This document shows positions 1 through 64,000 of a stretch of 64,000 nt of DNA, one piece after another (positions within the stretch are counted from its first letter, which is position 1; each line of letters opens with the position of its first letter). The notes beneath the pieces are model-generated. The model was not told the DNA's origin, did no database searches, and was given only the letters and a program-made list of their open reading frames with translations. Origin of the DNA: Hormiphora californensis (Eukaryota > Animalia > Ctenophora); assembly GCA_020137815.1 (NCBI GenBank), contig CM035351.1, forward strand, positions 9,610,001 to 9,674,000, written 5' to 3'. The translations under genes were made by a program, and so were the position numbers.

Positions 1-3000
1 GGTTGCGTAGGGTGCTGCCCCCTGTGACTTAAGTTCGAAAAACGCGGATATTTTTGGGGGTGCAACACCGAGGCGTACTTTGTGCAACTGGCCTAAAATT
101 GACTTAGCGATAAGGTTTGGTAGGGCAAGGAGGGAGCATTCTTCAAAAATGGGCTTGGTATGGCTAGGGAGCTCTCCTGTCGCTTTATCATAGTATATTA
201 TAGTCTTTCCAGACCCCATAGCTCTAATAGCCTTCTTTTGGGCGGCGAACAAGGAGGCCAATCGGTTTATTGGAATAGTTCCCCATGCCGATGCACAGTA
301 GATCAGATGCGACTCGACAAAACTACAATATATATTTTTTAGAGGTTTAGGTGGTAGTATTTTCCTTAACTTGTATAAAAGGCCTGCGTTACGCGATATT
401 TTGGAAGTGAGCGCCATTACGTGTGTACTCCAGTTTAAGTTGGCGTCGATTATGACACCCAGGAATCTGGCCTCCTGTTTAAGCTGAACTAAAGTGTCAT
501 TTAAGGACACTGCTATTTTAGAGCTCTTTTGTTTTGTGTTGTTATTGAACACGAGGAGGTTTGTTTTCTCTATGTTTAGTTTTAAGCCATTTTTAGAGAC
601 CCATGCCTGGACAGCTCGGAGTGCACGGTTGCATTTCTGCTCAAGCTCACTGTGGGTTTCAGCTGTGATTAGAAGATTCGAGTCGTCAGCGAAGATAAAA
701 AACTCAGCGAGGTCGGTTGATAGTGGTAGGTCGTTAATATAAATTAAGAAAAGAGTCGGGCCTAATACTGACCCTTGTGGCACACCATGTGAGATGAGCT
801 CCTTTTCAGAACAAAGATTGTTTACATGGACGTATTGACTTCTTTCTATTAAGTAAGATCGGAACCAGTCTAAATTTTTCCCTCTAATACCGTAGTGCTC
901 TAGTTTAGTCAGGAGGATCTCATGATCCACCATATCGAACGCTTTGCTAAAGTCTAATAGAAGTAGAGCTGCTACTTGTTTACGTTCGAGGGCCCTAATT
1001 ATGTTATATTGTGCGTCCAGTATGGCATGCTCGCAGGAGTGAGCGCCCCTGAAGCCATACTGGGAGGCAAAGAGTATGTTGTGAGTTTTTAAATGGCTAA
1101 CGAGTCGAGATTGCATCACTTTCTCATAGAGTTTTGAAAAAGCAGAAAGTAATGAAATTGGACGGTAGTTTTTTATGTCCGATTTAGACCCCCCTTTGTG
1201 CAACGGCACAATTTTTGCTATCTTTAGTTCATTAGGTACTAGTCCTTGTTCCAGTGATTTTGTAATTGCAAAACTTAAAATTCCGGACATTACATGACCT
1301 ACTGATTTCAATGGCTTTATAGATATGTCCGAGGTTGCCTTGTCTTTTAGACCCCTTATTAGGGCTGCTACTTCACTTGCTGGTACAACAGCAGATGGCA
1401 TACTTTCTTGGCAACGGTTGTTGTTTGGAATTGGATTTCCTTGACCAATATGCTCAGCAGCATTCAGCTTTATTTTATTCTTTAATTCTTGAGCAATATT
1501 TTTAAAGTAGTCATTGAACGAATTTGCTATATCACGGTTGTTGCTAAACTTTTGACCTTTGTATTCTAACTTACCAATATTAGCCCTACTTTTCGGTTTG
1601 CGATTTAATAGATCGTTTATCATTGCCCACTGTTTCTTGCTATTCGAGACATGCTCTTCGAAGTATGAGGTGTAAAATTTCTTTTTCGCGATTATGGTGT
1701 GTTTACGGACAAATTTTTTCATCTTTAGGTATTTAACTTCGTTTTCTATAATAGGGTTTTTAATGAATTTTCGGTAAAGAGAGTTTTTACGGGCGCAGGC
1801 GCATTTGAGCCAATCAAGAAGCCAGGGGCATGACTTGCGTCGCGATCTATTTTTACTTGCCTTGCGCTTTAGTAGCGGAAAATGTTTATTGTAAATTTCC
1901 TGATATTTTTCAGATATAGTATGTAGAATATTATCAGCATTTTCTAGATTTAAGATGTAGCTCCAGTCGGTAGATTCTATTTCTTGTCTGAATGTTTCCA
2001 TAGAAGCCTTATTAATGATGCGGCTAGGAGCAAGTGTGCCTACGTCTTTATGGTAAAAACTATAATTTGTAAAACGAACAAAGGTGGCTAGGTGATCTGA
2101 CAGATCGAAGTCGGAGACAATACCTGATTTAGTAATAGCTGTGCAATCGTTGCTAAAAATATGGTCAATAAGTGTAGCTGAGTGATTTGTCACTCTGGTC
2201 GGTCGCGATATTAGCTGCACAAATCCATATTCAGTAAGTTTGTCAACAAATTTTGTGCAGTAATCTGACTTTCCATATTCTAGAAGATTTATGTTGCTAT
2301 CTCCCATTAGGAAAATTCTTTTGTGTTTATCCCTACCTAGTTTAGTAAGAAGCTCCTCTATTTTCCTGGAGAACTTTAGATAGTCAGAGTTTGGAGATCT
2401 ATAATAGTTACAGACTACAATGTTTTTTTCCTTCTCCTGCTGGATCTCTATTGTAAGAAACTCACCGGAGAGGGGATCTGAACTATCGCAAAGGTTAGGC
2501 CTAATTTTCACACATTGAGGATTGCCGAGTCGCGTGTGTACGTATATGGCAAGCCCGCCCCCTCTGTTTGAAGATCTAGCTGGATGTTGTAAGAAGGGGC
2601 TGTGAAAGTTATCTAAGTGTAGCTCGTTACCACCGAAGGGAAGATTTGCTTCGTTGAGATTTGTTTCATTGAAGCAAATAATGTCAAACTTTTGATAGAA
2701 TTCTATATTTTCCCTAATATTAGCTATGTTGTGTGTAAGCGATCTAATATTAGAAGATAGGATTTGTATCTGTTTACTTAGGTTACCTTTAATACGGTCA
2801 GAAGGAGTGTAATTACATGAGTCTAGTACTGAGGACGGTAGTTGCCATGCACCCATATCAGTTGATATATGTGCATCACTATCGAACTCAGCTACATACG
2901 TCGCGGCATGTTTTTTAGCGTAGGGGTTGAACGCGGTTTCCAGTTTGACGAAACTGGAGGTGGTTTTAGATATAATATCCCCAGGAAAAATATTTTGGTG

Positions 3001-3429
3001 GCACGATTTACATCCTAATGTCCCCAAGGAACAACTATTATGGACAGACATCTCACAAATCCAGCATGTGGTTAATTTGTATCTATTTCCTAGTTTTTGA
3101 CAGACATTACACGGCTTAGTGGTATTTAGTATCTTTGAGTGGCCGCGGGTTTCAGATACAGTAAGATTTAGGCATGTAAGAGGTAGCATATCTAGGGTGC
3201 AAGTCTCGCATGTCCAGTGCTGAGTTAAATTTAGATTTGAGAGTTGTTGTATGTCTGTTGGAGTAAGAGAAGCACACTTACTATGCTGAGTAGTCCCACA
3301 TAGAGAGCATGTTATACTCGGTTTGTGGGGTAAACATTTTTTTGAACATTTTTTACATTTGTCGTGTTCACTTAGAAATTTAGTTAGTGTTTGATTAATG
3401 GCGGATAATAATAAGAAAAAATTTGGTAG
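1..3429 (-). CDS. LINE ORF2: two PHD-like zinc fingers + APE endonuclease + reverse transcriptase (partial, runs off window)
   Basis: Manual translation shows CKKC..CSLCGTTQHSKC..WTCETC and CNVC..CWICEMSVHNSC..CKSC; APE motifs MGDSNIN, RPTRVTNHSATLIDHIF, SDHLA; RT motifs NYRPISLL, LDFSKAFD, GVPQGSVLGPTLFLIYINDLP, FADD. Its absence from the ORF track fits a frame with no stop before position 1. Confidence 0.93.
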
Positions 3430-3763
3430 TTAGGCACGGAATGAGAAAGCGGGTGAGGCTTTTTGTACACGCCGTGTCTACCTACTGCGGTGTATTTTCT
3501 GTAGAGATAAGCAGAATGAATAAGTTGGCTATTGTATTTAAATTGTTGTTTCGGGCCTGGTTAGCTTTTTAATAGATAAGTGTGAAGCAGAATTTGTTTG
3601 TTAATTCAGAGAAATTGGGGGATTCGGAGAGAGGGGAAGTAGTATAGTAGAGAATCAAGCCGAGCAGAAAGCGACCGAAAAGCAGCGGTGTGTGTAGTTT
3701 TGTCATGTTGTCAGGTGAGACGTGCACTGAGGTTGTGTGATGGGTGGTTAACATCGATGTCTA

Positions 3764-5506
3764 TCAAAAACGTAAGTGGGTTGGAATACCCAGACGGCCC
3801 CAGAACTCTGGTCGTAAGTCCCAACATCGCCTCTCAGTACATTCAAAAAATAAGAAACTTAACAAACTTTTCCTTATAATAGATTCTAAGTGTGTCTGGG
3901 CTGTCAGCGACAGGTGGATCCCATTCCCTCGCGGACTGAGAATCGGGGGGCCACCAGCTTTCCAGAACTTGGTGGCGGACCAGTGGGTGTCGAGAAAGCG
4001 GAGGTTCGGAAGGGAGCGCGAGAAGTCGAACACCAAATTGTTTATGCTATTTATCTCCCGGTTTAGCCACGGGCCTACTCTGTTCTCGGCGGTATCTAGG
4101 ACAGAGTTAAAGACAAATAGGGTATCAGCGTAGGTAGAGCTCAATCTTGAGAGAATTGGACGAATGTGATTGAACAGAGAGTATCCCCGTTCCCCGTATC
4201 GGGACAGGTCATTGATTCCGGAGCTAATGAACACAATGTCTGTGTTTCTAAATAAATGTTCGTACTGTTCCAGATGGGTGAGCTGATAGAGCCGCCGATA
4301 GACCACCTGTACACCCTTACCCCACTTCAGTTGAGCTCCAAGACCGTTGTAGATGGAGTCAGTTAGAATTAGCACCCTCTTTGGTGGGGTTACAGGTACC
4401 TCGGTCGGTTCCCTTACAGGAGGGATGATTGTTCTAGTGCTAGCTGGGGTGATTTTCCTAAAAGTGAGTGACACACGAGACCCCACGGTTCCATCCGCCG
4501 GGATAGAGTGTTCCCAGTGACGTTGACTGGATTTGGTCATAGAATAAACGGAGCCATTACCTAACTCTATTTCACGCGACTGTTTGGGCCCCGTTATACT
4601 CCTAAAGTGTAATGAGCGGGACTGGCCAATGGAGACACACACAATCTCCGAGTCATCCTCAATTTCGAGTTCATCGTCGCTGTGGAAGGGGATGGATGAC
4701 TCACCGGATGGGTAGAAATTTAGGAGGCAGCTCCATGTTGGAGAGAAGCCATCTATCAGGTTACTTAGTTGCGCCTGGATAGATGGTATGATACCGGAGG
4801 CCGGGAAGGGTTGGGCGGTGTGTGTCTTTCCCCCATATGTGTAGTTCTCCGGCCCAAAACTACAGACATACCTAGTTCCTTCTCTGTCCAAATGTAGCCC
4901 GGCGGTTACAGATTCCGGAGAAATATCAGCATCAATATCAATTGCACACAACACTCTTACCGGATCGATGCTTGTGGGTGTGGGGTCAGTGGCTGCAGCG
5001 GCTAGCGTTCGTGGAGTATCGTCCGTATGTAAGGGGAGAGAGACTGGGTTAGTTGTTGAAGTCGCTGTTGTTGTCGTGTGTGTCTCTGTTTGTGTCCCAA
5101 TAGACATCATTCTCGGGGCAGGATTGCCTGGCAGGCTAAGTCTCTTTCTCATGGGGGTTGAAATAGCAGAGGGGGCGAACATAGCGGCTGTAGGGGCAGA
5201 CATAGACATATCACGTCTAGTGGCACTCATTAACTCATCTACATCCTCAATTAAAATGTCTATTGCAGATTTCTCAATTAAAGTGTCTATTATATCTGTA
5301 GTAACATCTGCTTCCTCTTTCCTATCTCTGTGCAGTATCTCCTTCATCTCGTTCCTACGTAGTAGTCGTGTTTCTCTGTCGGTCGGAAGATCTACCTCAC
5401 CTGGTATAGGAGTGGGTGCCAGGGTGGTATCAGAGGGCGTGGTTGACAAATGGGCAACCAGCCCTGGCGGCCCAGTCTCTTGGTGTTGCTGCGATGCGGT
5501 CATCAT
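3764..5506 (-). CDS. LINE ORF1: AlkB-like 2OG-Fe(II) dioxygenase domain fused to SGNH/GDSL esterase-like domain
   Basis: AlkB motifs LNFY..SIPFHSDDE..VSIG..GSVYSM..WEHSIP..RVSLTFR (HxD, H, Rx5R). SGNH-like blocks VLILTDSI, SSGINDL, GNGIHL. Confidence 0.88.
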   Translation of the reverse strand: MMTASQQHQETGPPGLVAHLSTTPSDTTLAPTPIPGEVDLPTDRETRLLRRNEMKEILHRDRKEEADVTTDIIDTLIEKSAIDILIEDVDELMSATRRDMSMSAPTAAMFAPSAISTPMRKRLSLPGNPAPRMMSIGTQTETHTTTTATSTTNPVSLPLHTDDTPRTLAAAATDPTPTSIDPVRVLCAIDIDADISPESVTAGLHLDREGTRYVCSFGPENYTYGGKTHTAQPFPASGIIPSIQAQLSNLIDGFSPTWSCLLNFYPSGESSIPFHSDDELEIEDDSEIVCVSIGQSRSLHFRSITGPKQSREIELGNGSVYSMTKSSQRHWEHSIPADGTVGSRVSLTFRKITPASTRTIIPPVREPTEVPVTPPKRVLILTDSIYNGLGAQLKWGKGVQVVYRRLYQLTHLEQYEHLFRNTDIVFISSGINDLSRYGERGYSLFNHIRPILSRLSSTYADTLFVFNSVLDTAENRVGPWLNREINSINNLVFDFSRSLPNLRFLDTHWSATKFWKAGGPPILSPRGNGIHLSLTAQTHLESIIRKSLLSFLFFECTERRCWDLRPEFWGRLGIPTHLRF

Positions 5507-5636
5507 GCTCGGCGAGTTATCTTACTATTCGATCGCGATTGATAAGAGCAACATACAAGAGATGAGAGAAGTTGAAGTGGACTAATCACTAGATCCCCAC
5601 TAAAACACACACTAACCCTATATTCCTGCCCCTCAG

Positions 5637-6144
5637 TATGCCCAAGCATTGCCGAACGAGCAGTCCACCCTGAGATTTGTGAGTCTGGCGGAGTGCATGT
5701 TAGAGCAGACCCTGACATCACGGGAGAATGGACGATACAGCTACGATTCTCTTCACCTCGCTAAAGACTACCTAAACAAGGTACTAGTGGAGAGAGATAG
5801 ATAGAGAGATAGAGAGAGGGGATAGTGTTGCCTAGTAGTTAGTACCAAACAAGGCAACAATAGTAAAGAGATGTGTTCAACTTACATCTCTTTGATTCAT
5901 CTCCCGTTTAGATTTCTCCTGCGTCTTCTATCTTTCTAGTGTTTGTCACTCTACATGTCTAATATCAATTAGTTAACCTGCAGTGTGTATCAGCTCTTTC
6001 TATAGCTTGTCATCTGCATGGAGGCGTGTGAGGTACATCTCATTATATTGACAGTTTTAGTAGCTGTCGCCCACATACTCTTTCCCTTCATTTCTCTCTT
6101 TTCTCGCTCTCTTACTCTCTTTTCCCTCTCATTCCTTCTCTCTT

Positions 6145-6237
<93 letters not shown>

Positions 6238-6695
6238 TCTCTCTCTCCCTTTCTAGCTTTTCTCCATCTCTCTCGCTCTCTCCCACTCTCTCACACATAC
6301 TACCCTCGCCACTGAAACTACATAACGGTCTATACTCTACATTTCTTGCATTTCCTGTGGATCATATTAGAATGTGCCAGTTTTGTGGTTTGATTGGTTG
6401 TTGTGCTCCCACCCTGCCTCACTCCCATTCTGTAGAGGTAACCATGGCGGTAACCCCATTAATTCTTGCATGTAACCATGGTTACCGTACTAAACCTACT
6501 GATGATCTGTCTGTAACCATGGTAACCCCACTAATTACATGTAACCACAGGCACTGGCCCACCAAGACAAGACGAACCAGAGTTACAAAGAAGCTATACT
6601 TCTCCAAGCTAAGATGTTCTATGTTCAGGGAAAGTTCCAAGAGTGCCTTGATACCCTCTCTCAGGTTTGTAACACTTGATTGTTCTCTCTCTCTA

Positions 6696-6763
<68 letters not shown>

Positions 6764-9700
6764 CACCACAACTCCATCCCCATTTAGGTAGACCTCGATT
6801 TGATGAAGAAAGAGTGTCTGAGTTTCAATGTGAGTCGGGCCCTCGCTGATGCCTATGTGTATAAGGGCATGTCTATGGAACAACTCCGTGAACTACTCTC
6901 CGCTTCTATAGAGGTATGTAATGCAGCCTCATTATATGCCTAGAGGTATGCAGCTAGTGCAGCATCATTAGTTTTGTAGATTGGTATAACAGTGCCGCTA
7001 TATCCTAGTGGACTGCTTCATGTAGTCCCCTCCCCCCACAGATTGAGGGTATAATTGAGTGTTACGAGAGTGCTGCAGATCTAGGGTTGGCCCTAATGGG
7101 CAGTACTACTAGAAGTAGTTTCAATCTAACCCTTAGTGGAGTACTAGAGATGGCTCTACTGAGATCCATCCTTCTCCAGATGAAACACGGACAGGTAATA
7201 ACACCAGCACGCTGGTTCTACACTGTTGATCATGTCTAATCGTGATGTTACTAACCTCCTTGTTACCCCCTTCCTAACACCCCCCCCCCCTGGCAGGTTG
7301 ACAAGGGTCTAGCTAGACTAAGGAGGGTCCTACAACTAGCTGATGTACAGGGTCTGGATGGACTCCGTGTGAAACTGTGTATAACACTTGGTCAGGTACT
7401 GATACAGGGTGTCCCAGATACAGCATGGCCCCCAATTGTATCTAGAGACTCACCTACAGTGGATGGTATGCCAAAGATAGGACCCAGTAAGGGTCGTGCC
7501 ACCCCTATCCAGAAGAAGTACGAGAGTATGTTCTGTCCCTGCAACAAGGCAGAGGAGGCTCTACTTATCTTACTGATAGGACAGGTAATGATGATCCCTC
7601 TTTTACTGTCACATCCAGTCCAATGGTAACCATAGTGATACCCCCTCCCACAGGCACTGTTGGTCATAACACACCCTCCCACAGGCACTATTGCTCATAA
7701 CACACCCTCCCACAGGCACTGTTGTATAAGGAGGGTTGTGTAAGTCTACACGAGGAGGACGCTGTGATGTGTGCCCAAACTAACAGACAGACCCACTCCC
7801 TACTAAACATGATGGTGTTGCTAATGGGACGGTTTGGACAGTACAGGGCCCTAGCTGACACTCTGGAGAAGTTCCTAAAGTTTAGCTATGAGGTAGGTAA
7901 TACAGGGTCCCCCTGATGGATCCTAGTAGTTCTGTATAATAGAAGAATAGGTAGAAGGAGCATTAGTGATTAGCTTCGATAGTTCCTTTATATTAACAAA
8001 TGGGCACTCGGCTAAAGCAACCCAAATCACCCTGAAATGGCGGGAAGCCAGTTACTAGATGACAAGTCTTTATATCTTCCAGGATCTCCACATTTGTAAG
8101 CAGTTTGGTTTGGCATTACTCTCCTCGGGGCAATACTCTAGAGGTGCAGCTGTGTTGGAGAAGTGTCACGAGGCTAAAGCAGACATTCCTATCGCCCTGA
8201 CTATTGCTAAGGTATAACAGCGCCCCCAGACATATAATACCACACTGATTCTTTCCCACTAACCAATTTCTCCCCCGCAGACCTACATCAACCATCTACA
8301 AAGGTATGAGAAGGCTATATCCATCTGTACCGCATGTTTGGATATGGATTCCAAGCATCTCCGGAGCAGGCTATACCTATATAAGGGGATAGCAGAGGCT
8401 GCTCTAACCCGATCTACCGGCCAGCGTACCACAGTGAACAGTTACAGCAAAGCAGCAGTTGAATCACTGTACAAGGCCTACTCTCTAGACCCTAACTGCC
8501 CCCACATTCTCTATCACCTGGCACTAAGACTTGCTACCGTAGGAGAGATTAGAAAGAGTGTCCGGTAAGTTTTCATTATAATATAACAAGTCCCAGCTTT
8601 TGCAAAACGGTGTTGTCATTAATATGAGGTAGACATTACCATAACATTACCCAACTACTCTACTTCAGGTTTGCTAGAAAGGTGGCTGAGAACCCAGGGG
8701 TGGTCCAGATGGCCGATATAGCCCACTTGTTAGCCCTGCTATTCTCTGCACAACACAAGGGAGAAGAGGCTCTCTCTATTGTGGAACTGTATCTCATTGA
8801 CTACCCTGACAACCTCAACCTTCTAATAACCAGGTATTTTAGTGACAATCTCTTCATCACCACCAGGCCAGGTCTCTAGCGGTGATGATATATCTTGGTA
8901 AGCTCTAACTAACCCATCCCTCATCTAGAGTGTTACTAGAGAGGGTAGTAGATGGGCCTGCTAAAGCACTGGTGACATGTAAAGAGGTCCTGATACCACT
9001 GATTGAGAGACTATCAGGGGGCATGCCAAGAGATGACCAGACATTCCTACCTTACTCTGATCAATGGACATCAGGTACTAAGATCAGTAGTTTTCTTGGC
9101 CCCTCCCCTGGTTCACTCCACCCCTATTATCTCCCCTAACCTCACCCTATTATTCCCCTAACCTCCCCAGGAAAGTTCCAGTTGACACAGTGGAGTGACA
9201 GGGTCAGTACCCACACTCCACCCCTATTATCTCCCCTAACCTCTCCGGAGTGACAGGGTCAGTACCCACACTCCACCCCTATTATCTCCCCTAACCTCTC
9301 CAGGAAAGTTCCAGTTTACACAGTGGAGTGACAGGGTCGGTACCCACACTCCACCCCTATTATCTCCCCTAACCTCCCCAGGAAAGTTCCAGTTGACACA
9401 GTGGAGTGACAGGGACAGTACCCACACTCCACCCCTATTATCTCCCCTAACCTCACCCTATTATCTCCCCTAACCTCTCCAGGAAAGTTCCAGTTGACAC
9501 AGTGGAGTGACAGGGTCAGTACCCACACTCCACCCCTATTATCTCCCCTAACCTCCCCAGGAAAGTTCCAATTGACACAGTGGAGTGACAGGGTCAGTAC
9601 CCACACTCCACCCCTATTATCTCCCCTAACCTCTCCAGGAAAGTTCCAGTTGACACAGTGGAGTGACAGGGTCAGTACCCACACTCCACCCCTATTATCT

Positions 9701-10747
9701 CCCCTAACCTCTCCAGGAAAGTTCCAGTTGACACAGTGGAGTGACAGGGTTAGTACCCACACGACAGCCAGTTTTAGTGGCAGTACAATGGGCACCCTGC
9801 CCGCAGAGAGTATTAGTGAGAGCATTGATAGTGCAGTGGGATGTGATCAGAGCAACTGGGGCTCCCAGGTAAACAACCTATCATGCAGTCCAACCATTTC
9901 ACACAACTCACAGGTAAACTCACACTATTATACAGCCATTCAACACAACTTGTCTCTCATAACACTGCCCTCTCCGAACCGGGCCTTCGGCGCGAAGAAA
10001 CTTTCTTGTGCTAGTACGACAACCACAACTAACACATGTATCACTATCAGGCTGAAGTGTGGTATACAATAGCTGATGTATTCCTATCTGATGGAATGTT
10101 ACCTGACTCACAGAAGTGTGTAGACGAGGTCCGACAACTATTCCCCCTCTCTCACCTTGTCTCCTACATGAATGGGAGGATTCGGGAGGCAGAGGGTAAG
10201 TGTTGCTGATTGAGAAGTATTCCCTTTAGATATATCAAGGGTTACCCCGCCTTCTTGGGGTTACAACCTCTTCCAGATAACTGATATATAATGTTAACAT
10301 TGCATCTCTCTCTCACTAGGTCAGCTGGATGAGGCAGAACAGCAGTATATCAACTCCGTAACTCTCTCACCCCGTCATGTCCCCTCTCTAGTAGCCCTTG
10401 GACGACTACAGATAGATCTTGGGAAGCCTCTACTTGCTGAACACTACCTCACTGAGGCTACAAAGGCAAAGGTAGTTCTACTTTGTTAGTTTCCTTTGTG
10501 TTACACAGTGTATTATAGTGCTCGTGTTTTTAGATGTCGTTTCCTTCATACTATGTGCTTTGTTGTTTCTCTCACTACTATATACCTCTACATCTAGCCG
10601 GACCAGTTTGAAGCATGGCACCACCTAGGTTTACTGCACCAGGGACAGGAGAACCATCAACAAGCTACTGAGTGTTTCCTGACATCACTCCGTTTCGAGT
10701 CTACCTCCCCCATCCGACCCTACACTGTGCTACAATGGAAAATCTGA
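5637..10747 (+). CDS. TTC7: Tetratricopeptide repeat protein 7-like (multi-exon; first exon probably upstream of the window)
   Basis: Exons translate to FVSLAECMLEQ, FCPCNKAEEALLILLIGQ, HLLALLFSAQH, LIDYPDNLNLL and C-terminal AWHHLG..ATECFLTSLRFESTSPIRPY, resembling TTC7A/B. Introns are GT-AG. Confidence 0.82.
6130..6250. repeat. (CT)n microsatellite in TTC7 intron (second tract ~6685-6760)
   Basis: Directly visible. Confidence 0.95.
7641..7722 (+). repeat. 3 x 31-bp tandem copies of a 3' splice site + exon start (TTC7)
   Basis: Unit acaccctcccacag|GCACTrTTG..cataac. The last copy continues into the exon ALLYKEG. Confidence 0.85.
9115..9760 (+). repeat. ~7-8 x 78-bp tandem copies of a 3' splice site + exon start (TTC7)
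   Basis: Unit ccctattatctcccctaacctctccag|GAAAGTTCCAGTTGACACAGTGGAGTGACAGGGTCAGTACCCACAC. The last copy runs into unique exon sequence. Confidence 0.9.
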
Positions 10748-10997
10748 AGAACTGTTAATTTGTTATATTTGCTTGTTACTTATACTGTGTTTGTTGATTC
10801 TGTAAATTTATTCCTAAAGTTTTTTTTTTCGCTGGAACGATTCTGCATGCTGCGTCAAATACGTGTATAATTGTCTAATTTCTCTCCCCCTATAAATCCT
10901 TAACTTTATTTGCCCAGCCCATTAACCAGCCCCCTCTGTCTAGCAATGCATGCTCAGTTATAGTGTTAGAAGATCAGTAGTCAAAACAGCTGCAAGG

Positions 10998-13900
10998 ATG
11001 GTTTCTCAGGTTCCTGACTCCATTAACTTCCCGGCTGAGGAGGAAAAAGTGCTAAAGTGAGTTATACACAGCTGGTGTCTCATTATGAAGCTGTTAACTC
11101 AATAACTCCCTCTCACAATTATAATGACCCATACTAACACAATCCCTCTCATCAAGACCCCTATTGTAGTTACATGGTATACCAATCCCCCTCCCCTACA
11201 GGTACTGGGAAGATAACAAGACATTTGAGAGGAGTTTAGAGCAAAGTAAGAAGGCTAAAAGGCCTGCATTTACATTCTATGATGGCCCTCCCTTTGCTAC
11301 CGGTCTCCCTCACTATGGGCATCTTCTGGCTGGTTCAGTTAAAGATATTGTTACCAGGTAATGGTGTTATTCAAACAGCTGCTTCCAACATCCCCACTAT
11401 TATATCCAGTACCCATTCCTGCCTACCCGGCTATGATAGTCTATACCTGAATACCTCCAGGTATGCCCATATGAACGGGTTTCATGTTGATAGAAGGTTT
11501 GGATGGGATTGCCACGGGTTGCCAGTGGAACACGAGATAGATAAGCGTCTCAATATCACAGGACCCCAGGATGTTGCAGCAATGGGGATTGACAAGTACA
11601 ATGCCGAGTGCAGGTCCATTGTAATGAGATATGCAGGGGAGTGGGAGAGTACTGTCAAACGACTGGGAAGGTGGATCGACTTTAAAAATGTAATTATTTC
11701 CTAGAATGCCTTCCTTCAAAGGAAATGCCTTGTCTCTATTTTACATTTAACCCCTCTCCATCTTCCCTAAAGGGCTCTCTATCTCCGATTAACCTCCCTC
11801 TCTCCCACAGGACTACAAGACCCTCTACCCCTGGTTTAACCTCCCCTCTCTCTCACAGGACTACAAGACCCTCTACCCCTGGTTTAACCCCCTGTCTCCC
11901 ACAGGACTACAAGACCCTCTACCCCTGGTTTAACCCCCTGTCTCCCACAGGACTACAAGACCCTCTACCCCTGGTTTAACCCCCTCCCCCTCTCCCGCAG
12001 GACTACAAGACCCTCTACCCCTGGTTTAACCCCCTCCCCCCTACAAGACCCTCTACCCGTGGTTTAACCCCCCCCTCCCCCCTCTCCCACAGGACTACAA
12101 GACTCTCTACCCCTGGTTTAACCCCCTCTCTCCCTACAGGACTACAAGACCCTCTACCCCTGGTTTAACCCCCTCTCTCCCACAGGACTACAAGACTCTC
12201 TACCCCTGGTTTAACCCCCTCTCTCCCTGCAGGACTACAAGACCCTCTACCCCTGGTTTAACCCCCTCTCCCTGCAGGACTACAAGACCCTCTACCCCTG
12301 GTTTAACCCCCTCTCTCCCACAGGACTACAAGACTCTCTACCCCTGGTTTAACCCCCTCTCTCCCTGCAGGACTACAAGACCCTCTACCCCTGGTTTAAC
12401 CCCCTCTCCCTGCAGGACTACAAGACCCTCTACCCGTGGTTTAACCCCCTCTCTCCCACAGGACTACAAGACTCTCTACCCCTGGTTTAACCCCCTCTCT
12501 CCCTGCAGGACTACAAGACCCTCTACCCCTGGTTTAACCCCCCCCCCTCTCCCACAGGACTACAAGACCCTCTACCCCTGGTTTAACCCCCTCCCCTCTC
12601 CCACAGGACTACAAGACCCTCTACCCCTGGTTTAACCCCTCTCTCTCCCTGCAGGACTACAAGACCCTCTACCCCTGGTTTAACCCCCTCTCTCCCACAG
12701 GACTACAAGACCCTCTACCCCTGGTTTAACCCCCTCTCTCCCACAGGACTACAAGACCCTCTACCCGTGGTTCATGGAGAGTGTTTGGTGGGTTTGGTCC
12801 CAGCTGTTCGCTAAGGGTCTGGTATACAGGGGTTACAAAGTGATGCCCTACTCAACTGCCTGTGCCACGCCCCTCTCTAACTTTGAAGTGAATTTGAACT
12901 ACCAAGATGTCACAGACCCGGCTGTTATTGTTAGTTTCCCCTGTGACCAGGAACCAGGTGTCAGTCTCATAGCATGGACCACCACCCCCTGGACACTGCC
13001 TAGTAACCTGGCTCTGTGTGTTAACCCTGAGATGGTATATGTGAAGGTGGCTGACAAGACCCGGGACGGTGCTAAGTTCATTCTGATGGAGGCCCGGCTC
13101 TGTGCACTCTACAAGAGTGAGGAGGAGTATGAGATACTGGATAGGTTCCCTGGTAAGAAGCTGGCAGGTCTCACCTACACCCCTCTCTTCCCCTACCTGG
13201 CTGGTGAGATGAAGAGTGCCTTCAAGGTGTGTCTGGATGGGTATGTTACTAGTGATAGTGGTACCGGTATTGTTCACCAGGCCCCTGCATTTGGAGAGGA
13301 CGATTACAGGGTGTGTCTAGCTAATGGGGTCTTCAAGAAGGGTCAGGAGCCTGCTATCTGCCCAATCGATGCCTCTGGGAAGTTCACCCCAGTAGTATCA
13401 GACTTTGCAGGACAGTACGTGAAGGATGCAGATAAGCATATTATAAAGCATCTCAAGGGGACAGGAAGGATGGTACATGCAGGCACTGTGAACCATAGTT
13501 ACCCATTCTGTTGGAGATCTGACACCCCCCTCCTGTACCGAGTTATCCCTGGATGGTTTATCAAGGTCACTGCCCTCAGGGAGAAGTTGCTAGCTAACAA
13601 TGATAAGAGTTACTGGGTACCTGAGTTTGTCAAGGAGAAGAGGTTCAGGAACTGGTTGGCAGATTGCCGAGACTGGTCTGTCAGTAGAAACAGATATTGG
13701 GGTACACCCATCCCTCTGTGGGTGAGTGATGATGGGGAGGAGGTGGTGTGTGTGGGGAGTATTGAGGAGCTACAGACCCTCTCAGGGGTTGCAGTGTCTG
13801 ACCTACATAGGGAGAGTATCGACCACATCACCATCCCGTCTAAATGTGGTAAGGGCACTCTGAAGCGTGTTCCTGAGGTGTTTGATTGTTGGTTTGAGAG

Positions 13901-15783
13901 TGGTAGTATGCCTTACGCCCAACAACACTACCCCTTCTCTGGAACAACTGAATTTCGAGAGCAAGTTCCCGGCAGATTTCATTGCAGAGGGAGTTGACCA
14001 GACTAGAGGGTGGTTCTACACCCTGCTAGTTATCTCTACTGCACTCTTTGATAAACCTCCCTTCAAGAATCTCATAGTGACGGGGCTAGTACTGGCTGGG
14101 GATGGTAAGAAAATGTCAAAGAGGCTGAAGAACTACCCTGATCCGGTGGAACTAATGAACAAGTACGGATCAGATTCCATCAGGCTATATCTCATTGATT
14201 CCCCTGTTGTGAGAGCTGATACCCTGAAATTCAAAGAGGAGGGGGTAAAGGGGGTATTGAAGGATGTCCTACTACCCTGGTTCAACGCTTACAGGTTCCT
14301 CATCCAGAATATAGTGCGGCTAGAGCAAGAGGAGGGGAGGAAGTTCGTGTATGAGGGAGATGCTCTGAGTGGGAATGTGATGGATAAATGGATCCTCTCT
14401 TACACTCACTCTCTCATTGAGTTTGTAGAGGTGGAGATGGCTGCATACCGGTTATACACGGTGGTACCCCGTCTAATCAAGTTCATAGAGAACCTGACTA
14501 ACTGGTATGTGCGGTTAAACAGGCCCCGTATCAGGGGTGAGATGGGTGTAGAGGAGTGTGAGGCGAGTGTGAACACCCTCTTCTCAGTCCTCCTGACTAT
14601 GATCAGACTAATGGCTCCCTTCACTCCCTTCCTAACGGAGACCATGTACCAGAACCTCAAACAGGCCATACACCCCAAGTTCTTTAGTGGGGAGGATGAC
14701 TCCATACACTTCCTGATGCTCCCCAAGTTTGATAGTAGCAAGATAGACAGGGAGATAGAGAGGAGGGTGGCTACAATGCAGTCTGTTATTGAGACTGGCA
14801 GGCTACTCCGGGACCGCAACACCCTGCCCATCAAGTACCCTCTAAAGGAGGTGGTACTAGTTGATGTAGATACTACCGTCCTATCTGATGCTCAGTCTCT
14901 AGAGAGCTATATAGTAGGGGAACTGAATGTGAGGAAGCTCACTGTCTCTAGTGACAAGGCCAAGTATGCTGTACAGCTGACTGCTAAACCCAACCACATG
15001 CTCCTTGGAAAGAGGCTGAAGGGTGATTTCAAGAAGGTCAGTGCAGCTATAGTGGCTCTCAATGATGTGGAGTTGAGTGAGATGAAGGAGACTGGAGAGA
15101 GGGAGATCTGTGGGCATGTGATCCAGTTTGATGAGCTCCATGTTGGGTATGAGGTGAAGGGAGCTGAGGGAGGTCAGTATGCAGCTGCTGCTGAGAACAA
15201 TGTACTAATCCTACTGGACTGTACCACTGACCAGGAGCTAATGGATGAGGGTCTAGCGAGGGAGGTTGTTAACAGAGTCCAGAAGTTGAGGAAGAAGGCT
15301 AAACTGGTACCCACTGACAAGATTACTGTTTACTATACCATCAAGGGTAAAGCAGGAGATCTAGTTAGGGTTGTGGGCAGTCAGAAGGATCTGATAGAGA
15401 CCTCCCTCAAGTCATCCTTCCTGGGTGACACCCCCTCTGGAACTACTGTTATAGAGGAGGAGGTGGATGTTAAAGGTACTAAGATGGTCCTAACTCTCGT
15501 TGGAGATCGCCCTGTAGCCCCTGGATTAGTGGTCCAGTGGCCGGGATCTGGCCGCCCTTCTGGACCCTACCTGAGTGTGTCCTATAACGGGCAGACTAAA
15601 GACCTGCTCCTGGCCCCATCTGGTGCTGCTCCCCTCACCGCCATGGAACTAGAGATGGAAGTGAAGATCCTGTTCGATCTGTTTGGGCGCAACATCTCCC
15701 TCTCTCAGGGCGGATCTCAACTCAAGATTAGTGAGCGAGATTTGAGTCAGCTTAATGGACAAACTGTGACCGTGTCAGCCTAG
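10998..15783 (+). CDS. IARS1: Cytoplasmic isoleucyl-tRNA synthetase (one apparent 1-nt frameshift near 13950)
   Basis: [71 protein letters not shown]. Confidence 0.97.
11788..12772 (+). repeat. ~21 x 45-49-bp tandem copies of a 3' splice site + first 26 nt of exon (IARS1 intron 11690-12746)
   Basis: Unit ttaacccc(ct)ncccacag|GACTACAAGACCCTCTACCCCTGG. Only the last copy reads [15 protein letters not shown]. Confidence 0.95.
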
Positions 15784-15961
15784 ATAGTTTATCAATATAT
15801 ATATATCCGGGGATTTAGGTTTTAATATGATGCACTGTCACTATACTCATTTTAGGAGTTTTATTTGAGGTTTTTTTGACTACAAGATTCTGTGTTTTAT
15901 TCTTGTCTCTATACCCCCTCCCCCAACTAACCAATAACTAAATCCTCTCCTTTATAGTTGG

Positions 15962-17060
15962 ATGTTACGGCGGTGTAACATTGAGAACTGTGCCATACCG
16001 GTATGGTACCAGCACTTCCGCCCCATCACATTTGAGACCCTGTTTGTTCACCTCACCCCCGACTTCCTGACCTATCTACAGGCGGATAAAGTGGTGTTGC
16101 CAGCATCCCTCCTACCTCCCCAGCCTCCCAAGCAGCAAACCGAGTCAGACAGTGAGGTGATTACTCCATATAAGGGCATATATTGTGATACTGTCTTTAG
16201 TTAAGCATTGAATGACCCCAGCAGTCTCCACCACTATCTAACCCCATGCCCCCGTGTAGGAAGAAGAGGATGATGAAGAGTGGGACGAGGCACCCACAGA
16301 GGCCCAACCCAACTTCCCAGACCTAGAGGAGCTAGTGAGGCAGGCTATTGACCGGCTGGGTGGGGAGGTATTCATCAAGTTGAACTGGTCAGCCCCTAAA
16401 GATGCTAACTGGATGTTGCACGATGGTACACTCTGCTGTAGGTGCCCCCTGGATGTTATACTGCTGTTGAAGGGGAGTGAGTTCGTACAACATGACCTCC
16501 ACCAGGCCTTTATTGAGTGTAGTGATGGACAATACGAGGTACCCAGGGGTGGGTTCACTCTGGCCCTCAGAAGGTGGGAGAACCTCACCCCTTCAGGGGA
16601 GTTCCGTCTATTTGTAAGGAACAACAGTCTGCTGGCTGTTAGCCAGAGACACCACCGACAATACCTGCCCTCTGTGGTCCAGGACCGAGTTAACATTCTA
16701 AATGACATGCAGCAATTCTTCTTCAACTATCTCCAGGGGAGGTTCCCAGACCCTGACTATGTGGTAGATGTATACCGTGCTGCCCCTCACAGAGTCATCC
16801 TGGTAGATTTCAACCCCTTCTCCAGGGTGACCGACCCCCTCCTGTTTACCTGGTCTGAACTGAACACCCTGGCCCCTGATGCAGCCCCCTCCCTAAAGGT
16901 GGTAGAGGATGAGGGTCTGAAGGGGCACCCCTACAGTGAGAACAGGGTCCCTCAGGAGGTAGTGAATGTGGGAAATCAGCAGGAGATCAATGATTTTGTT
17001 AGACTGTTTAACAATGGACGATTCACACAGCAGGGTGACACTGATGATGAGGATTTGTGA
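15962..17060 (+). CDS. CDC123: Cell division cycle 123 (D123 family ATP-grasp, eIF2 assembly factor), 2 exons
   Basis: VFIKLNWSAPKDANW, LLLKGSEFVQHDL, EFRLFVR..LAVSQR, LVDFNPF. Confidence 0.93.
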
Positions 17061-17484
17061 TACTGAGTGACACGGGGTGACACTGACAGCTAGGGGGTGT
17101 CAGGTTTTGTTCCAGACAATGTGGGAATGTGATACTGGGACACAAGTGGGAAATGTGAGAAGGTGTGTATGTTGTGTATAGAGAGAGATCAGACTGTGAA
17201 GTGGCAGTGAACTGAATCCTTCTCTTTCACCAGGAATTCTGGGATTCGCATTTTATAGACTCTCTCAGAGCCTGTATCATTTTAACTGTCTTTTTGTTGA
17301 AAAGAGAACTCTAAGCAGAGAATGTTTTTAATGTTGAAGAAGAAATCCAGACAGTTTATTTCCCCTGACTAGTAGTTGTGTAGATCTTCTTTTGCTTCTG
17401 TGAAAATATAAATATATGCAACTATTTGACTTCTTACCCAATTTTTAATTTGCTTGTTTGATATTTAGTCCCCTGGTTGGTAGA

Positions 17485-18501
17485 ATGGTTCGTAGTGGAC
17501 AGCTGGAACTGTATGTCCGGGTCCCATCACGAGATATAACCCCTGAACAGCTTACCAATTTCGTCCAGGTGCATTCAACAGCTACACTCTCTCTCTAATC
17601 ACTGCTCCCTTTTACACACCGGCACCCACTTTCCCACTAATACAAGATCACCCGTCGCCCTTGTTGGGTAAGGGGTCACCCATCAGTCATCACTCAACAA
17701 CGTCGTCCTGTACCACCACACTAGACAGTCTGAACACCCCTTCCGTGTAGAATCTGGAACACACCCCTACTATAAGATACACTAAATCTCCCTCTCTCCC
17801 ACTAACCACCCCTGGGACACCCCCTCTCTCCCACTAACCACCCCTGGAACACCCCCTCTCTTCCACTAAACACCCCTGGGACACCCCCTCTCTCCCACTA
17901 ACCACCCCTGTATCACCCCCTCTCTCCCACTAACCACCCCTGGAACACCCCCTTTCTCCCACTAACCACCCCTGGGACACCCCCTCTCTCCCACTAACCA
18001 CCCCTGGGACACCCCCTCTCTTCCACTAAACACCCCTGGAACACCCCCTTTCTCCCACTAACCACCCCTGGGACACCCCCTCTCTTCCACTAAACACCCC
18101 TGGGACACCCCCCCCCCCCCCCACAAAACCTGGAACACCCCCTACTTTCAGCTGCAGTTTGGGTGTGACGTGGAGGTGATGTATTGGAATAATAAGAAAG
18201 CGCCAGGACACGCTGAAACAACATTCTGCTTTGTGAGGTGTCGCAATAAACACGAAATGGACCTTCTAATTAGGTACTGGTAACTGGATATTAATTAGTA
18301 TAGTCCCTCTTAGATTCCTGTTAAGTGATACTATGTCAGAGCATTGGCCTGACAGGTGATACGTTCCCCACCTCCCCCAATACTACAGTATAATATGACT
18401 GGTTTAACAGCTGTTGTTTCAGGGACATGCACGATTGTATGATGGGACACTGGGAGACGCCCCTGGTGGTCAAGAAGAATAAAGGAAACGCGTGGAGGTA
18501 G
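17485..18501 (+). CDS. Small putative RRM-fold protein, 3 exons (not in ORF track)
   Basis: Manual splicing gives MVRSGQLELYVRVPSRDITPEQLTNFVQ|LQFGCDVEVMYWNNKKAPGHAETTFCFVRCRNKHEMDLLIR|DMHDCMMGHWETPLVVKKNKGNAWR*. It has RNP2-like LYVRV and RNP1-like TFCFVRC, and the GT-AG phases are consistent. Confidence 0.5.
17755..18145 (+). repeat. ~11 x ~33-bp intronic minisatellite directly upstream of an acceptor
   Basis: Unit ccccctctctcccactaaccacccctgggacac contains CTAAC; the array ends at cctactttcag. Confidence 0.9.
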
Positions 18502-18697
18502 CAATTGTCTCAATATGTGGTGAGTTAAAAACTGAATATCAAGTTACCTGGGACATATTTTACATCAATTCATTCTCCACCCGTTTATCTCTACAGCTTA
18601 TATTGTCTAATGTGTGGTCCTCCAATCTCCATCATTGTTTGCACTTTCTATTTGGTTAGCTGGTGTCATCCCGGCCAGCTCTCTCTCTCTCTCTCTC

Positions 18698-21600
18698 TCA
18701 ACTAGCACTCATCTCCAGTTTCTTTATCGTTTTCCGTAGCATTATTTCCTGTTCCTCCAGTTCCATCCTCAGTTCCGTGTGTACATCACTAGCTCTCTGT
18801 GGTGTACCTCCGTGACTGAACTCAGAGGCCCCATCAGTACCGGGTGGGCCACCTCCAGTCAGATCTCTAACGGTCTGGATGATTTGTTTAGTAACACCCT
18901 TTACACTACTGTCAGTCTCTACCTCCGGTCCCACGTCATCTACTGTCTCTCCCTCTATATAGACTATCCTGGGAGAGAAGTTCTTCTTGATATATGATAG
19001 GAAGGTCTCCCTTCTCTTGAAGGCCAGCTTCCTCTCCATCCCCACTATAGTCTCTGCTTTCTGCAGGGCTGCAACCTCCACTGCTTTGTAGTAGATTCTC
19101 TAATGAGAGAGGGGGGGGGGGTCAGTTAATAGTGTGTATTATATTGAGACTACATGACGTGGTGTGTCATTATACCCACCCACGCACCTGAAAGGTGTCC
19201 GATACTAGAGCGATGAACAGGTTCAGTAGAATTATAGCTGAGGCCATCAACCAGTACGCCACAAGGAAGTCCAGCCAACTCTCTGGGATTTGGGCCTGTA
19301 CAGGGGGACTGTTAGAAAGTGTGCACTGTGCATGTGTGTGTGTGTGTGTGTGTGATTGTGTACAGGGGGACTGTTAAAGAGGTGTGTGTGTGATTGTGTA
19401 GAGGGAGAGGTGTGTGACTAACATACATAGAAGGAGAGAAGTGTGTGATTGTTTGCCTGGTTAGACTGTGTTTCGGGCGCCGCGCCCCCGAATCACAAAT
19501 GTAAAAGGAGGATTAGAACATAACAAGTGATTGTGCAATGTACCGTTTCACAGTATGTTAGAAGATCATCATATGCGTAGTCGTCCACGAGCATCATTCT
19601 GAATACAGTGAACGCTAGGGAGACTATCGTACTGTAGTCGTCTATCCCTGAGTCACCTGTAGAAATGGTAGAGTTATTAAACAGCGAGAGAGGGTAGAGT
19701 GGGTGTGGTAGTATAATACATACTGAAGAACTGCCAGAAGACACAGACAGCAGGGACGTATAGGATGCAGAATATGAAGGTTATCTTGAACATGTCTCCA
19801 AAGCTGCTACTGATGATCACTACAAAGGGCCCCATCATTTCAAACACCTGTGAAGGGGGAGTTAGTACTTTCGTGTGAAGAGAGGGAGGGAGAGTTACTA
19901 GTTGTCAAGAGAGGGGGGATAGTAGCTTAGGGGGTGTACTGCAGCAGAAAGGGTTGTTGTTTTGAGTACCTGTGAAACTCTACTTCCTGGACATTATTGA
20001 TTATATATATGTTGCATGTCTCCTTTTACTAAATATGTATTGCGTGCCCTTACCTTTAGATATTTGAATAGTTTCATCCAGGCCATTATGATGCCAATAC
20101 AAAGCATCATGGACTTCCATAGTCGCACCTCGATGAAGAATTCGGACGTGTGTTCTGAAATCAACCTGTGGGGATCAGGGAGTGCTTGTTATACTACTAG
20201 TTGGTCTTGCTACAACCTCTATAACGGGATAACTTTACCTGTCTAGAAATAGTAGGAGGAATGCAAAGGACATGACAAATATGAAGATCCAATCATAAAC
20301 ATTCCAGAAGTCACTCCAATAGGAGCTCTTTGCCTTCAGCACACTTCTCTCCATATCTTCTAGGTAGTCCTTCTCGTCACTGTTCTCTGGCATTACAACG
20401 TACCTATATTAGGAGGTAGATACAAGACCTAGTAACACTAGACCTAATAATTGGGAGGGGAGACACACACATACTTTAGATCGCTTTGTATTTGGTTTAG
20501 TTTCCATGTTTTCCACTCAGCATGGTCTCGGTATCCTCCTACCAACTCCATCATCTCCTCCCCTAGCTGGATAGCAAACAGCAGCTGTATGTGAGGGGGA
20601 GTGGTGTTAGGGAAACAGCAGCTGTATGGGGGGGGGAGTGTTGTTAGGGAAACAGCAGCTGTATGTGAGGGGGAGTGTTGTTAGGGAAAGAGCAGCTGTA
20701 TGTGAGGGGGAGTGTTGTTAGGGAGGGGGGGGGGGGTAATGGCGGGGCCTGTTTAGATGTTCCTAACACACTTACAGCTGATATAACTCCAATAATATCG
20801 CTTGCTAGTGGGCTCTTATCGTCCACAAAGGTTTTCACTATGAGCAGAGAGCTCCAGAGAAGCAGTGTGAAGAAGTAGATCAACAGCTCATAGATACACC
20901 CAAATATACCAAACTGACTCCACTTAACCTTTATCATCTCCTTTATAACAGGGTGATTCACCAACACCTATAACATTGTACACATATAACGGGGTCTTAT
21001 AATAATAGCAATACACCCACATACACCATACCTGGTTTTCAGTATTCACTACCTCCTCTAACACACTAGGGCTGGGGAAGCTCGCTCCCTCCTCTCCTAG
21101 CAGGCTGGGTTCCAGATAATTCAAATAGTAGAATTCCTGTTGTCATGGTTGCAGTATTAGTATGATGTGGCCAATTAGCCCCCCCCTCCTCAATTACCTG
21201 CCGTGTTGTTTTATTGAACTTGTAGAACTGGTCGAGCCCCTTTACAGCCACGTCAGGCATGTTTCTTATCATAGCACACACGGGGTGGTAGCCTGTATAG
21301 TCCAACACCTAGTAATATATAATGTCAGGCATGTTTCTTATCATAGCACACACAGGGTGGTAGCCTGTATAGTCCAGCACCTAGTAATATATAATGTGAG
21401 GCATGTTTCTTATCATAGCACACACGGGGTGGTAGCCTGTATAGTCCAGCACCTAGTAATATATAATGTCAGGCATGTTTCTTATCATAGCACACACGGG
21501 GTGGTAGCCTGTATAGTCCAGCACCTAGTAATATATAATGTCAGGCATGTTTCTTATCATAGCACACACGGGGTGGTAGCCTGTATAGTCCAGCACCTAG

Positions 21601-24600
21601 TGATATATAATGTCAGGCATGTTTCTTATCATAGCACACACAGGGTGGTAGCCTGTATAGTCCAGCACCTAGTGATATATAATGTCAGGCATGTTTCTTA
21701 TCATAGCACACACTGGGTGGTAGCCTGTATAGTCCAGCACCTAGTGATATGGGGGTTATACCCTCTACTTGCTGTATTGTTATGTTACACAACACTCACC
21801 CAGCCCAGTGTTTTGGCTACAAACATGGTTATTTGAGCTGTTTAAATCCCCCCGTCTAATGTGTGAGATGGGTGTGAGCGGTGTGTACCTTTGCAGAAGC
21901 CCCCATGTCCAATAGAATGCTAGCTGCAACAGATCTATCTAGTTCAGCTGCCACCAATAACGGTGTCCTCCCTCTGTAGTCCTTGGACTCTATATTAGCC
22001 CCTAACTCAACTAGTGCCTGTTGTTGGAAATAGTTAGAACTTGGACTCTATATTAGCCCCTAGCTCAACTAGTGCCTGTTGTTGGAAATAGTTAGAACTT
22101 GGACTCTATATTAGCCCCTAACTCAACTAGTGCCTGTTGTTGGAAATAGTTAGAACTTGGACTCTATATTAGCCCCTAACTCAACTAGTGCCTGTTGTTG
22201 GAAATAGTTAGAACTTGGACTCTATATTAGCCCCTAACTCAACTAGTGCCTGTTGTTGGAAATAGTTAGAACTTGGACTCTATATTAGCCCCTAGCTCAA
22301 CTAGTGCCTGTTGTTGGAAATAGTTAGAACTTGGACTCTATATTAGCCCCTAGCTCAACTAGTGCCTGTTGTTGGAAATAGTTAGAACTTGGACTCTATA
22401 TTAGCCCCTAACTCAACTAGTGCCTGTTGTTGGAAATAGTTAGAACTTGGACTCTATATTAGCCCCTAACTCAACTAGTGCCTGTTGTTGGAAATAGTTA
22501 CACAGCTCTTGTGTTTGTCTGGCCAACAGAAGTCTAATGTTTCCTACCTTGCACGCTCCTGGGGCATCGTTTTTAGCAGCGTAGTGTAGGGGTGTTTGGA
22601 CGTCATTGTGAGTGATTGCCCCATAATCTGCTTTCTCTTCTATTAGGTATCTGTGTGGGATATAATATCCCTGGATTATAACCTGACTAATGAGTTGTCC
22701 CTGATAAATACTGACCCCCCTCCCCACTACCCTCCCTACTGACCCAATGATGTGGTGGTTATCCATTGCAGCCGCCATGTGTAATGGTGTCCTCCCGTGT
22801 TTATCCATAGTATTCATTGCAGCCCCCTTATCCACCAGGAACCTGATGACCTCTAACCCCTCCTCCCTACAAGCAGCGTGCATCACAGTCTTGCCAGCCT
22901 CGTCTTTAGCGTTTATATTAGCTCCTGGATTATTATGTAAGATCCCTAGTTAGATTTGTCTTTAGTCATTGTGTGTTATATAAATCATGGGATTTCAATG
23001 TTTTGTTTTCCCTACCCAGATTCAGCAGCTCAGTTATACGGTCGAATTCCACGTTTACCCCGAGTCTTTTCTGTGTACTGAGAGCTTGAAAGTAGTACAG
23101 CACAGCTAGTTCCTTATCGGGGTTAAATGTGACTGCTAACTCCAGGAATGGCTGTGCCAAGGTGTCTGAGGCAGCTAGAGAGAGGGGTATTGTTGGGTCA
23201 GGGTGTCTGAGGCAGCTAGAGGGAGGGGGTATTGTTGGGTCAGGGTGTCTGAGGCAGCTAGAGGGAGGGGTATTGTTGGGTCAGGGTGTCTGAGGCAGCT
23301 AGAGGGAGGGGGTATTGTTGGGTCAGGGTGTCTGAGGCAGCTAGAGGGAGGGGTATTGTTGGGTCAGGGTGTCTGAGGCAGCTAGAGGGAGGGGTATTGT
23401 TGGGTCAGGGTGTCTGAGGCAGCTAGAGGGAGGGGTATTGTTGGGTCAGGGTGTCTGAGGCAGCTAGAGGGAGGGGTATTGTTGGGTCAGGGTGTCTGAG
23501 GCAGCTAGAGAGAGGGGTATTGTTGGGTCAGGGTGTCTGAGGCAGCTAGAGAGAGGGGTATTGTTGGGTCAGGGTGTCTGAGGCAGCTAGAGGGAGGGGT
23601 ATTGTTGGGTCAGGGTGTCTGAGGCAGCTAGAGGGAGGGGTATTGTTGGGTCAGGGTGTCTGAGGCAGCTAGAGGGAGGGGTATTGTTGGGTCAGGGTGT
23701 CTGAGGCAGCTAGAGGGAGGGGGTATTGTTGGGTCAGGGTGTCTGAGGCAGCTAGAGGGAGGGGTATTGTTGGGTCAGGGTGTCTGAGGCAGCTAGAGGG
23801 AGGGGGTATTGTTGGGTCAGGGTGTCTGAGGCAGCTAGAGGGAGAGGGGGTATTGTTGGGTCAGGGTGTCTGAGGCAGCTAGAGAGAGGGGTATTGTTGG
23901 GTCAGGGTGTCTGAGGCAGCTAGAGGGAGGGGTATTGTTGGGTCAGGGTGTCTGAGGCAGCTAGAGGGAGGGGTATTGTTGGGTCAGGGTGTCTGAGGCA
24001 GCTAGAGGGAGGGGTATTGTTGGGTCAGGGTGTCTGAGGCAGCTAGAGGGAGGGGTATTGTTGGGTCAGGGTGTCTGAGGCAGCTAGAGGGAGGGGGTAT
24101 TGTTGGGTCAGGGTGTCTGAGGCAGCTAGAGGGAGGGGGTATTGTTGGGTCAGGGTGTCTGAGGCAGCTAGAGAGAGGGGGTATTGTTGGGTCAGGGTGT
24201 CTGAGGCAGCTAGAGGGAGGGGTATTGTTGGGTCAGGGTGTCTGAGGCAGCTAGAGGGAGGGGGTATTGTTGGGTCAGGGTGTGTGAGGCAGCTAGAGGG
24301 AGGAGGTATTGTTGGGTCAGGGTGTCTGAGGCAGCTAGAGGGAGGGGTATTGTTGGGCCAAGGTGTCTGAGGCAGCTAGAGGGAGGGGGTATTGTTGGGT
24401 CAGGGTGTCTGAGGCAGCTAGAGGGAGGGGGTATTGTTGGGTCAGGGTGTCTGAGGCAGCTAGAGGGAGGGGTATTGTTGGGTCAGGGTGTCTGAGGCAG
24501 CTAGAGGGAGGGGGTATTGTTTGGTCAGGGTGTCTGAGGCAGCTAGAGAGAGGGGTATTGTTGGGTCAGGGTGTCTGAGGCAGCTAGAGGGAGGGGGTAT

Positions 24601-25262
24601 TGTTGGGTCAGGGTGTCTGAGGCAGCTAGAGGGAGGGGTATTGTTGGGTCAGGGTGTCTGAGGCAGCTAGAGGGAGGGGTATTGTTGGGTCAGGGTGTCT
24701 GAGGCAGCTAGAGGGAGGGGTATTGTTGGGTCAGGGTGTCTGAGGCAGCTAGAGGGAGGGGGTATTGTTGCCAATGACCTTAGAGGTAAAGGAAGGGGAG
24801 GGGACGAGTCCTCCTGTCTCCTGTTTTAGGATAAGCATGTGATAAGGAACCCCTTTTTAACGACATTATTTGAGATCGCATTACAGTGTAATTTACAGTG
24901 TCTCCCCTCCTTGTTTACTCACGTGCGGTAGCATTGGGTACATTTCTTGGTGGTAGAACCAGGTCTTTGATCTTGTCAGTCTTCCTGGACATCCAGAACC
25001 CACATCTCTGAGGTAGTCCCTGTATCCAACTGGAAAAGGTCCACTTCTGTTGTTCTAGGATGAATTCCTCTGGGCTGCACTTCACTCCACACTGCAGGGA
25101 CACCAGTATTATACAGGGACACCAGTATTATACAGAGCGACTATAAGGACGCTCAACAAGGATAATGAAACAAGAGAGGGCACCCTGTAGTAGTTGTAGT
25201 GTTACCATTTCTCCATGCTCTGGGCACACCCATCCGATGTCAGAATCATACATTGAAGACAT
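18698..25262 (-). CDS. Ankyrin-repeat TRP cation channel (TRPA-like); N-terminus uncertain
   Basis: Ankyrin repeats (GRTPLHMAAA, QTPLHYAAKN, GRTPLLVAAE), LVNHPVIKEMIKVKWSQFG pre-S1, transmembrane segments, S6 IILLNLFIALVSDTF and a coiled-coil-like C-terminus. Confidence 0.8.
20575..20725 (-). repeat. ~4 tandem copies of 3' splice site + exon start (TRP)
   Basis: Minus strand ccctaac..cccctcacatacag|CTGCTGTTT. The last copy continues as LLFAIQLGEE. Confidence 0.8.
21253..21750 (-). repeat. 7 x 72-bp tandem copies of 3' splice site + 57 nt exon start (TRP)
   Basis: Minus strand attatatat(t/c)actag|GTGCTGGACTATACAGGCTACCAC...AACATGCCTGAC. Confidence 0.92.
21982..22500 (-). repeat. 9 x 58-bp tandem copies of 3' splice site + 36 nt exon start (TRP)
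   Basis: Minus strand ttctaactatttccaacaacag|GCACTAGTTGAGTTAGGGGCTAATATAGAGTCCAAG. The last copy continues as DYRGRTPL. Confidence 0.93.
23161..24771 (-). repeat. ~40 x 40-41-bp tandem copies of 3' splice site + 14 nt exon start (TRP)
   Basis: Minus strand ctgacccaacaatacccctccctctag|CTGCCTCAGACACC. The last copy continues TTGGCACAGCC (ASDTLAQPF). Confidence 0.93.
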
Positions 25263-25364
25263 GATGATGTTGAAACCAAACACAAACAACACACAACATG
25301 GAATTATGTCAGGGAGTGTAGGACTGGGATGATTGGGATCTTTCCATACAATGGATGAAAATGT

Positions 25365-26905
25365 ATGGGGTGAAGGTGAATTAGGAGGTGATATGGGGTG
25401 AAGGTGAATTAGGAGGTGATATGGGGTGAAGGTGAATTAGGAGGTGATATGGGGTGAAGGTGAATTAGGAGGTGATATTGGGTGAAGGTGAATTAGGATG
25501 TGATATTGGGTGAAGGTGAATTAGGAGGTGATATTGGGTGAAGGTGAATTAGGAGGTGATATTGGGTGCGGTGACTTAGGCGGTGCTATTGGGTGCCGGT
25601 GCATTACGGCGGTGCTCTTGGGGTGCAGGGGCCCTTCGGCTGTGCTATTGGGTGCCGGTGCCTTCGGCTGTGCCTCTTGGGTGCCGGTGACTCCATTCGG
25701 CGGTGCTCTTGGGTGCGGTTGCCTTCGGGCGGTGCTCCTTGGGTGCCGGTGGCCTATCGGCGGTGGCTCTTGGGGTGACAGGTGCCTTCGGCTTGGTGCT
25801 CTATTGGGTGCCGGTGCCTTCGGCTGGATAGCTCTTGGGTGCCGGTGGCCTTCGGCGGTGCTCTTGGGTGCCGGTGCCTTCGGCGGTGCTCTTGGGTGCC
25901 GGTGCCTTCGGCGGTGCTCTTGGGTGCCGGTGCCTTCGGCGGTGCTCTTGGGTGCCGGTGCCTTCGGCGGTGCTCTTGGGTGCCGGTGCCTTCGGCGGTG
26001 CTCTTGGGTGCCGGTGCCTTCGGCGGTGCTCTTGGGTGCCGGTGCCTTCGGCGGTGCTCTTGGGTGCCGGTGCCTTCGGCGGTGCTCTTGGGTGCCGGTG
26101 CCTTCGGCGGTGCTCTTGGGTGCCGGTGCCTTCGGCTGTGCTCTTGGGGTGCCGGTGCCTTCGGCGGTGCTCTTGGGTGCCGGTGCCTTCGGCTGTGCTC
26201 TTGGGTGCCGGTGCCTTCGGCTGTGCTCTTGGGTGCCGGTGCCTTCGGCTGTGCTCTTGGGTGCCGGTGCCTTCGGCGGTGCTCTTGGGTGCCGGTGCCT
26301 TCGGCGGTGCTCTTGGGGTGCCGGTGCCTTCGGCGGTGCTCTTGGGTGCCGGTGCCTTCGGCGGTGCTCTTGGGTGCCGGTGCCTTCGGCGGTGCTCTTG
26401 GGTGCCGGTGCCTTCGGCGGTGCTCTGGGTGCCGGTGCCTTCGGCGGTGCTCTTGGGTGCCGGTGCCTTCGGCGGTGCTCTTGGGTGCCGGTGCCTTCGG
26501 CGGTGCTCTGGGGTGCCGGTGCCTTCGGCGGTGCTCTTCGGTGCCGGTGCCTTCGGCGGTGCTCTTGGGTGCCGGTGCCTTCGGCGGTGCTCTTGGGGTG
26601 CCGGTGCCTTCGGCGGTGCTCTTGGGTGCCGGTGCCTTCGGCTGTGCTCTTGGGTGCCGGTGCCTTCGGGGGTGCTCTTGGGTGCCGGTGCCTTCGGCGG
26701 TCCTCTTGGGTGCCGGTGCCTTCGGGTGTGCTCTTGGGTGCCGGTGCCTTCGGCGGTGCTCTTGGGTGCCGGTGCCTTCGGCTGTGCTCTTGGGTGCCGG
26801 TGCCTTCGGCGGTGCTCTTGGGTGCCGGTGCCTTCGGCGGTGCTCTGGGGTGCCGGTGCCTTCGGCGGTGCTCTGGGGGTGCCGGTGCATTAGGAGGTGA
26901 TATTG
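25365..26905. repeat. 28-bp tandem repeat array with A-form flanks and C-form core
   Basis: gggtgaaggtgaattaggaggtgatatt at the ends versus gggtgccggtgccttcggcggtgctctt in the core. Confidence 0.95.
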
Positions 26906-27374
26906 GCTTCAAACAAACTGTTCCACTAGCATTCCATGGCTGCTGGGCTGGCCATTGGTATCCATTAGAGATCTCGTGTGTCCCATAATTAATTGATTTA
27001 ATTAATAATTAGGGCCATCTAAACTTCTCTACAGTTGTTCCTCCCTCAATCTCACCTCTGATAGAGTTTGGTGACGTTGCCCTCGAGCACTCTTCTGTCT
27101 TCTCATGGTCTGTCCAGCTGGTTCTAATGGTTCGTCACCTCCCACCTCCTAAAAGTGATATGGAATGTTACTACTACTGCTGCCCCCCTGCCACCTCCCT
27201 GCCACCTATGTACCTGCATCATTATCATCATGTACTAAGCTATTGCAAATGATAGACAGACAAATAGAGAACTATCCCTCATAGTGAACCGTAATATGTG
27301 TTCTTGAAATTTGATCTATCACGCTCTTAGTTCATCAATCAAGCGGTTGTGGTGCCGAGGTTCCGTGTGGGAGG

Positions 27375-27395
27375 GAGAGGGAGAGAGAGAGAGAA

Positions 27396-27462
<67 letters not shown>

Positions 27463-28233
27463 CTATCAGATAGAGTGTGTAGAGACCTCTCAGACTCGAT
27501 CTACTATACTATCTCGAATCTCTCTCTCTCTCTTACTCTATTCCTCTCTCTCTCTTCTCTCTCTCTCTCGCTCTCTCTCTATCTCTCTCTAGACCTCTTT
27601 CGTCCTCCATCGTCTCGATAGCATACAAGAAGATACGCTATATCCATACTAGAGCCCTACATTGAAGGACGATACTAGAGATATAGCGAGATAGAGATAG
27701 AGACTTGGCTTTAAAAGAGAGATAGACAGAGAGAGTTAGAAAGACGAAGTGAGAGATTTCGGTTCTGAACACTGTCACAACACTATCAGTGTCAACTTAT
27801 ATGTAGGAGGAGCGAGAAAGATAGCGAGAGAGGGAAAGCTAAGCCTAAAGAGAGGGAGAGCGTGTCAGAGGAAGTGAGATCGAGAGAGAGAGAGAGAAAA
27901 AGAGAGAGTGAGAGGGAAGGATAGAAAGAGAAGGTGAACTGCAAGAAACGTGTTGTGGAATAATAGCATGATGATGTGATAGGGTAGATCACCCGGATAA
28001 TATGATTTCCCTTTTTTCTATTGGGGGTGCGTTCCTCCTTCTCATTTGGAGTCTCATTTCTCTGTGTATCACTTTGCATTCCATCCACCTGGCCGTGTGT
28101 ATGAGATCCATTACTAACAACGTTAGAGTCCATGTGTATGCACACTTGCTATTTCTATTATGCATGCAAGAGTTTTTGGCGTTTTGTAACAACTAGATTA
28201 GAAAGATGGAAGAAGAGAGGAGAGAGACGGAGT

Positions 28234-28288
<55 letters not shown>

Positions 28289-28303
28289 GACAGAGAGAGA
28301 GAC

Positions 28304-28343
<40 letters not shown>

Positions 28344-28345
28344 AT
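27375..28345. repeat. (GA)n/(CT)n-rich low-complexity region
   Basis: GA tracts at ~27380-27460 and ~28230-28340. Confidence 0.85.
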
Positions 28346-29296
28346 GAAAAATTGAGGAGTCGTCCTGACTGTCCCATTCTGGGGGAATAGAAAACACTGA
28401 TAAGAGTGTGAGAAAAGCCTATAGAACGCACCTGATATAATATACGTGTCTCCTTACTCCACGCACATGTGTGTCCTAGCTCGAGCCCTTTATTTAGGTC
28501 TGCTACGAGTTGTTGTGTTCCCCCACCTTCCTGTTGTCTTCATTTTGGGTTCATGTAATTATATTCTTTGATGCACTCTCCCATAGTTTGTTCTAAACCC
28601 CTACGAGCGACTCAGTTTAGTGCCCTAATAAAATCGACCCATTTTAATGCCCTAATACCCCCAGGTATGATTTTGGTGTTTCTGCTGCTTCCATTCGACC
28701 CACTCAGCTACAATAGCAGGGCCACTGGGAGGATTTACACAGACTCTTCCTGAGACTACTTCATTTGACACCCTAGCGTCCAGTGCAGCCCTTACTAAAC
28801 CTACAAGTACCTCTCCAATTGAAGGGACAACTCTACCAATTGGTACTGGAGGGGAGTTCATCCACGAGACATCTGGGCCATTTAACCAAACTAGAGCTAA
28901 AACGGAGTCAACAAGTGGTTGGGTTACTGCCCCAACCACCTACCTCCCAACCACACTGGAGAGTAACGAGGTGGTTACCTGAGTACAAAGTGGAGGTGGG
29001 CATACCCTAATGACAAAGTAATGAACTCTGCCTGCTCAGCAGTTACTGGACTATGTTGGGCGGCTATATTAATCCTCGTTATTGTGTGAGGTTCAATTGG
29101 GATCACCAGATCTGTGGTGGAGTGATATCCCTGAGAGATCTTGTTAATGCTGTTAGCCTCGTTTATTGTGGGGTGCCCCCCTCTCAACATTTGTTAAATC
29201 TTGAGATCTGCGCAGGGATGCGTGTGAGTGTGTGGGTGGACGCAGTTTAACCATCTTTTTATAAATCAGATTATTTTTTCCAGTTTCCTTCGTTAA

Positions 29297-31332
29297 ATGA
29301 TGATTTCACTTCTCTGTCTCTTGTTACTTGGTACCTGCTTAGGGTCCGAGCCTGTACTTTCAGAGAGAGAACCAGATAATTCTGATGTGCCAGAGAACCA
29401 GGCCCCGGACGGCAAGGCACCCAATGTGGTGTTTATTATTGCTGACGATCTGGGCTGGAATGATGTTGGATATCACGGTAGTGAACTGAAATCACCGGTA
29501 ATATATACCTGTCTGTCCTTTATGTGTTTTGGTAATACAATCAGAGTGTATAGATTTTGAGACAAGACATCTCTTTAATATGTCATTGTCCTAGCTGATA
29601 CCTGTCTACACTAACCTAATTGTAATTCCCAGTTTACACTCAAATCTCACTATCCTCCATTCTACCAGGTTCTAGATAAGTTGGCCAGCGAGGGACTACG
29701 ATTGGAGAGGCACTACACCCAACCCGAGTGTTCCACAACCCGAGCATCACTTCTTACCAGTCGATACATCGTCAGGACTGGGCTTCAAGCTGATGTCATT
29801 CTTAATGGAGGTATTATAATGGTGTGCTACCCCAGTTGTCTCCTAAATTCTATGAACTACTATTTCCTGATCTCACTAACGTTTCTCCACCCGCAGGAGG
29901 CATGGCCCTGCCCTTGAACGAGACCTTGATGACACAATACCTTAAGGAACTGGGGTACTCCAACTACCTAATTGGAAAGTGGCATCAGGGTGGAAATTCC
30001 TGGAAAGAAACGCCTCTTTTCCGAGGATTTGACTACTTCTACGGCTACCTCGGAGGCCAGATTCACTACTTCGGACACCACCACGCCAAGTTTGGAGGCC
30101 ACGATTTCCGTAAGAACTATCGAGATGCTGATGGGAAGTTCCACGAGGAAATTTTAAAGAAGGAGAGTGGCAAGTATCTGACAAAGCTGCTAACTGACGA
30201 AGCCATCAGAGTTGTAGAGGAGCACGATCAGAGCAAACCTATGTTCCTATACTTCTCAATTCCCAATGTTCACTCCCCCAACCAGTCACCCAAGGGTTAC
30301 AATGAGAAGTACAGTGAGGGGACAGGCGTCACTGAGTTCGACAGAAAACAGCTGGCAGGTAATCTTGGAGGCTTGGAGGAGTCGGTACACAATCTGACGG
30401 AGGCCCTCAAGAAGAGTGATATGTGGGAAAACACAATGGTTGTGTTCCTCTCAGACAACGGAGGGTGCCCAGAGCAGTTGATGAGCTATGGTGGCCATAG
30501 TAACTACCCTCTTAGATCCGGGAAGACCACTTTGTTTGAGGGGGCACTTAGAACACCTGCCTTCGTTTATGGGCCCATTGTGGACCACTTGAGGGGCCAG
30601 GAAAGTCACGGTACATTCCATGTGTCTGATTGGTTCCCGACACTGCACAGCATCATCAAGGCCAAGACTGGTAAGACAGTGAAGCTGGTAAACCCTATAG
30701 ATGGGGTGGATAACAGTGCTATGATTCTAAATAACGGACCCACCAAGAGGACAGAGATGCTTCACCAACTGAACCTAGGAAATCAGGCCTACAGAATGGG
30801 AGACTACAAAATCATTGTTGGTATGTCACCCTCCTTCAATTCAATATAGATTATCTCTGAATATTCCTGATATTATAATAAACTTCTACAGAAAATAACT
30901 CCCTCCCTAACCCCATGTCTACCCCTAGGTGATCCTGGCCAGTATGATGGATTTAAGAAGACAGAAGGACGACCAGATATCAAGATTCAATACGACGAGC
31001 CAGAGGACTTCCTTGGCAAGCTGAAGTGCACCCTGGGTCTGTGTGGTAGTTTCGGGGACTTTATTGTTGATGAGGACGGGGCTAATGTTCGACTGTATAA
31101 CGTGATAGAGGATCCCAGTGAGACTTACAATCTTGCCGCTAAGAAACCAGAGATTGTGAAAGAGATGCGTGCTAGGCTAGAGAAGTTCAAGGAGATTGTG
31201 ATGCCAGCCCAATTCAATGGAAAAATTAACGCTGCCCACTTCAAGCACAATGGTGGTATCTGGCAGCCGTGGAAGGACGATATGGAAGGGGTGGAAATTA
31301 ACCAGAGGTTCCTAACTAAAACTGAACTTTAA
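29297..31332 (+). CDS. Secreted/lysosomal arylsulfatase (ARSB/ARSJ-like), copy 1, 4 exons
   Basis: Signal peptide, [74 protein letters not shown]. Confidence 0.92.
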
Positions 31333-31603
31333 CTGATCTTGGGGAATTAGCGTGGGAACTATTTACGTGATTGTTTTATTTGTTTTTCAATTTTAGTTAC
31401 CAATTAACCAGTTGTAATTGTTATAATGAACCCAGGGATAACATTTGGTGACACATGTGCGAGATCGAAGTCTCCCAGCGACTGAGATCGAGCTCACACA
31501 TTACTCGCGAGCTCACACATTACTCGCGAAGCGAGAATAGGTGGTAATGGTCCCAAGGATAGCATCTGACCGGGCAGGGGGTCTTCAAACCCAGGCCCTA
31601 AAC

Positions 31604-31744
<141 letters not shown>

Positions 31745-31793
31745 GTTGTGTTGGAACTTACTAAATAAGCTCCAATGCAACCAAGAATTCATT

Positions 31794-32280
31794 CTGTCAG
31801 GTCTATGCTCTCACCACAATTCTCGCGCTGAAAGAAATTAGAATAGGGTCAGACCTCGGTACCATTGCCACCTATTCTCGCTTCGCGATGTGTGAGATGA
31901 AGATCAATCTCAGTCGTGCACGACTTTGACCTCTCACATGTGTCCACCAAGGTCAGGCCAATGCTCTGACAGATTTCATTAGGAATTAGATGCGACTGGG
32001 ATCCAGTCACTGGGTGGGTACCCGTACAGTTTCGACCCAATCGCTTTCTGGCGATTGATTCTCTGAGCGCGAGTCAGAGTCAGATGGGGTCCATGGCGCT
32101 AGACAGCCCAATTGAGAGTTTTAGTGGGTTTCGTGATGTCTGTCAGGCGGTGCCAGACCCGTTTGTTGATTTGACAAGCGACAGTACACTTGCTCAGATC
32201 AGCAAGGCCCTGTCAGAGCATTGGCCTGACCCTACAGCGCACGAGAACTGTGGTCAGAGCATTGTCCTGGAACTGTCAGG
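31794..32280. mobile_element. MITE-like element with inverted ends built on the CTGTCAGGCCAATGCTCTGAC motif
   Basis: Left end ctgtcaggtctatgctctcaccacaattctcgcgc is an imperfect inverse of right end gcgcacgagaactgtggtcagagcattgtcctgg. Related copies occur elsewhere in the window. Confidence 0.6.
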
Positions 32281-32935
32281 CTGATAGGCACCGCCAGACA
32301 GATGATGATGGCAATGTTATCCCTGGATTTTGTGTTGATATTAAATGAGGCGGAATTCACAGAGTGGAAACAATAAAACATGATACACAATCAAATCACA
32401 CAAAATCTGGCAAAATATCCCTCCTGGGCCGGAGATAATACTCAAATTGGGATGAAGCATCTGTACCCTGTCTGTTAGTGTCACTGTCGGTGTCGCAAAA
32501 CTGGTCTCACAAGATGCCTACGAGGCCGAGGGGTCATTTCGTTACCAACTCACAAGACTGCCCTCTCCCAACTTGTTGAGTAACAACAACTCTGAACCAG
32601 GCCGGAGGGTGGTTACAAGCGGCAAGGGTTCCCCCTAAACCATTTTCAAACAACCCCACATGTCAAGAACCCGTTATCCATCTTGCTGTCTAATCTTGTT
32701 CTCACAGCGTGTAGCAATGTGATTCTCTCTATTACCATATTACGTCACAATGGGACAAGCAGAGAACGTGGTGAGTTTCCACCCACGCTAGCTTGCAAGC
32801 ACTTGTAGCAAGAGGTGTTTCCGCGTATGAGAATTGCGGCCGGCGTGGGATTCCTGCATTTGAGTGTGCTTGTGTGTGTGGGTGGTCTCAGTTCGCATTT
32901 TTCTAACCACTCTCTCGTGTGATCTTCTGACAGCA

Positions 32936-35021
32936 ATGATAACTGTTTTATGTGTTCTACTTCTGGTGGGGGGGTCTGTTGCCGGCAAAGCACCCAATGT
33001 GGTGTTTATTATTGCTGACGATCTGGGCTGGAATGATGTTGGATATCACGGTAGTGAACTGAAATCACCGGTAATATATACCTGTCTGTCCTTTATGTGT
33101 TTTGGTAATACAATCAGAGTGTATAGATTTTGAGACAAGACATCTCTTTAATATGTCATTGTCCTAACTGATACCTGTCTACACTAACCTAATTGAAAGT
33201 CCCAGTTTACACTCAAATCTCACTATCCTCCATTCTACCAGGTTCTAGATAAGTTGGCCAGCGAGGGACTACGATTGGAGAGGCACTACACCCAACCCGA
33301 GTGTTCCACAACCCGAGCATCACTTCTTACCAGTCGATACATCGTCAGGACTGGGCTTCAAGCTGATGTCATTCTTAACGGAGGTATTATAATAGTGTGC
33401 TACCCCCTGTCAGGCCAATGCTCTGACCACAGTTCTCGCACGCTCCAAATTCGAGAGAAACAAGAATGGGTCAGACCAATTCTCTGACAGGATATACTAC
33501 CCCAATTCAATTTTCTCCTAAATTCTATGAACTACTATTTCCTGATCTCACTAACGTTTCTCCACCCGCAGGGGGTATGGCCCTACCCTTGAACGAGACC
33601 TTGATGACACAATACCTTAAGGAACTGGGGTACTCCAACTACCTAATTGGAAAGTGGCATCAGGGTGGAAATTCCTGGAAAGAAACGCCTCTTTTCCGAG
33701 GATTTGACTACTTCTACGGCTACCTCGGAGGCCAAATTCACTACTTCGGCCACTACCACGCCAAGTTTGGAGGCCACGATTTCCGTAAGAACTATCGAGA
33801 TGCTGATGGGAAGTTCCACGAGGAAATTTTAAAGAAGGAGAGTGGCAAGTATCTGACAAAGCTGCTAACTGACGAAGCCATCAGAGTTGTAGAGGAGCAC
33901 GATCAGAGCAAACCTATGTTCCTATACTTCTCAATTCCCAATGTTCACTCCCCCAACCAGTCACCCAAGGGTTACAATGAGAAATACAGTGAGGGCACAG
34001 GCGTCACTGAGTTCGACAGAAAACAGCTGGCAGGTAATCTTGGAGGCTTGGAGGAGTCGGTACACAATCTGACGGAGGCCCTCAAGAAGAGTGATATGTG
34101 GGAAAACACAATGGTTGTGTTCCTCTCAGACAACGGAGGGTGCCCAGAGCAGTTGATGAGCTATGGTGGCCATAGTAACTACCCTCTTAGATCCGGGAAG
34201 ACCACTTTGTTTGAGGGGGCACTTAGAACACCTGCCTTCGTTTATGGGCCCATTGTGGACCACTTGAGGGGCCAGGAAAGTCACGGTACATTCCATGTGT
34301 CTGATTGGTTCCCGACACTGCACAGCATCATCAAGGCCAAGACTGGTAAGACAGTGAAGCTGGTAAACCCTATAGATGGGGTGGATAACAGTGCTATGAT
34401 TCTAAATAACGGACCCACCAAGAGGACAGAGATGCTTCACCAACTGAACCTAGGAAATCAGGCCTACAGAATGGGAGACTACAAAATCATTGTTGGTATG
34501 TCACCCTCCTTCAATTCAATATAGATTATCTCTACTAGGGGGTTTGAATATTCCTGATACTAGATAGTAACATTCTACAGAAAATAACTCCCTCCCTAAC
34601 CCCATGTCTACCCCTAGGTGATCCTGGCCAGTATGATGGATTTAAGAAGACAGAAGGACGACCAGATATCAAGATTCAATACGACGAGCCAGAGGACTTC
34701 CTTGGCAAGCTGAAGTGCACCCTGGGTCTGTGTGGTAGTTTCGGGGACTTTATTGTTGATGAGGACGGGGCTAATGTTCGACTGTATAACGTGATAGAGG
34801 ATCCCAGTGAGACTTACAATCTTGCCGCTAAGAAACCAGAGATTGTGAAAGAGATGCGTGCTAGGCTAGAGAAGTTCAAAGAGATTGTGATGCCAGCCCA
34901 ATTCAATGGAAAAATTAACGCTGCCCACTTCAAGCACAATGGTGGTATCTGGCAGCCTTGGAAGGACGATATGGAAGGGGTGGAAATTAACCAGAGGTTC
35001 CTAACTAAAACTGAACTTTAA
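32936..35021 (+). CDS. Arylsulfatase copy 2 (near-identical tandem duplicate, different signal peptide)
   Basis: [23 protein letters not shown]...; exons and introns are almost identical to copy 1. Confidence 0.92.
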
Positions 35022-35283
35022 CTGATCTTGGAGGATTGAGATAATTTATATTTTGTGTGTGGGTGTTTTATACATTAATTCGAATTGCCTAACTAATCGT
35101 TTTTGTTGGAAGTGCTTATCGCAGGGGAGATACCTACCAAACCGAAATTTTAGCATGGTCATGGTGCTGAATCGGGAACACTTCCCAACTCTCATATATC
35201 TAGATCTCTGTCACTCATCAAGCCCTAACAGTGTCCAATAAACAGTCCTATAATTATAAACAGTCTAATAAATTCACACTTCA

Positions 35284-38200
35284 CTAGTTGACAATGGATG
35301 TTGCGAATATTTGTTGCAGAACTGTCGGAATCTCTTTAGTATCCATAGTAACGAAACTCCGTCCACTTGGCAACACTTTCCGTAACCTGGGAGAGATGAA
35401 AGTGGTTTACCTAAATCGAATTCTACATCTGCCAGCTAGATCTGATGACAATTTGCCTGGCTAGACTGTGTGTAAAGGGAGGGTTAGAACATAACAAAGG
35501 ACAATTACACTTACTGTTGTGCTTCGTTTCCGATAGAGCCTATAAATATCATGAATACTGATACGTTTGGATCAGAGTTCATTGCATCGCCAATGGCAGA
35601 GGGTCGTATCATGTAGCGTTTCAGATTGGCATCACTGAAAATATGAGAAAGATTGGTATGGTGGTCCTCAATATTCCCTATTCCCATGAATCGTATCAAT
35701 CATATTGGGATAATTATTTCTTTAACTATTTCTATATACAGAATAAGTGTATACTGCTCAACCATATCACTGGGTGTAATTATAATATGACAATTGAATT
35801 TTACTAATGACTTCTCCCTTTTCTACAACCTCTCTTCTCATATTTCCTAGATTTCTTTGTCTTGCTAGTTAAATGTATGAACAATACAAAGATTCCTGCT
35901 CCAAGTTGTTCCATCTGGCACACTCACTTTCTACCATTATATTTAGTTTTCAGAATGAAATGTGTCTTATTATACCTATAGAGCTGTGATTTAACTAGAG
36001 AGAATGTACAGTTTATGAAGTTTATAGTGTTTGTGGGGGGGGGGGGGGGTTCCAACCTATTTGTTGTACGTTTGTACGAAAAAAAACACGGGTTTCCTCA
36101 AACAAAAAAATACAAAAAAATACAAAAAAATACAAAAAAATACAAAAAAGTACAAAAAAAATACAAAAAAATACAAAAAAATAAAACGGGGTATAAACGA
36201 TTAAACAAAGCTTTTCTGATCGTTGAAACTTTAGTTGATGATCATAATTGTGTCATAAATTCCTATTAAACTGTGGTTTCATACAAAATTAGCAACTTTT
36301 TCTTATAATTGGAAGATAAAAACATGTTTTAATCATGTTTTAATTGTTCTTTATCAAAACACAAGGAAATATTCTATTCAAAATCAATGATGTTTACTTT
36401 TTCGAATTTCGAATGAAAGATAATAATTACACGACAAACGTTCCTAGGTGGTACATTAGGACAAAAGGAACCCGTCCATGAACTTTTACTAGGCACCCAC
36501 CTCCATAATTTGTTGTGCTTTTTTTTGTGCTGTTTGTACGAAAAATTGGAATTTCTAAGAGAGAAAATCTTTCCAAATCGAACTTTCTATCCAAGAAAGT
36601 ATTATCGAATCGCAATTTCTAAGCGAGAGAAATTTTCCCGAATCGTAATTTCTTACCGAGAAATTTTTTTTGAATCGTATTTTCTAAGCGAGAAATTTCC
36701 CCGAATCGCAATTTCTTACCGAGAAAATTTTCTCGAATCGTATTTTCTAAGCGAGAAATTTCCTAGCATCGCAATTTCTTACCGAGAAAATTTTCTCGAA
36801 TCGTATTTTCTAAGCGAGATATTTCCCCGAATCCCAATTTCTTACCGAAAAAATTTCTCGAATCGTATTTCTAAGCAAAAAATTTCTCCAAATCGCAATT
36901 TTTACCGAGAAAATTATCCCGAATCGAAATTAGTACCGAGAAAGTGATCTCCAACTGAGAAAATTTTCTCGTAATCGTAACGGTAATCTGAATCAACTGT
37001 CAGGCCAATGCTCTGACCACAGTTCTCGCGCGCTCCGTTTTTTTAGAATTTCAAAAACGTGTACTTTTACACACTTTTTTAGTATGTAATTTTAGCAGGA
37101 AAATGGACGACAATGGAACTAAAAACGTTCATATATATGATAGATGGTACATGAACATAAACGGAACCCAGCTATGTATTATTCATACTTTTATCAGGCA
37201 CCCACATCCTTCATTATTTTTTTGTATTTTTTTGTATTGTTTGTATGGAAAAAAACAGGAATTTCGGATACTTTTATGTATGGTCCGTACAAAACCGTAC
37301 AAAACCGTACAAAAAAATAGGTTGGAACCCCCCTGTTTGTGTCTCTCACCTGAATGCAATTACAATACGTTCATCAGCCTCAGGGACAGATGCAGCATGG
37401 GTGATTGCTCGTTGTAGCCCAGTCACTGAATTGTCACCACTCCAACAAAACTGGGAATGAGCATGCATCTCCTGAAACAATGGGGAATTGGGGGCTAGCC
37501 GGGGTTATGGGGGCTATATACTAGCCGGGGTTATGGGGGAATAGTGGAGACGTGGCGGACAGGGGGAATTGGGGGCTAGCCGGGGTTATGGGGGAATAGT
37601 GGAGACGTGGAGACCAGGGGGCTAGCCGGGGTTATGGGGGAATAGTGGAGACGTGGCGGACAGGGGGAATTGGGGGCTAGCCGGGGTGATGGGGGAATAG
37701 TGGAGACGTGGCGGACAGGGGGAATTGGGGGCTAGCCGGGGTTATGGGGGAATAGTGGAGACGTGGAGACCAGGGGGCTAGCCGGGGTTATGGGGGGCTA
37801 GCCGGGGTGATGGGGGCTATATACTAGCCTGGGGTGATGGGGGCTAGCTGGGGTGATGGGGGCTATATACTAGCCGGGGTGATGGGGGCTAGCCGGGGTG
37901 ATGGGGGAATAGTGGAGACGTGGCGGACAGGGGGCTAGCCGGGGTTATGGGGGAATTATAATTGGGGGCTAGCCGGGGTTATGGGGGAATAGTGGAGACG
38001 TGGCGGACAGGGGGAAATGGGGGCTAGCCGGGGTTATGGGGGAATAGTGGAGACGTGGCGGACAGGGGGAATTGGGGGCTAGCCGGGGTGATGGAGGAAT
38101 AGTGGAGACGTGGCGAACAGGGGGAAATGGGGGCTAGCCGGGGTTATGGGGGAATAGTGGAGACGTGGCGGACAGGGGGAATTGGGGGCTAGCCGGGGTT

Positions 38201-41200
38201 ATGGGGGCTATATACTAGCCGGGGTGATGGGGGCTAGCCGGGGTTATGGGGGAATAGTGGAGACGTGGCGGACAGGGGGAATTGGGGGCTAGCCGGGGTG
38301 ATGGGGGAATAGTGGAGACGTGGCGAACAGGGGGAATTGGGGGCTAGCCGGGGTTATGGGGGAATAGTGGAGACGTGGAGACCAAGGGGCTAGCCGGGGT
38401 TATGGGGGAATAGTGGAGACGTGGTGGACAGGGGGAGAGGTGGCGGACAGGGGGAGACGTGGAGGCCAGGGGAGACGTGGAGACCAGGGGGAGAGGTGGA
38501 GGCCAGGGGGAGACGTGGAGGTCAGGGGGAGAGGCGATGGAGAAAGAAGTTATGGGAAGATGGGGAGGAAGCTATGAAGCTAATGGGGTATCAGGTGAAA
38601 GTTTCTCAGCTGGTATGTACAGCTGGGCCGGCTCTATTTCTATCCACCCAGCTGTGTATGTGCTACAATAGGGGCTTACTAACGTCCTCAGTTCCCTTAT
38701 ATATACTTATGTGCATATTTAGTAAAGAAAGTTAAAGACACACGAGTGCTATGTCATCTCCAGAGACTAGAGAGATAGTTTCTAAAGGGAGCTGCTGTCG
38801 ATTTTCATTGTGTGGTCGAGACAGTTAGATATTCTATGTGGTCTACCTCGATAAGTTGTAGTCTCTCCTTCTCATTGGCAGGGGTTTTATCGCGAGATAG
38901 AAATGTGATGTGAGGATCCTCCCCACTATGCCCTATGATGTCGTATCGGACTCGTTTCTGTGCCCCTTGTAGACCCTCCATCACCATCACCAGGACCTCT
39001 AGTTGCCGCTGTAGTCGCTGGTCCAATCCGTTAAACCTGTGCAATGAGATGATGTTATGACATTTCTACACCAGTCATATCCAGAGTTTTCATTTCTTCT
39101 CCGGGTCAGGGTGGTGGTAGAGCAATTAGTTTCTACCTCACCTCAATAATCAAACTTTTCAAAACTAATTTGAAATGAACCTGAGATGAGGTAGAAACTC
39201 AATAGTTATTGCATTACAATATATCTTCATCGTTGACCTGCCCAAAGAGGATCTGTCAGGCCAATGCATCTAACAGAAGAGGATACGGAAACTATGATCA
39301 TTAGAACAAGATAATTAGATTCGTTTAACTACTACCGACCCACATCATAACTAAATCGTGCTAATTTAAATTAGAGATGTAAAAGGAATAATTGCCATTT
39401 TGTTTTATGTGAGTCTAACTGTGAAGTGTGAATGGAAATAGGACACATTTTGTTTTGCAATCATTTGCTTTGGTGGGCTCCAATTCTAGCTAACACATAC
39501 AGATACTATTAATATTACTATTAGCAATGTGATAACGTGGTATGTCACACTGTATAACCGTGATAGGTAACAGTGTGTTCTCACAACAGGTGGTTCAGTG
39601 ATTGTTGGTACAGTAGGAGTGATTATATAATGATTTTGTTGGTAATGCAATGTCTGACATGTCAAACTCAGACTATTTCCTGCAATAAATCATCAAGTCT
39701 CAGTTTGTCCCAATTCAACACATCACCAAGGGGGCAAAATGAGAGAAATTGTTGAATGAGTAAAGAAATGAAGAAAATTTAGTTAGACGGTGAGAGAGGA
39801 AGATAATTTTTGACAAGAAAACACGTGAGGCGTCCTGAATCGGGGTATAAGTAACACTGTTACTTACAGTGATCTCAGCGGAGGTCAGTCTGCCGTCGAT
39901 ACCAGTTTTTTGGGGAATATCAATGTAGTGTCTATCTAATGTAGTGTCAATTGAGAACATTACACATTTAATACATATTTTGTAGCGAGCAGTGTGTATT
40001 GATTGATAAGGAGGTTCTACTATAGTTTAGTGTCTGGTATTCTCCGGTACTAATACAATGTCCAGGAAACCATGTAGCCCACATAGCGGGTCCAACGCCG
40101 CAGTTGTTAGCCCCTCATTGCCTGTTGCGATACGTGGGCGGCTACCCCCCTCTCTCTCTCTCACCTGTACATGCTGCCAGACACATCTACTAGAAGGGTG
40201 AGGTGCTTTGGTTGATCCATTTTCAGCCCTTGGTCTCCATCAGGTCTTCCCCTTCTCTTGTATACACTCCTCTCGCCAACTAGTCCTGATGGTGATTAGT
40301 TAGTACTCAGCTGGCAATGACCCCCCCCCCCCCCCCCGCATGTTGAGTCACCGGCTATGTATTAGGGAGGTCCTGACACCTGCCATGCAGGGAAGAATGA
40401 GTCGTCACATTTTGAGTACAATATGTGCCGTACTTTGAGTGTTAAAACTGTTTGTGTTAGATTCTACTTTTTAATTATCCCAATTATTGATTTCACTTAC
40501 CCTCTACTAGTTTTGTGTCATCAAATTCTCCATCAGTTTGGTTTTTCAGCCATATTCTATCTCCCTCTTTTGCCGTGAGCCCATTCACCAGCTAGATATA
40601 GAGGAAGGGGAGTGGATTAAGCCTTGAGGGTTGGGAATATAAATATGTTAGAAAACAAAGTTCTACAACATAAAAAGTAGTTACAGTTAGTTACATAACG
40701 ATACATCTATAGTATATTATTCCTATACATTTGTCTATCAGCTATCTAGTGGGGTTAAATATGGAATTTGAGGCTGAAACGCATTGTTTAATTTCAAAGT
40801 TGGATCTTTTTTCATTAAACTTTTCTGCGTGAACTGTCGTGCTTTCCCGTCTTTTTTCCTACGCCCTCGACCAGAATTGGATGGCCCAGGTCCATCTGAG
40901 TTTTCCTTGTTATCTACCACTTTCTCTCCCCCATTCCGTGCCCCGCCGCGACCTCTCCTTGGTCCCCTAGTGACCTTTTTCTCCTTCTTCTTCGTCTCAA
41001 TTCCAGAGGGAGTGAAGAGTTGGAGATCGTAGTACCCAACAACTGGAGTGTTGTGCACAAAATGTAAATAGACATTCCATTCCCTGCAACATGCACAGAA
41101 ACATAGCCGGGGACAAGAACGGGAGTAGAACTCGCTCCGAGGGGGGTCCAGATAAAGTTTCCATTGGTTACAGCAAGAGCAATAACATTGAGGTTTTGAA

Positions 41201-42321
41201 GGCGGGGGCTTGATGGGGATAGCATACTCTTTCTTTATTTCACAAAATTGAGCTTTCGTCAAAGGCAGTTTGGAGGGCGGGGAGCTGGATCGAAGGAGGG
41301 AAGGAGACGGGAGAGGAGGGAGGGCTGACAGAAGACTGTCCTCAGGGTTGCCTGGGGTGGTGAAGAATGATCCAAAATATCGATGAGCCTCCTCCATAAA
41401 AACCTCCTGTTCCCCATTGAATGGCTGTAATAGTTGGGCCTTAGGACTCTTCTGACAAGGGCTCCTCTGGTAGGGGCTAAAGGCACTTTTAACTTTGTCA
41501 TCTCCTCTACTCTCATTAAGGGTCATCAGTAACTTGTTAATTGATTTGGGGCTGGGATCTCGTAGCGTGGGATTCTCTTTTGACAAATCCATTGCAAACA
41601 ACACGCACTCAAAACAGATGTAAAAGACGAATGTGTAAAGATGCGACGGGGAGAGGTTCCGTAACCAAGCAACGAGAGTGGGGAGGTGATTGCCGCGCGT
41701 ACAATGTACGATACATTGTACACACTCGCGCGGCGCTATTCCCACGTGCCAGATTTGACTGAGCTCACCATTGAGACCAGGGAGAGAGGGAGGGAAAGAG
41801 AGTCAAAAGAGCTTTCATATTATCGACCTGTTGCTTATTACTATTATTAGAACTGGCTCACAATACGTCATACGAGATCTGACAATTAGGTTTTGTATTG
41901 TTTGGACTCTTTTGTCTACACGAGAACAATAGAAGATATTACAACTCTCCCAGGCTGAGAGAGAACACATGCAAACTGGTACGTGCCAGTAGTAGTGTAG
42001 TTACCTTGTAGTTTCAAATGTAATGGCGGTCAGTTCTTATACAATGTTGTTTTTAGGAGCTCTCTAAAACATAACGTAAAGCTGCCATCCCTTTGTTATG
42101 TTCTAACCCTCTTTTAATACATTTGTTTTCTGGGCGTGGCGCGGGAAACAGGGTCGAGTAAGGCAACCATCCCTATCATCTTGAATAGTATTACAACTCA
42201 AGGGGGGAACTCAAGTTGAGATATAGAGTTGTAAGTGTATACTGTATCTCAAGGGGTCAATTATACAGTTGCCTTAACAACAACCATAGAAAACTCTCTC
42301 TCTCTATCTCTCTCTCTCTCA

Positions 42322-42357
<36 letters not shown>

Positions 42358-45300
42358 TGTGACAGTGTCCAGGAGTGTAAACTCTCTCTCTTTCCAACTC
42401 GTTGTCCAGATCGCGATGGTTCCCCATGTTCCCTTGACCGATGGTCTGGTTATGCGCCCACATTATCACACCTCATTCCTATGCTGGGTGTTAACTATTT
42501 CCATTATTTTAGGACCATGGCAGTCTACACGGATAAGTGGATGGATATTCTGCAGTCGGCTGTTATGTGCCCTCTCATCGCTTTATCCATCCTTCTAAAT
42601 ATTGTGGTAACTATACAACTTGTTCCCTACATCACAGTTGTCTGGCAGTTATAATATCAATTCTCTCATTGCAGGTTATATTATCAACCCTCACATATCT
42701 CATTGCAGGTTATATTGAAATACCAAGTGTGGACTAACAAGACAGTCCCTGCGTTTCTAATAACAGGTGTATCTATAACTGACATACTGAAGGGTATTGC
42801 CTACACTCCCAACATCTACTATCTACTATCTTCCCATGAATATCTAGACAGTGAACCAGGTATGAAATACAAGTTATCTGATCTGGTGACAGTGACAACA
42901 CAATGACAACACTATGATAACACAATGATAACACGAACTTATCCCTGCAGCTACGTTTTTGCAGAGATTCCAGTTGAACTTTATGGCAGTAGGAATCAGA
43001 TCTTGTCTATGGTTTACTCTGGCCCTCAGTATAGAAAGGTTGATGCAGATGAAGCGCCCAGCTACCGGACCTCGCAATATAACTTCACGGCAGAGATGTG
43101 GTTACCTCATGGGCCTTGGATTTATTGTGTTGGAGGTGTCCATGGTGCCCATTTTCAATGTATTAGTTTTTGGATCTAATTCACTTTGGTACAGCCAGCT
43201 GCAGGTAGCTTTGAATGAAGATCCAAGAATGAGCACGATCTTTATAGCAGAGTGGTCAATTATCTGCCTCATTTGTTTTGCAATAGGAGTTTGGACGGCA
43301 GTTGTGATCCGAAGTTACATGAAGGGCCAGACAGAGCACAGTGATAAGAGGTTACGACACAGTGCTAACACCGTCCTTATTTTGTCAGCAAACACACTCC
43401 TTTTCTCGCTTTACCTGGTATCTATACAGGTCATATTAAAGAAAACTAGGAAGGGACAGCATGAAAAAGTGCGCATTTCGCCGTCGGGTTGTTGGACAAG
43501 TTTTTTAGTTTGGCTGCCTTTAGTTATTAGCGCTGTTATAAGTCCCTTAATTTTAATAAGACGGAACAAAATAAGCGTAAAGGGAACTTTCTCAAGGAGC
43601 ATTGACCTCCACTCTAATGCGACCTAGGTGATGACAATTACATGGGCCTCATTTTACCTGCTTTAAGGAGGAGATCTGGGGACGGACGGCGTTGTAAAAT
43701 GTGCCATACCGTTCCGAATCGTATTCTGACATTTTTATTTCTTTGAGACGCTTTTCAAATTCCCTTTTACCCATCTCACGTGCTGCCCTTTTAACCTAAA
43801 CGAAGATTGAATAATGTGTTTGTTAACAATTGACTTATAAAACATTAGGGGGTATGTATAATCTCAGATAATTAATCTGGATATGTACCTCGTCAGGAAT
43901 ATCGTCTTTCTCTGCGTCACTGAGCTGGTGAACGTTGTGTCCAGCATCCAGTCTATAGGGGCCACCCTTACCCCCGAGCCCCGCAGTGTCTCTCCCACCA
44001 GTACCACCTGCCCAAGTATTACCCCCAACATGAGGGGCTCCCGTGGGGTCCACTTTGCCGTGTTTAGGCCCAGACACATTGAGACCACTGGTGCGCTCTA
44101 TATTCACATCACGGGAGGGCTCCCCCACCATTGTTCGCCATTTGGCGAGGGAGGTGGCTAGGGTGGCTTCGGAGAGTTCCCACTTCTGTAGGTAGCCCGT
44201 GGGTGTCAGGGTGTGGGGATAGGGATTAGCTGTTATTAGCAGGCTGCTATCCGATCTGAGAATAGGGAGGGATCTTAAAGAGTCAATTACTTAGAGAACA
44301 CGTTGGGGAGGGATCTTAAAGAGTCAATTACTTAGAGAACACGTTGGGGAGGGATCTTAAAGAATCAATTACTTAGAGAACACGTTAGGGGGATCGTAAA
44401 GAATCAATTACTTAGAGAACACGTTAGGGGGATCGTAAAGAGTCAATTACTTAGAGAACACGTTAGGGAGGGATCTTAAAGAGTCAATTAATTAGAGAAC
44501 ACGTTGGGGAGGGATCTTAAAGAATCAATTACTTAGAGAACACGTTAGGGGGATCGTAAAGAATCAATTACTTAGAGAACACGTTAGGGGGGATCGTAAA
44601 GAATCAATTACTTAGAGAACACGTTAGGGGGATCGTAAAGAATCAATTACTTAGAGAACACGTTAGGGGGGATCGTAAAGAATCAATTACTTAGAGAACA
44701 CGTTAGGGGGATCGTAAAGAATTAATTACTTAGAGAACACGTTAGGGGGATCGTAAAGAATCAATTACTTGTTTTGCAGGTTAGGCAGGGGGATGTAGGA
44801 GGCTGTATTTCCATTGATGTCCAGAACACTAAGGTGTGCAACTCCCGTATCACTACCAATAGTAGAAGGTGTTACATCAGGTACCAGGTCTCTAGTTAGA
44901 CCAATTGCTAATCCCCTCACCAAAACTAAAGGTGTTGCAGATGGGAGCTCCTGGAGGTAGAGAAACAACTAAAACTAGAATCAATTAAAAATAGAATCAA
45001 TTAAAAAACAATTAGTAATGGGAATGTGGGGAAATACCTTATCTGCAAGTTGGTACATCAAAGCCTCCTCATCTTGCCATTCTGTTACAAGTATTCTCCT
45101 GTCCCTACCCAATACCTGTCTTGGCACCTGACCACTCTCTACCCTATCTGACAACCAGTAGTCGATAGAGCCCCTCAGGTCTAGTTTACTAGATGAGTAT
45201 CGTCCTGCAATTGCTAACATTAGTTGAGTCGCCTGACACACACGTGCTGCTGCTTGTAGTTACCCATTAGTGGGATCATGTTTGGGAGTTTACCATGCTG

Positions 45301-48300
45301 GAAAGTAATCTTGTAGTTTGATCCATCTGCACAGGTAGCAATGACTGTATCAGGGGACTGTACGTGTATAGTTGATATTTCCCCGCCAGGAACAGTACAC
45401 TCCTCTAACTAGATGGAGGGGGTGGTGAGGTAGGGAGGGAGGGAAGGGAGGGAAGTGAGGGAGGGAGGGAGGGAGGGAGGGATGGGGTGGTGAGGTTGGG
45501 AGGGGTGGAGGGATGGGGTGGTGAGGTTGGGAGGGGTGGAGGGAGGGAGGGAGGGGTGGAGGGAGGGAGGGAGGGAGGGAGGGAGGGAGGGAGGGAGGGA
45601 GGGAGGGAGGGAGGGAGGGAGGGAGGGAGGGAGGGAGGGAGGGAGGGAGGGAGGGAGGGAGGGAGGGAGGGAGGGAGGGAGGGAGGGAGGGAGGGAGGGA
45701 GGGAGGGAGGGAGGGAGGGAGGGAGGGAGGGAGGGAGGGAGGGAGGGAGGGATAAGGGAGGGATGGAGGGAGGGAGGGAGGGAGTGAGGGAGGGAGGGAG
45801 GGAGGGAGTGAGGGAGGGAAGTGACGGAGGGAGGGGTGGAGGGAGGGAAGGGAGGGAAGTGAGGGAGGGATGGTGAGGTAGGGAAGTGAGGGAGGGGTGG
45901 AGGGAGGAATGGGGTGAGGGACGGCCGGTGAAGGAGGAGTGGAGGGAGGGTGATGGAGGGAGGGAAGTGAGTGAGTGAGGGGTTAGGGAGGGAAGTGAGG
46001 GGTGCGGGAGGGAGGGAGGGAGGGATGGGGTGGTGAGGTTGGGAGGGGTGGAGGTCGGGAGGGGTGGAGGGAGGGAGGGAGGGAGGGAGGGAGGGAGGGA
46101 GGGAGTGAGGGAGGGAGGGAGGGAGGGAGGGAGGGAGGGAGGTTGGGAGGGAGGGAGGGAGGGAGGGAGGGAGGGAGGGAGGGAGGGAGGGAGGGAGGGA
46201 GGGAGGGAGGGAGGGAGGGAGGGAGGGAGGGAGGGAGGGAGGGAGGGAGGGAGGGAGGGAGGGAGGGAGGGAGGGAGGGAGGGAGGGAGGGAGGGAGGGA
46301 GGGAGGGAGGGAGGGAGGGAGTGAGGGAGGGAAGTGACGGAGGGAGGGGTGGAGGGAGGGAAGGGAGGGAAGTGAGGGAGGGGTGGTGAGGTAGGGAAGT
46401 GAGGGAGGGGTGGAGGGAGGAATGGGGTGAGGGACAGCCGGTGAAGGAGGAGTGGAGGGAGGGTGATGGAGGGAGGGAAGTGAGTGAGTGAGGGGTTAGG
46501 GAGGGAAGTGAGGGGTGCGGGAGGGAGGGAGGGTGAGGGAGAGGCTGGTAGGAGCCAAATGTGACTAGATATTAGAAACTTACACTATTGTTTGAGGGAT
46601 GGTATCTAGAGAGGTAGTTGTTATTGACCAACCAACAATGCTCCCCTCCCAATCCCTGATACACTTTATATCCAGCATTCTTCCTTCCTCCCTGTAGAAC
46701 AGTCCTCACTCTACTGGGATCCAGTCTGTAGGCGCTGCTGGAGTCCGTCTCTAGTACAATCAGAGTCTCCGACTATTGAGAGAGAATTAGAAACCCACAA
46801 AGATTGGGGGAGGGGGGTAACTCACCGTTAGGTCTGATATAACAACATGGGTTCCACATGCAGCTGCTGATATTTTGGGTCTGTATGCGAGGGCTGGGGA
46901 CATATCAATTGCAGATACCTCTGTCTGCCCCTCTCTCACTGTGTATACAACGTGTGGGTTGCTACTGACACAGTGAAACATACCTCCCTCTTCACCTGCA
47001 GTAGGTAACGTTAGGTCATGTTAACTGATGTTGTTAACTACGTTACCTTCAAGGAAGTGTGTATATTTGGTACCCGATCTGGGAAGGGGAAGTTGTCGCC
47101 CACTCACTCTCTCACTGAACAACTCTGCCCTGTCATGCCTAACAGGACAGTCCACAGTGTAGTGTGACATGATAAAAGGGCCCTGATGGGGATGATACTG
47201 TAACCTCTCCTAGTACTGGAAACATATAGCACGTGGTTATACCCCCTTCCCTACTAACAGATCGCAACCCAGATCCAACTTACCCGTCGTCTCATTGAGC
47301 TATTAGAGAGTTTGCCCCGACTCACAGGTCCTATCTTGACATTCTCTATCAGCTTTGGAGGTTCCGATAGGGGGTACCTAGGGAGTGCAGGTGTAAAATA
47401 CGGAAGTACCACTTCAATTTCGAGTTCCACATCTCAGTTCAGGGGCCCGGGGAGACATGTGCTGCGCGACGTGGTCTACATGCGAGACTCCGCGCGCTAC
47501 GTTGAAACATCAGAAAATTGTGGGACAGACCCCGGGTCCCACGAGTTGAGTTGAACTTCTTTTGAACGAGTCGAGAAGAGAGAAAACACGTAATTTTCAG
47601 TCGAAAATAACTCGAATACAGAAAATGGCACACTGAGAGTCTCTCACCGTTTAGCTATGTTTGTTGCTGGCTTTGCGCCAAAAGGAATGCCGTGTTTATG
47701 TAAAATAGAGACAATTGATTCCCAAATATCACCGTCTTGCTGCTCAAAGTCGAGAACATTACACAACGCCGCTGTTACCCCGTCCTCTGGGTAGGCCTAG
47801 GAAGGAGGTTTGATAATGGAATCTGTAATAATGACTGTAGTCTGTATGTATGATTGTTAATGTTCGGGCACGTTATAACACACCCGGCCCGGTTTGGAAA
47901 TAAAAGGGCAGTATTTTGTGAGCCACACTCACCTGTATATGCTTGACTATGTTGACCAGTTCACGTGTACTGTAGGGATATAAAAACATTCCAGTGGTAG
48001 ACATCTCTCTCAACTCTCCAAAGGATCTAATTAGCCGCTCCAGAAGATCCTTGCCCACATCTGGACCATACTTCTGGAGAAGCGCCAGTTCTGAATGAAA
48101 GTCTGGGTTGTCAATAGCATGGCAACTTAGCAAGTCTCCCATCACTGAGAAGAAATCATTGCCCAGAAAGGGGAACCCAGGTCTGTTGGCAAGGAACACT
48201 ACTCTGAAATCAGGATGACATTTCACAATCTTGTCCCCTTCTTGCCCCATCCAGGTATGAGGGACTATCTTCCTTCCATCGGCCAGCCACATGGACCCAG

Positions 48301-51300
48301 TGTCCAGAAGGGATCTGAGTGTTGCTGTCACAGTTGTGGGGGCCTTGTCTGCCTCATCCACTACCAGAACACGACCATGTTTCACTGCTCGGACCAGGGC
48401 ACTATCCCCATAGTGAACCCTACCCTCTGCAATAACTGGTTGCACTGTCAGGGCGTGCACTGTACTGTCTCTGTGAAGCTGGAGATACTCCCTGCTGGCC
48501 CCTATCAGCTCTAGTAACCTGTCTATTAGCTTGTTCTTGCCAACCCCCTGATTACCCACTAGTAGGATGTGACGACCTGTTGAATAACTTCGCAGCAGTG
48601 ATTCCAACAGAAGGGTGTGCTGAAACAATATAACATTAGATACAGCTAATAGAGGGGGAGTGCTGAAACAATATAACATTAGATACAGCTGATAGAGGGG
48701 GGGGGTTGCTGAAACAATATAACATTAGATACAGCTGATAGAGGGGTGTGCTGAAACAATATAACATTAGATACAGCTGATAGAGGGGAGTGCTGAAACA
48801 ATATAACATTAGATGCAGCTGATAGGGGGGTGTGCTGAAACATTAAACAATATAACATTAGATACAACTGATAGAGGTGTACTGAAACAATATAACATTA
48901 GATACAGCTGATTGTGTGCTAACAATTGTAAACCTACATTGTTGTTATTGTAGAACAGAGTCCGAGGGATGAGGTGTGGGTCTCCATTTAATTTCTTCAC
49001 ACTAACATTACCAATCCGTACCACACCCTCTCCTTCCTCTATGGAGACTTGCCTGTCTCTATTTGTCTCAACGAGACCAAGATTCCCCAGTGTACTAGCG
49101 AGGTTTCGTCGTGATAATGCCGGCATGAACCTAGCCAGGAAATGGTAATTTACAATCTCATTTTCTTTCAGTAATGTTATTTCTCTCTGTCTCTCTATCT
49201 CTATCTCTGTCTGCCTATGTAAATGTCTGTCTGTCTCATTTTTTCTCCTTCTCTCTCCCTTTCTATGCCTCTGTCTGCCTATGTAAATGTCTGTCTGTCT
49301 CTAACTACGACCACCCATCCAGTCGCTACGTGACTCAATCGCTACCTTGTTAACAATGCCGTGTGCAGAGCGGAAGAGAGCTCACCACCCTTTTCAACCT
49401 CCGACAAAACGGTTCTAAGACGGCGTAGGGAGAGTAATTGGGCCACAGACCGCAAATTCTGGTCCGTGTGTAACGCATTTGTGATTCGTTTTAACAAATC
49501 TACATCAGCGTTAGAGACAATTGGACACTGAAACGAAGTGGTAGTCGGAGTGGAGTTGTTCGATAAACAATAAACATCACACAGATTGTACAGGGACTAT
49601 TGTATACCAGTGCGTGGAGTAGGTTGAATTGTTGTTCAGTGTCCATGGTGGGGTGGTGGTGGTAGTGCCACATTCCCAATACCTCACTAGTCATCCACTC
49701 AGCCTTGTCCTCACCCGCTGTGACAAGAGGGGTGCAGCTATTATAACACAGATAATACATGTAGGGAGGAGGTTATTATTAGAGAGAGGGGTTGGGGGAA
49801 GGGTCCTTACTTGCTACAATCCTAAACGAGGGGTGGATCTTTAGCACTCCTTTACTCTTCAATTCATCCTCTGTCAGGCCAGTTCGGTCTTGTATCTCCC
49901 TGAATTGGATTGATCCCACAAGGCGTGTCCCGTCTGGAAGGGTTATCTGCCTGTCTTCACAGAGCGGAGCCAGGGATGCCAGAACGGTGTGGTGTAGCTT
50001 GTGAACACCGTCCAGTACCACCAGCGCACCGGACATGGCGCCTTGTACCAGTGGAGAGTGTTCCCACACTGTTTTACCCTCTAAAAGAAAAGTAGTTATG
50101 TCTATGTTTGTTTGTTTGTTTGTTTGTTTGTTTGTTTGTTTGTTTGTTTGTTTGTTTGTTTGTTTGTTTATTTGTTTGTTTGTTTGTTTGTTTGTTTGTT
50201 TGTTTGTTTGTTTGTTTGTTACCAGAGTTAGTGGTACGTAGTTGGAGAAGATCTCTTGACGTCATATCGTTATAAGCTACTATGGTTTCCATTTCATATC
50301 CCAGTCGACGGGCGAATTCAGATATAGCTACCGTCTTACCGCACCCCTGTATTTGGGAAGCGTTGTGTCACCAGTGTCAATAATGATGGTATGGCAGGTA
50401 GAAATAGTTGAGTTGCCTAACAGTTAACACTGATACAATTGAAACTAACCGGGGGACCGATCACGCATATGTCGGATACAGCATGTGACATAATCATCTC
50501 TGAAATCAAGGTGTCCTGACAAGTAGTTGGGAGGTAATGTCCTGGTTCGATAGGGGCACAGCTACCAGCAGGGACAGTAAACCTATCACTACCACATGTT
50601 ACTGTGGCACCACCGCTGCTGCTGAGCGCTACTGAACAAACAGGGCCGGGAGAGAGGGAGGGGGACAGGTTGAGGTCGGAGAGCAGGGCAGAGAACTGGC
50701 TATCAGAGGGGAGAAGGACACTGTACGGATAAATCTTAGGAATCCTGAAGAAGTGAAATGTTAAGAAAACTACCTCAATAGAAAAGCAGTGTCGTGACTA
50801 GAACATGAACTATGGCGTCCTAACCAATAGAAGATCACAGTGCACCCAATACTAACATGTTGGCGGGGGATATTGAATTAGGGGCATTCTGTAACACCCT
50901 CACAGCACCCTCTACAGTTCCACTGTGGATGTAAGGCAATACTCGGGCTTCCTTTGTCTTGAAAAATGAAGCGAAGGACAGGAGGCTATGGAAATACGGT
51001 GATTTCTCTCCTGGTATCTAGGAAGGGAGATATCAGTTGGTTATAAATAAGATAAATAAGTGAAGTGGCTGAATCGCTAAAAGAAATCCAAGTTACCTCA
51101 GATAAAATAGTCTCTAATTCACTCTGGGGAGGGTCGGATACAATGCGAGCCTGGAAGCGTGATCTCAGGGGAGGGTCCAGGGGGTAGCCCCTATTAGGAG
51201 GTACTGGTATACCCAACGCAACCACCCAGAAGTCAGGGTGTACCCTGAGGAGATCAGGGCCAGGATCAACCAAACTATCATATCTACCCGCCTCTACTAA

Positions 51301-52008
51301 GAACCGCCCATCCTCAAGATGCATCTCTCTGTTCTCTAACAAGTTGTTCAAGATAGGAAGAAGGTTCTGTTCAGCTCGCTCTATACCCTCAATAACCAGA
51401 GCTCGGCCTGTCAGGGCTGCCCTAACTGCTGGCCCCGCCTGGAATATAGACGACCCTGCACTGAGCTCCCTCCTCTGTTTGATATCACTCTCTGTGGTGT
51501 CTCTAGTTAGAACTAGATGTTCCACTTCCCTGTTAACAGTCGCCTGTGAAGGAGGAGTATTAGAAACAGGAGAGAGTGCTGTGTTTCCTAGCAGTCACTT
51601 ACCATTTACCTCTCTCATATAAAATACTACCATTTCTCTCCCTGTCGGGTGGTCAAAAAGGAAGATAATTAGAAGATTGATTGTACATACACAATATGCA
51701 GCAGCAACACGTCGTCTCAGAGGTCCAGGTTGTCCTATAAGAAACACGTCCTGGGACGCATTGTCCTTCTGCATCAGCCAGTAAAGATGTTCCCTAAAAC
51801 TTTTTGGTAGAGAGGTAGCTGGGGGTGGTGGAACTAGCCATGGGTTATCTCCCTCCCTGTCTCTCCTCCACAATCTTCCTATCTTTACACCTCCTGTGAG
51901 GGCGGGGTGTAATTGTTGTGTCGTGTGTAATTGGGGTCAATTAGTACCATCTGACAGGAGGCGATGTTGGGTGGGTTGTCGAGGAGTTATCAATACACGC
52001 CATAACAT
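35284..52008 (-). CDS. VWA8: von Willebrand factor A domain-containing protein 8 (mitochondrial multi-AAA ATPase)
   Basis: QDVFLIGQPGPLRR, LTRDTTESDIKQRREL, GYPLDPPLRSRFQ, LVGNQGVGKNK, HVGGNTWAGGTGGRDTAGLGGKGGPYRLDAGH, DVSGSMYRFNGLDQRL, MHAHSQFCWSGD, SDANLKRY. Confidence 0.95.
36036..37333. mobile_element. Non-autonomous DNA transposon in VWA8 intron, G-run TIR, 8-bp TSD
   Basis: TIR GGGGGGTTCCAACCTATTT / AAATAGGTTGGAACCCCCC. TGTTTGTG at 36028-36035 and 37334-37341. Internal ~30-bp tandem repeats at 36560-36960. Confidence 0.85.
37480..38530. repeat. G-rich compound minisatellite in VWA8 intron, abutting an acceptor
   Basis: Variants of ggggctagccggggttatgggggaatagtggagacgtggcggacagggggaatt. 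Confidence 0.9.
40738..41592 (-). CDS. Uncharacterised protein nested in a VWA8 intron (same strand); twin CxCxCCxxW motifs
   Basis: Open 284 codons from MDLSKENP, with CYCSCCNQWKLY and CFCACCREWNVY and a basic RGG-like tail. Confidence 0.6.
   Translation of the reverse strand: MDLSKENPTLRDPSPKSINKLLMTLNESRGDDKVKSAFSPYQRSPCQKSPKAQLLQPFNGEQEVFMEEAHRYFGSFFTTPGNPEDSLLSALPPLPSPSLLRSSSPPSKLPLTKAQFCEIKKEYAIPIKPPPSKPQCYCSCCNQWKLYLDPPRSEFYSRSCPRLCFCACCREWNVYLHFVHNTPVVGYYDLQLFTPSGIETKKKEKKVTRGPRRGRGGARNGGEKVVDNKENSDGPGPSNSGRGRRKKDGKARQFTQKSLMKKDPTLKLNNAFQPQIPYLTPLDS
42517..43627 (+). CDS. Rhodopsin-like 7TM GPCR nested antisense in a VWA8 intron, 3 exons
   Basis: TM1 IALSILLNIV|VIL, TM2 ITGVSITDILKG, TM3 LALSIERL (DRY equivalent), TM7 SAVISPLILI. 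Confidence 0.75.
44262..44770 (-). repeat. ~13 x ~40-bp tandem units making up a VWA8 intron, each starting with the donor GTAATT
   Basis: Minus strand GTAATTGATTCTTTACGATCCCCCTAACGTGTTCTCTAA; the final unit ends ...CCCTATTCTCAG. Confidence 0.9.
45414..46545. repeat. (GGGA)n-rich tract with a ~550-bp internal duplication
   Basis: Directly visible; two similar blocks at ~45450-46010 and ~46010-46540. Confidence 0.92.
48614..48912 (-). repeat. 7 x ~42-48-bp tandem copies of 3' splice site + exon start (VWA8)
   Basis: Minus strand cagctgtatctaatgttatattgtttcag|CAC(A/T)CCC. The last copy continues as HTLLLES. Confidence 0.88.
50105..50220. repeat. (TTTG)n microsatellite in VWA8 intron
   Basis: Directly visible. 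Confidence 0.95.
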
Positions 52009-52287
52009 GCCACTCACACCTGGATTGTAATTGTCAATTAAAAGAAAGGAGTACCAATTAACGTGGCACAGACAGCTGCTGTAGTCATGTGCTGGGAAAA
52101 ATCAAACAATTTTCTTGATGAATTGAAATTGATAAAATAAAAAACACATCAGTGTATCTTACAAAAACAAACAAAGGTCCAATTAAATAAAGATCCAATT
52201 AAAAATTTTAAGTATTACAAAAGAAATTAATCGCATTCCATGCAAAGCACAACAAATATTCTAATAAAAAACAGTTTTATATTCAGT

Positions 52288-53590
52288 TTATAGTTTGGTT
52301 TCTGCCAGAACCTTAACAACACGTTCCCCGTCTGGTGAGGAGGAGGAGGAAGAGGAGGAAGAGGAGGAGGAGGGGGAATGGATGGGTGCTGCAACTACAA
52401 TATCCTGTAATTAATTAGTTGTCAGTTGAGGAAATAGTGAAACTAGATGTATTGGTATTTTTATCACTAACTGTGTCACTGCCACTTAGTTGCTAAAAAC
52501 GGAAACCCAGTGTTTGTGTGTGTGTGTGTGAATTGAAGGTTTTCATTGCAATCATTAACTAAAATCACTCTCTCATGCTCTCATCTCCATCATTTTAATT
52601 AGTTGGCGGGTAGCCAAAACTTAGTGGCGATCGCATTAACACAGTCAGTAAATTTCAAATCGAGTTGGGAAATTCTCGCCACACGTTGTGTGCAGTCACA
52701 AACATTTTACACATCTCATTTTCTCTCACTATCTTTCTCTCTCTCTCTCTTGAACATAATCAGGTTGAAAAACTCGACACAGTCTGTATGTGTGTGGGTG
52801 TGATAAACCCGGAAGCGGAGAAGACAGACAGCATGTGACTAACCGGAATAACGTTAGAAGGTCCGGGTTGCTCATTATCCGCAGGACCACCTTCCACAGG
52901 CCCGCCTTCCAGTACAGGTTCAATCACAGCATCTGCCTGGCTCTTACTGGCCCTTAGAGTCTGGAACACACTGTAAGCGATCTGAAACAAATAAAGATCG
53001 TGTACAAATCGCACTCAATAATACACAGTAAGAAAGGGGTATACACAGTAAGATATGGGTTGATTTAGCTACTTACAAAAACGAACAATCCATTAACGAG
53101 CATGGCAACACTGTAAATAAAGACAGCGTACATTCCCATTCCATATTCATTTTTCTTTGTCACAGCTGAACTGGGCACTACCTCATCTCTCAAAGGCTCA
53201 TTTAATTGGTCAATATCATTCCTGAAAATCAGTCAGTTAGAATATTTTTCACCTGATAAAGTTCACCAACTTACCGCTCAAGAATGTTTTCTTTTTGCAG
53301 ACTCCTTCGGATGTAAATTATAACATCGTCCGTGGGTAAAACATTGTCATCTGTATCCGACACGCCGGACATCAGTTTGGCAACTCGTTCCACAGGTGAG
53401 TAAACAAGTTCTGGATCTTTCGGAACCTCCTCGAACTCTACAACCTTTTTATTCTTCAAGAAATCAGTCCATTCGTCATCAGTCGTCGCCGCGAGGGGAA
53501 CTGTAAATGAAACTACTTATAAAAGCTAAACATATTCACATTTCACTCGACAAGCAGATTTATGATATCTCCAACCACTAGGATTTCCAT
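52288..53590 (-). CDS. Uncharacterised protein with one predicted TM helix, multi-exon (start uncertain)
   Basis: Exons ..DEWTDFLKNKKVVEF..ENILER|NDIDQL..GMYAVFIYSVAMLVNGLFVF|IAYSVFQ..|DIVVAAPIHSPSSSS..ETKL* with GT-AG borders. Confidence 0.5.
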
Positions 53591-53599
53591 TTCGTTAGA

Positions 53600-54330
53600 T
53601 TTAGAAAAACCTTACACTTACATATACAAAAAAGGAGTAAGAAAATCATTGTTTTTTAGTAATTTCTGGGTTTATTACATTAAAGAAACTGCGTTACGTA
53701 TCGTTTCAGAAGGGAGAGTGCTCTGAACTTCCAAGGTTACAAAAAAGAAATAAAAAACAAACGCGTTTAAAAAACGTTCGCAAAATTTACAAACATTTGT
53801 TCGACGCGGTCACGCCAAATATTTGTAACGCGCGGGATTTATTTCGTTTGTCTGTGCATTTTCAACTTACACCGCCGCGCAGCGCGAATTTCAAATTTAC
53901 AAATTCATTTTGAGATCAGTCAAAAACTCAGTTTTCAAATCTCTGTTCGCGTGAGTCGCACGCCGTCGATACCACTTTTTCACAAATAGCAAGGCACTCA
54001 CATTCCTAATTCGCGGTCTTATCCAGGTTAAAACTTTTTTAAACCTTTTCTTCAACTTATCACTTATGGCCAATCCTCCGATCACTCCCGTAACTTTAAA
54101 TATGATGCTACGAAAATCGGGTCCGGTATCAAAATGTCCGTATCCCAAACACGATTGATCACCATTGTAGATCAGATTACGAGTTTAGATCTTGCCTGTT
54201 GATCTGTTACTGCAATGGTACACCGTACACCCGTCCAGTGCCCACGTTTTCTTAATTTTCTTTTCACGGTCGAGACCTGAATACCTGACACATTTCTACG
54301 ATTCATATACTAACTAAATTATTCCCTCTA
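53600..54330. promoter_or_regulatory. Putative divergent (bidirectional) promoter region
   Basis: Lies between head-to-head gene runs, with local clusters of ACGCG/CGCG (CpG-rich) among A-rich tracts. Confidence 0.5.
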
Positions 54331-54340
54331 GGAGGTAGCC

Positions 54341-54988
54341 ATGGGTCGCCGACCAGCCAGGTGTTATAGGTACTGCAAGAACAAGCCCTACCCCAAATCT
54401 CGGTTCTGCCGTGGTGTCCCCGATGCCAAGATTAGGATCTATGATCTCGGAAGGAAGAGGGCTCATGTTGACGATTTCCCCGGATGTGTCCATCTTGTGT
54501 CTGATGAGAAAGAACAGCTGTCTTCTGAGGCTCTGGAAGCTGCCCGAATCTGTGCTAACAAGTACATGGTGAAGTTCTGCGGAAAGGACTCCTTCCATAT
54601 CCGAGTGAGGAAACATCCCTTCCACGTTCTGCGAATCAACAAAATGTTGTCGTGTGCTGGTGCTGATAGGCTCCAGACCGGTATGAGGGGTGCTTTTGGA
54701 AAGCCTCAAGGAACCGTTGCTCGGGTTAACATCGGCCAGACCCTCATTTCTCTGAGGTGCAAGGAACAACACATGGCCTCTGCTACTGAGGCTCTCCGAC
54801 GAGCCAAGATGAAGTTCCCTGGCCGACAGAAGATCTACCCTTCTCGAAACTGGGGATTCACTAAGTTCCCTAAGGCCATCTACGAGGAGTGGAGAGAGAG
54901 CAAGAAGCTGACCCCTTGTGGTGCCCATGCTCGTTACAATGCGGACCACGGCCCTCTTTCTAACTGGAAGAAGATCCACGCCAACTAA
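54341..54988 (+). CDS. RPL10: 60S ribosomal protein L10 (uL16), intronless CDS
   Basis: [51 protein letters not shown]. Confidence 0.99.
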
Positions 54989-55104
54989 ATAATGTTTTAT
55001 TGGTTTTTACTTATCACGAGAATCTGTCTTTTTCTTCTAACCACTCGTATTGACATGTGCCATCTAAATCACTCTAAATTAAATTCACTCCTTTTGTTTA
55101 GGAG

Positions 55105-56307
55105 ATGACGATTAAACAGACTTGTTCGAACCTAACCTCTCTGTTGCACAAAATACGCGACAGCAAGAAAGGAGATGATTCCCTAGTGGCAGATGCCATG
55201 GCGCTCTTTGCCACTCTTTCCAGCCAACATACTCAAGTTTTGAACGAGGCTCAGTTAGAATATGATAAAGTGTACGAGGTTGGTATTGCTCTATCTCCCT
55301 TGTACCACTGCTTCTTCTAGAAATTCAACACAATCTCTTCTCCAGGCCAGAGAGAGATGTGAAGAGGAGAGAGACGTGTTAGACGAGCAACTATCCTACA
55401 TGGCTTATCTAGATACAGAATATGATGTGCGGCCATGGAAGGATGACCTGGTTTCAGTACCCCCCTCAGCTAGCCATGCAACTATCAAGGCAGCTTTAGA
55501 CAGAGAGGTAGATACATGCTAATACTGTACTGTGTAGAGTGTGTGTGTGTGTGTGTACAGCTGTGTGGTGTGTGGTTCTACCTGAGTGTATTTCAGCTGT
55601 TAGAAAGACGGACACTCTGCGAGCGAAGTAAGGCAGTTGATAGTGAAGTGGTGGAATTACGAACCTCAGAAGCTGGGGTTCGGTCAGAGCTGGAGAAAGT
55701 TAGGAAGGTAATGGAGCCGATAGGGAGTCCAGCCTTTCTGGAGGGTGTAGAACCGTGTGTAATGGTAGATACTGAACTGACGGGACCTCTATACACTCTC
55801 CATCAGCTACTGTACACTGCTGCACGGGAAGTTAAAGGTAGGTGTGGGTTGTGATGGGAGCAATACACCTGATAAACAACACAGAGCCGTAACCCCCCAC
55901 CTTTCTACAGGTGTTACTGTATCAACTACTAAAAAGATCCATTTCCACGACCCATTACCCATGATCTCCTATCATTTGATTCCTCTCTCCTGGTTCTCAC
56001 TCTACCCAGTGGAGCGTGTGTAGTGTTTCGGTACCACCCCCATATCAAGTGTATAACATGTGATGACTCCATACCTGACAGGACTGCCTTGTGTAGGGTA
56101 GTAGAGGGTGAAGACGGGGTAGAACCTCCCCATACCTCCCTCCTATATCACCTACCCCAGCTAGGGGAGATGGTGAGAGAGGGGAGGGTAGGAAGGGTGT
56201 TCTGCTGGCTTCATGAGCTGTGTGGGCTACCAGTTGTTACACAGAGACAAAGGCTACCGAGCAACATTACAGCCAACAAACTCTTACATTTCCTATCCAC
56301 CTTGTAA
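55105..56307 (+). CDS. THOC5: Divergent THO complex subunit 5 (FMIP)-like protein, 4 exons
   Basis: HATIKAALDRELLERRTLCE, LTGPLYTL and EGEDGVEPP..GRVFCWLHELCGL resemble THOC5 blocks as recalled from memory. Shorter than the vertebrate protein. Confidence 0.6.
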
Positions 56308-56473
56308 TTCAGTATGTGTGTATTTTATTAATTGTGAATTGTACAACCCAATTATATTTTGTGTGAAATTTCTAAGTTAACTTCTTCAAGATTTATCTAG
56401 CCCGATCTATCTACTCCATGACCACTTTCCCGTAGACTTAAGATTATGAGAGGAGGAAGGTGAGAGACATGAT

Positions 56474-59158
56474 ATGTTACAACTCCGTACCCCAGGAGGC
56501 TGCCCCCATCTCTCATTCCGATGCCTCTCATCTCTCATTCACCTGGTATGTGTATTTATTTGTAGATTTACCAACAATAGTTGTTAGTGTCGGCTCTTAT
56601 TAGAACATTGTCATATCTCCCTTTTTAACTCCACTCTATCTCAGTATCGGGCTGATGTAAGAAAGGGAGTATTGGTCGAGGATGCCAGACAAATCCACCT
56701 GTTAGAACGACTAGAGGATGTTAATAGTAGACTAGATGCTCAACCACCACCTCCATCATTCTTATCCCGTATCTTCTCCACACCCAGTAAGTTGATAGGC
56801 TCCCATTCCATTCCTCGACCCTCTCTCACCACACCCCGGTAAAGGAAAGTGAAGGGTCTGCAGTAGCTGTGATACTAGTTAACCCCTCAGGTGCCCCCAA
56901 AGTGAAGGGTCTGCAGTAGCTGTGATACTAGTTAACCCCTCAGGTGCCCCCAAAGTGAAGGGTCTGCAGTAGCTGTGATACTAGTTAACCCCTCAGGTGC
57001 CCCCAAAGTGAAGGGCCTGCAGTAGCTGTGATACTAGTTAACCCCTCAGGTGCCCCCAAAGTGAAGGGTCTGCAGTAGCTGTGATACTAGTTAACCCCTC
57101 AGGTGCCCCCAAAGTGAAGGGTCTGTAGCTGTTATACTACTATAAAACCCCTCAGGTGCCCCCAAAGTGAAGGGTCTGCAGTAGCTGTGATACTAGTTAA
57201 CCCCTCAGGTGCCCCCAAAGTGAAGGGTCTGCAGTAGCTGTGATACTAGTTAACCCCTCAGGTGCCCCCAAAGTGAAGGGTCTGCAGTAGCTGTGATACT
57301 AGTTAACCCCTCAGGTGCCCCCAAAGTGAAGGGCCTGCAGTAGCTGTGATACTAGTTAACCCCTCAGGTGCCCCCAAAGTGAAGGGTCTGCAGTAGCTGT
57401 TATACTACTATAAAACCCCTCAGGTGCCCCCAAAGTGAAGGGTATGTAGCTGTGATACTAGTTAACCCCTCAGGTGCCCCCAAAGTGAAGGGTCTGTAGC
57501 TGTTATACTACTAGTTAACCCCTCAGGTGCCCCCAAAGTGAAGGGTCTGTAGCTGTTATACTACTATAAAACCCCTCAGGTGCCCCCAAAGTGAAGGGTC
57601 TGCAGTAGCTGTGATACTAGTTAACCCCTCAGGTGCCCCCAAAGTGAAGGGTCTGTAGCTGTGATACTAGTTAACCCCTCAGGTGCCCCCAAAGTGAAGG
57701 GTCTGTAGCTGTGATACTAGTTAACCCCTCAGGTGCCCCCAAAGTGAAGGGTCTGTAGCTGTGATACTAGTTAACCCCTCAGGTGCCCCCAAAGTGAAGG
57801 GTCTGTAGCTGTGATACTAGTTAACCCCTCAGGTGCCCCCAAAGTGAAGGGTCTGTAGCTGTGATACTAGTTAACCCCTCAGGTGCCCCCAAAGTGAAGG
57901 GTCTGCAGCTGTGATACTACTATAAAACCCTCAGGTGCCCCCAAAGTGAAGGGTCTGTAGCTGTGATACTAGTTAACCCCTCAGGTGCCCCCAAAGTGAA
58001 GGGTCTGTACGTGTTTGGTGGTGTGGGCTGTGGTAAAACGATGATGATGGACTTGTTTTATCAGGAACTATCTGCTACCTCTAAACTACGAACACACTTC
58101 CACGACTTCATGCTGGATGTTCATGAGAGGATACACGCCTTTAAAACTTCCCTTCCACCTTCACATGTCAATGATGTAAGTAACACACCAACCAATATAC
58201 TAGCTCACTATTCACTAACACTACCTCACACACTAACCAATCACCTAGCTCACTATTCACCAACACTACCTTACACAGCGGAAGAGTTACGACCCAATAC
58301 CGGTAGTGGCGCGAGAGATAGCCAGGGAGTCCCGGGTTCTCTGCTTTGATGAGTTCCAAGTGACTGATGTTGCTGATGCGATGATTCTAAAGCGGCTATT
58401 TCACACACTATTTGAAGAGGGTGTTACTATGATAGCTACCGGTAACCGCCCACCAGAAGATCCTCTATAAGAATGGTCTGCAGCGATCCAACTTCCTACC
58501 CTTTATACCCATGCTAAAGTCGCACTGTGAGGTGCTTGATATGGAATCCATTGTGGACTACAGGATCTCTGAGCCTAAACCCCTGGATATACCTGGGGGA
58601 CGTGCTAACTACATCAGGGACCCCCACCAGCTAGACAAGATATTCCATTATCTAACAGGGGGCGCTAAGGGGGCACAATGTCATCCAGTATCAGTACTGG
58701 GGAGAGAGATCAGAGTGGGTGTATCTATAGGTCCCATCCTATCTACGACATACAGAGAACTGATTGAGCAGTCCCACGGGAGCAGTGATTTTAGAGCTCT
58801 TGCCAGGACATTCTCCCATGTTCTAATAAAAGATTTCCCCCAACTGAGTATCAAGAAGAAGACCCAGCTACGAAGATTTATCGTTATGATGGATATATTC
58901 TATGATCGAAATGTGAAACTGATCATATCCAGTGAGGTGCCACTACAGGATATTATCTGTTTACAGGATGCTGATCAGAAGGCTAAGGATGAACTTCGTA
59001 TGTTGATGGACGACCTCAAGTTGACAATGGAAGAGGCCAAGTCAATGTCTCTCTTTACGGGGGAGGATGAGGTGTTTAGTCAGAAGAGAGCTCTTAGTAG
59101 ACTGAGTGAGATGCAGTGTGCTGATTATTGGGAATTACCACACAACAAATATGAATAG
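56474..59158 (+). CDS. AFG1L: AFG1-like mitochondrial ATPase (LACE1/ZapE family); apparent 1-nt frameshift near 58462
   Basis: [81 protein letters not shown]. Confidence 0.95.
56848..58007 (+). repeat. ~22 x 50-53-bp tandem copies of 3' splice site + 23 nt exon start (AFG1L)
   Basis: Unit tagctgtgatactagttaacccctcag|GTGCCCCCAAAGTGAAGGGTCTG. The last copy continues into [11 protein letters not shown]. Confidence 0.95.
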
Positions 59159-59321
59159 AGAGAGATTTGTATAGTATTGTAAACTGATTGTAACCGATGT
59201 GACCTTTCTATACTTGTGTGTGTGTTTCTCCCCCCCCCCATTTGAACAGTTAGTACAACTATAATGTCACATTATATAACTGTTCAAACAACTGATAATG
59301 TGTTCTAGGGGTGGTCATGAG

Positions 59322-61784
59322 ATGAAGAAGTTTATTAAAAAGTTAGTAGCTGATGTTAAATTCCATGATGCGGGACCTGGACACCGATTAGCTGATGATC
59401 AGCAACCTAGACCTTCCTCCTCCTCAGCCCCTGTTGTAGCCAGTAGAGTGACCCAAACTGGGGCTGCACAGACTGCCGGTGCTGCTGCTCTAGCCAGATT
59501 AGAGGTTACCAGCAATACCAGACCTAAAAGTGGCCAACTAGAGCTGAAACGTCAGATAGTGGTGAGTCAATTACCACATACTCTCATTGTAACTTCCCTC
59601 CTCTTTACCACTTTAACATATCGCCTGTAAACCTATCTATCCCTCAGAAAGAACGTCAGAGATCTGTTGAAGAGGTAGCGACAGGACCACCCCGTCAGCC
59701 AGAGGTTATCAGTCAACTAGGACTACGGATGATCTGCCCAATATGCAAAATATCTCTTCCTAAACCTGAAATGGGATCTCATTTTGAAGAATGTCTGGAA
59801 AAGGTATGTACTACTACTGCTACGGGGGGTACGTCACCTTTTTTTTTGCCCACTGCCCACATTATTCTTAAATTTTGAATTTGCCCACATGGGCAAAAGT
59901 GGGCAAAAGTAGGCAAAAGTAGGCAAAAAATTTAAATCCATAAAAAATATATGCTATCAACCAGTCAATCGTCTGTGACAAAGGTTTTTCACCACCAAAG
60001 TCCTCCTAGAGGTCCCCCCTATCGATTCCAACCGATAATTTATTTGCTCAGGGTTGATAAGGCTCCATATCCAACTGGGAAAATGGGCAAAATATGTTGG
60101 CAAAATTAGGAAAATTGGTCATTTTAGGCACGTTTCTCACATGGTTGGAGTGGAAAATTTTTCTGATTTTTCTGGGACCCCATTGGAGTACAATGCAAGT
60201 GGAAAACCTTTGTTATGTATCAGTTCCCTAAATAGCCCCAAAATGACGAAAAATCACTGGCCTTTGCCCAATTTTGCCAAATTTTTTTGCCCACTTTTGT
60301 CCAGTCGGACATGGAGCCTTATCAACTCTAAGTCATAAGTAAGTACATTAATTATCGGTTGGAATCGATAGAGGGGACCTCTTGGAAGACATTGGAGGTG
60401 AAAAACATTTGTCACAGAGGGTTTTCTGGTAAAATTTTGATGCTTATAATATTTTTGCCCACTTTTTGCCCACTTTGCCCACATTATACCTGTTTTTTGA
60501 GATTTTGGTTTGCCCATGTGGGCAAATGTGGGCAAAAGTGGGCAAAATAAAAGGTGACGACCCCCCCACTGCTACACCCCCCTCCCCCAGCAACTACTGC
60601 AGCAGCTTACTACCGTGGGCCAGCATCCCTTGTAGTAACACGCCTCCTCTCCCCAGCAATTAGAGATTGACCCCCTGTCCACTACATGTACAATGGTTCA
60701 CACCCTCAACTCTGGTGACCTTCTAGCTGCTGGTGTAAAGACCCTGTCAACCATCATCAACAACATTGTCGCAAATCCGGCTGAGGAGAAATACCGCAAA
60801 TTGAGGGTCAATAATCCAGCTGTTCAGAAGAAAGTGGTGCCACTAGTGGGTGGCATTGAGTTCTTGGAGATAGCCGGATTTACTCGTATCACTGATGAAG
60901 CAGGTAAATTAGCAACCGAACCACCAGACGGTGTGAGCCACTGCACAAACCGAGTGTGGACCGTGGGAGCGCGGTTGAATGTTGAGAGTTTGCGTAGCGC
61001 GCGGCGACCGACAAACTAATAAGACGACGCTCCGGTTCGCAATAGCTCCAGAAAACTAACGCGCAACGTCTCCCAGCTTTTCGGGCGCGTCATGTGTATT
61101 TGTACATTTCATATGTACACTCAAATATAATACATTTTCAGATGGTCAGGAGTTGTTCATACTGTTAGAAATCTCTGGCGATGGACACCTGGAAAAGTGT
61201 GTCTCAGCCCTACAATCTGCTTCTAAACTTGCACCAACACTTGATAGGGATATCAGAGTTCTACAACCTAGTACCGGACTACAACGGTTCGAAGTTTCAT
61301 CTGATTTCTACAGAGTGACAAGGGAAGATTTGGCTGCAGAACAACAGAGGAGGGTATCAGATCTAGATAGAAGCGAGACGTTACGTACCAAGATGATGAG
61401 AGATAGAGATGCAGGCATTGGGATGAGGATATATCACTATACTGTCATTAGAGTTCGCTTCCCAGATGGTATCTACCTGCAAGGTAAACACTTGTACTAT
61501 TGGTTATATTCGCACTGTTGTAACAACTAATTTCACCCATTATTCCAGGTACCTTCAGTGCACATGACACTGTTGAATCAGTTTTCAAGTTCGTGGAATC
61601 TTCCCTTCGTCACCCAGTTCCCTTCTCCCTAATCATTCCGGGTTCATCTGCATTGAAAAGAGACACTACTCTCTTAAAGAACGCCGGGCTAGTACCATCT
61701 GGAGTTGTTACTTTGTCAACTACAGAAACTCCAGAATTTACACTTCTTTCAGATGAACTCGTTTGTAGACTGTCAGAAATGTAG
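59322..61784 (+). CDS. UBXN6: UBX domain protein 6 (PUB + UBX, p97 cofactor)
   Basis: MKKFIKKLVADVKFHDAGPG, PUB domain INNIVANPAEEKYRKLRVNN, LRTKMMRD..YHYTVIRVRFPDGIYLQGTF, GLVPSG. Confidence 0.92.
59824..60567. mobile_element. MITE in UBXN6 intron, G-run TIR, 8-bp TSD
   Basis: TIR GGGGGGTACGTCACCTTTT / AAAAGGTGACGACCCCCCC. ACTGCTAC at 59816-59823 and 60568-60575. Subterminal TGCCCAC/GGGCAAAA repeats. Confidence 0.88.
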
Positions 61785-62025
61785 AATATAGATATATAGT
61801 TAGTTTCGGGGTTGGACACTTTTTGTAATTCTCTCCTTTGTTTATTTTGAATAGCTATTTGTTTATTGTATGCTTGTACAAATTGATAAATTGACGATTT
61901 TTCTGATACATGTATGAACCTTGATTTATGTCCCTAAAATCCTTGACCCGCCCCATGTACTAACCCACCGCCCCCTGTGCTAACCCACCGCCCCATGTTC
62001 TAACCCACCGCCCCTCTACTATAGG

Positions 62026-62436
62026 ATGGGTAGGATAATTAAGCCGGGCAAGATCGTCCTTGTTTTGAATGGCAGGAACGCAGGCAGGAAGGCCGTGATC
62101 ATCTCCAATCAGGACGAGGGAGCTGGAGACCGACAGTACGGACATGCCCTTGTAGTTGGCATTGAGAGGAACCCCAAACCCATTACCAAGAGCATGGGAA
62201 AGAAGAAGCAGAACAAGAGGAACAAACTGAAGCCCTTCGTCAAGGTGTACAACTGTAACCACCTCATGCCCACTCGATACGTCCTGGACCTCCCTGTTGA
62301 CAAGGAAATCTTCAACAAGAACGCCATCAAGGACCCCGCTCAGAAGAGGAAAGCCCTCGCCGCAGTTAAGACAAAGCTGGAGGAGAAGTACAAGACCGGC
62401 AAGACGAGATGGTTCTTCCAGAAACTGAGAATTTAA
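62026..62436 (+). CDS. RPL27: 60S ribosomal protein L27 (eL27), intronless CDS
   Basis: [47 protein letters not shown]. Confidence 0.98.
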
Positions 62437-62539
62437 AAAATTTTATCCTCGTTTTTTATTTATCAGGAAAGCTATCGTCGTTTCATTTTCAAGTAAAAAC
62501 CTCCCCTTTCCTAACCGTTATCCCTCCTTTGTAGCTGCG

Positions 62540-62782
62540 ATGCAGAACGACAAGGGTGAGATTGTTGACCTATACATCCCAAGGAAATGTTCCATCACCA
62601 ACAGGATCATCAGCGCTAAGGACCACGCCTCTGTTCAGATTAATATCGGAGAGCTTGACAATAACGGTGTCCTCACAGGCAAGAACTTCACCTTCGCCAG
62701 TTGCGGCTTCGTCAGAGAAATGGGAGAGGCTGATGACTCCTTCAACAAGCTTTGCCTTGATGCCAAGATCCTGAATTTCTGA
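62540..62782 (+). CDS. RPS21: 40S ribosomal protein S21 (eS21), intronless CDS
   Basis: [36 protein letters not shown]. Confidence 0.98.
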
Positions 62783-62884
62783 ACAGACACTGATTTTTAG
62801 TGATCTTTTTATTTTTATCTGATGAGATTTTGTGTTTCCATTTGTTCACCAAATGTGGTCTGAGGTTCCACTTATTTAGGATGG

Positions 62885-63087
62885 ATGGTAACGGTGGATA
62901 AGTGGCAGCTGGTTGCGGTGTGTATGTTGGTGGCAACCCTCCTGTGCCCAATTCTAAAACGAGGCATTTCGGGAATGGCGTGCAAACAGAACTGGTCCTT
63001 TCTAGGTCAGACAGACGCACAAAATCTTGACCTGGAACTGTTCAATGAATACCAGTACTCACTCGATCAACTGGTAGAATTGGCAGG
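62885..63087 (+). CDS. NAXE: NAD(P)HX epimerase (YjeF-N / APOA1BP), first exon only
   Basis: [30 protein letters not shown] followed by the donor gtatgg. Confidence 0.85.
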
Positions 63088-63141
63088 TATGGCCGTTCTA
63101 CTTCTTATCTTGGTGGTCGGTCTCTGTTTCTGTCTTCGCTC

Positions 63142-64000
63142 GGGGGGGGGGGGGGGGGGGGGGGGGGGCGACATGTTAATTGTTAATAAATCACCTCTTT
63201 TTTTCGATTTTGTTAATTAACGTTAATTAACAAAATTAACAAAATTAACAAATGCTAAAAACTGTTCTTATTGGTTGATAATACGATTTTAACTGGTTCA
63301 ATTTTATAGTTTAATGACTTACCTAACACATATACACCCAAACAAGGCCTTTTCCTATAACCAAGGTCCGACAATACAGCTTTTTTGGCTCAAAATCGAT
63401 AAAAATCCAAAAGTTGCAAATATTTCAATTTAGCGTATAAACACTCACTTAAACGTAATTTTTTTCATTTGTATTCGATTCTTTGGACTTAATAAGATGA
63501 TATACAACGTTTCTGTTGAAAAAAGAAATAAAATTTTTCCAAAATCAATTTTTTGGTCAAAGATTGAAAATTTGCTTCGGTACAAATCCTTGTGTTTTTT
63601 TAGAAAAATAGATTTTTTGGGATGTTTTTCGTTTTAAGGTAAATTCATGAGTCCTATTTAGTTTTAAGGGTTGGAAAATGTGGATTAGGGTCATTTGACT
63701 TCAATTGCGGTTTAGTTTGGCTAGTTTTTATTAAAATTTACACAATTGAACAAATCGCTGTAAAAAAGCCGTAGTAGAGGTAGTGGTGGTATGTAATTCG
63801 TGCAGATGGACCAACTTTGCTTGCAGAACAAGTGTTAAATACCAAAAACACGTGCTAAAGGGGATTTAGATCGCATAAATGGCATTTGTTAACGTTTGTT
63901 AACGTGTGTAGAGTGCGGTAATAAAGCACACTGTTTTCGATGTAATATTAGAGCAGGATAACAAAGATGTAACAGTGAGCCCCACTCTAGAGAGTCAGGG
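63142..64000. mobile_element. Probable further G-run-terminated DNA element in NAXE intron (other end not seen)
   Basis: Poly-G followed by AT-rich sequence with TTAAC repeats, similar to the starts of the two TSD-flanked elements. Confidence 0.35.

What the first reader, a model, noticed from the sequence alone, without database searches (positions are those of the whole stretch)
3764..5506. LINE ORF1 carries an AlkB-family nucleic-acid demethylase domain fused to an SGNH esterase
Seen: ORF1 holds a full AlkB-type ligand set (HSD at ~4676-4684, distal H in WEHSIP, R-x5-R in RVSLTFR; ~4455-4870) directly before SGNH-like blocks (TDSI, GINDL, NGIH; ~3800-4380). Established: SGNH esterase domains occur in ORF1 of some CR1/L2-group LINEs, and AlkB domains are captured by some plant RNA viruses, where they act on methylated RNA. 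Inference: the retrotransposon may carry its own demethylase to repair or unmark its RNA or cDNA, or to counter methylation-based silencing. I cannot confirm whether this architecture is already catalogued.
Basis: partly seen in the sequence, partly recalled or inferred. Interest (0 to 1): 0.88.

Follow-up and report, generated by a model that had tools for sequence, protein, structure and literature searches.

The report
Comb-jelly LINEs carry an AlkB enzyme
A large family of comb-jelly jumping genes (LINE retrotransposons) has an intact AlkB-type dioxygenase domain built into its first protein, next to an esterase-fold domain, and this enzyme likely repairs chemically damaged bases in the element's own RNA or DNA copy so that it can be copied into the genome.

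Summary
Confirmed, and not a one-off. ORF1 (5506-3764, minus strand, 580 aa) holds a predicted coiled-coil helix, an AlkB domain (Pfam E 7e-20; best folds ALKBH3/ALKBH2, Z about 20) and an SGNH domain (Z 17.6). An APE-RT ORF2 follows. Relatives are many: 45 in one search, and 107 of the best 150 distinct 50%-identity clusters carry both domains. Every named member is a ctenophore. Iron and 2-oxoglutarate ligands are kept in 44-45 of 46 proteins, and dN/dS is roughly 0.15. Five metagenome contigs show the same ORF1 in front of a LINE ORF2. The AlkBs form their own clade (100/96) and lack the ALKBH2/3 F1 hairpin finger. A sister clade sits as a separate reading frame in a different LINE. The subfamily resembles m1A/m3C repair enzymes, not ALKBH5-type m6A erasers (E 1.8), so repair of the single-stranded template is likelier than anti-silencing. 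Activity is untested. Ten literature searches found AlkB in plant viruses and orchid Gypsy elements but not in LINEs; Repbase and Dfam could not be checked.

The parts
3764..5506 (-). ORF1, 580 aa: coiled-coil-like helix, AlkB domain, SGNH domain
5204..5377 (-). Long amphipathic-looking helix, residues 44-101; predicted coiled coil for multimerisation (inferred)
   Evidence: AlphaFold H44-101, pLDDT 61-78; weak profile hits to coiled-coil proteins
4958..5203 (-). Disordered Ser/Thr/Pro-rich linker, residues 102-183
   Evidence: pLDDT under 50 over most of it; 16% mean identity in relatives
4451..4957 (-). AlkB-family Fe(II)/2-oxoglutarate dioxygenase domain, residues 184-352: lid R212, Y222, Y224; H275-x-D277-x-E279; H333; R344-x5-R350; F1 hairpin short
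3848..4381 (-). SGNH hydrolase-fold domain, residues 376-553: S384, N432, H531; Asn528 in place of the triad Asp
3430..3763 (-). Spacer between ORF1 and ORF2, 334 bp (about 340-730 bp in five relatives)
1..3429 (-). ORF2, at least 1143 aa without a stop: PHD/C1-like finger, APE endonuclease, reverse transcriptase. It runs off the window; the first Met comes after the PHD
5507..5900 (-). Likely 5' UTR; the 5' boundary is only approximate (about 5580-5900)
   Evidence: summed contig depth falls from 537 to 49 beyond 5916 in run X6, and a loose end lies at 5581; depth is not a copy number

Best explanation
This is a CR1-group-type LINE whose ORF1 protein joins a predicted coiled coil, an AlkB-family dioxygenase domain with intact metal and co-substrate ligands, and an SGNH-fold domain, and the AlkB domain likely repairs alkylated bases (m1A, m3C, perhaps etheno adducts) in the element's single-stranded RNA or first-strand cDNA. 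Shown: the architecture, its conservation in over a hundred divergent clusters, purifying selection, linkage to an APE-RT ORF2, and a separate AlkB clade with a short F1 hairpin. Inferred: (1) ORF1p multimerises through the helix and coats its own mRNA (cis preference is recalled LINE biology); (2) the SGNH domain docks the particle on membranes, as the ZfL2-1 esterase does; (3) the AlkB domain oxidises Watson-Crick-face lesions that would stall the element's reverse transcriptase, so more full-length copies are made; (4) loss of the duplex-wedging hairpin points to single-stranded substrate. One old capture followed by shuffling of ORF1 between ORF2 lineages best fits the trees.
For: Ligands H275, D277, E279 are present in 44 of 46 proteins and H333, R344, R350 in 45 of 46; the exceptions are one fragment and one degenerate AlkB. 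All motifs are found in 131 of the best 150 clusters. The AlkB domain keeps 37% mean identity against 14-18% in the N-terminal parts. Differences to contigs of a second organism label are 21 synonymous and 11 non-synonymous, dN/dS about 0.15, p 8e-7 (4e-5 with strong transition bias). The nearest solved proteins are ALKBH3 and ALKBH2 by profile (E 9e-31, 4e-28), Foldseek (E 4e-14) and VIA-align (Z 20.2, 19.8). The ALKBH2 residues that engage the flipped base (R110, Y122, F124, E175; passages in PMC12295762) have apparent counterparts R212, Y222, Y224, E279; E279 is aligned directly, the other three are my mapping by motif spacing. Plant-virus AlkBs related to the same group repair m1A and m3C and prefer RNA (PMC2553587 passages). 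The hairpin finger motif is absent in 142 of 142 scored family members and present in 94 of 114 cellular hits. ORF2 follows ORF1 in L001, L003, L004, L006, L007, begins in L005, and is joined to ORF1 in three Mnemiopsis gene models.
Against: No activity was measured. Deleting F1 from human ALKBH2 or ALKBH3 abolishes demethylation (PMC2965238 passages), so substrate cannot be read straight from ALKBH2/3; a bacterial group with an equally short hairpin exists, but I found no assay for it. AlkB specificity shifts easily within a group (PMC2790896 passages). The 2-oxoglutarate-stabilising Asn (N263) is Thr in 36 of 46 proteins. The AlkB domain is acidic (pI 5.1; family median 5.9), which is odd for a nucleic-acid binder. 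One relative (P0044) keeps SGNH but has lost the AlkB motifs, so the domain may be dispensable in some elements. The esterase lacks the triad Asp in 38 of 46 proteins. No reason is known why comb-jelly LINE RNA should suffer more alkylation than other LINE RNA. The dN/dS value is patched together from several contigs; 4 minor-variant rows were set aside (1 synonymous, 3 non-synonymous, one of them a stop at E279 in run X12).
Confidence: 0.55

Rival explanations
1. The AlkB domain erases a mark that the host places on purpose (m6A or m1A on the element's RNA), so it works as counter-defence rather than repair.
For: There is a precedent: orchid Gypsy elements encode an ALKBH5-like m6A demethylase active in vitro (PMC9289625 sections). 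FTO and ALKBH5 share the fold (Z 15.1 and 14.4). Long retention across many families fits an arms race.
Against: The profile match to ALKBH5 is at chance level (E 1.8) against E 9e-31 for ALKBH3. The HxDxE glutamate that contacts the amino group of m1A/m3C in ALKBH2 is kept in 44 of 46 proteins. The selection seen is purifying; positive selection was not tested.
Confidence: 0.17
2. The domain serves mainly as the RNA-binding or modified-base-reading module that esterase-type ORF1 proteins otherwise lack, and catalysis is secondary.
For: Esterase ORF1ps in RepBase had no structured RNA-binding domain (PMC3905857 section); AlkB sits where such a domain would be; F1 is short.
Against: All five catalytic ligands are almost invariant. 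The domain is acidic. A sister clade occurs as a separate frame in a LINE whose ORF1 looks L1-like and so probably binds RNA already.
Confidence: 0.1
3. The enzyme acts on DNA at the insertion site or on the new copy, for example removing 3mC made off-target by host DNMTs.
For: ALKB2 co-evolves with DNMTs because DNMTs make 3mC, and Mnemiopsis has CG methylation (PMC9246332 passages). ALKBH2-DNA complexes are top Foldseek hits.
Against: The hairpin that lets ALKBH2 work on duplex DNA is missing. Esterase-type ORF1p is linked to membranes and RNP assembly.
Confidence: 0.1
4. A one-off capture, a domesticated host gene next to a LINE, or an assembly chimera.
For: No genome was available to count copies. 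DNA context was seen for only 8 loci with the fusion; the deepest-branching proteins have none.
Against: One contig spans 3447-5422 with no differences. The same ORF1-ORF2 order occurs in five unrelated contigs with ORF2 at 37-46% identity. Near-identical copies lie on at least six different long Mnemiopsis contigs. There are no introns.
Confidence: 0.02

Closest known systems
Type IV (esterase) ORF1 of CR1/L2 LINEs, e.g. zebrafish ZfL2-1 (PMC3905857; PMC4120745)
   Same: Coiled coil, linker, C-terminal SGNH domain with catalytic Ser, oxyanion Asn and His; a probable counterpart of transposon-specific S228 (S468, 42 of 46); basic esterase domain (pI 9.8).
   Different: An AlkB domain lies between coiled coil and esterase; the triad Asp is Asn here; the H191 position is Ser in 42 of 46 (His in 2). 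The ORF1 survey of 448 elements mentions no oxygenase.
Orchid Ty3/Gypsy paALKBH5-like ORF (PMC9289625)
   Same: A retrotransposon that has kept an AlkB-family dioxygenase with intact ligands.
   Different: That case is an LTR element with a separate ORF, recent, limited to Phalaenopsis, ALKBH5/9B-like, with m6A activity shown. This one is a non-LTR element, fused in ORF1, deeply diverged, and ALKBH2/3-like.
AlkB domains of plant RNA viruses (PMC2553587)
   Same: An RNA-intermediate parasite carrying an AlkB of the group 1B / ABH2 / ABH3 type; RNA-preferring m1A/m3C repair is the model for the proposed function.
   Different: The viral domain lies within a replicase polyprotein. No plant-virus AlkB was in my trees, so relationship is untested.
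Human ALKBH2 and ALKBH3; bacterial group 1B AlkB (PMC2965238; PMC2790896)
   Same: Fold (Z about 20), HxDxE...H and R-x5-R, and lid residues.
   Different: No F1 hairpin finger; own clade apart from the sampled cellular and giant-virus AlkBs (100/96); fused to other domains.

Membership tests
AlkB family (2OG-FeII_Oxy_2) | HxD...H iron triad and R-x5-R | tested here: met
AlkB family (2OG-FeII_Oxy_2) | Double-stranded beta-helix fold with nucleotide-recognition lid | tested here: met
   model pLDDT 85-97 over the domain; ALKBH3 Z 20.2, rmsd 2.3, 174 aligned
AlkB family (2OG-FeII_Oxy_2) | Fe/2OG-dependent oxidative dealkylation of nucleic acid | not testable with these tools
   needs an enzyme assay
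ALKBH2/ALKBH3 and bacterial group 1B | Lid Arg, Y-x-F/Y and HxDxE substrate residues | tested here: met
   R212 45/46, Y222 42/46, Y224 44/46, E279 44/46; mapping of the lid residues is by motif spacing
ALKBH2/ALKBH3 and bacterial group 1B | Extended F1 beta-hairpin before the lid Arg | tested here: not met
   finger motif in 0 of 142 scored family members (8 not scored) against 94 of 114 cellular hits; two-residue turn in the model
ALKBH2/ALKBH3 and bacterial group 1B | Nests among ALKBH2/3 orthologues in a tree | tested here: inconclusive
   own clade against 28 bacterial, archaeal and viral rows, but no named animal ALKBH2/3 was in the set and the tree is unrooted
ALKBH5/ALKBH9B m6A erasers | Closest sequence and fold relationship to ALKBH5 | tested here: not met
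   profile E 1.8 against 9e-31 for ALKBH3; Z 14.4 against 20.2
SGNH esterase of type IV LINE ORF1 | SGNH fold with catalytic Ser, Asn and His | tested here: met
   S384, N432, H531 each 46/46; Z 17.6
SGNH esterase of type IV LINE ORF1 | Triad Asp in DxxH | tested here: not met
   N528 in the window; Asp in 8 of 46; DxxH is common in a deeper subclade
SGNH esterase of type IV LINE ORF1 | Transposon-specific H191/S228 pair | tested here: inconclusive
   S468 42/46 fits S228 by spacing; the H191 position is Ser in 42, His in 2; no direct alignment to ZfL2-1 was obtained
SGNH esterase of type IV LINE ORF1 | N-terminal coiled coil | tested here: inconclusive
   58-residue helix predicted; oligomer not tested
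CR1-group LINE (CR1, L2, Crack, Daphne) | Two ORFs; ORF2 with APE and RT | tested here: met
CR1-group LINE (CR1, L2, Crack, Daphne) | 3' end in short tandem repeats | tested here: inconclusive
   short repeats follow the 3' UTR in L003, L004, L006 and L011; the window's own 3' end is off the window. That this marks the group is recalled
CR1-group LINE (CR1, L2, Crack, Daphne) | RT groups with reference clades | not testable with these tools
   no reference RT set on hand; the clade label rests on recalled motifs and architecture
CR1-group LINE (CR1, L2, Crack, Daphne) | Interspersed copies, more 3' than 5' ends | tested here: inconclusive
   relatives on several long contigs of one species; contig depth is higher over ORF2 than ORF1 in runs X2, X6 and X9, but depth is not a copy number

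The most novel reading that the evidence does not exclude
Comb-jelly LINEs captured an AlkB early, probably from a bacterial short-hairpin group, and evolved it into their own subfamily. It travels in the retrotransposon particle and strips host-installed or damage-derived methyl marks from the template RNA. That would be the first base-modifying enzyme known in a LINE, a counter-measure to an RNA-modification defence, and a module reused by at least two LINE lineages (fused in ORF1, or as a free frame between ORF1 and ORF2).
Probability: 0.25. Interest if true: 0.92.

Novelty: new variant of a known kind. Interest (0 to 1): 0.75.

Why it matters
What LINE ORF1 proteins do beyond binding RNA is an open question, and whether RNA repair matters biologically rests mostly on plant-virus AlkBs. 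Here is a conserved, catalytically intact enzyme in the ORF1 of a whole radiation of animal LINEs, in a phylum with a tractable model (Mnemiopsis). One point mutation and standard phage-rescue or LC-MS assays test directly whether base damage or RNA methylation limits retrotransposition. It adds a new ORF1 architecture, and a third independent case of AlkB capture by RNA-intermediate parasites. Compact AlkBs without the F1 hairpin could also be useful reagents for modification sequencing.

Tried and rejected
No whole genome is held, so copies in this genome could not be counted; no second copy lies in the window. No RNA holder was listed. Run X11 has five short contigs on the element, but its RNA label is a guess, so expression was not assessed. 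Folding the SGNH domain alone without an alignment gave a poor model (pLDDT 50) that was not used. The ZfL2-1 esterase did not appear among the 50 fold rows or 60 profile rows shown; this does not exclude kinship. A search for longer proteins found 1 hit among 2272 candidates and no natural ORF1-RT fusion, which is weak evidence. Antisense frames 3741-4133 and 4845-5585 had no Pfam match and were taken as shadows. The apparent sister link to short-hairpin bacterial AlkBs (97/96) fell to 90/85 once the hairpin was trimmed and is an unrooted three-way split, so the donor is not established. In the first quick tree one long viral branch (L049) fell inside the family; it and P0044 were left out of later trees. 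Literature: ten searches; one search was uninformative. AlkB+CR1+retrotransposon+Repbase gave 0 papers; 'AlkB domain'+retrotransposon gave 7, none about LINEs by title or abstract. The Pleurobrachia genome paper and its supplement were not held; its transposon supplement and Repbase/Dfam entries may already note the domain. Earlier scan findings: none. No complex prediction was sent.

Full report
Observation. The minus-strand frame 5506-3764 encodes 580 aa. Pfam gives 2OG-FeII_Oxy_2 at E 7e-20 over residues 219-350 and a sub-threshold Lipase_GDSL_2 at E 8e-4 over 408-533. An AlphaFold model built on 46 sequences (mean pLDDT 76.7; about 85-97 in most blocks of both domains) shows a helix at 44-101, a disordered linker, the AlkB domain at about 184-352 and an SGNH domain at 376-553. 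Among 48,161 solved chains the best matches are ALKBH3 (Z 20.2), ALKBH2 (Z 19.8) and then SGNH hydrolases (Z 17.6 and below).

The element. A 334-bp spacer separates ORF1 from an ORF2 that is open for 1143 aa to the window's edge, with a weak PHD, APE and RT. A public contig spans 3447-5422 with no differences, so the ORF1-spacer join is not an assembly chimera. The 5' end lies somewhere around 5580-5900. The nearest protein, 96% identical over residues 180-580, is a Pleurobrachia bachei gene model, so the window most likely comes from a Pleurobrachia comb jelly. The label 'CR1 group' rests on architecture and recalled motifs, since no reference RT set was available.

It is a family. A search with residues 180-580 found 45 proteins among 3091 candidates, 19-94% identical over the whole alignment. 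A profile of seven AlkB domains against 1.84 billion representatives at 50% identity gave 373 at E up to 1e-30, of which the best 150 were listed. Of those 150, 107 match an SGNH profile, 25 end within 60 residues of the AlkB domain, and 18 have longer tails. Seven of the 18 have a GDSL Pfam match at E up to 0.05, and 17 show a block-I-like motif. Named members are P. bachei and Mnemiopsis leidyi; Atlas clusters with this architecture are eukaryotic with Ctenophora commonest, on few records.

DNA context. Of 44 metagenome loci, 8 carry the two-domain ORF1. Four have a full APE-RT ORF2 downstream, one has ORF2 up to the contig end, one shows the first codons of ORF2, one ends 114 bases after ORF1, and one is frameshifted and ends without ORF2. 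Three Mnemiopsis gene models join this ORF1 to an APE domain, and one Mnemiopsis family lies on at least six different long contigs.

Selection. H275, D277 and E279 are kept in 44 of 46 proteins; H333, R344 and R350 in 45 of 46; S384, N432 and H531 in all 46. Mean identity to the window protein is 37% in AlkB, 35% in SGNH and 14-18% in the N-terminal parts, against 37-46% for ORF2 in four relatives. Within AlkB, contigs of a second organism label differ at 21 synonymous and 11 non-synonymous sites, dN/dS about 0.15; four minor-variant rows (1 synonymous, 3 non-synonymous including a stop) were set aside; the four differences within the first organism label are all synonymous. The estimate is rough because it is patched from several contigs.

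Which AlkB. The family profile hits ALKBH3 at E 9e-31, ALKBH2 at 4e-28, ALKBH8 at 1e-13, E. coli AlkB at 2e-7 and ALKBH5 at 1.8. In a mixture-model tree of 26 family and 28 other AlkB domains, the family is one side of a 100/96 branch. This held at 98/93 with the hairpin region trimmed (34 rows) and at 98/98 with 17 further members (45 rows). The outgroup lacked named animal ALKBH2/3 and plant-virus AlkBs, and the trees are unrooted. The family lacks the F1 hairpin finger (0 of 142 scored, against 94 of 114 cellular hits), as does one bacterial group that includes Pseudomonas and Polyangiaceae proteins. In human ALKBH2 and ALKBH3 the F1 hairpin sets duplex versus single-strand preference, and deleting it abolishes demethylation (PMC2965238, passages). 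A short F1 therefore argues against ALKBH2-like duplex repair but also weakens any direct transfer of function.

A second architecture. Contigs L011, L012 and L014 (98-99.6% identical) hold a different LINE: an ORF1 with a coiled coil and an L1-like look (my reading; no Pfam match above cut-off), then a separate AlkB frame, then an APE-RT ORF2 only 28% identical to the window's. This AlkB groups with five stand-alone proteins of about 200 aa (100/97), inside the family branch. ORF1 and ORF2 also disagree among the fused elements: L003 and L004 share the closest ORF1s (46%), while L004's ORF2 is closest to L006 and L007 (50-52%) and L003's to the window's (46%). This fits the ORF1 shuffling described for CR1/L2 elements (PMC4120745, passages).

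The esterase. Ser, Asn and His are invariant, but the triad Asp is Asn in the window and Asp in only 8 of 46. The ZfL2-1 esterase is a weak hydrolase that binds acidic lipids independently of catalysis (PMC3905857, one section and passages). The window's domain is basic (pI 9.8), which fits a similar membrane role; this is inferred.

Mechanism. The likeliest reading (0.55) is that ORF1p brings an active AlkB into the retrotransposon particle to reverse m1A, m3C or etheno lesions on the single-stranded template or first cDNA strand. Plant-virus AlkBs, related to the same ABH2/ABH3 group, do this on RNA (PMC2553587, passages). Rivals are erasure of a deliberate host mark (0.17), a binding role (0.10), action on DNA such as DNMT-made 3mC (0.10; PMC9246332, passages) and a one-off or artefact (0.02). 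Some bacterial AlkBs act on etheno adducts and hardly on methyl groups (PMC2790896, passages), so the substrate needs an assay.

Novelty. AlkB capture is known in plant RNA viruses and in orchid Gypsy elements, where the enzyme is ALKBH5-like (PMC9289625, passages and Discussion). Esterase ORF1s are known. Ten searches showed no LINE with AlkB. Term look-ups found no 'oxygenase' in an ORF1 survey, a 2026 CR1-group survey or a review of giant transposons, and no 'dioxygenase' in a 2026 preprint on retrotransposon methyltransferases; I saw passages only. The Atlas labels the domain pair automatically without linking it to LINEs. Verdict: real, family-wide, a new variant of a known kind; interest 0.75.

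Noticed in passing
L012 2223-3946; L011 6-4893; L014: A different LINE with an L1-like-looking ORF1, a separate AlkB frame and an APE-RT ORF2. The AlkB frame has no ATG before the domain in these copies, while five related stand-alone proteins of about 200 aa start with Met.
   Followed up: partly
L003, L004, L006, L007 and window: ORF1 and ORF2 relationships disagree (L003-L004 ORF1 46% but ORF2 39%), which suggests ORF1 exchange between lineages.
   Followed up: partly
P0137, P0379, P0383, P0375: Long proteins (756-1596 aa) with two AlkB-like stretches, the first degenerate, before an SGNH domain; DNA context unknown.
   Followed up: partly
P0044: A relative with intact SGNH motifs whose AlkB catalytic motifs have decayed.
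   Followed up: no
window 3429-3187 (minus): ORF2 has no ATG before its PHD finger (first Met at residue 81 of the open frame), whereas relatives start with Met just before it: a non-AUG start or a lost start in this copy.
   Followed up: no
L013, L015-L021, L029, L051-L057: A bacterial AlkB clade with a short F1 hairpin, in Pseudomonas and Polyangiaceae among others; I found no assay for it.
   Followed up: partly
window 29806-30849 and 33427-34524: Two near-identical sulfatase-like exons in tandem (label recalled from motifs): a recent duplication or an assembly repeat.
   Followed up: no
window about 6540-10750 and 11240-15783: Host genes next to the element: a TPR-like gene pointing away from the LINE's 5' end, and an isoleucyl-tRNA synthetase-like gene (labels recalled from the translations); tandem repeats lie within both.
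   Followed up: no
window 25521-27008 and 45350-46584: Long low-complexity tandem arrays that give open frames on both strands.
   Followed up: no
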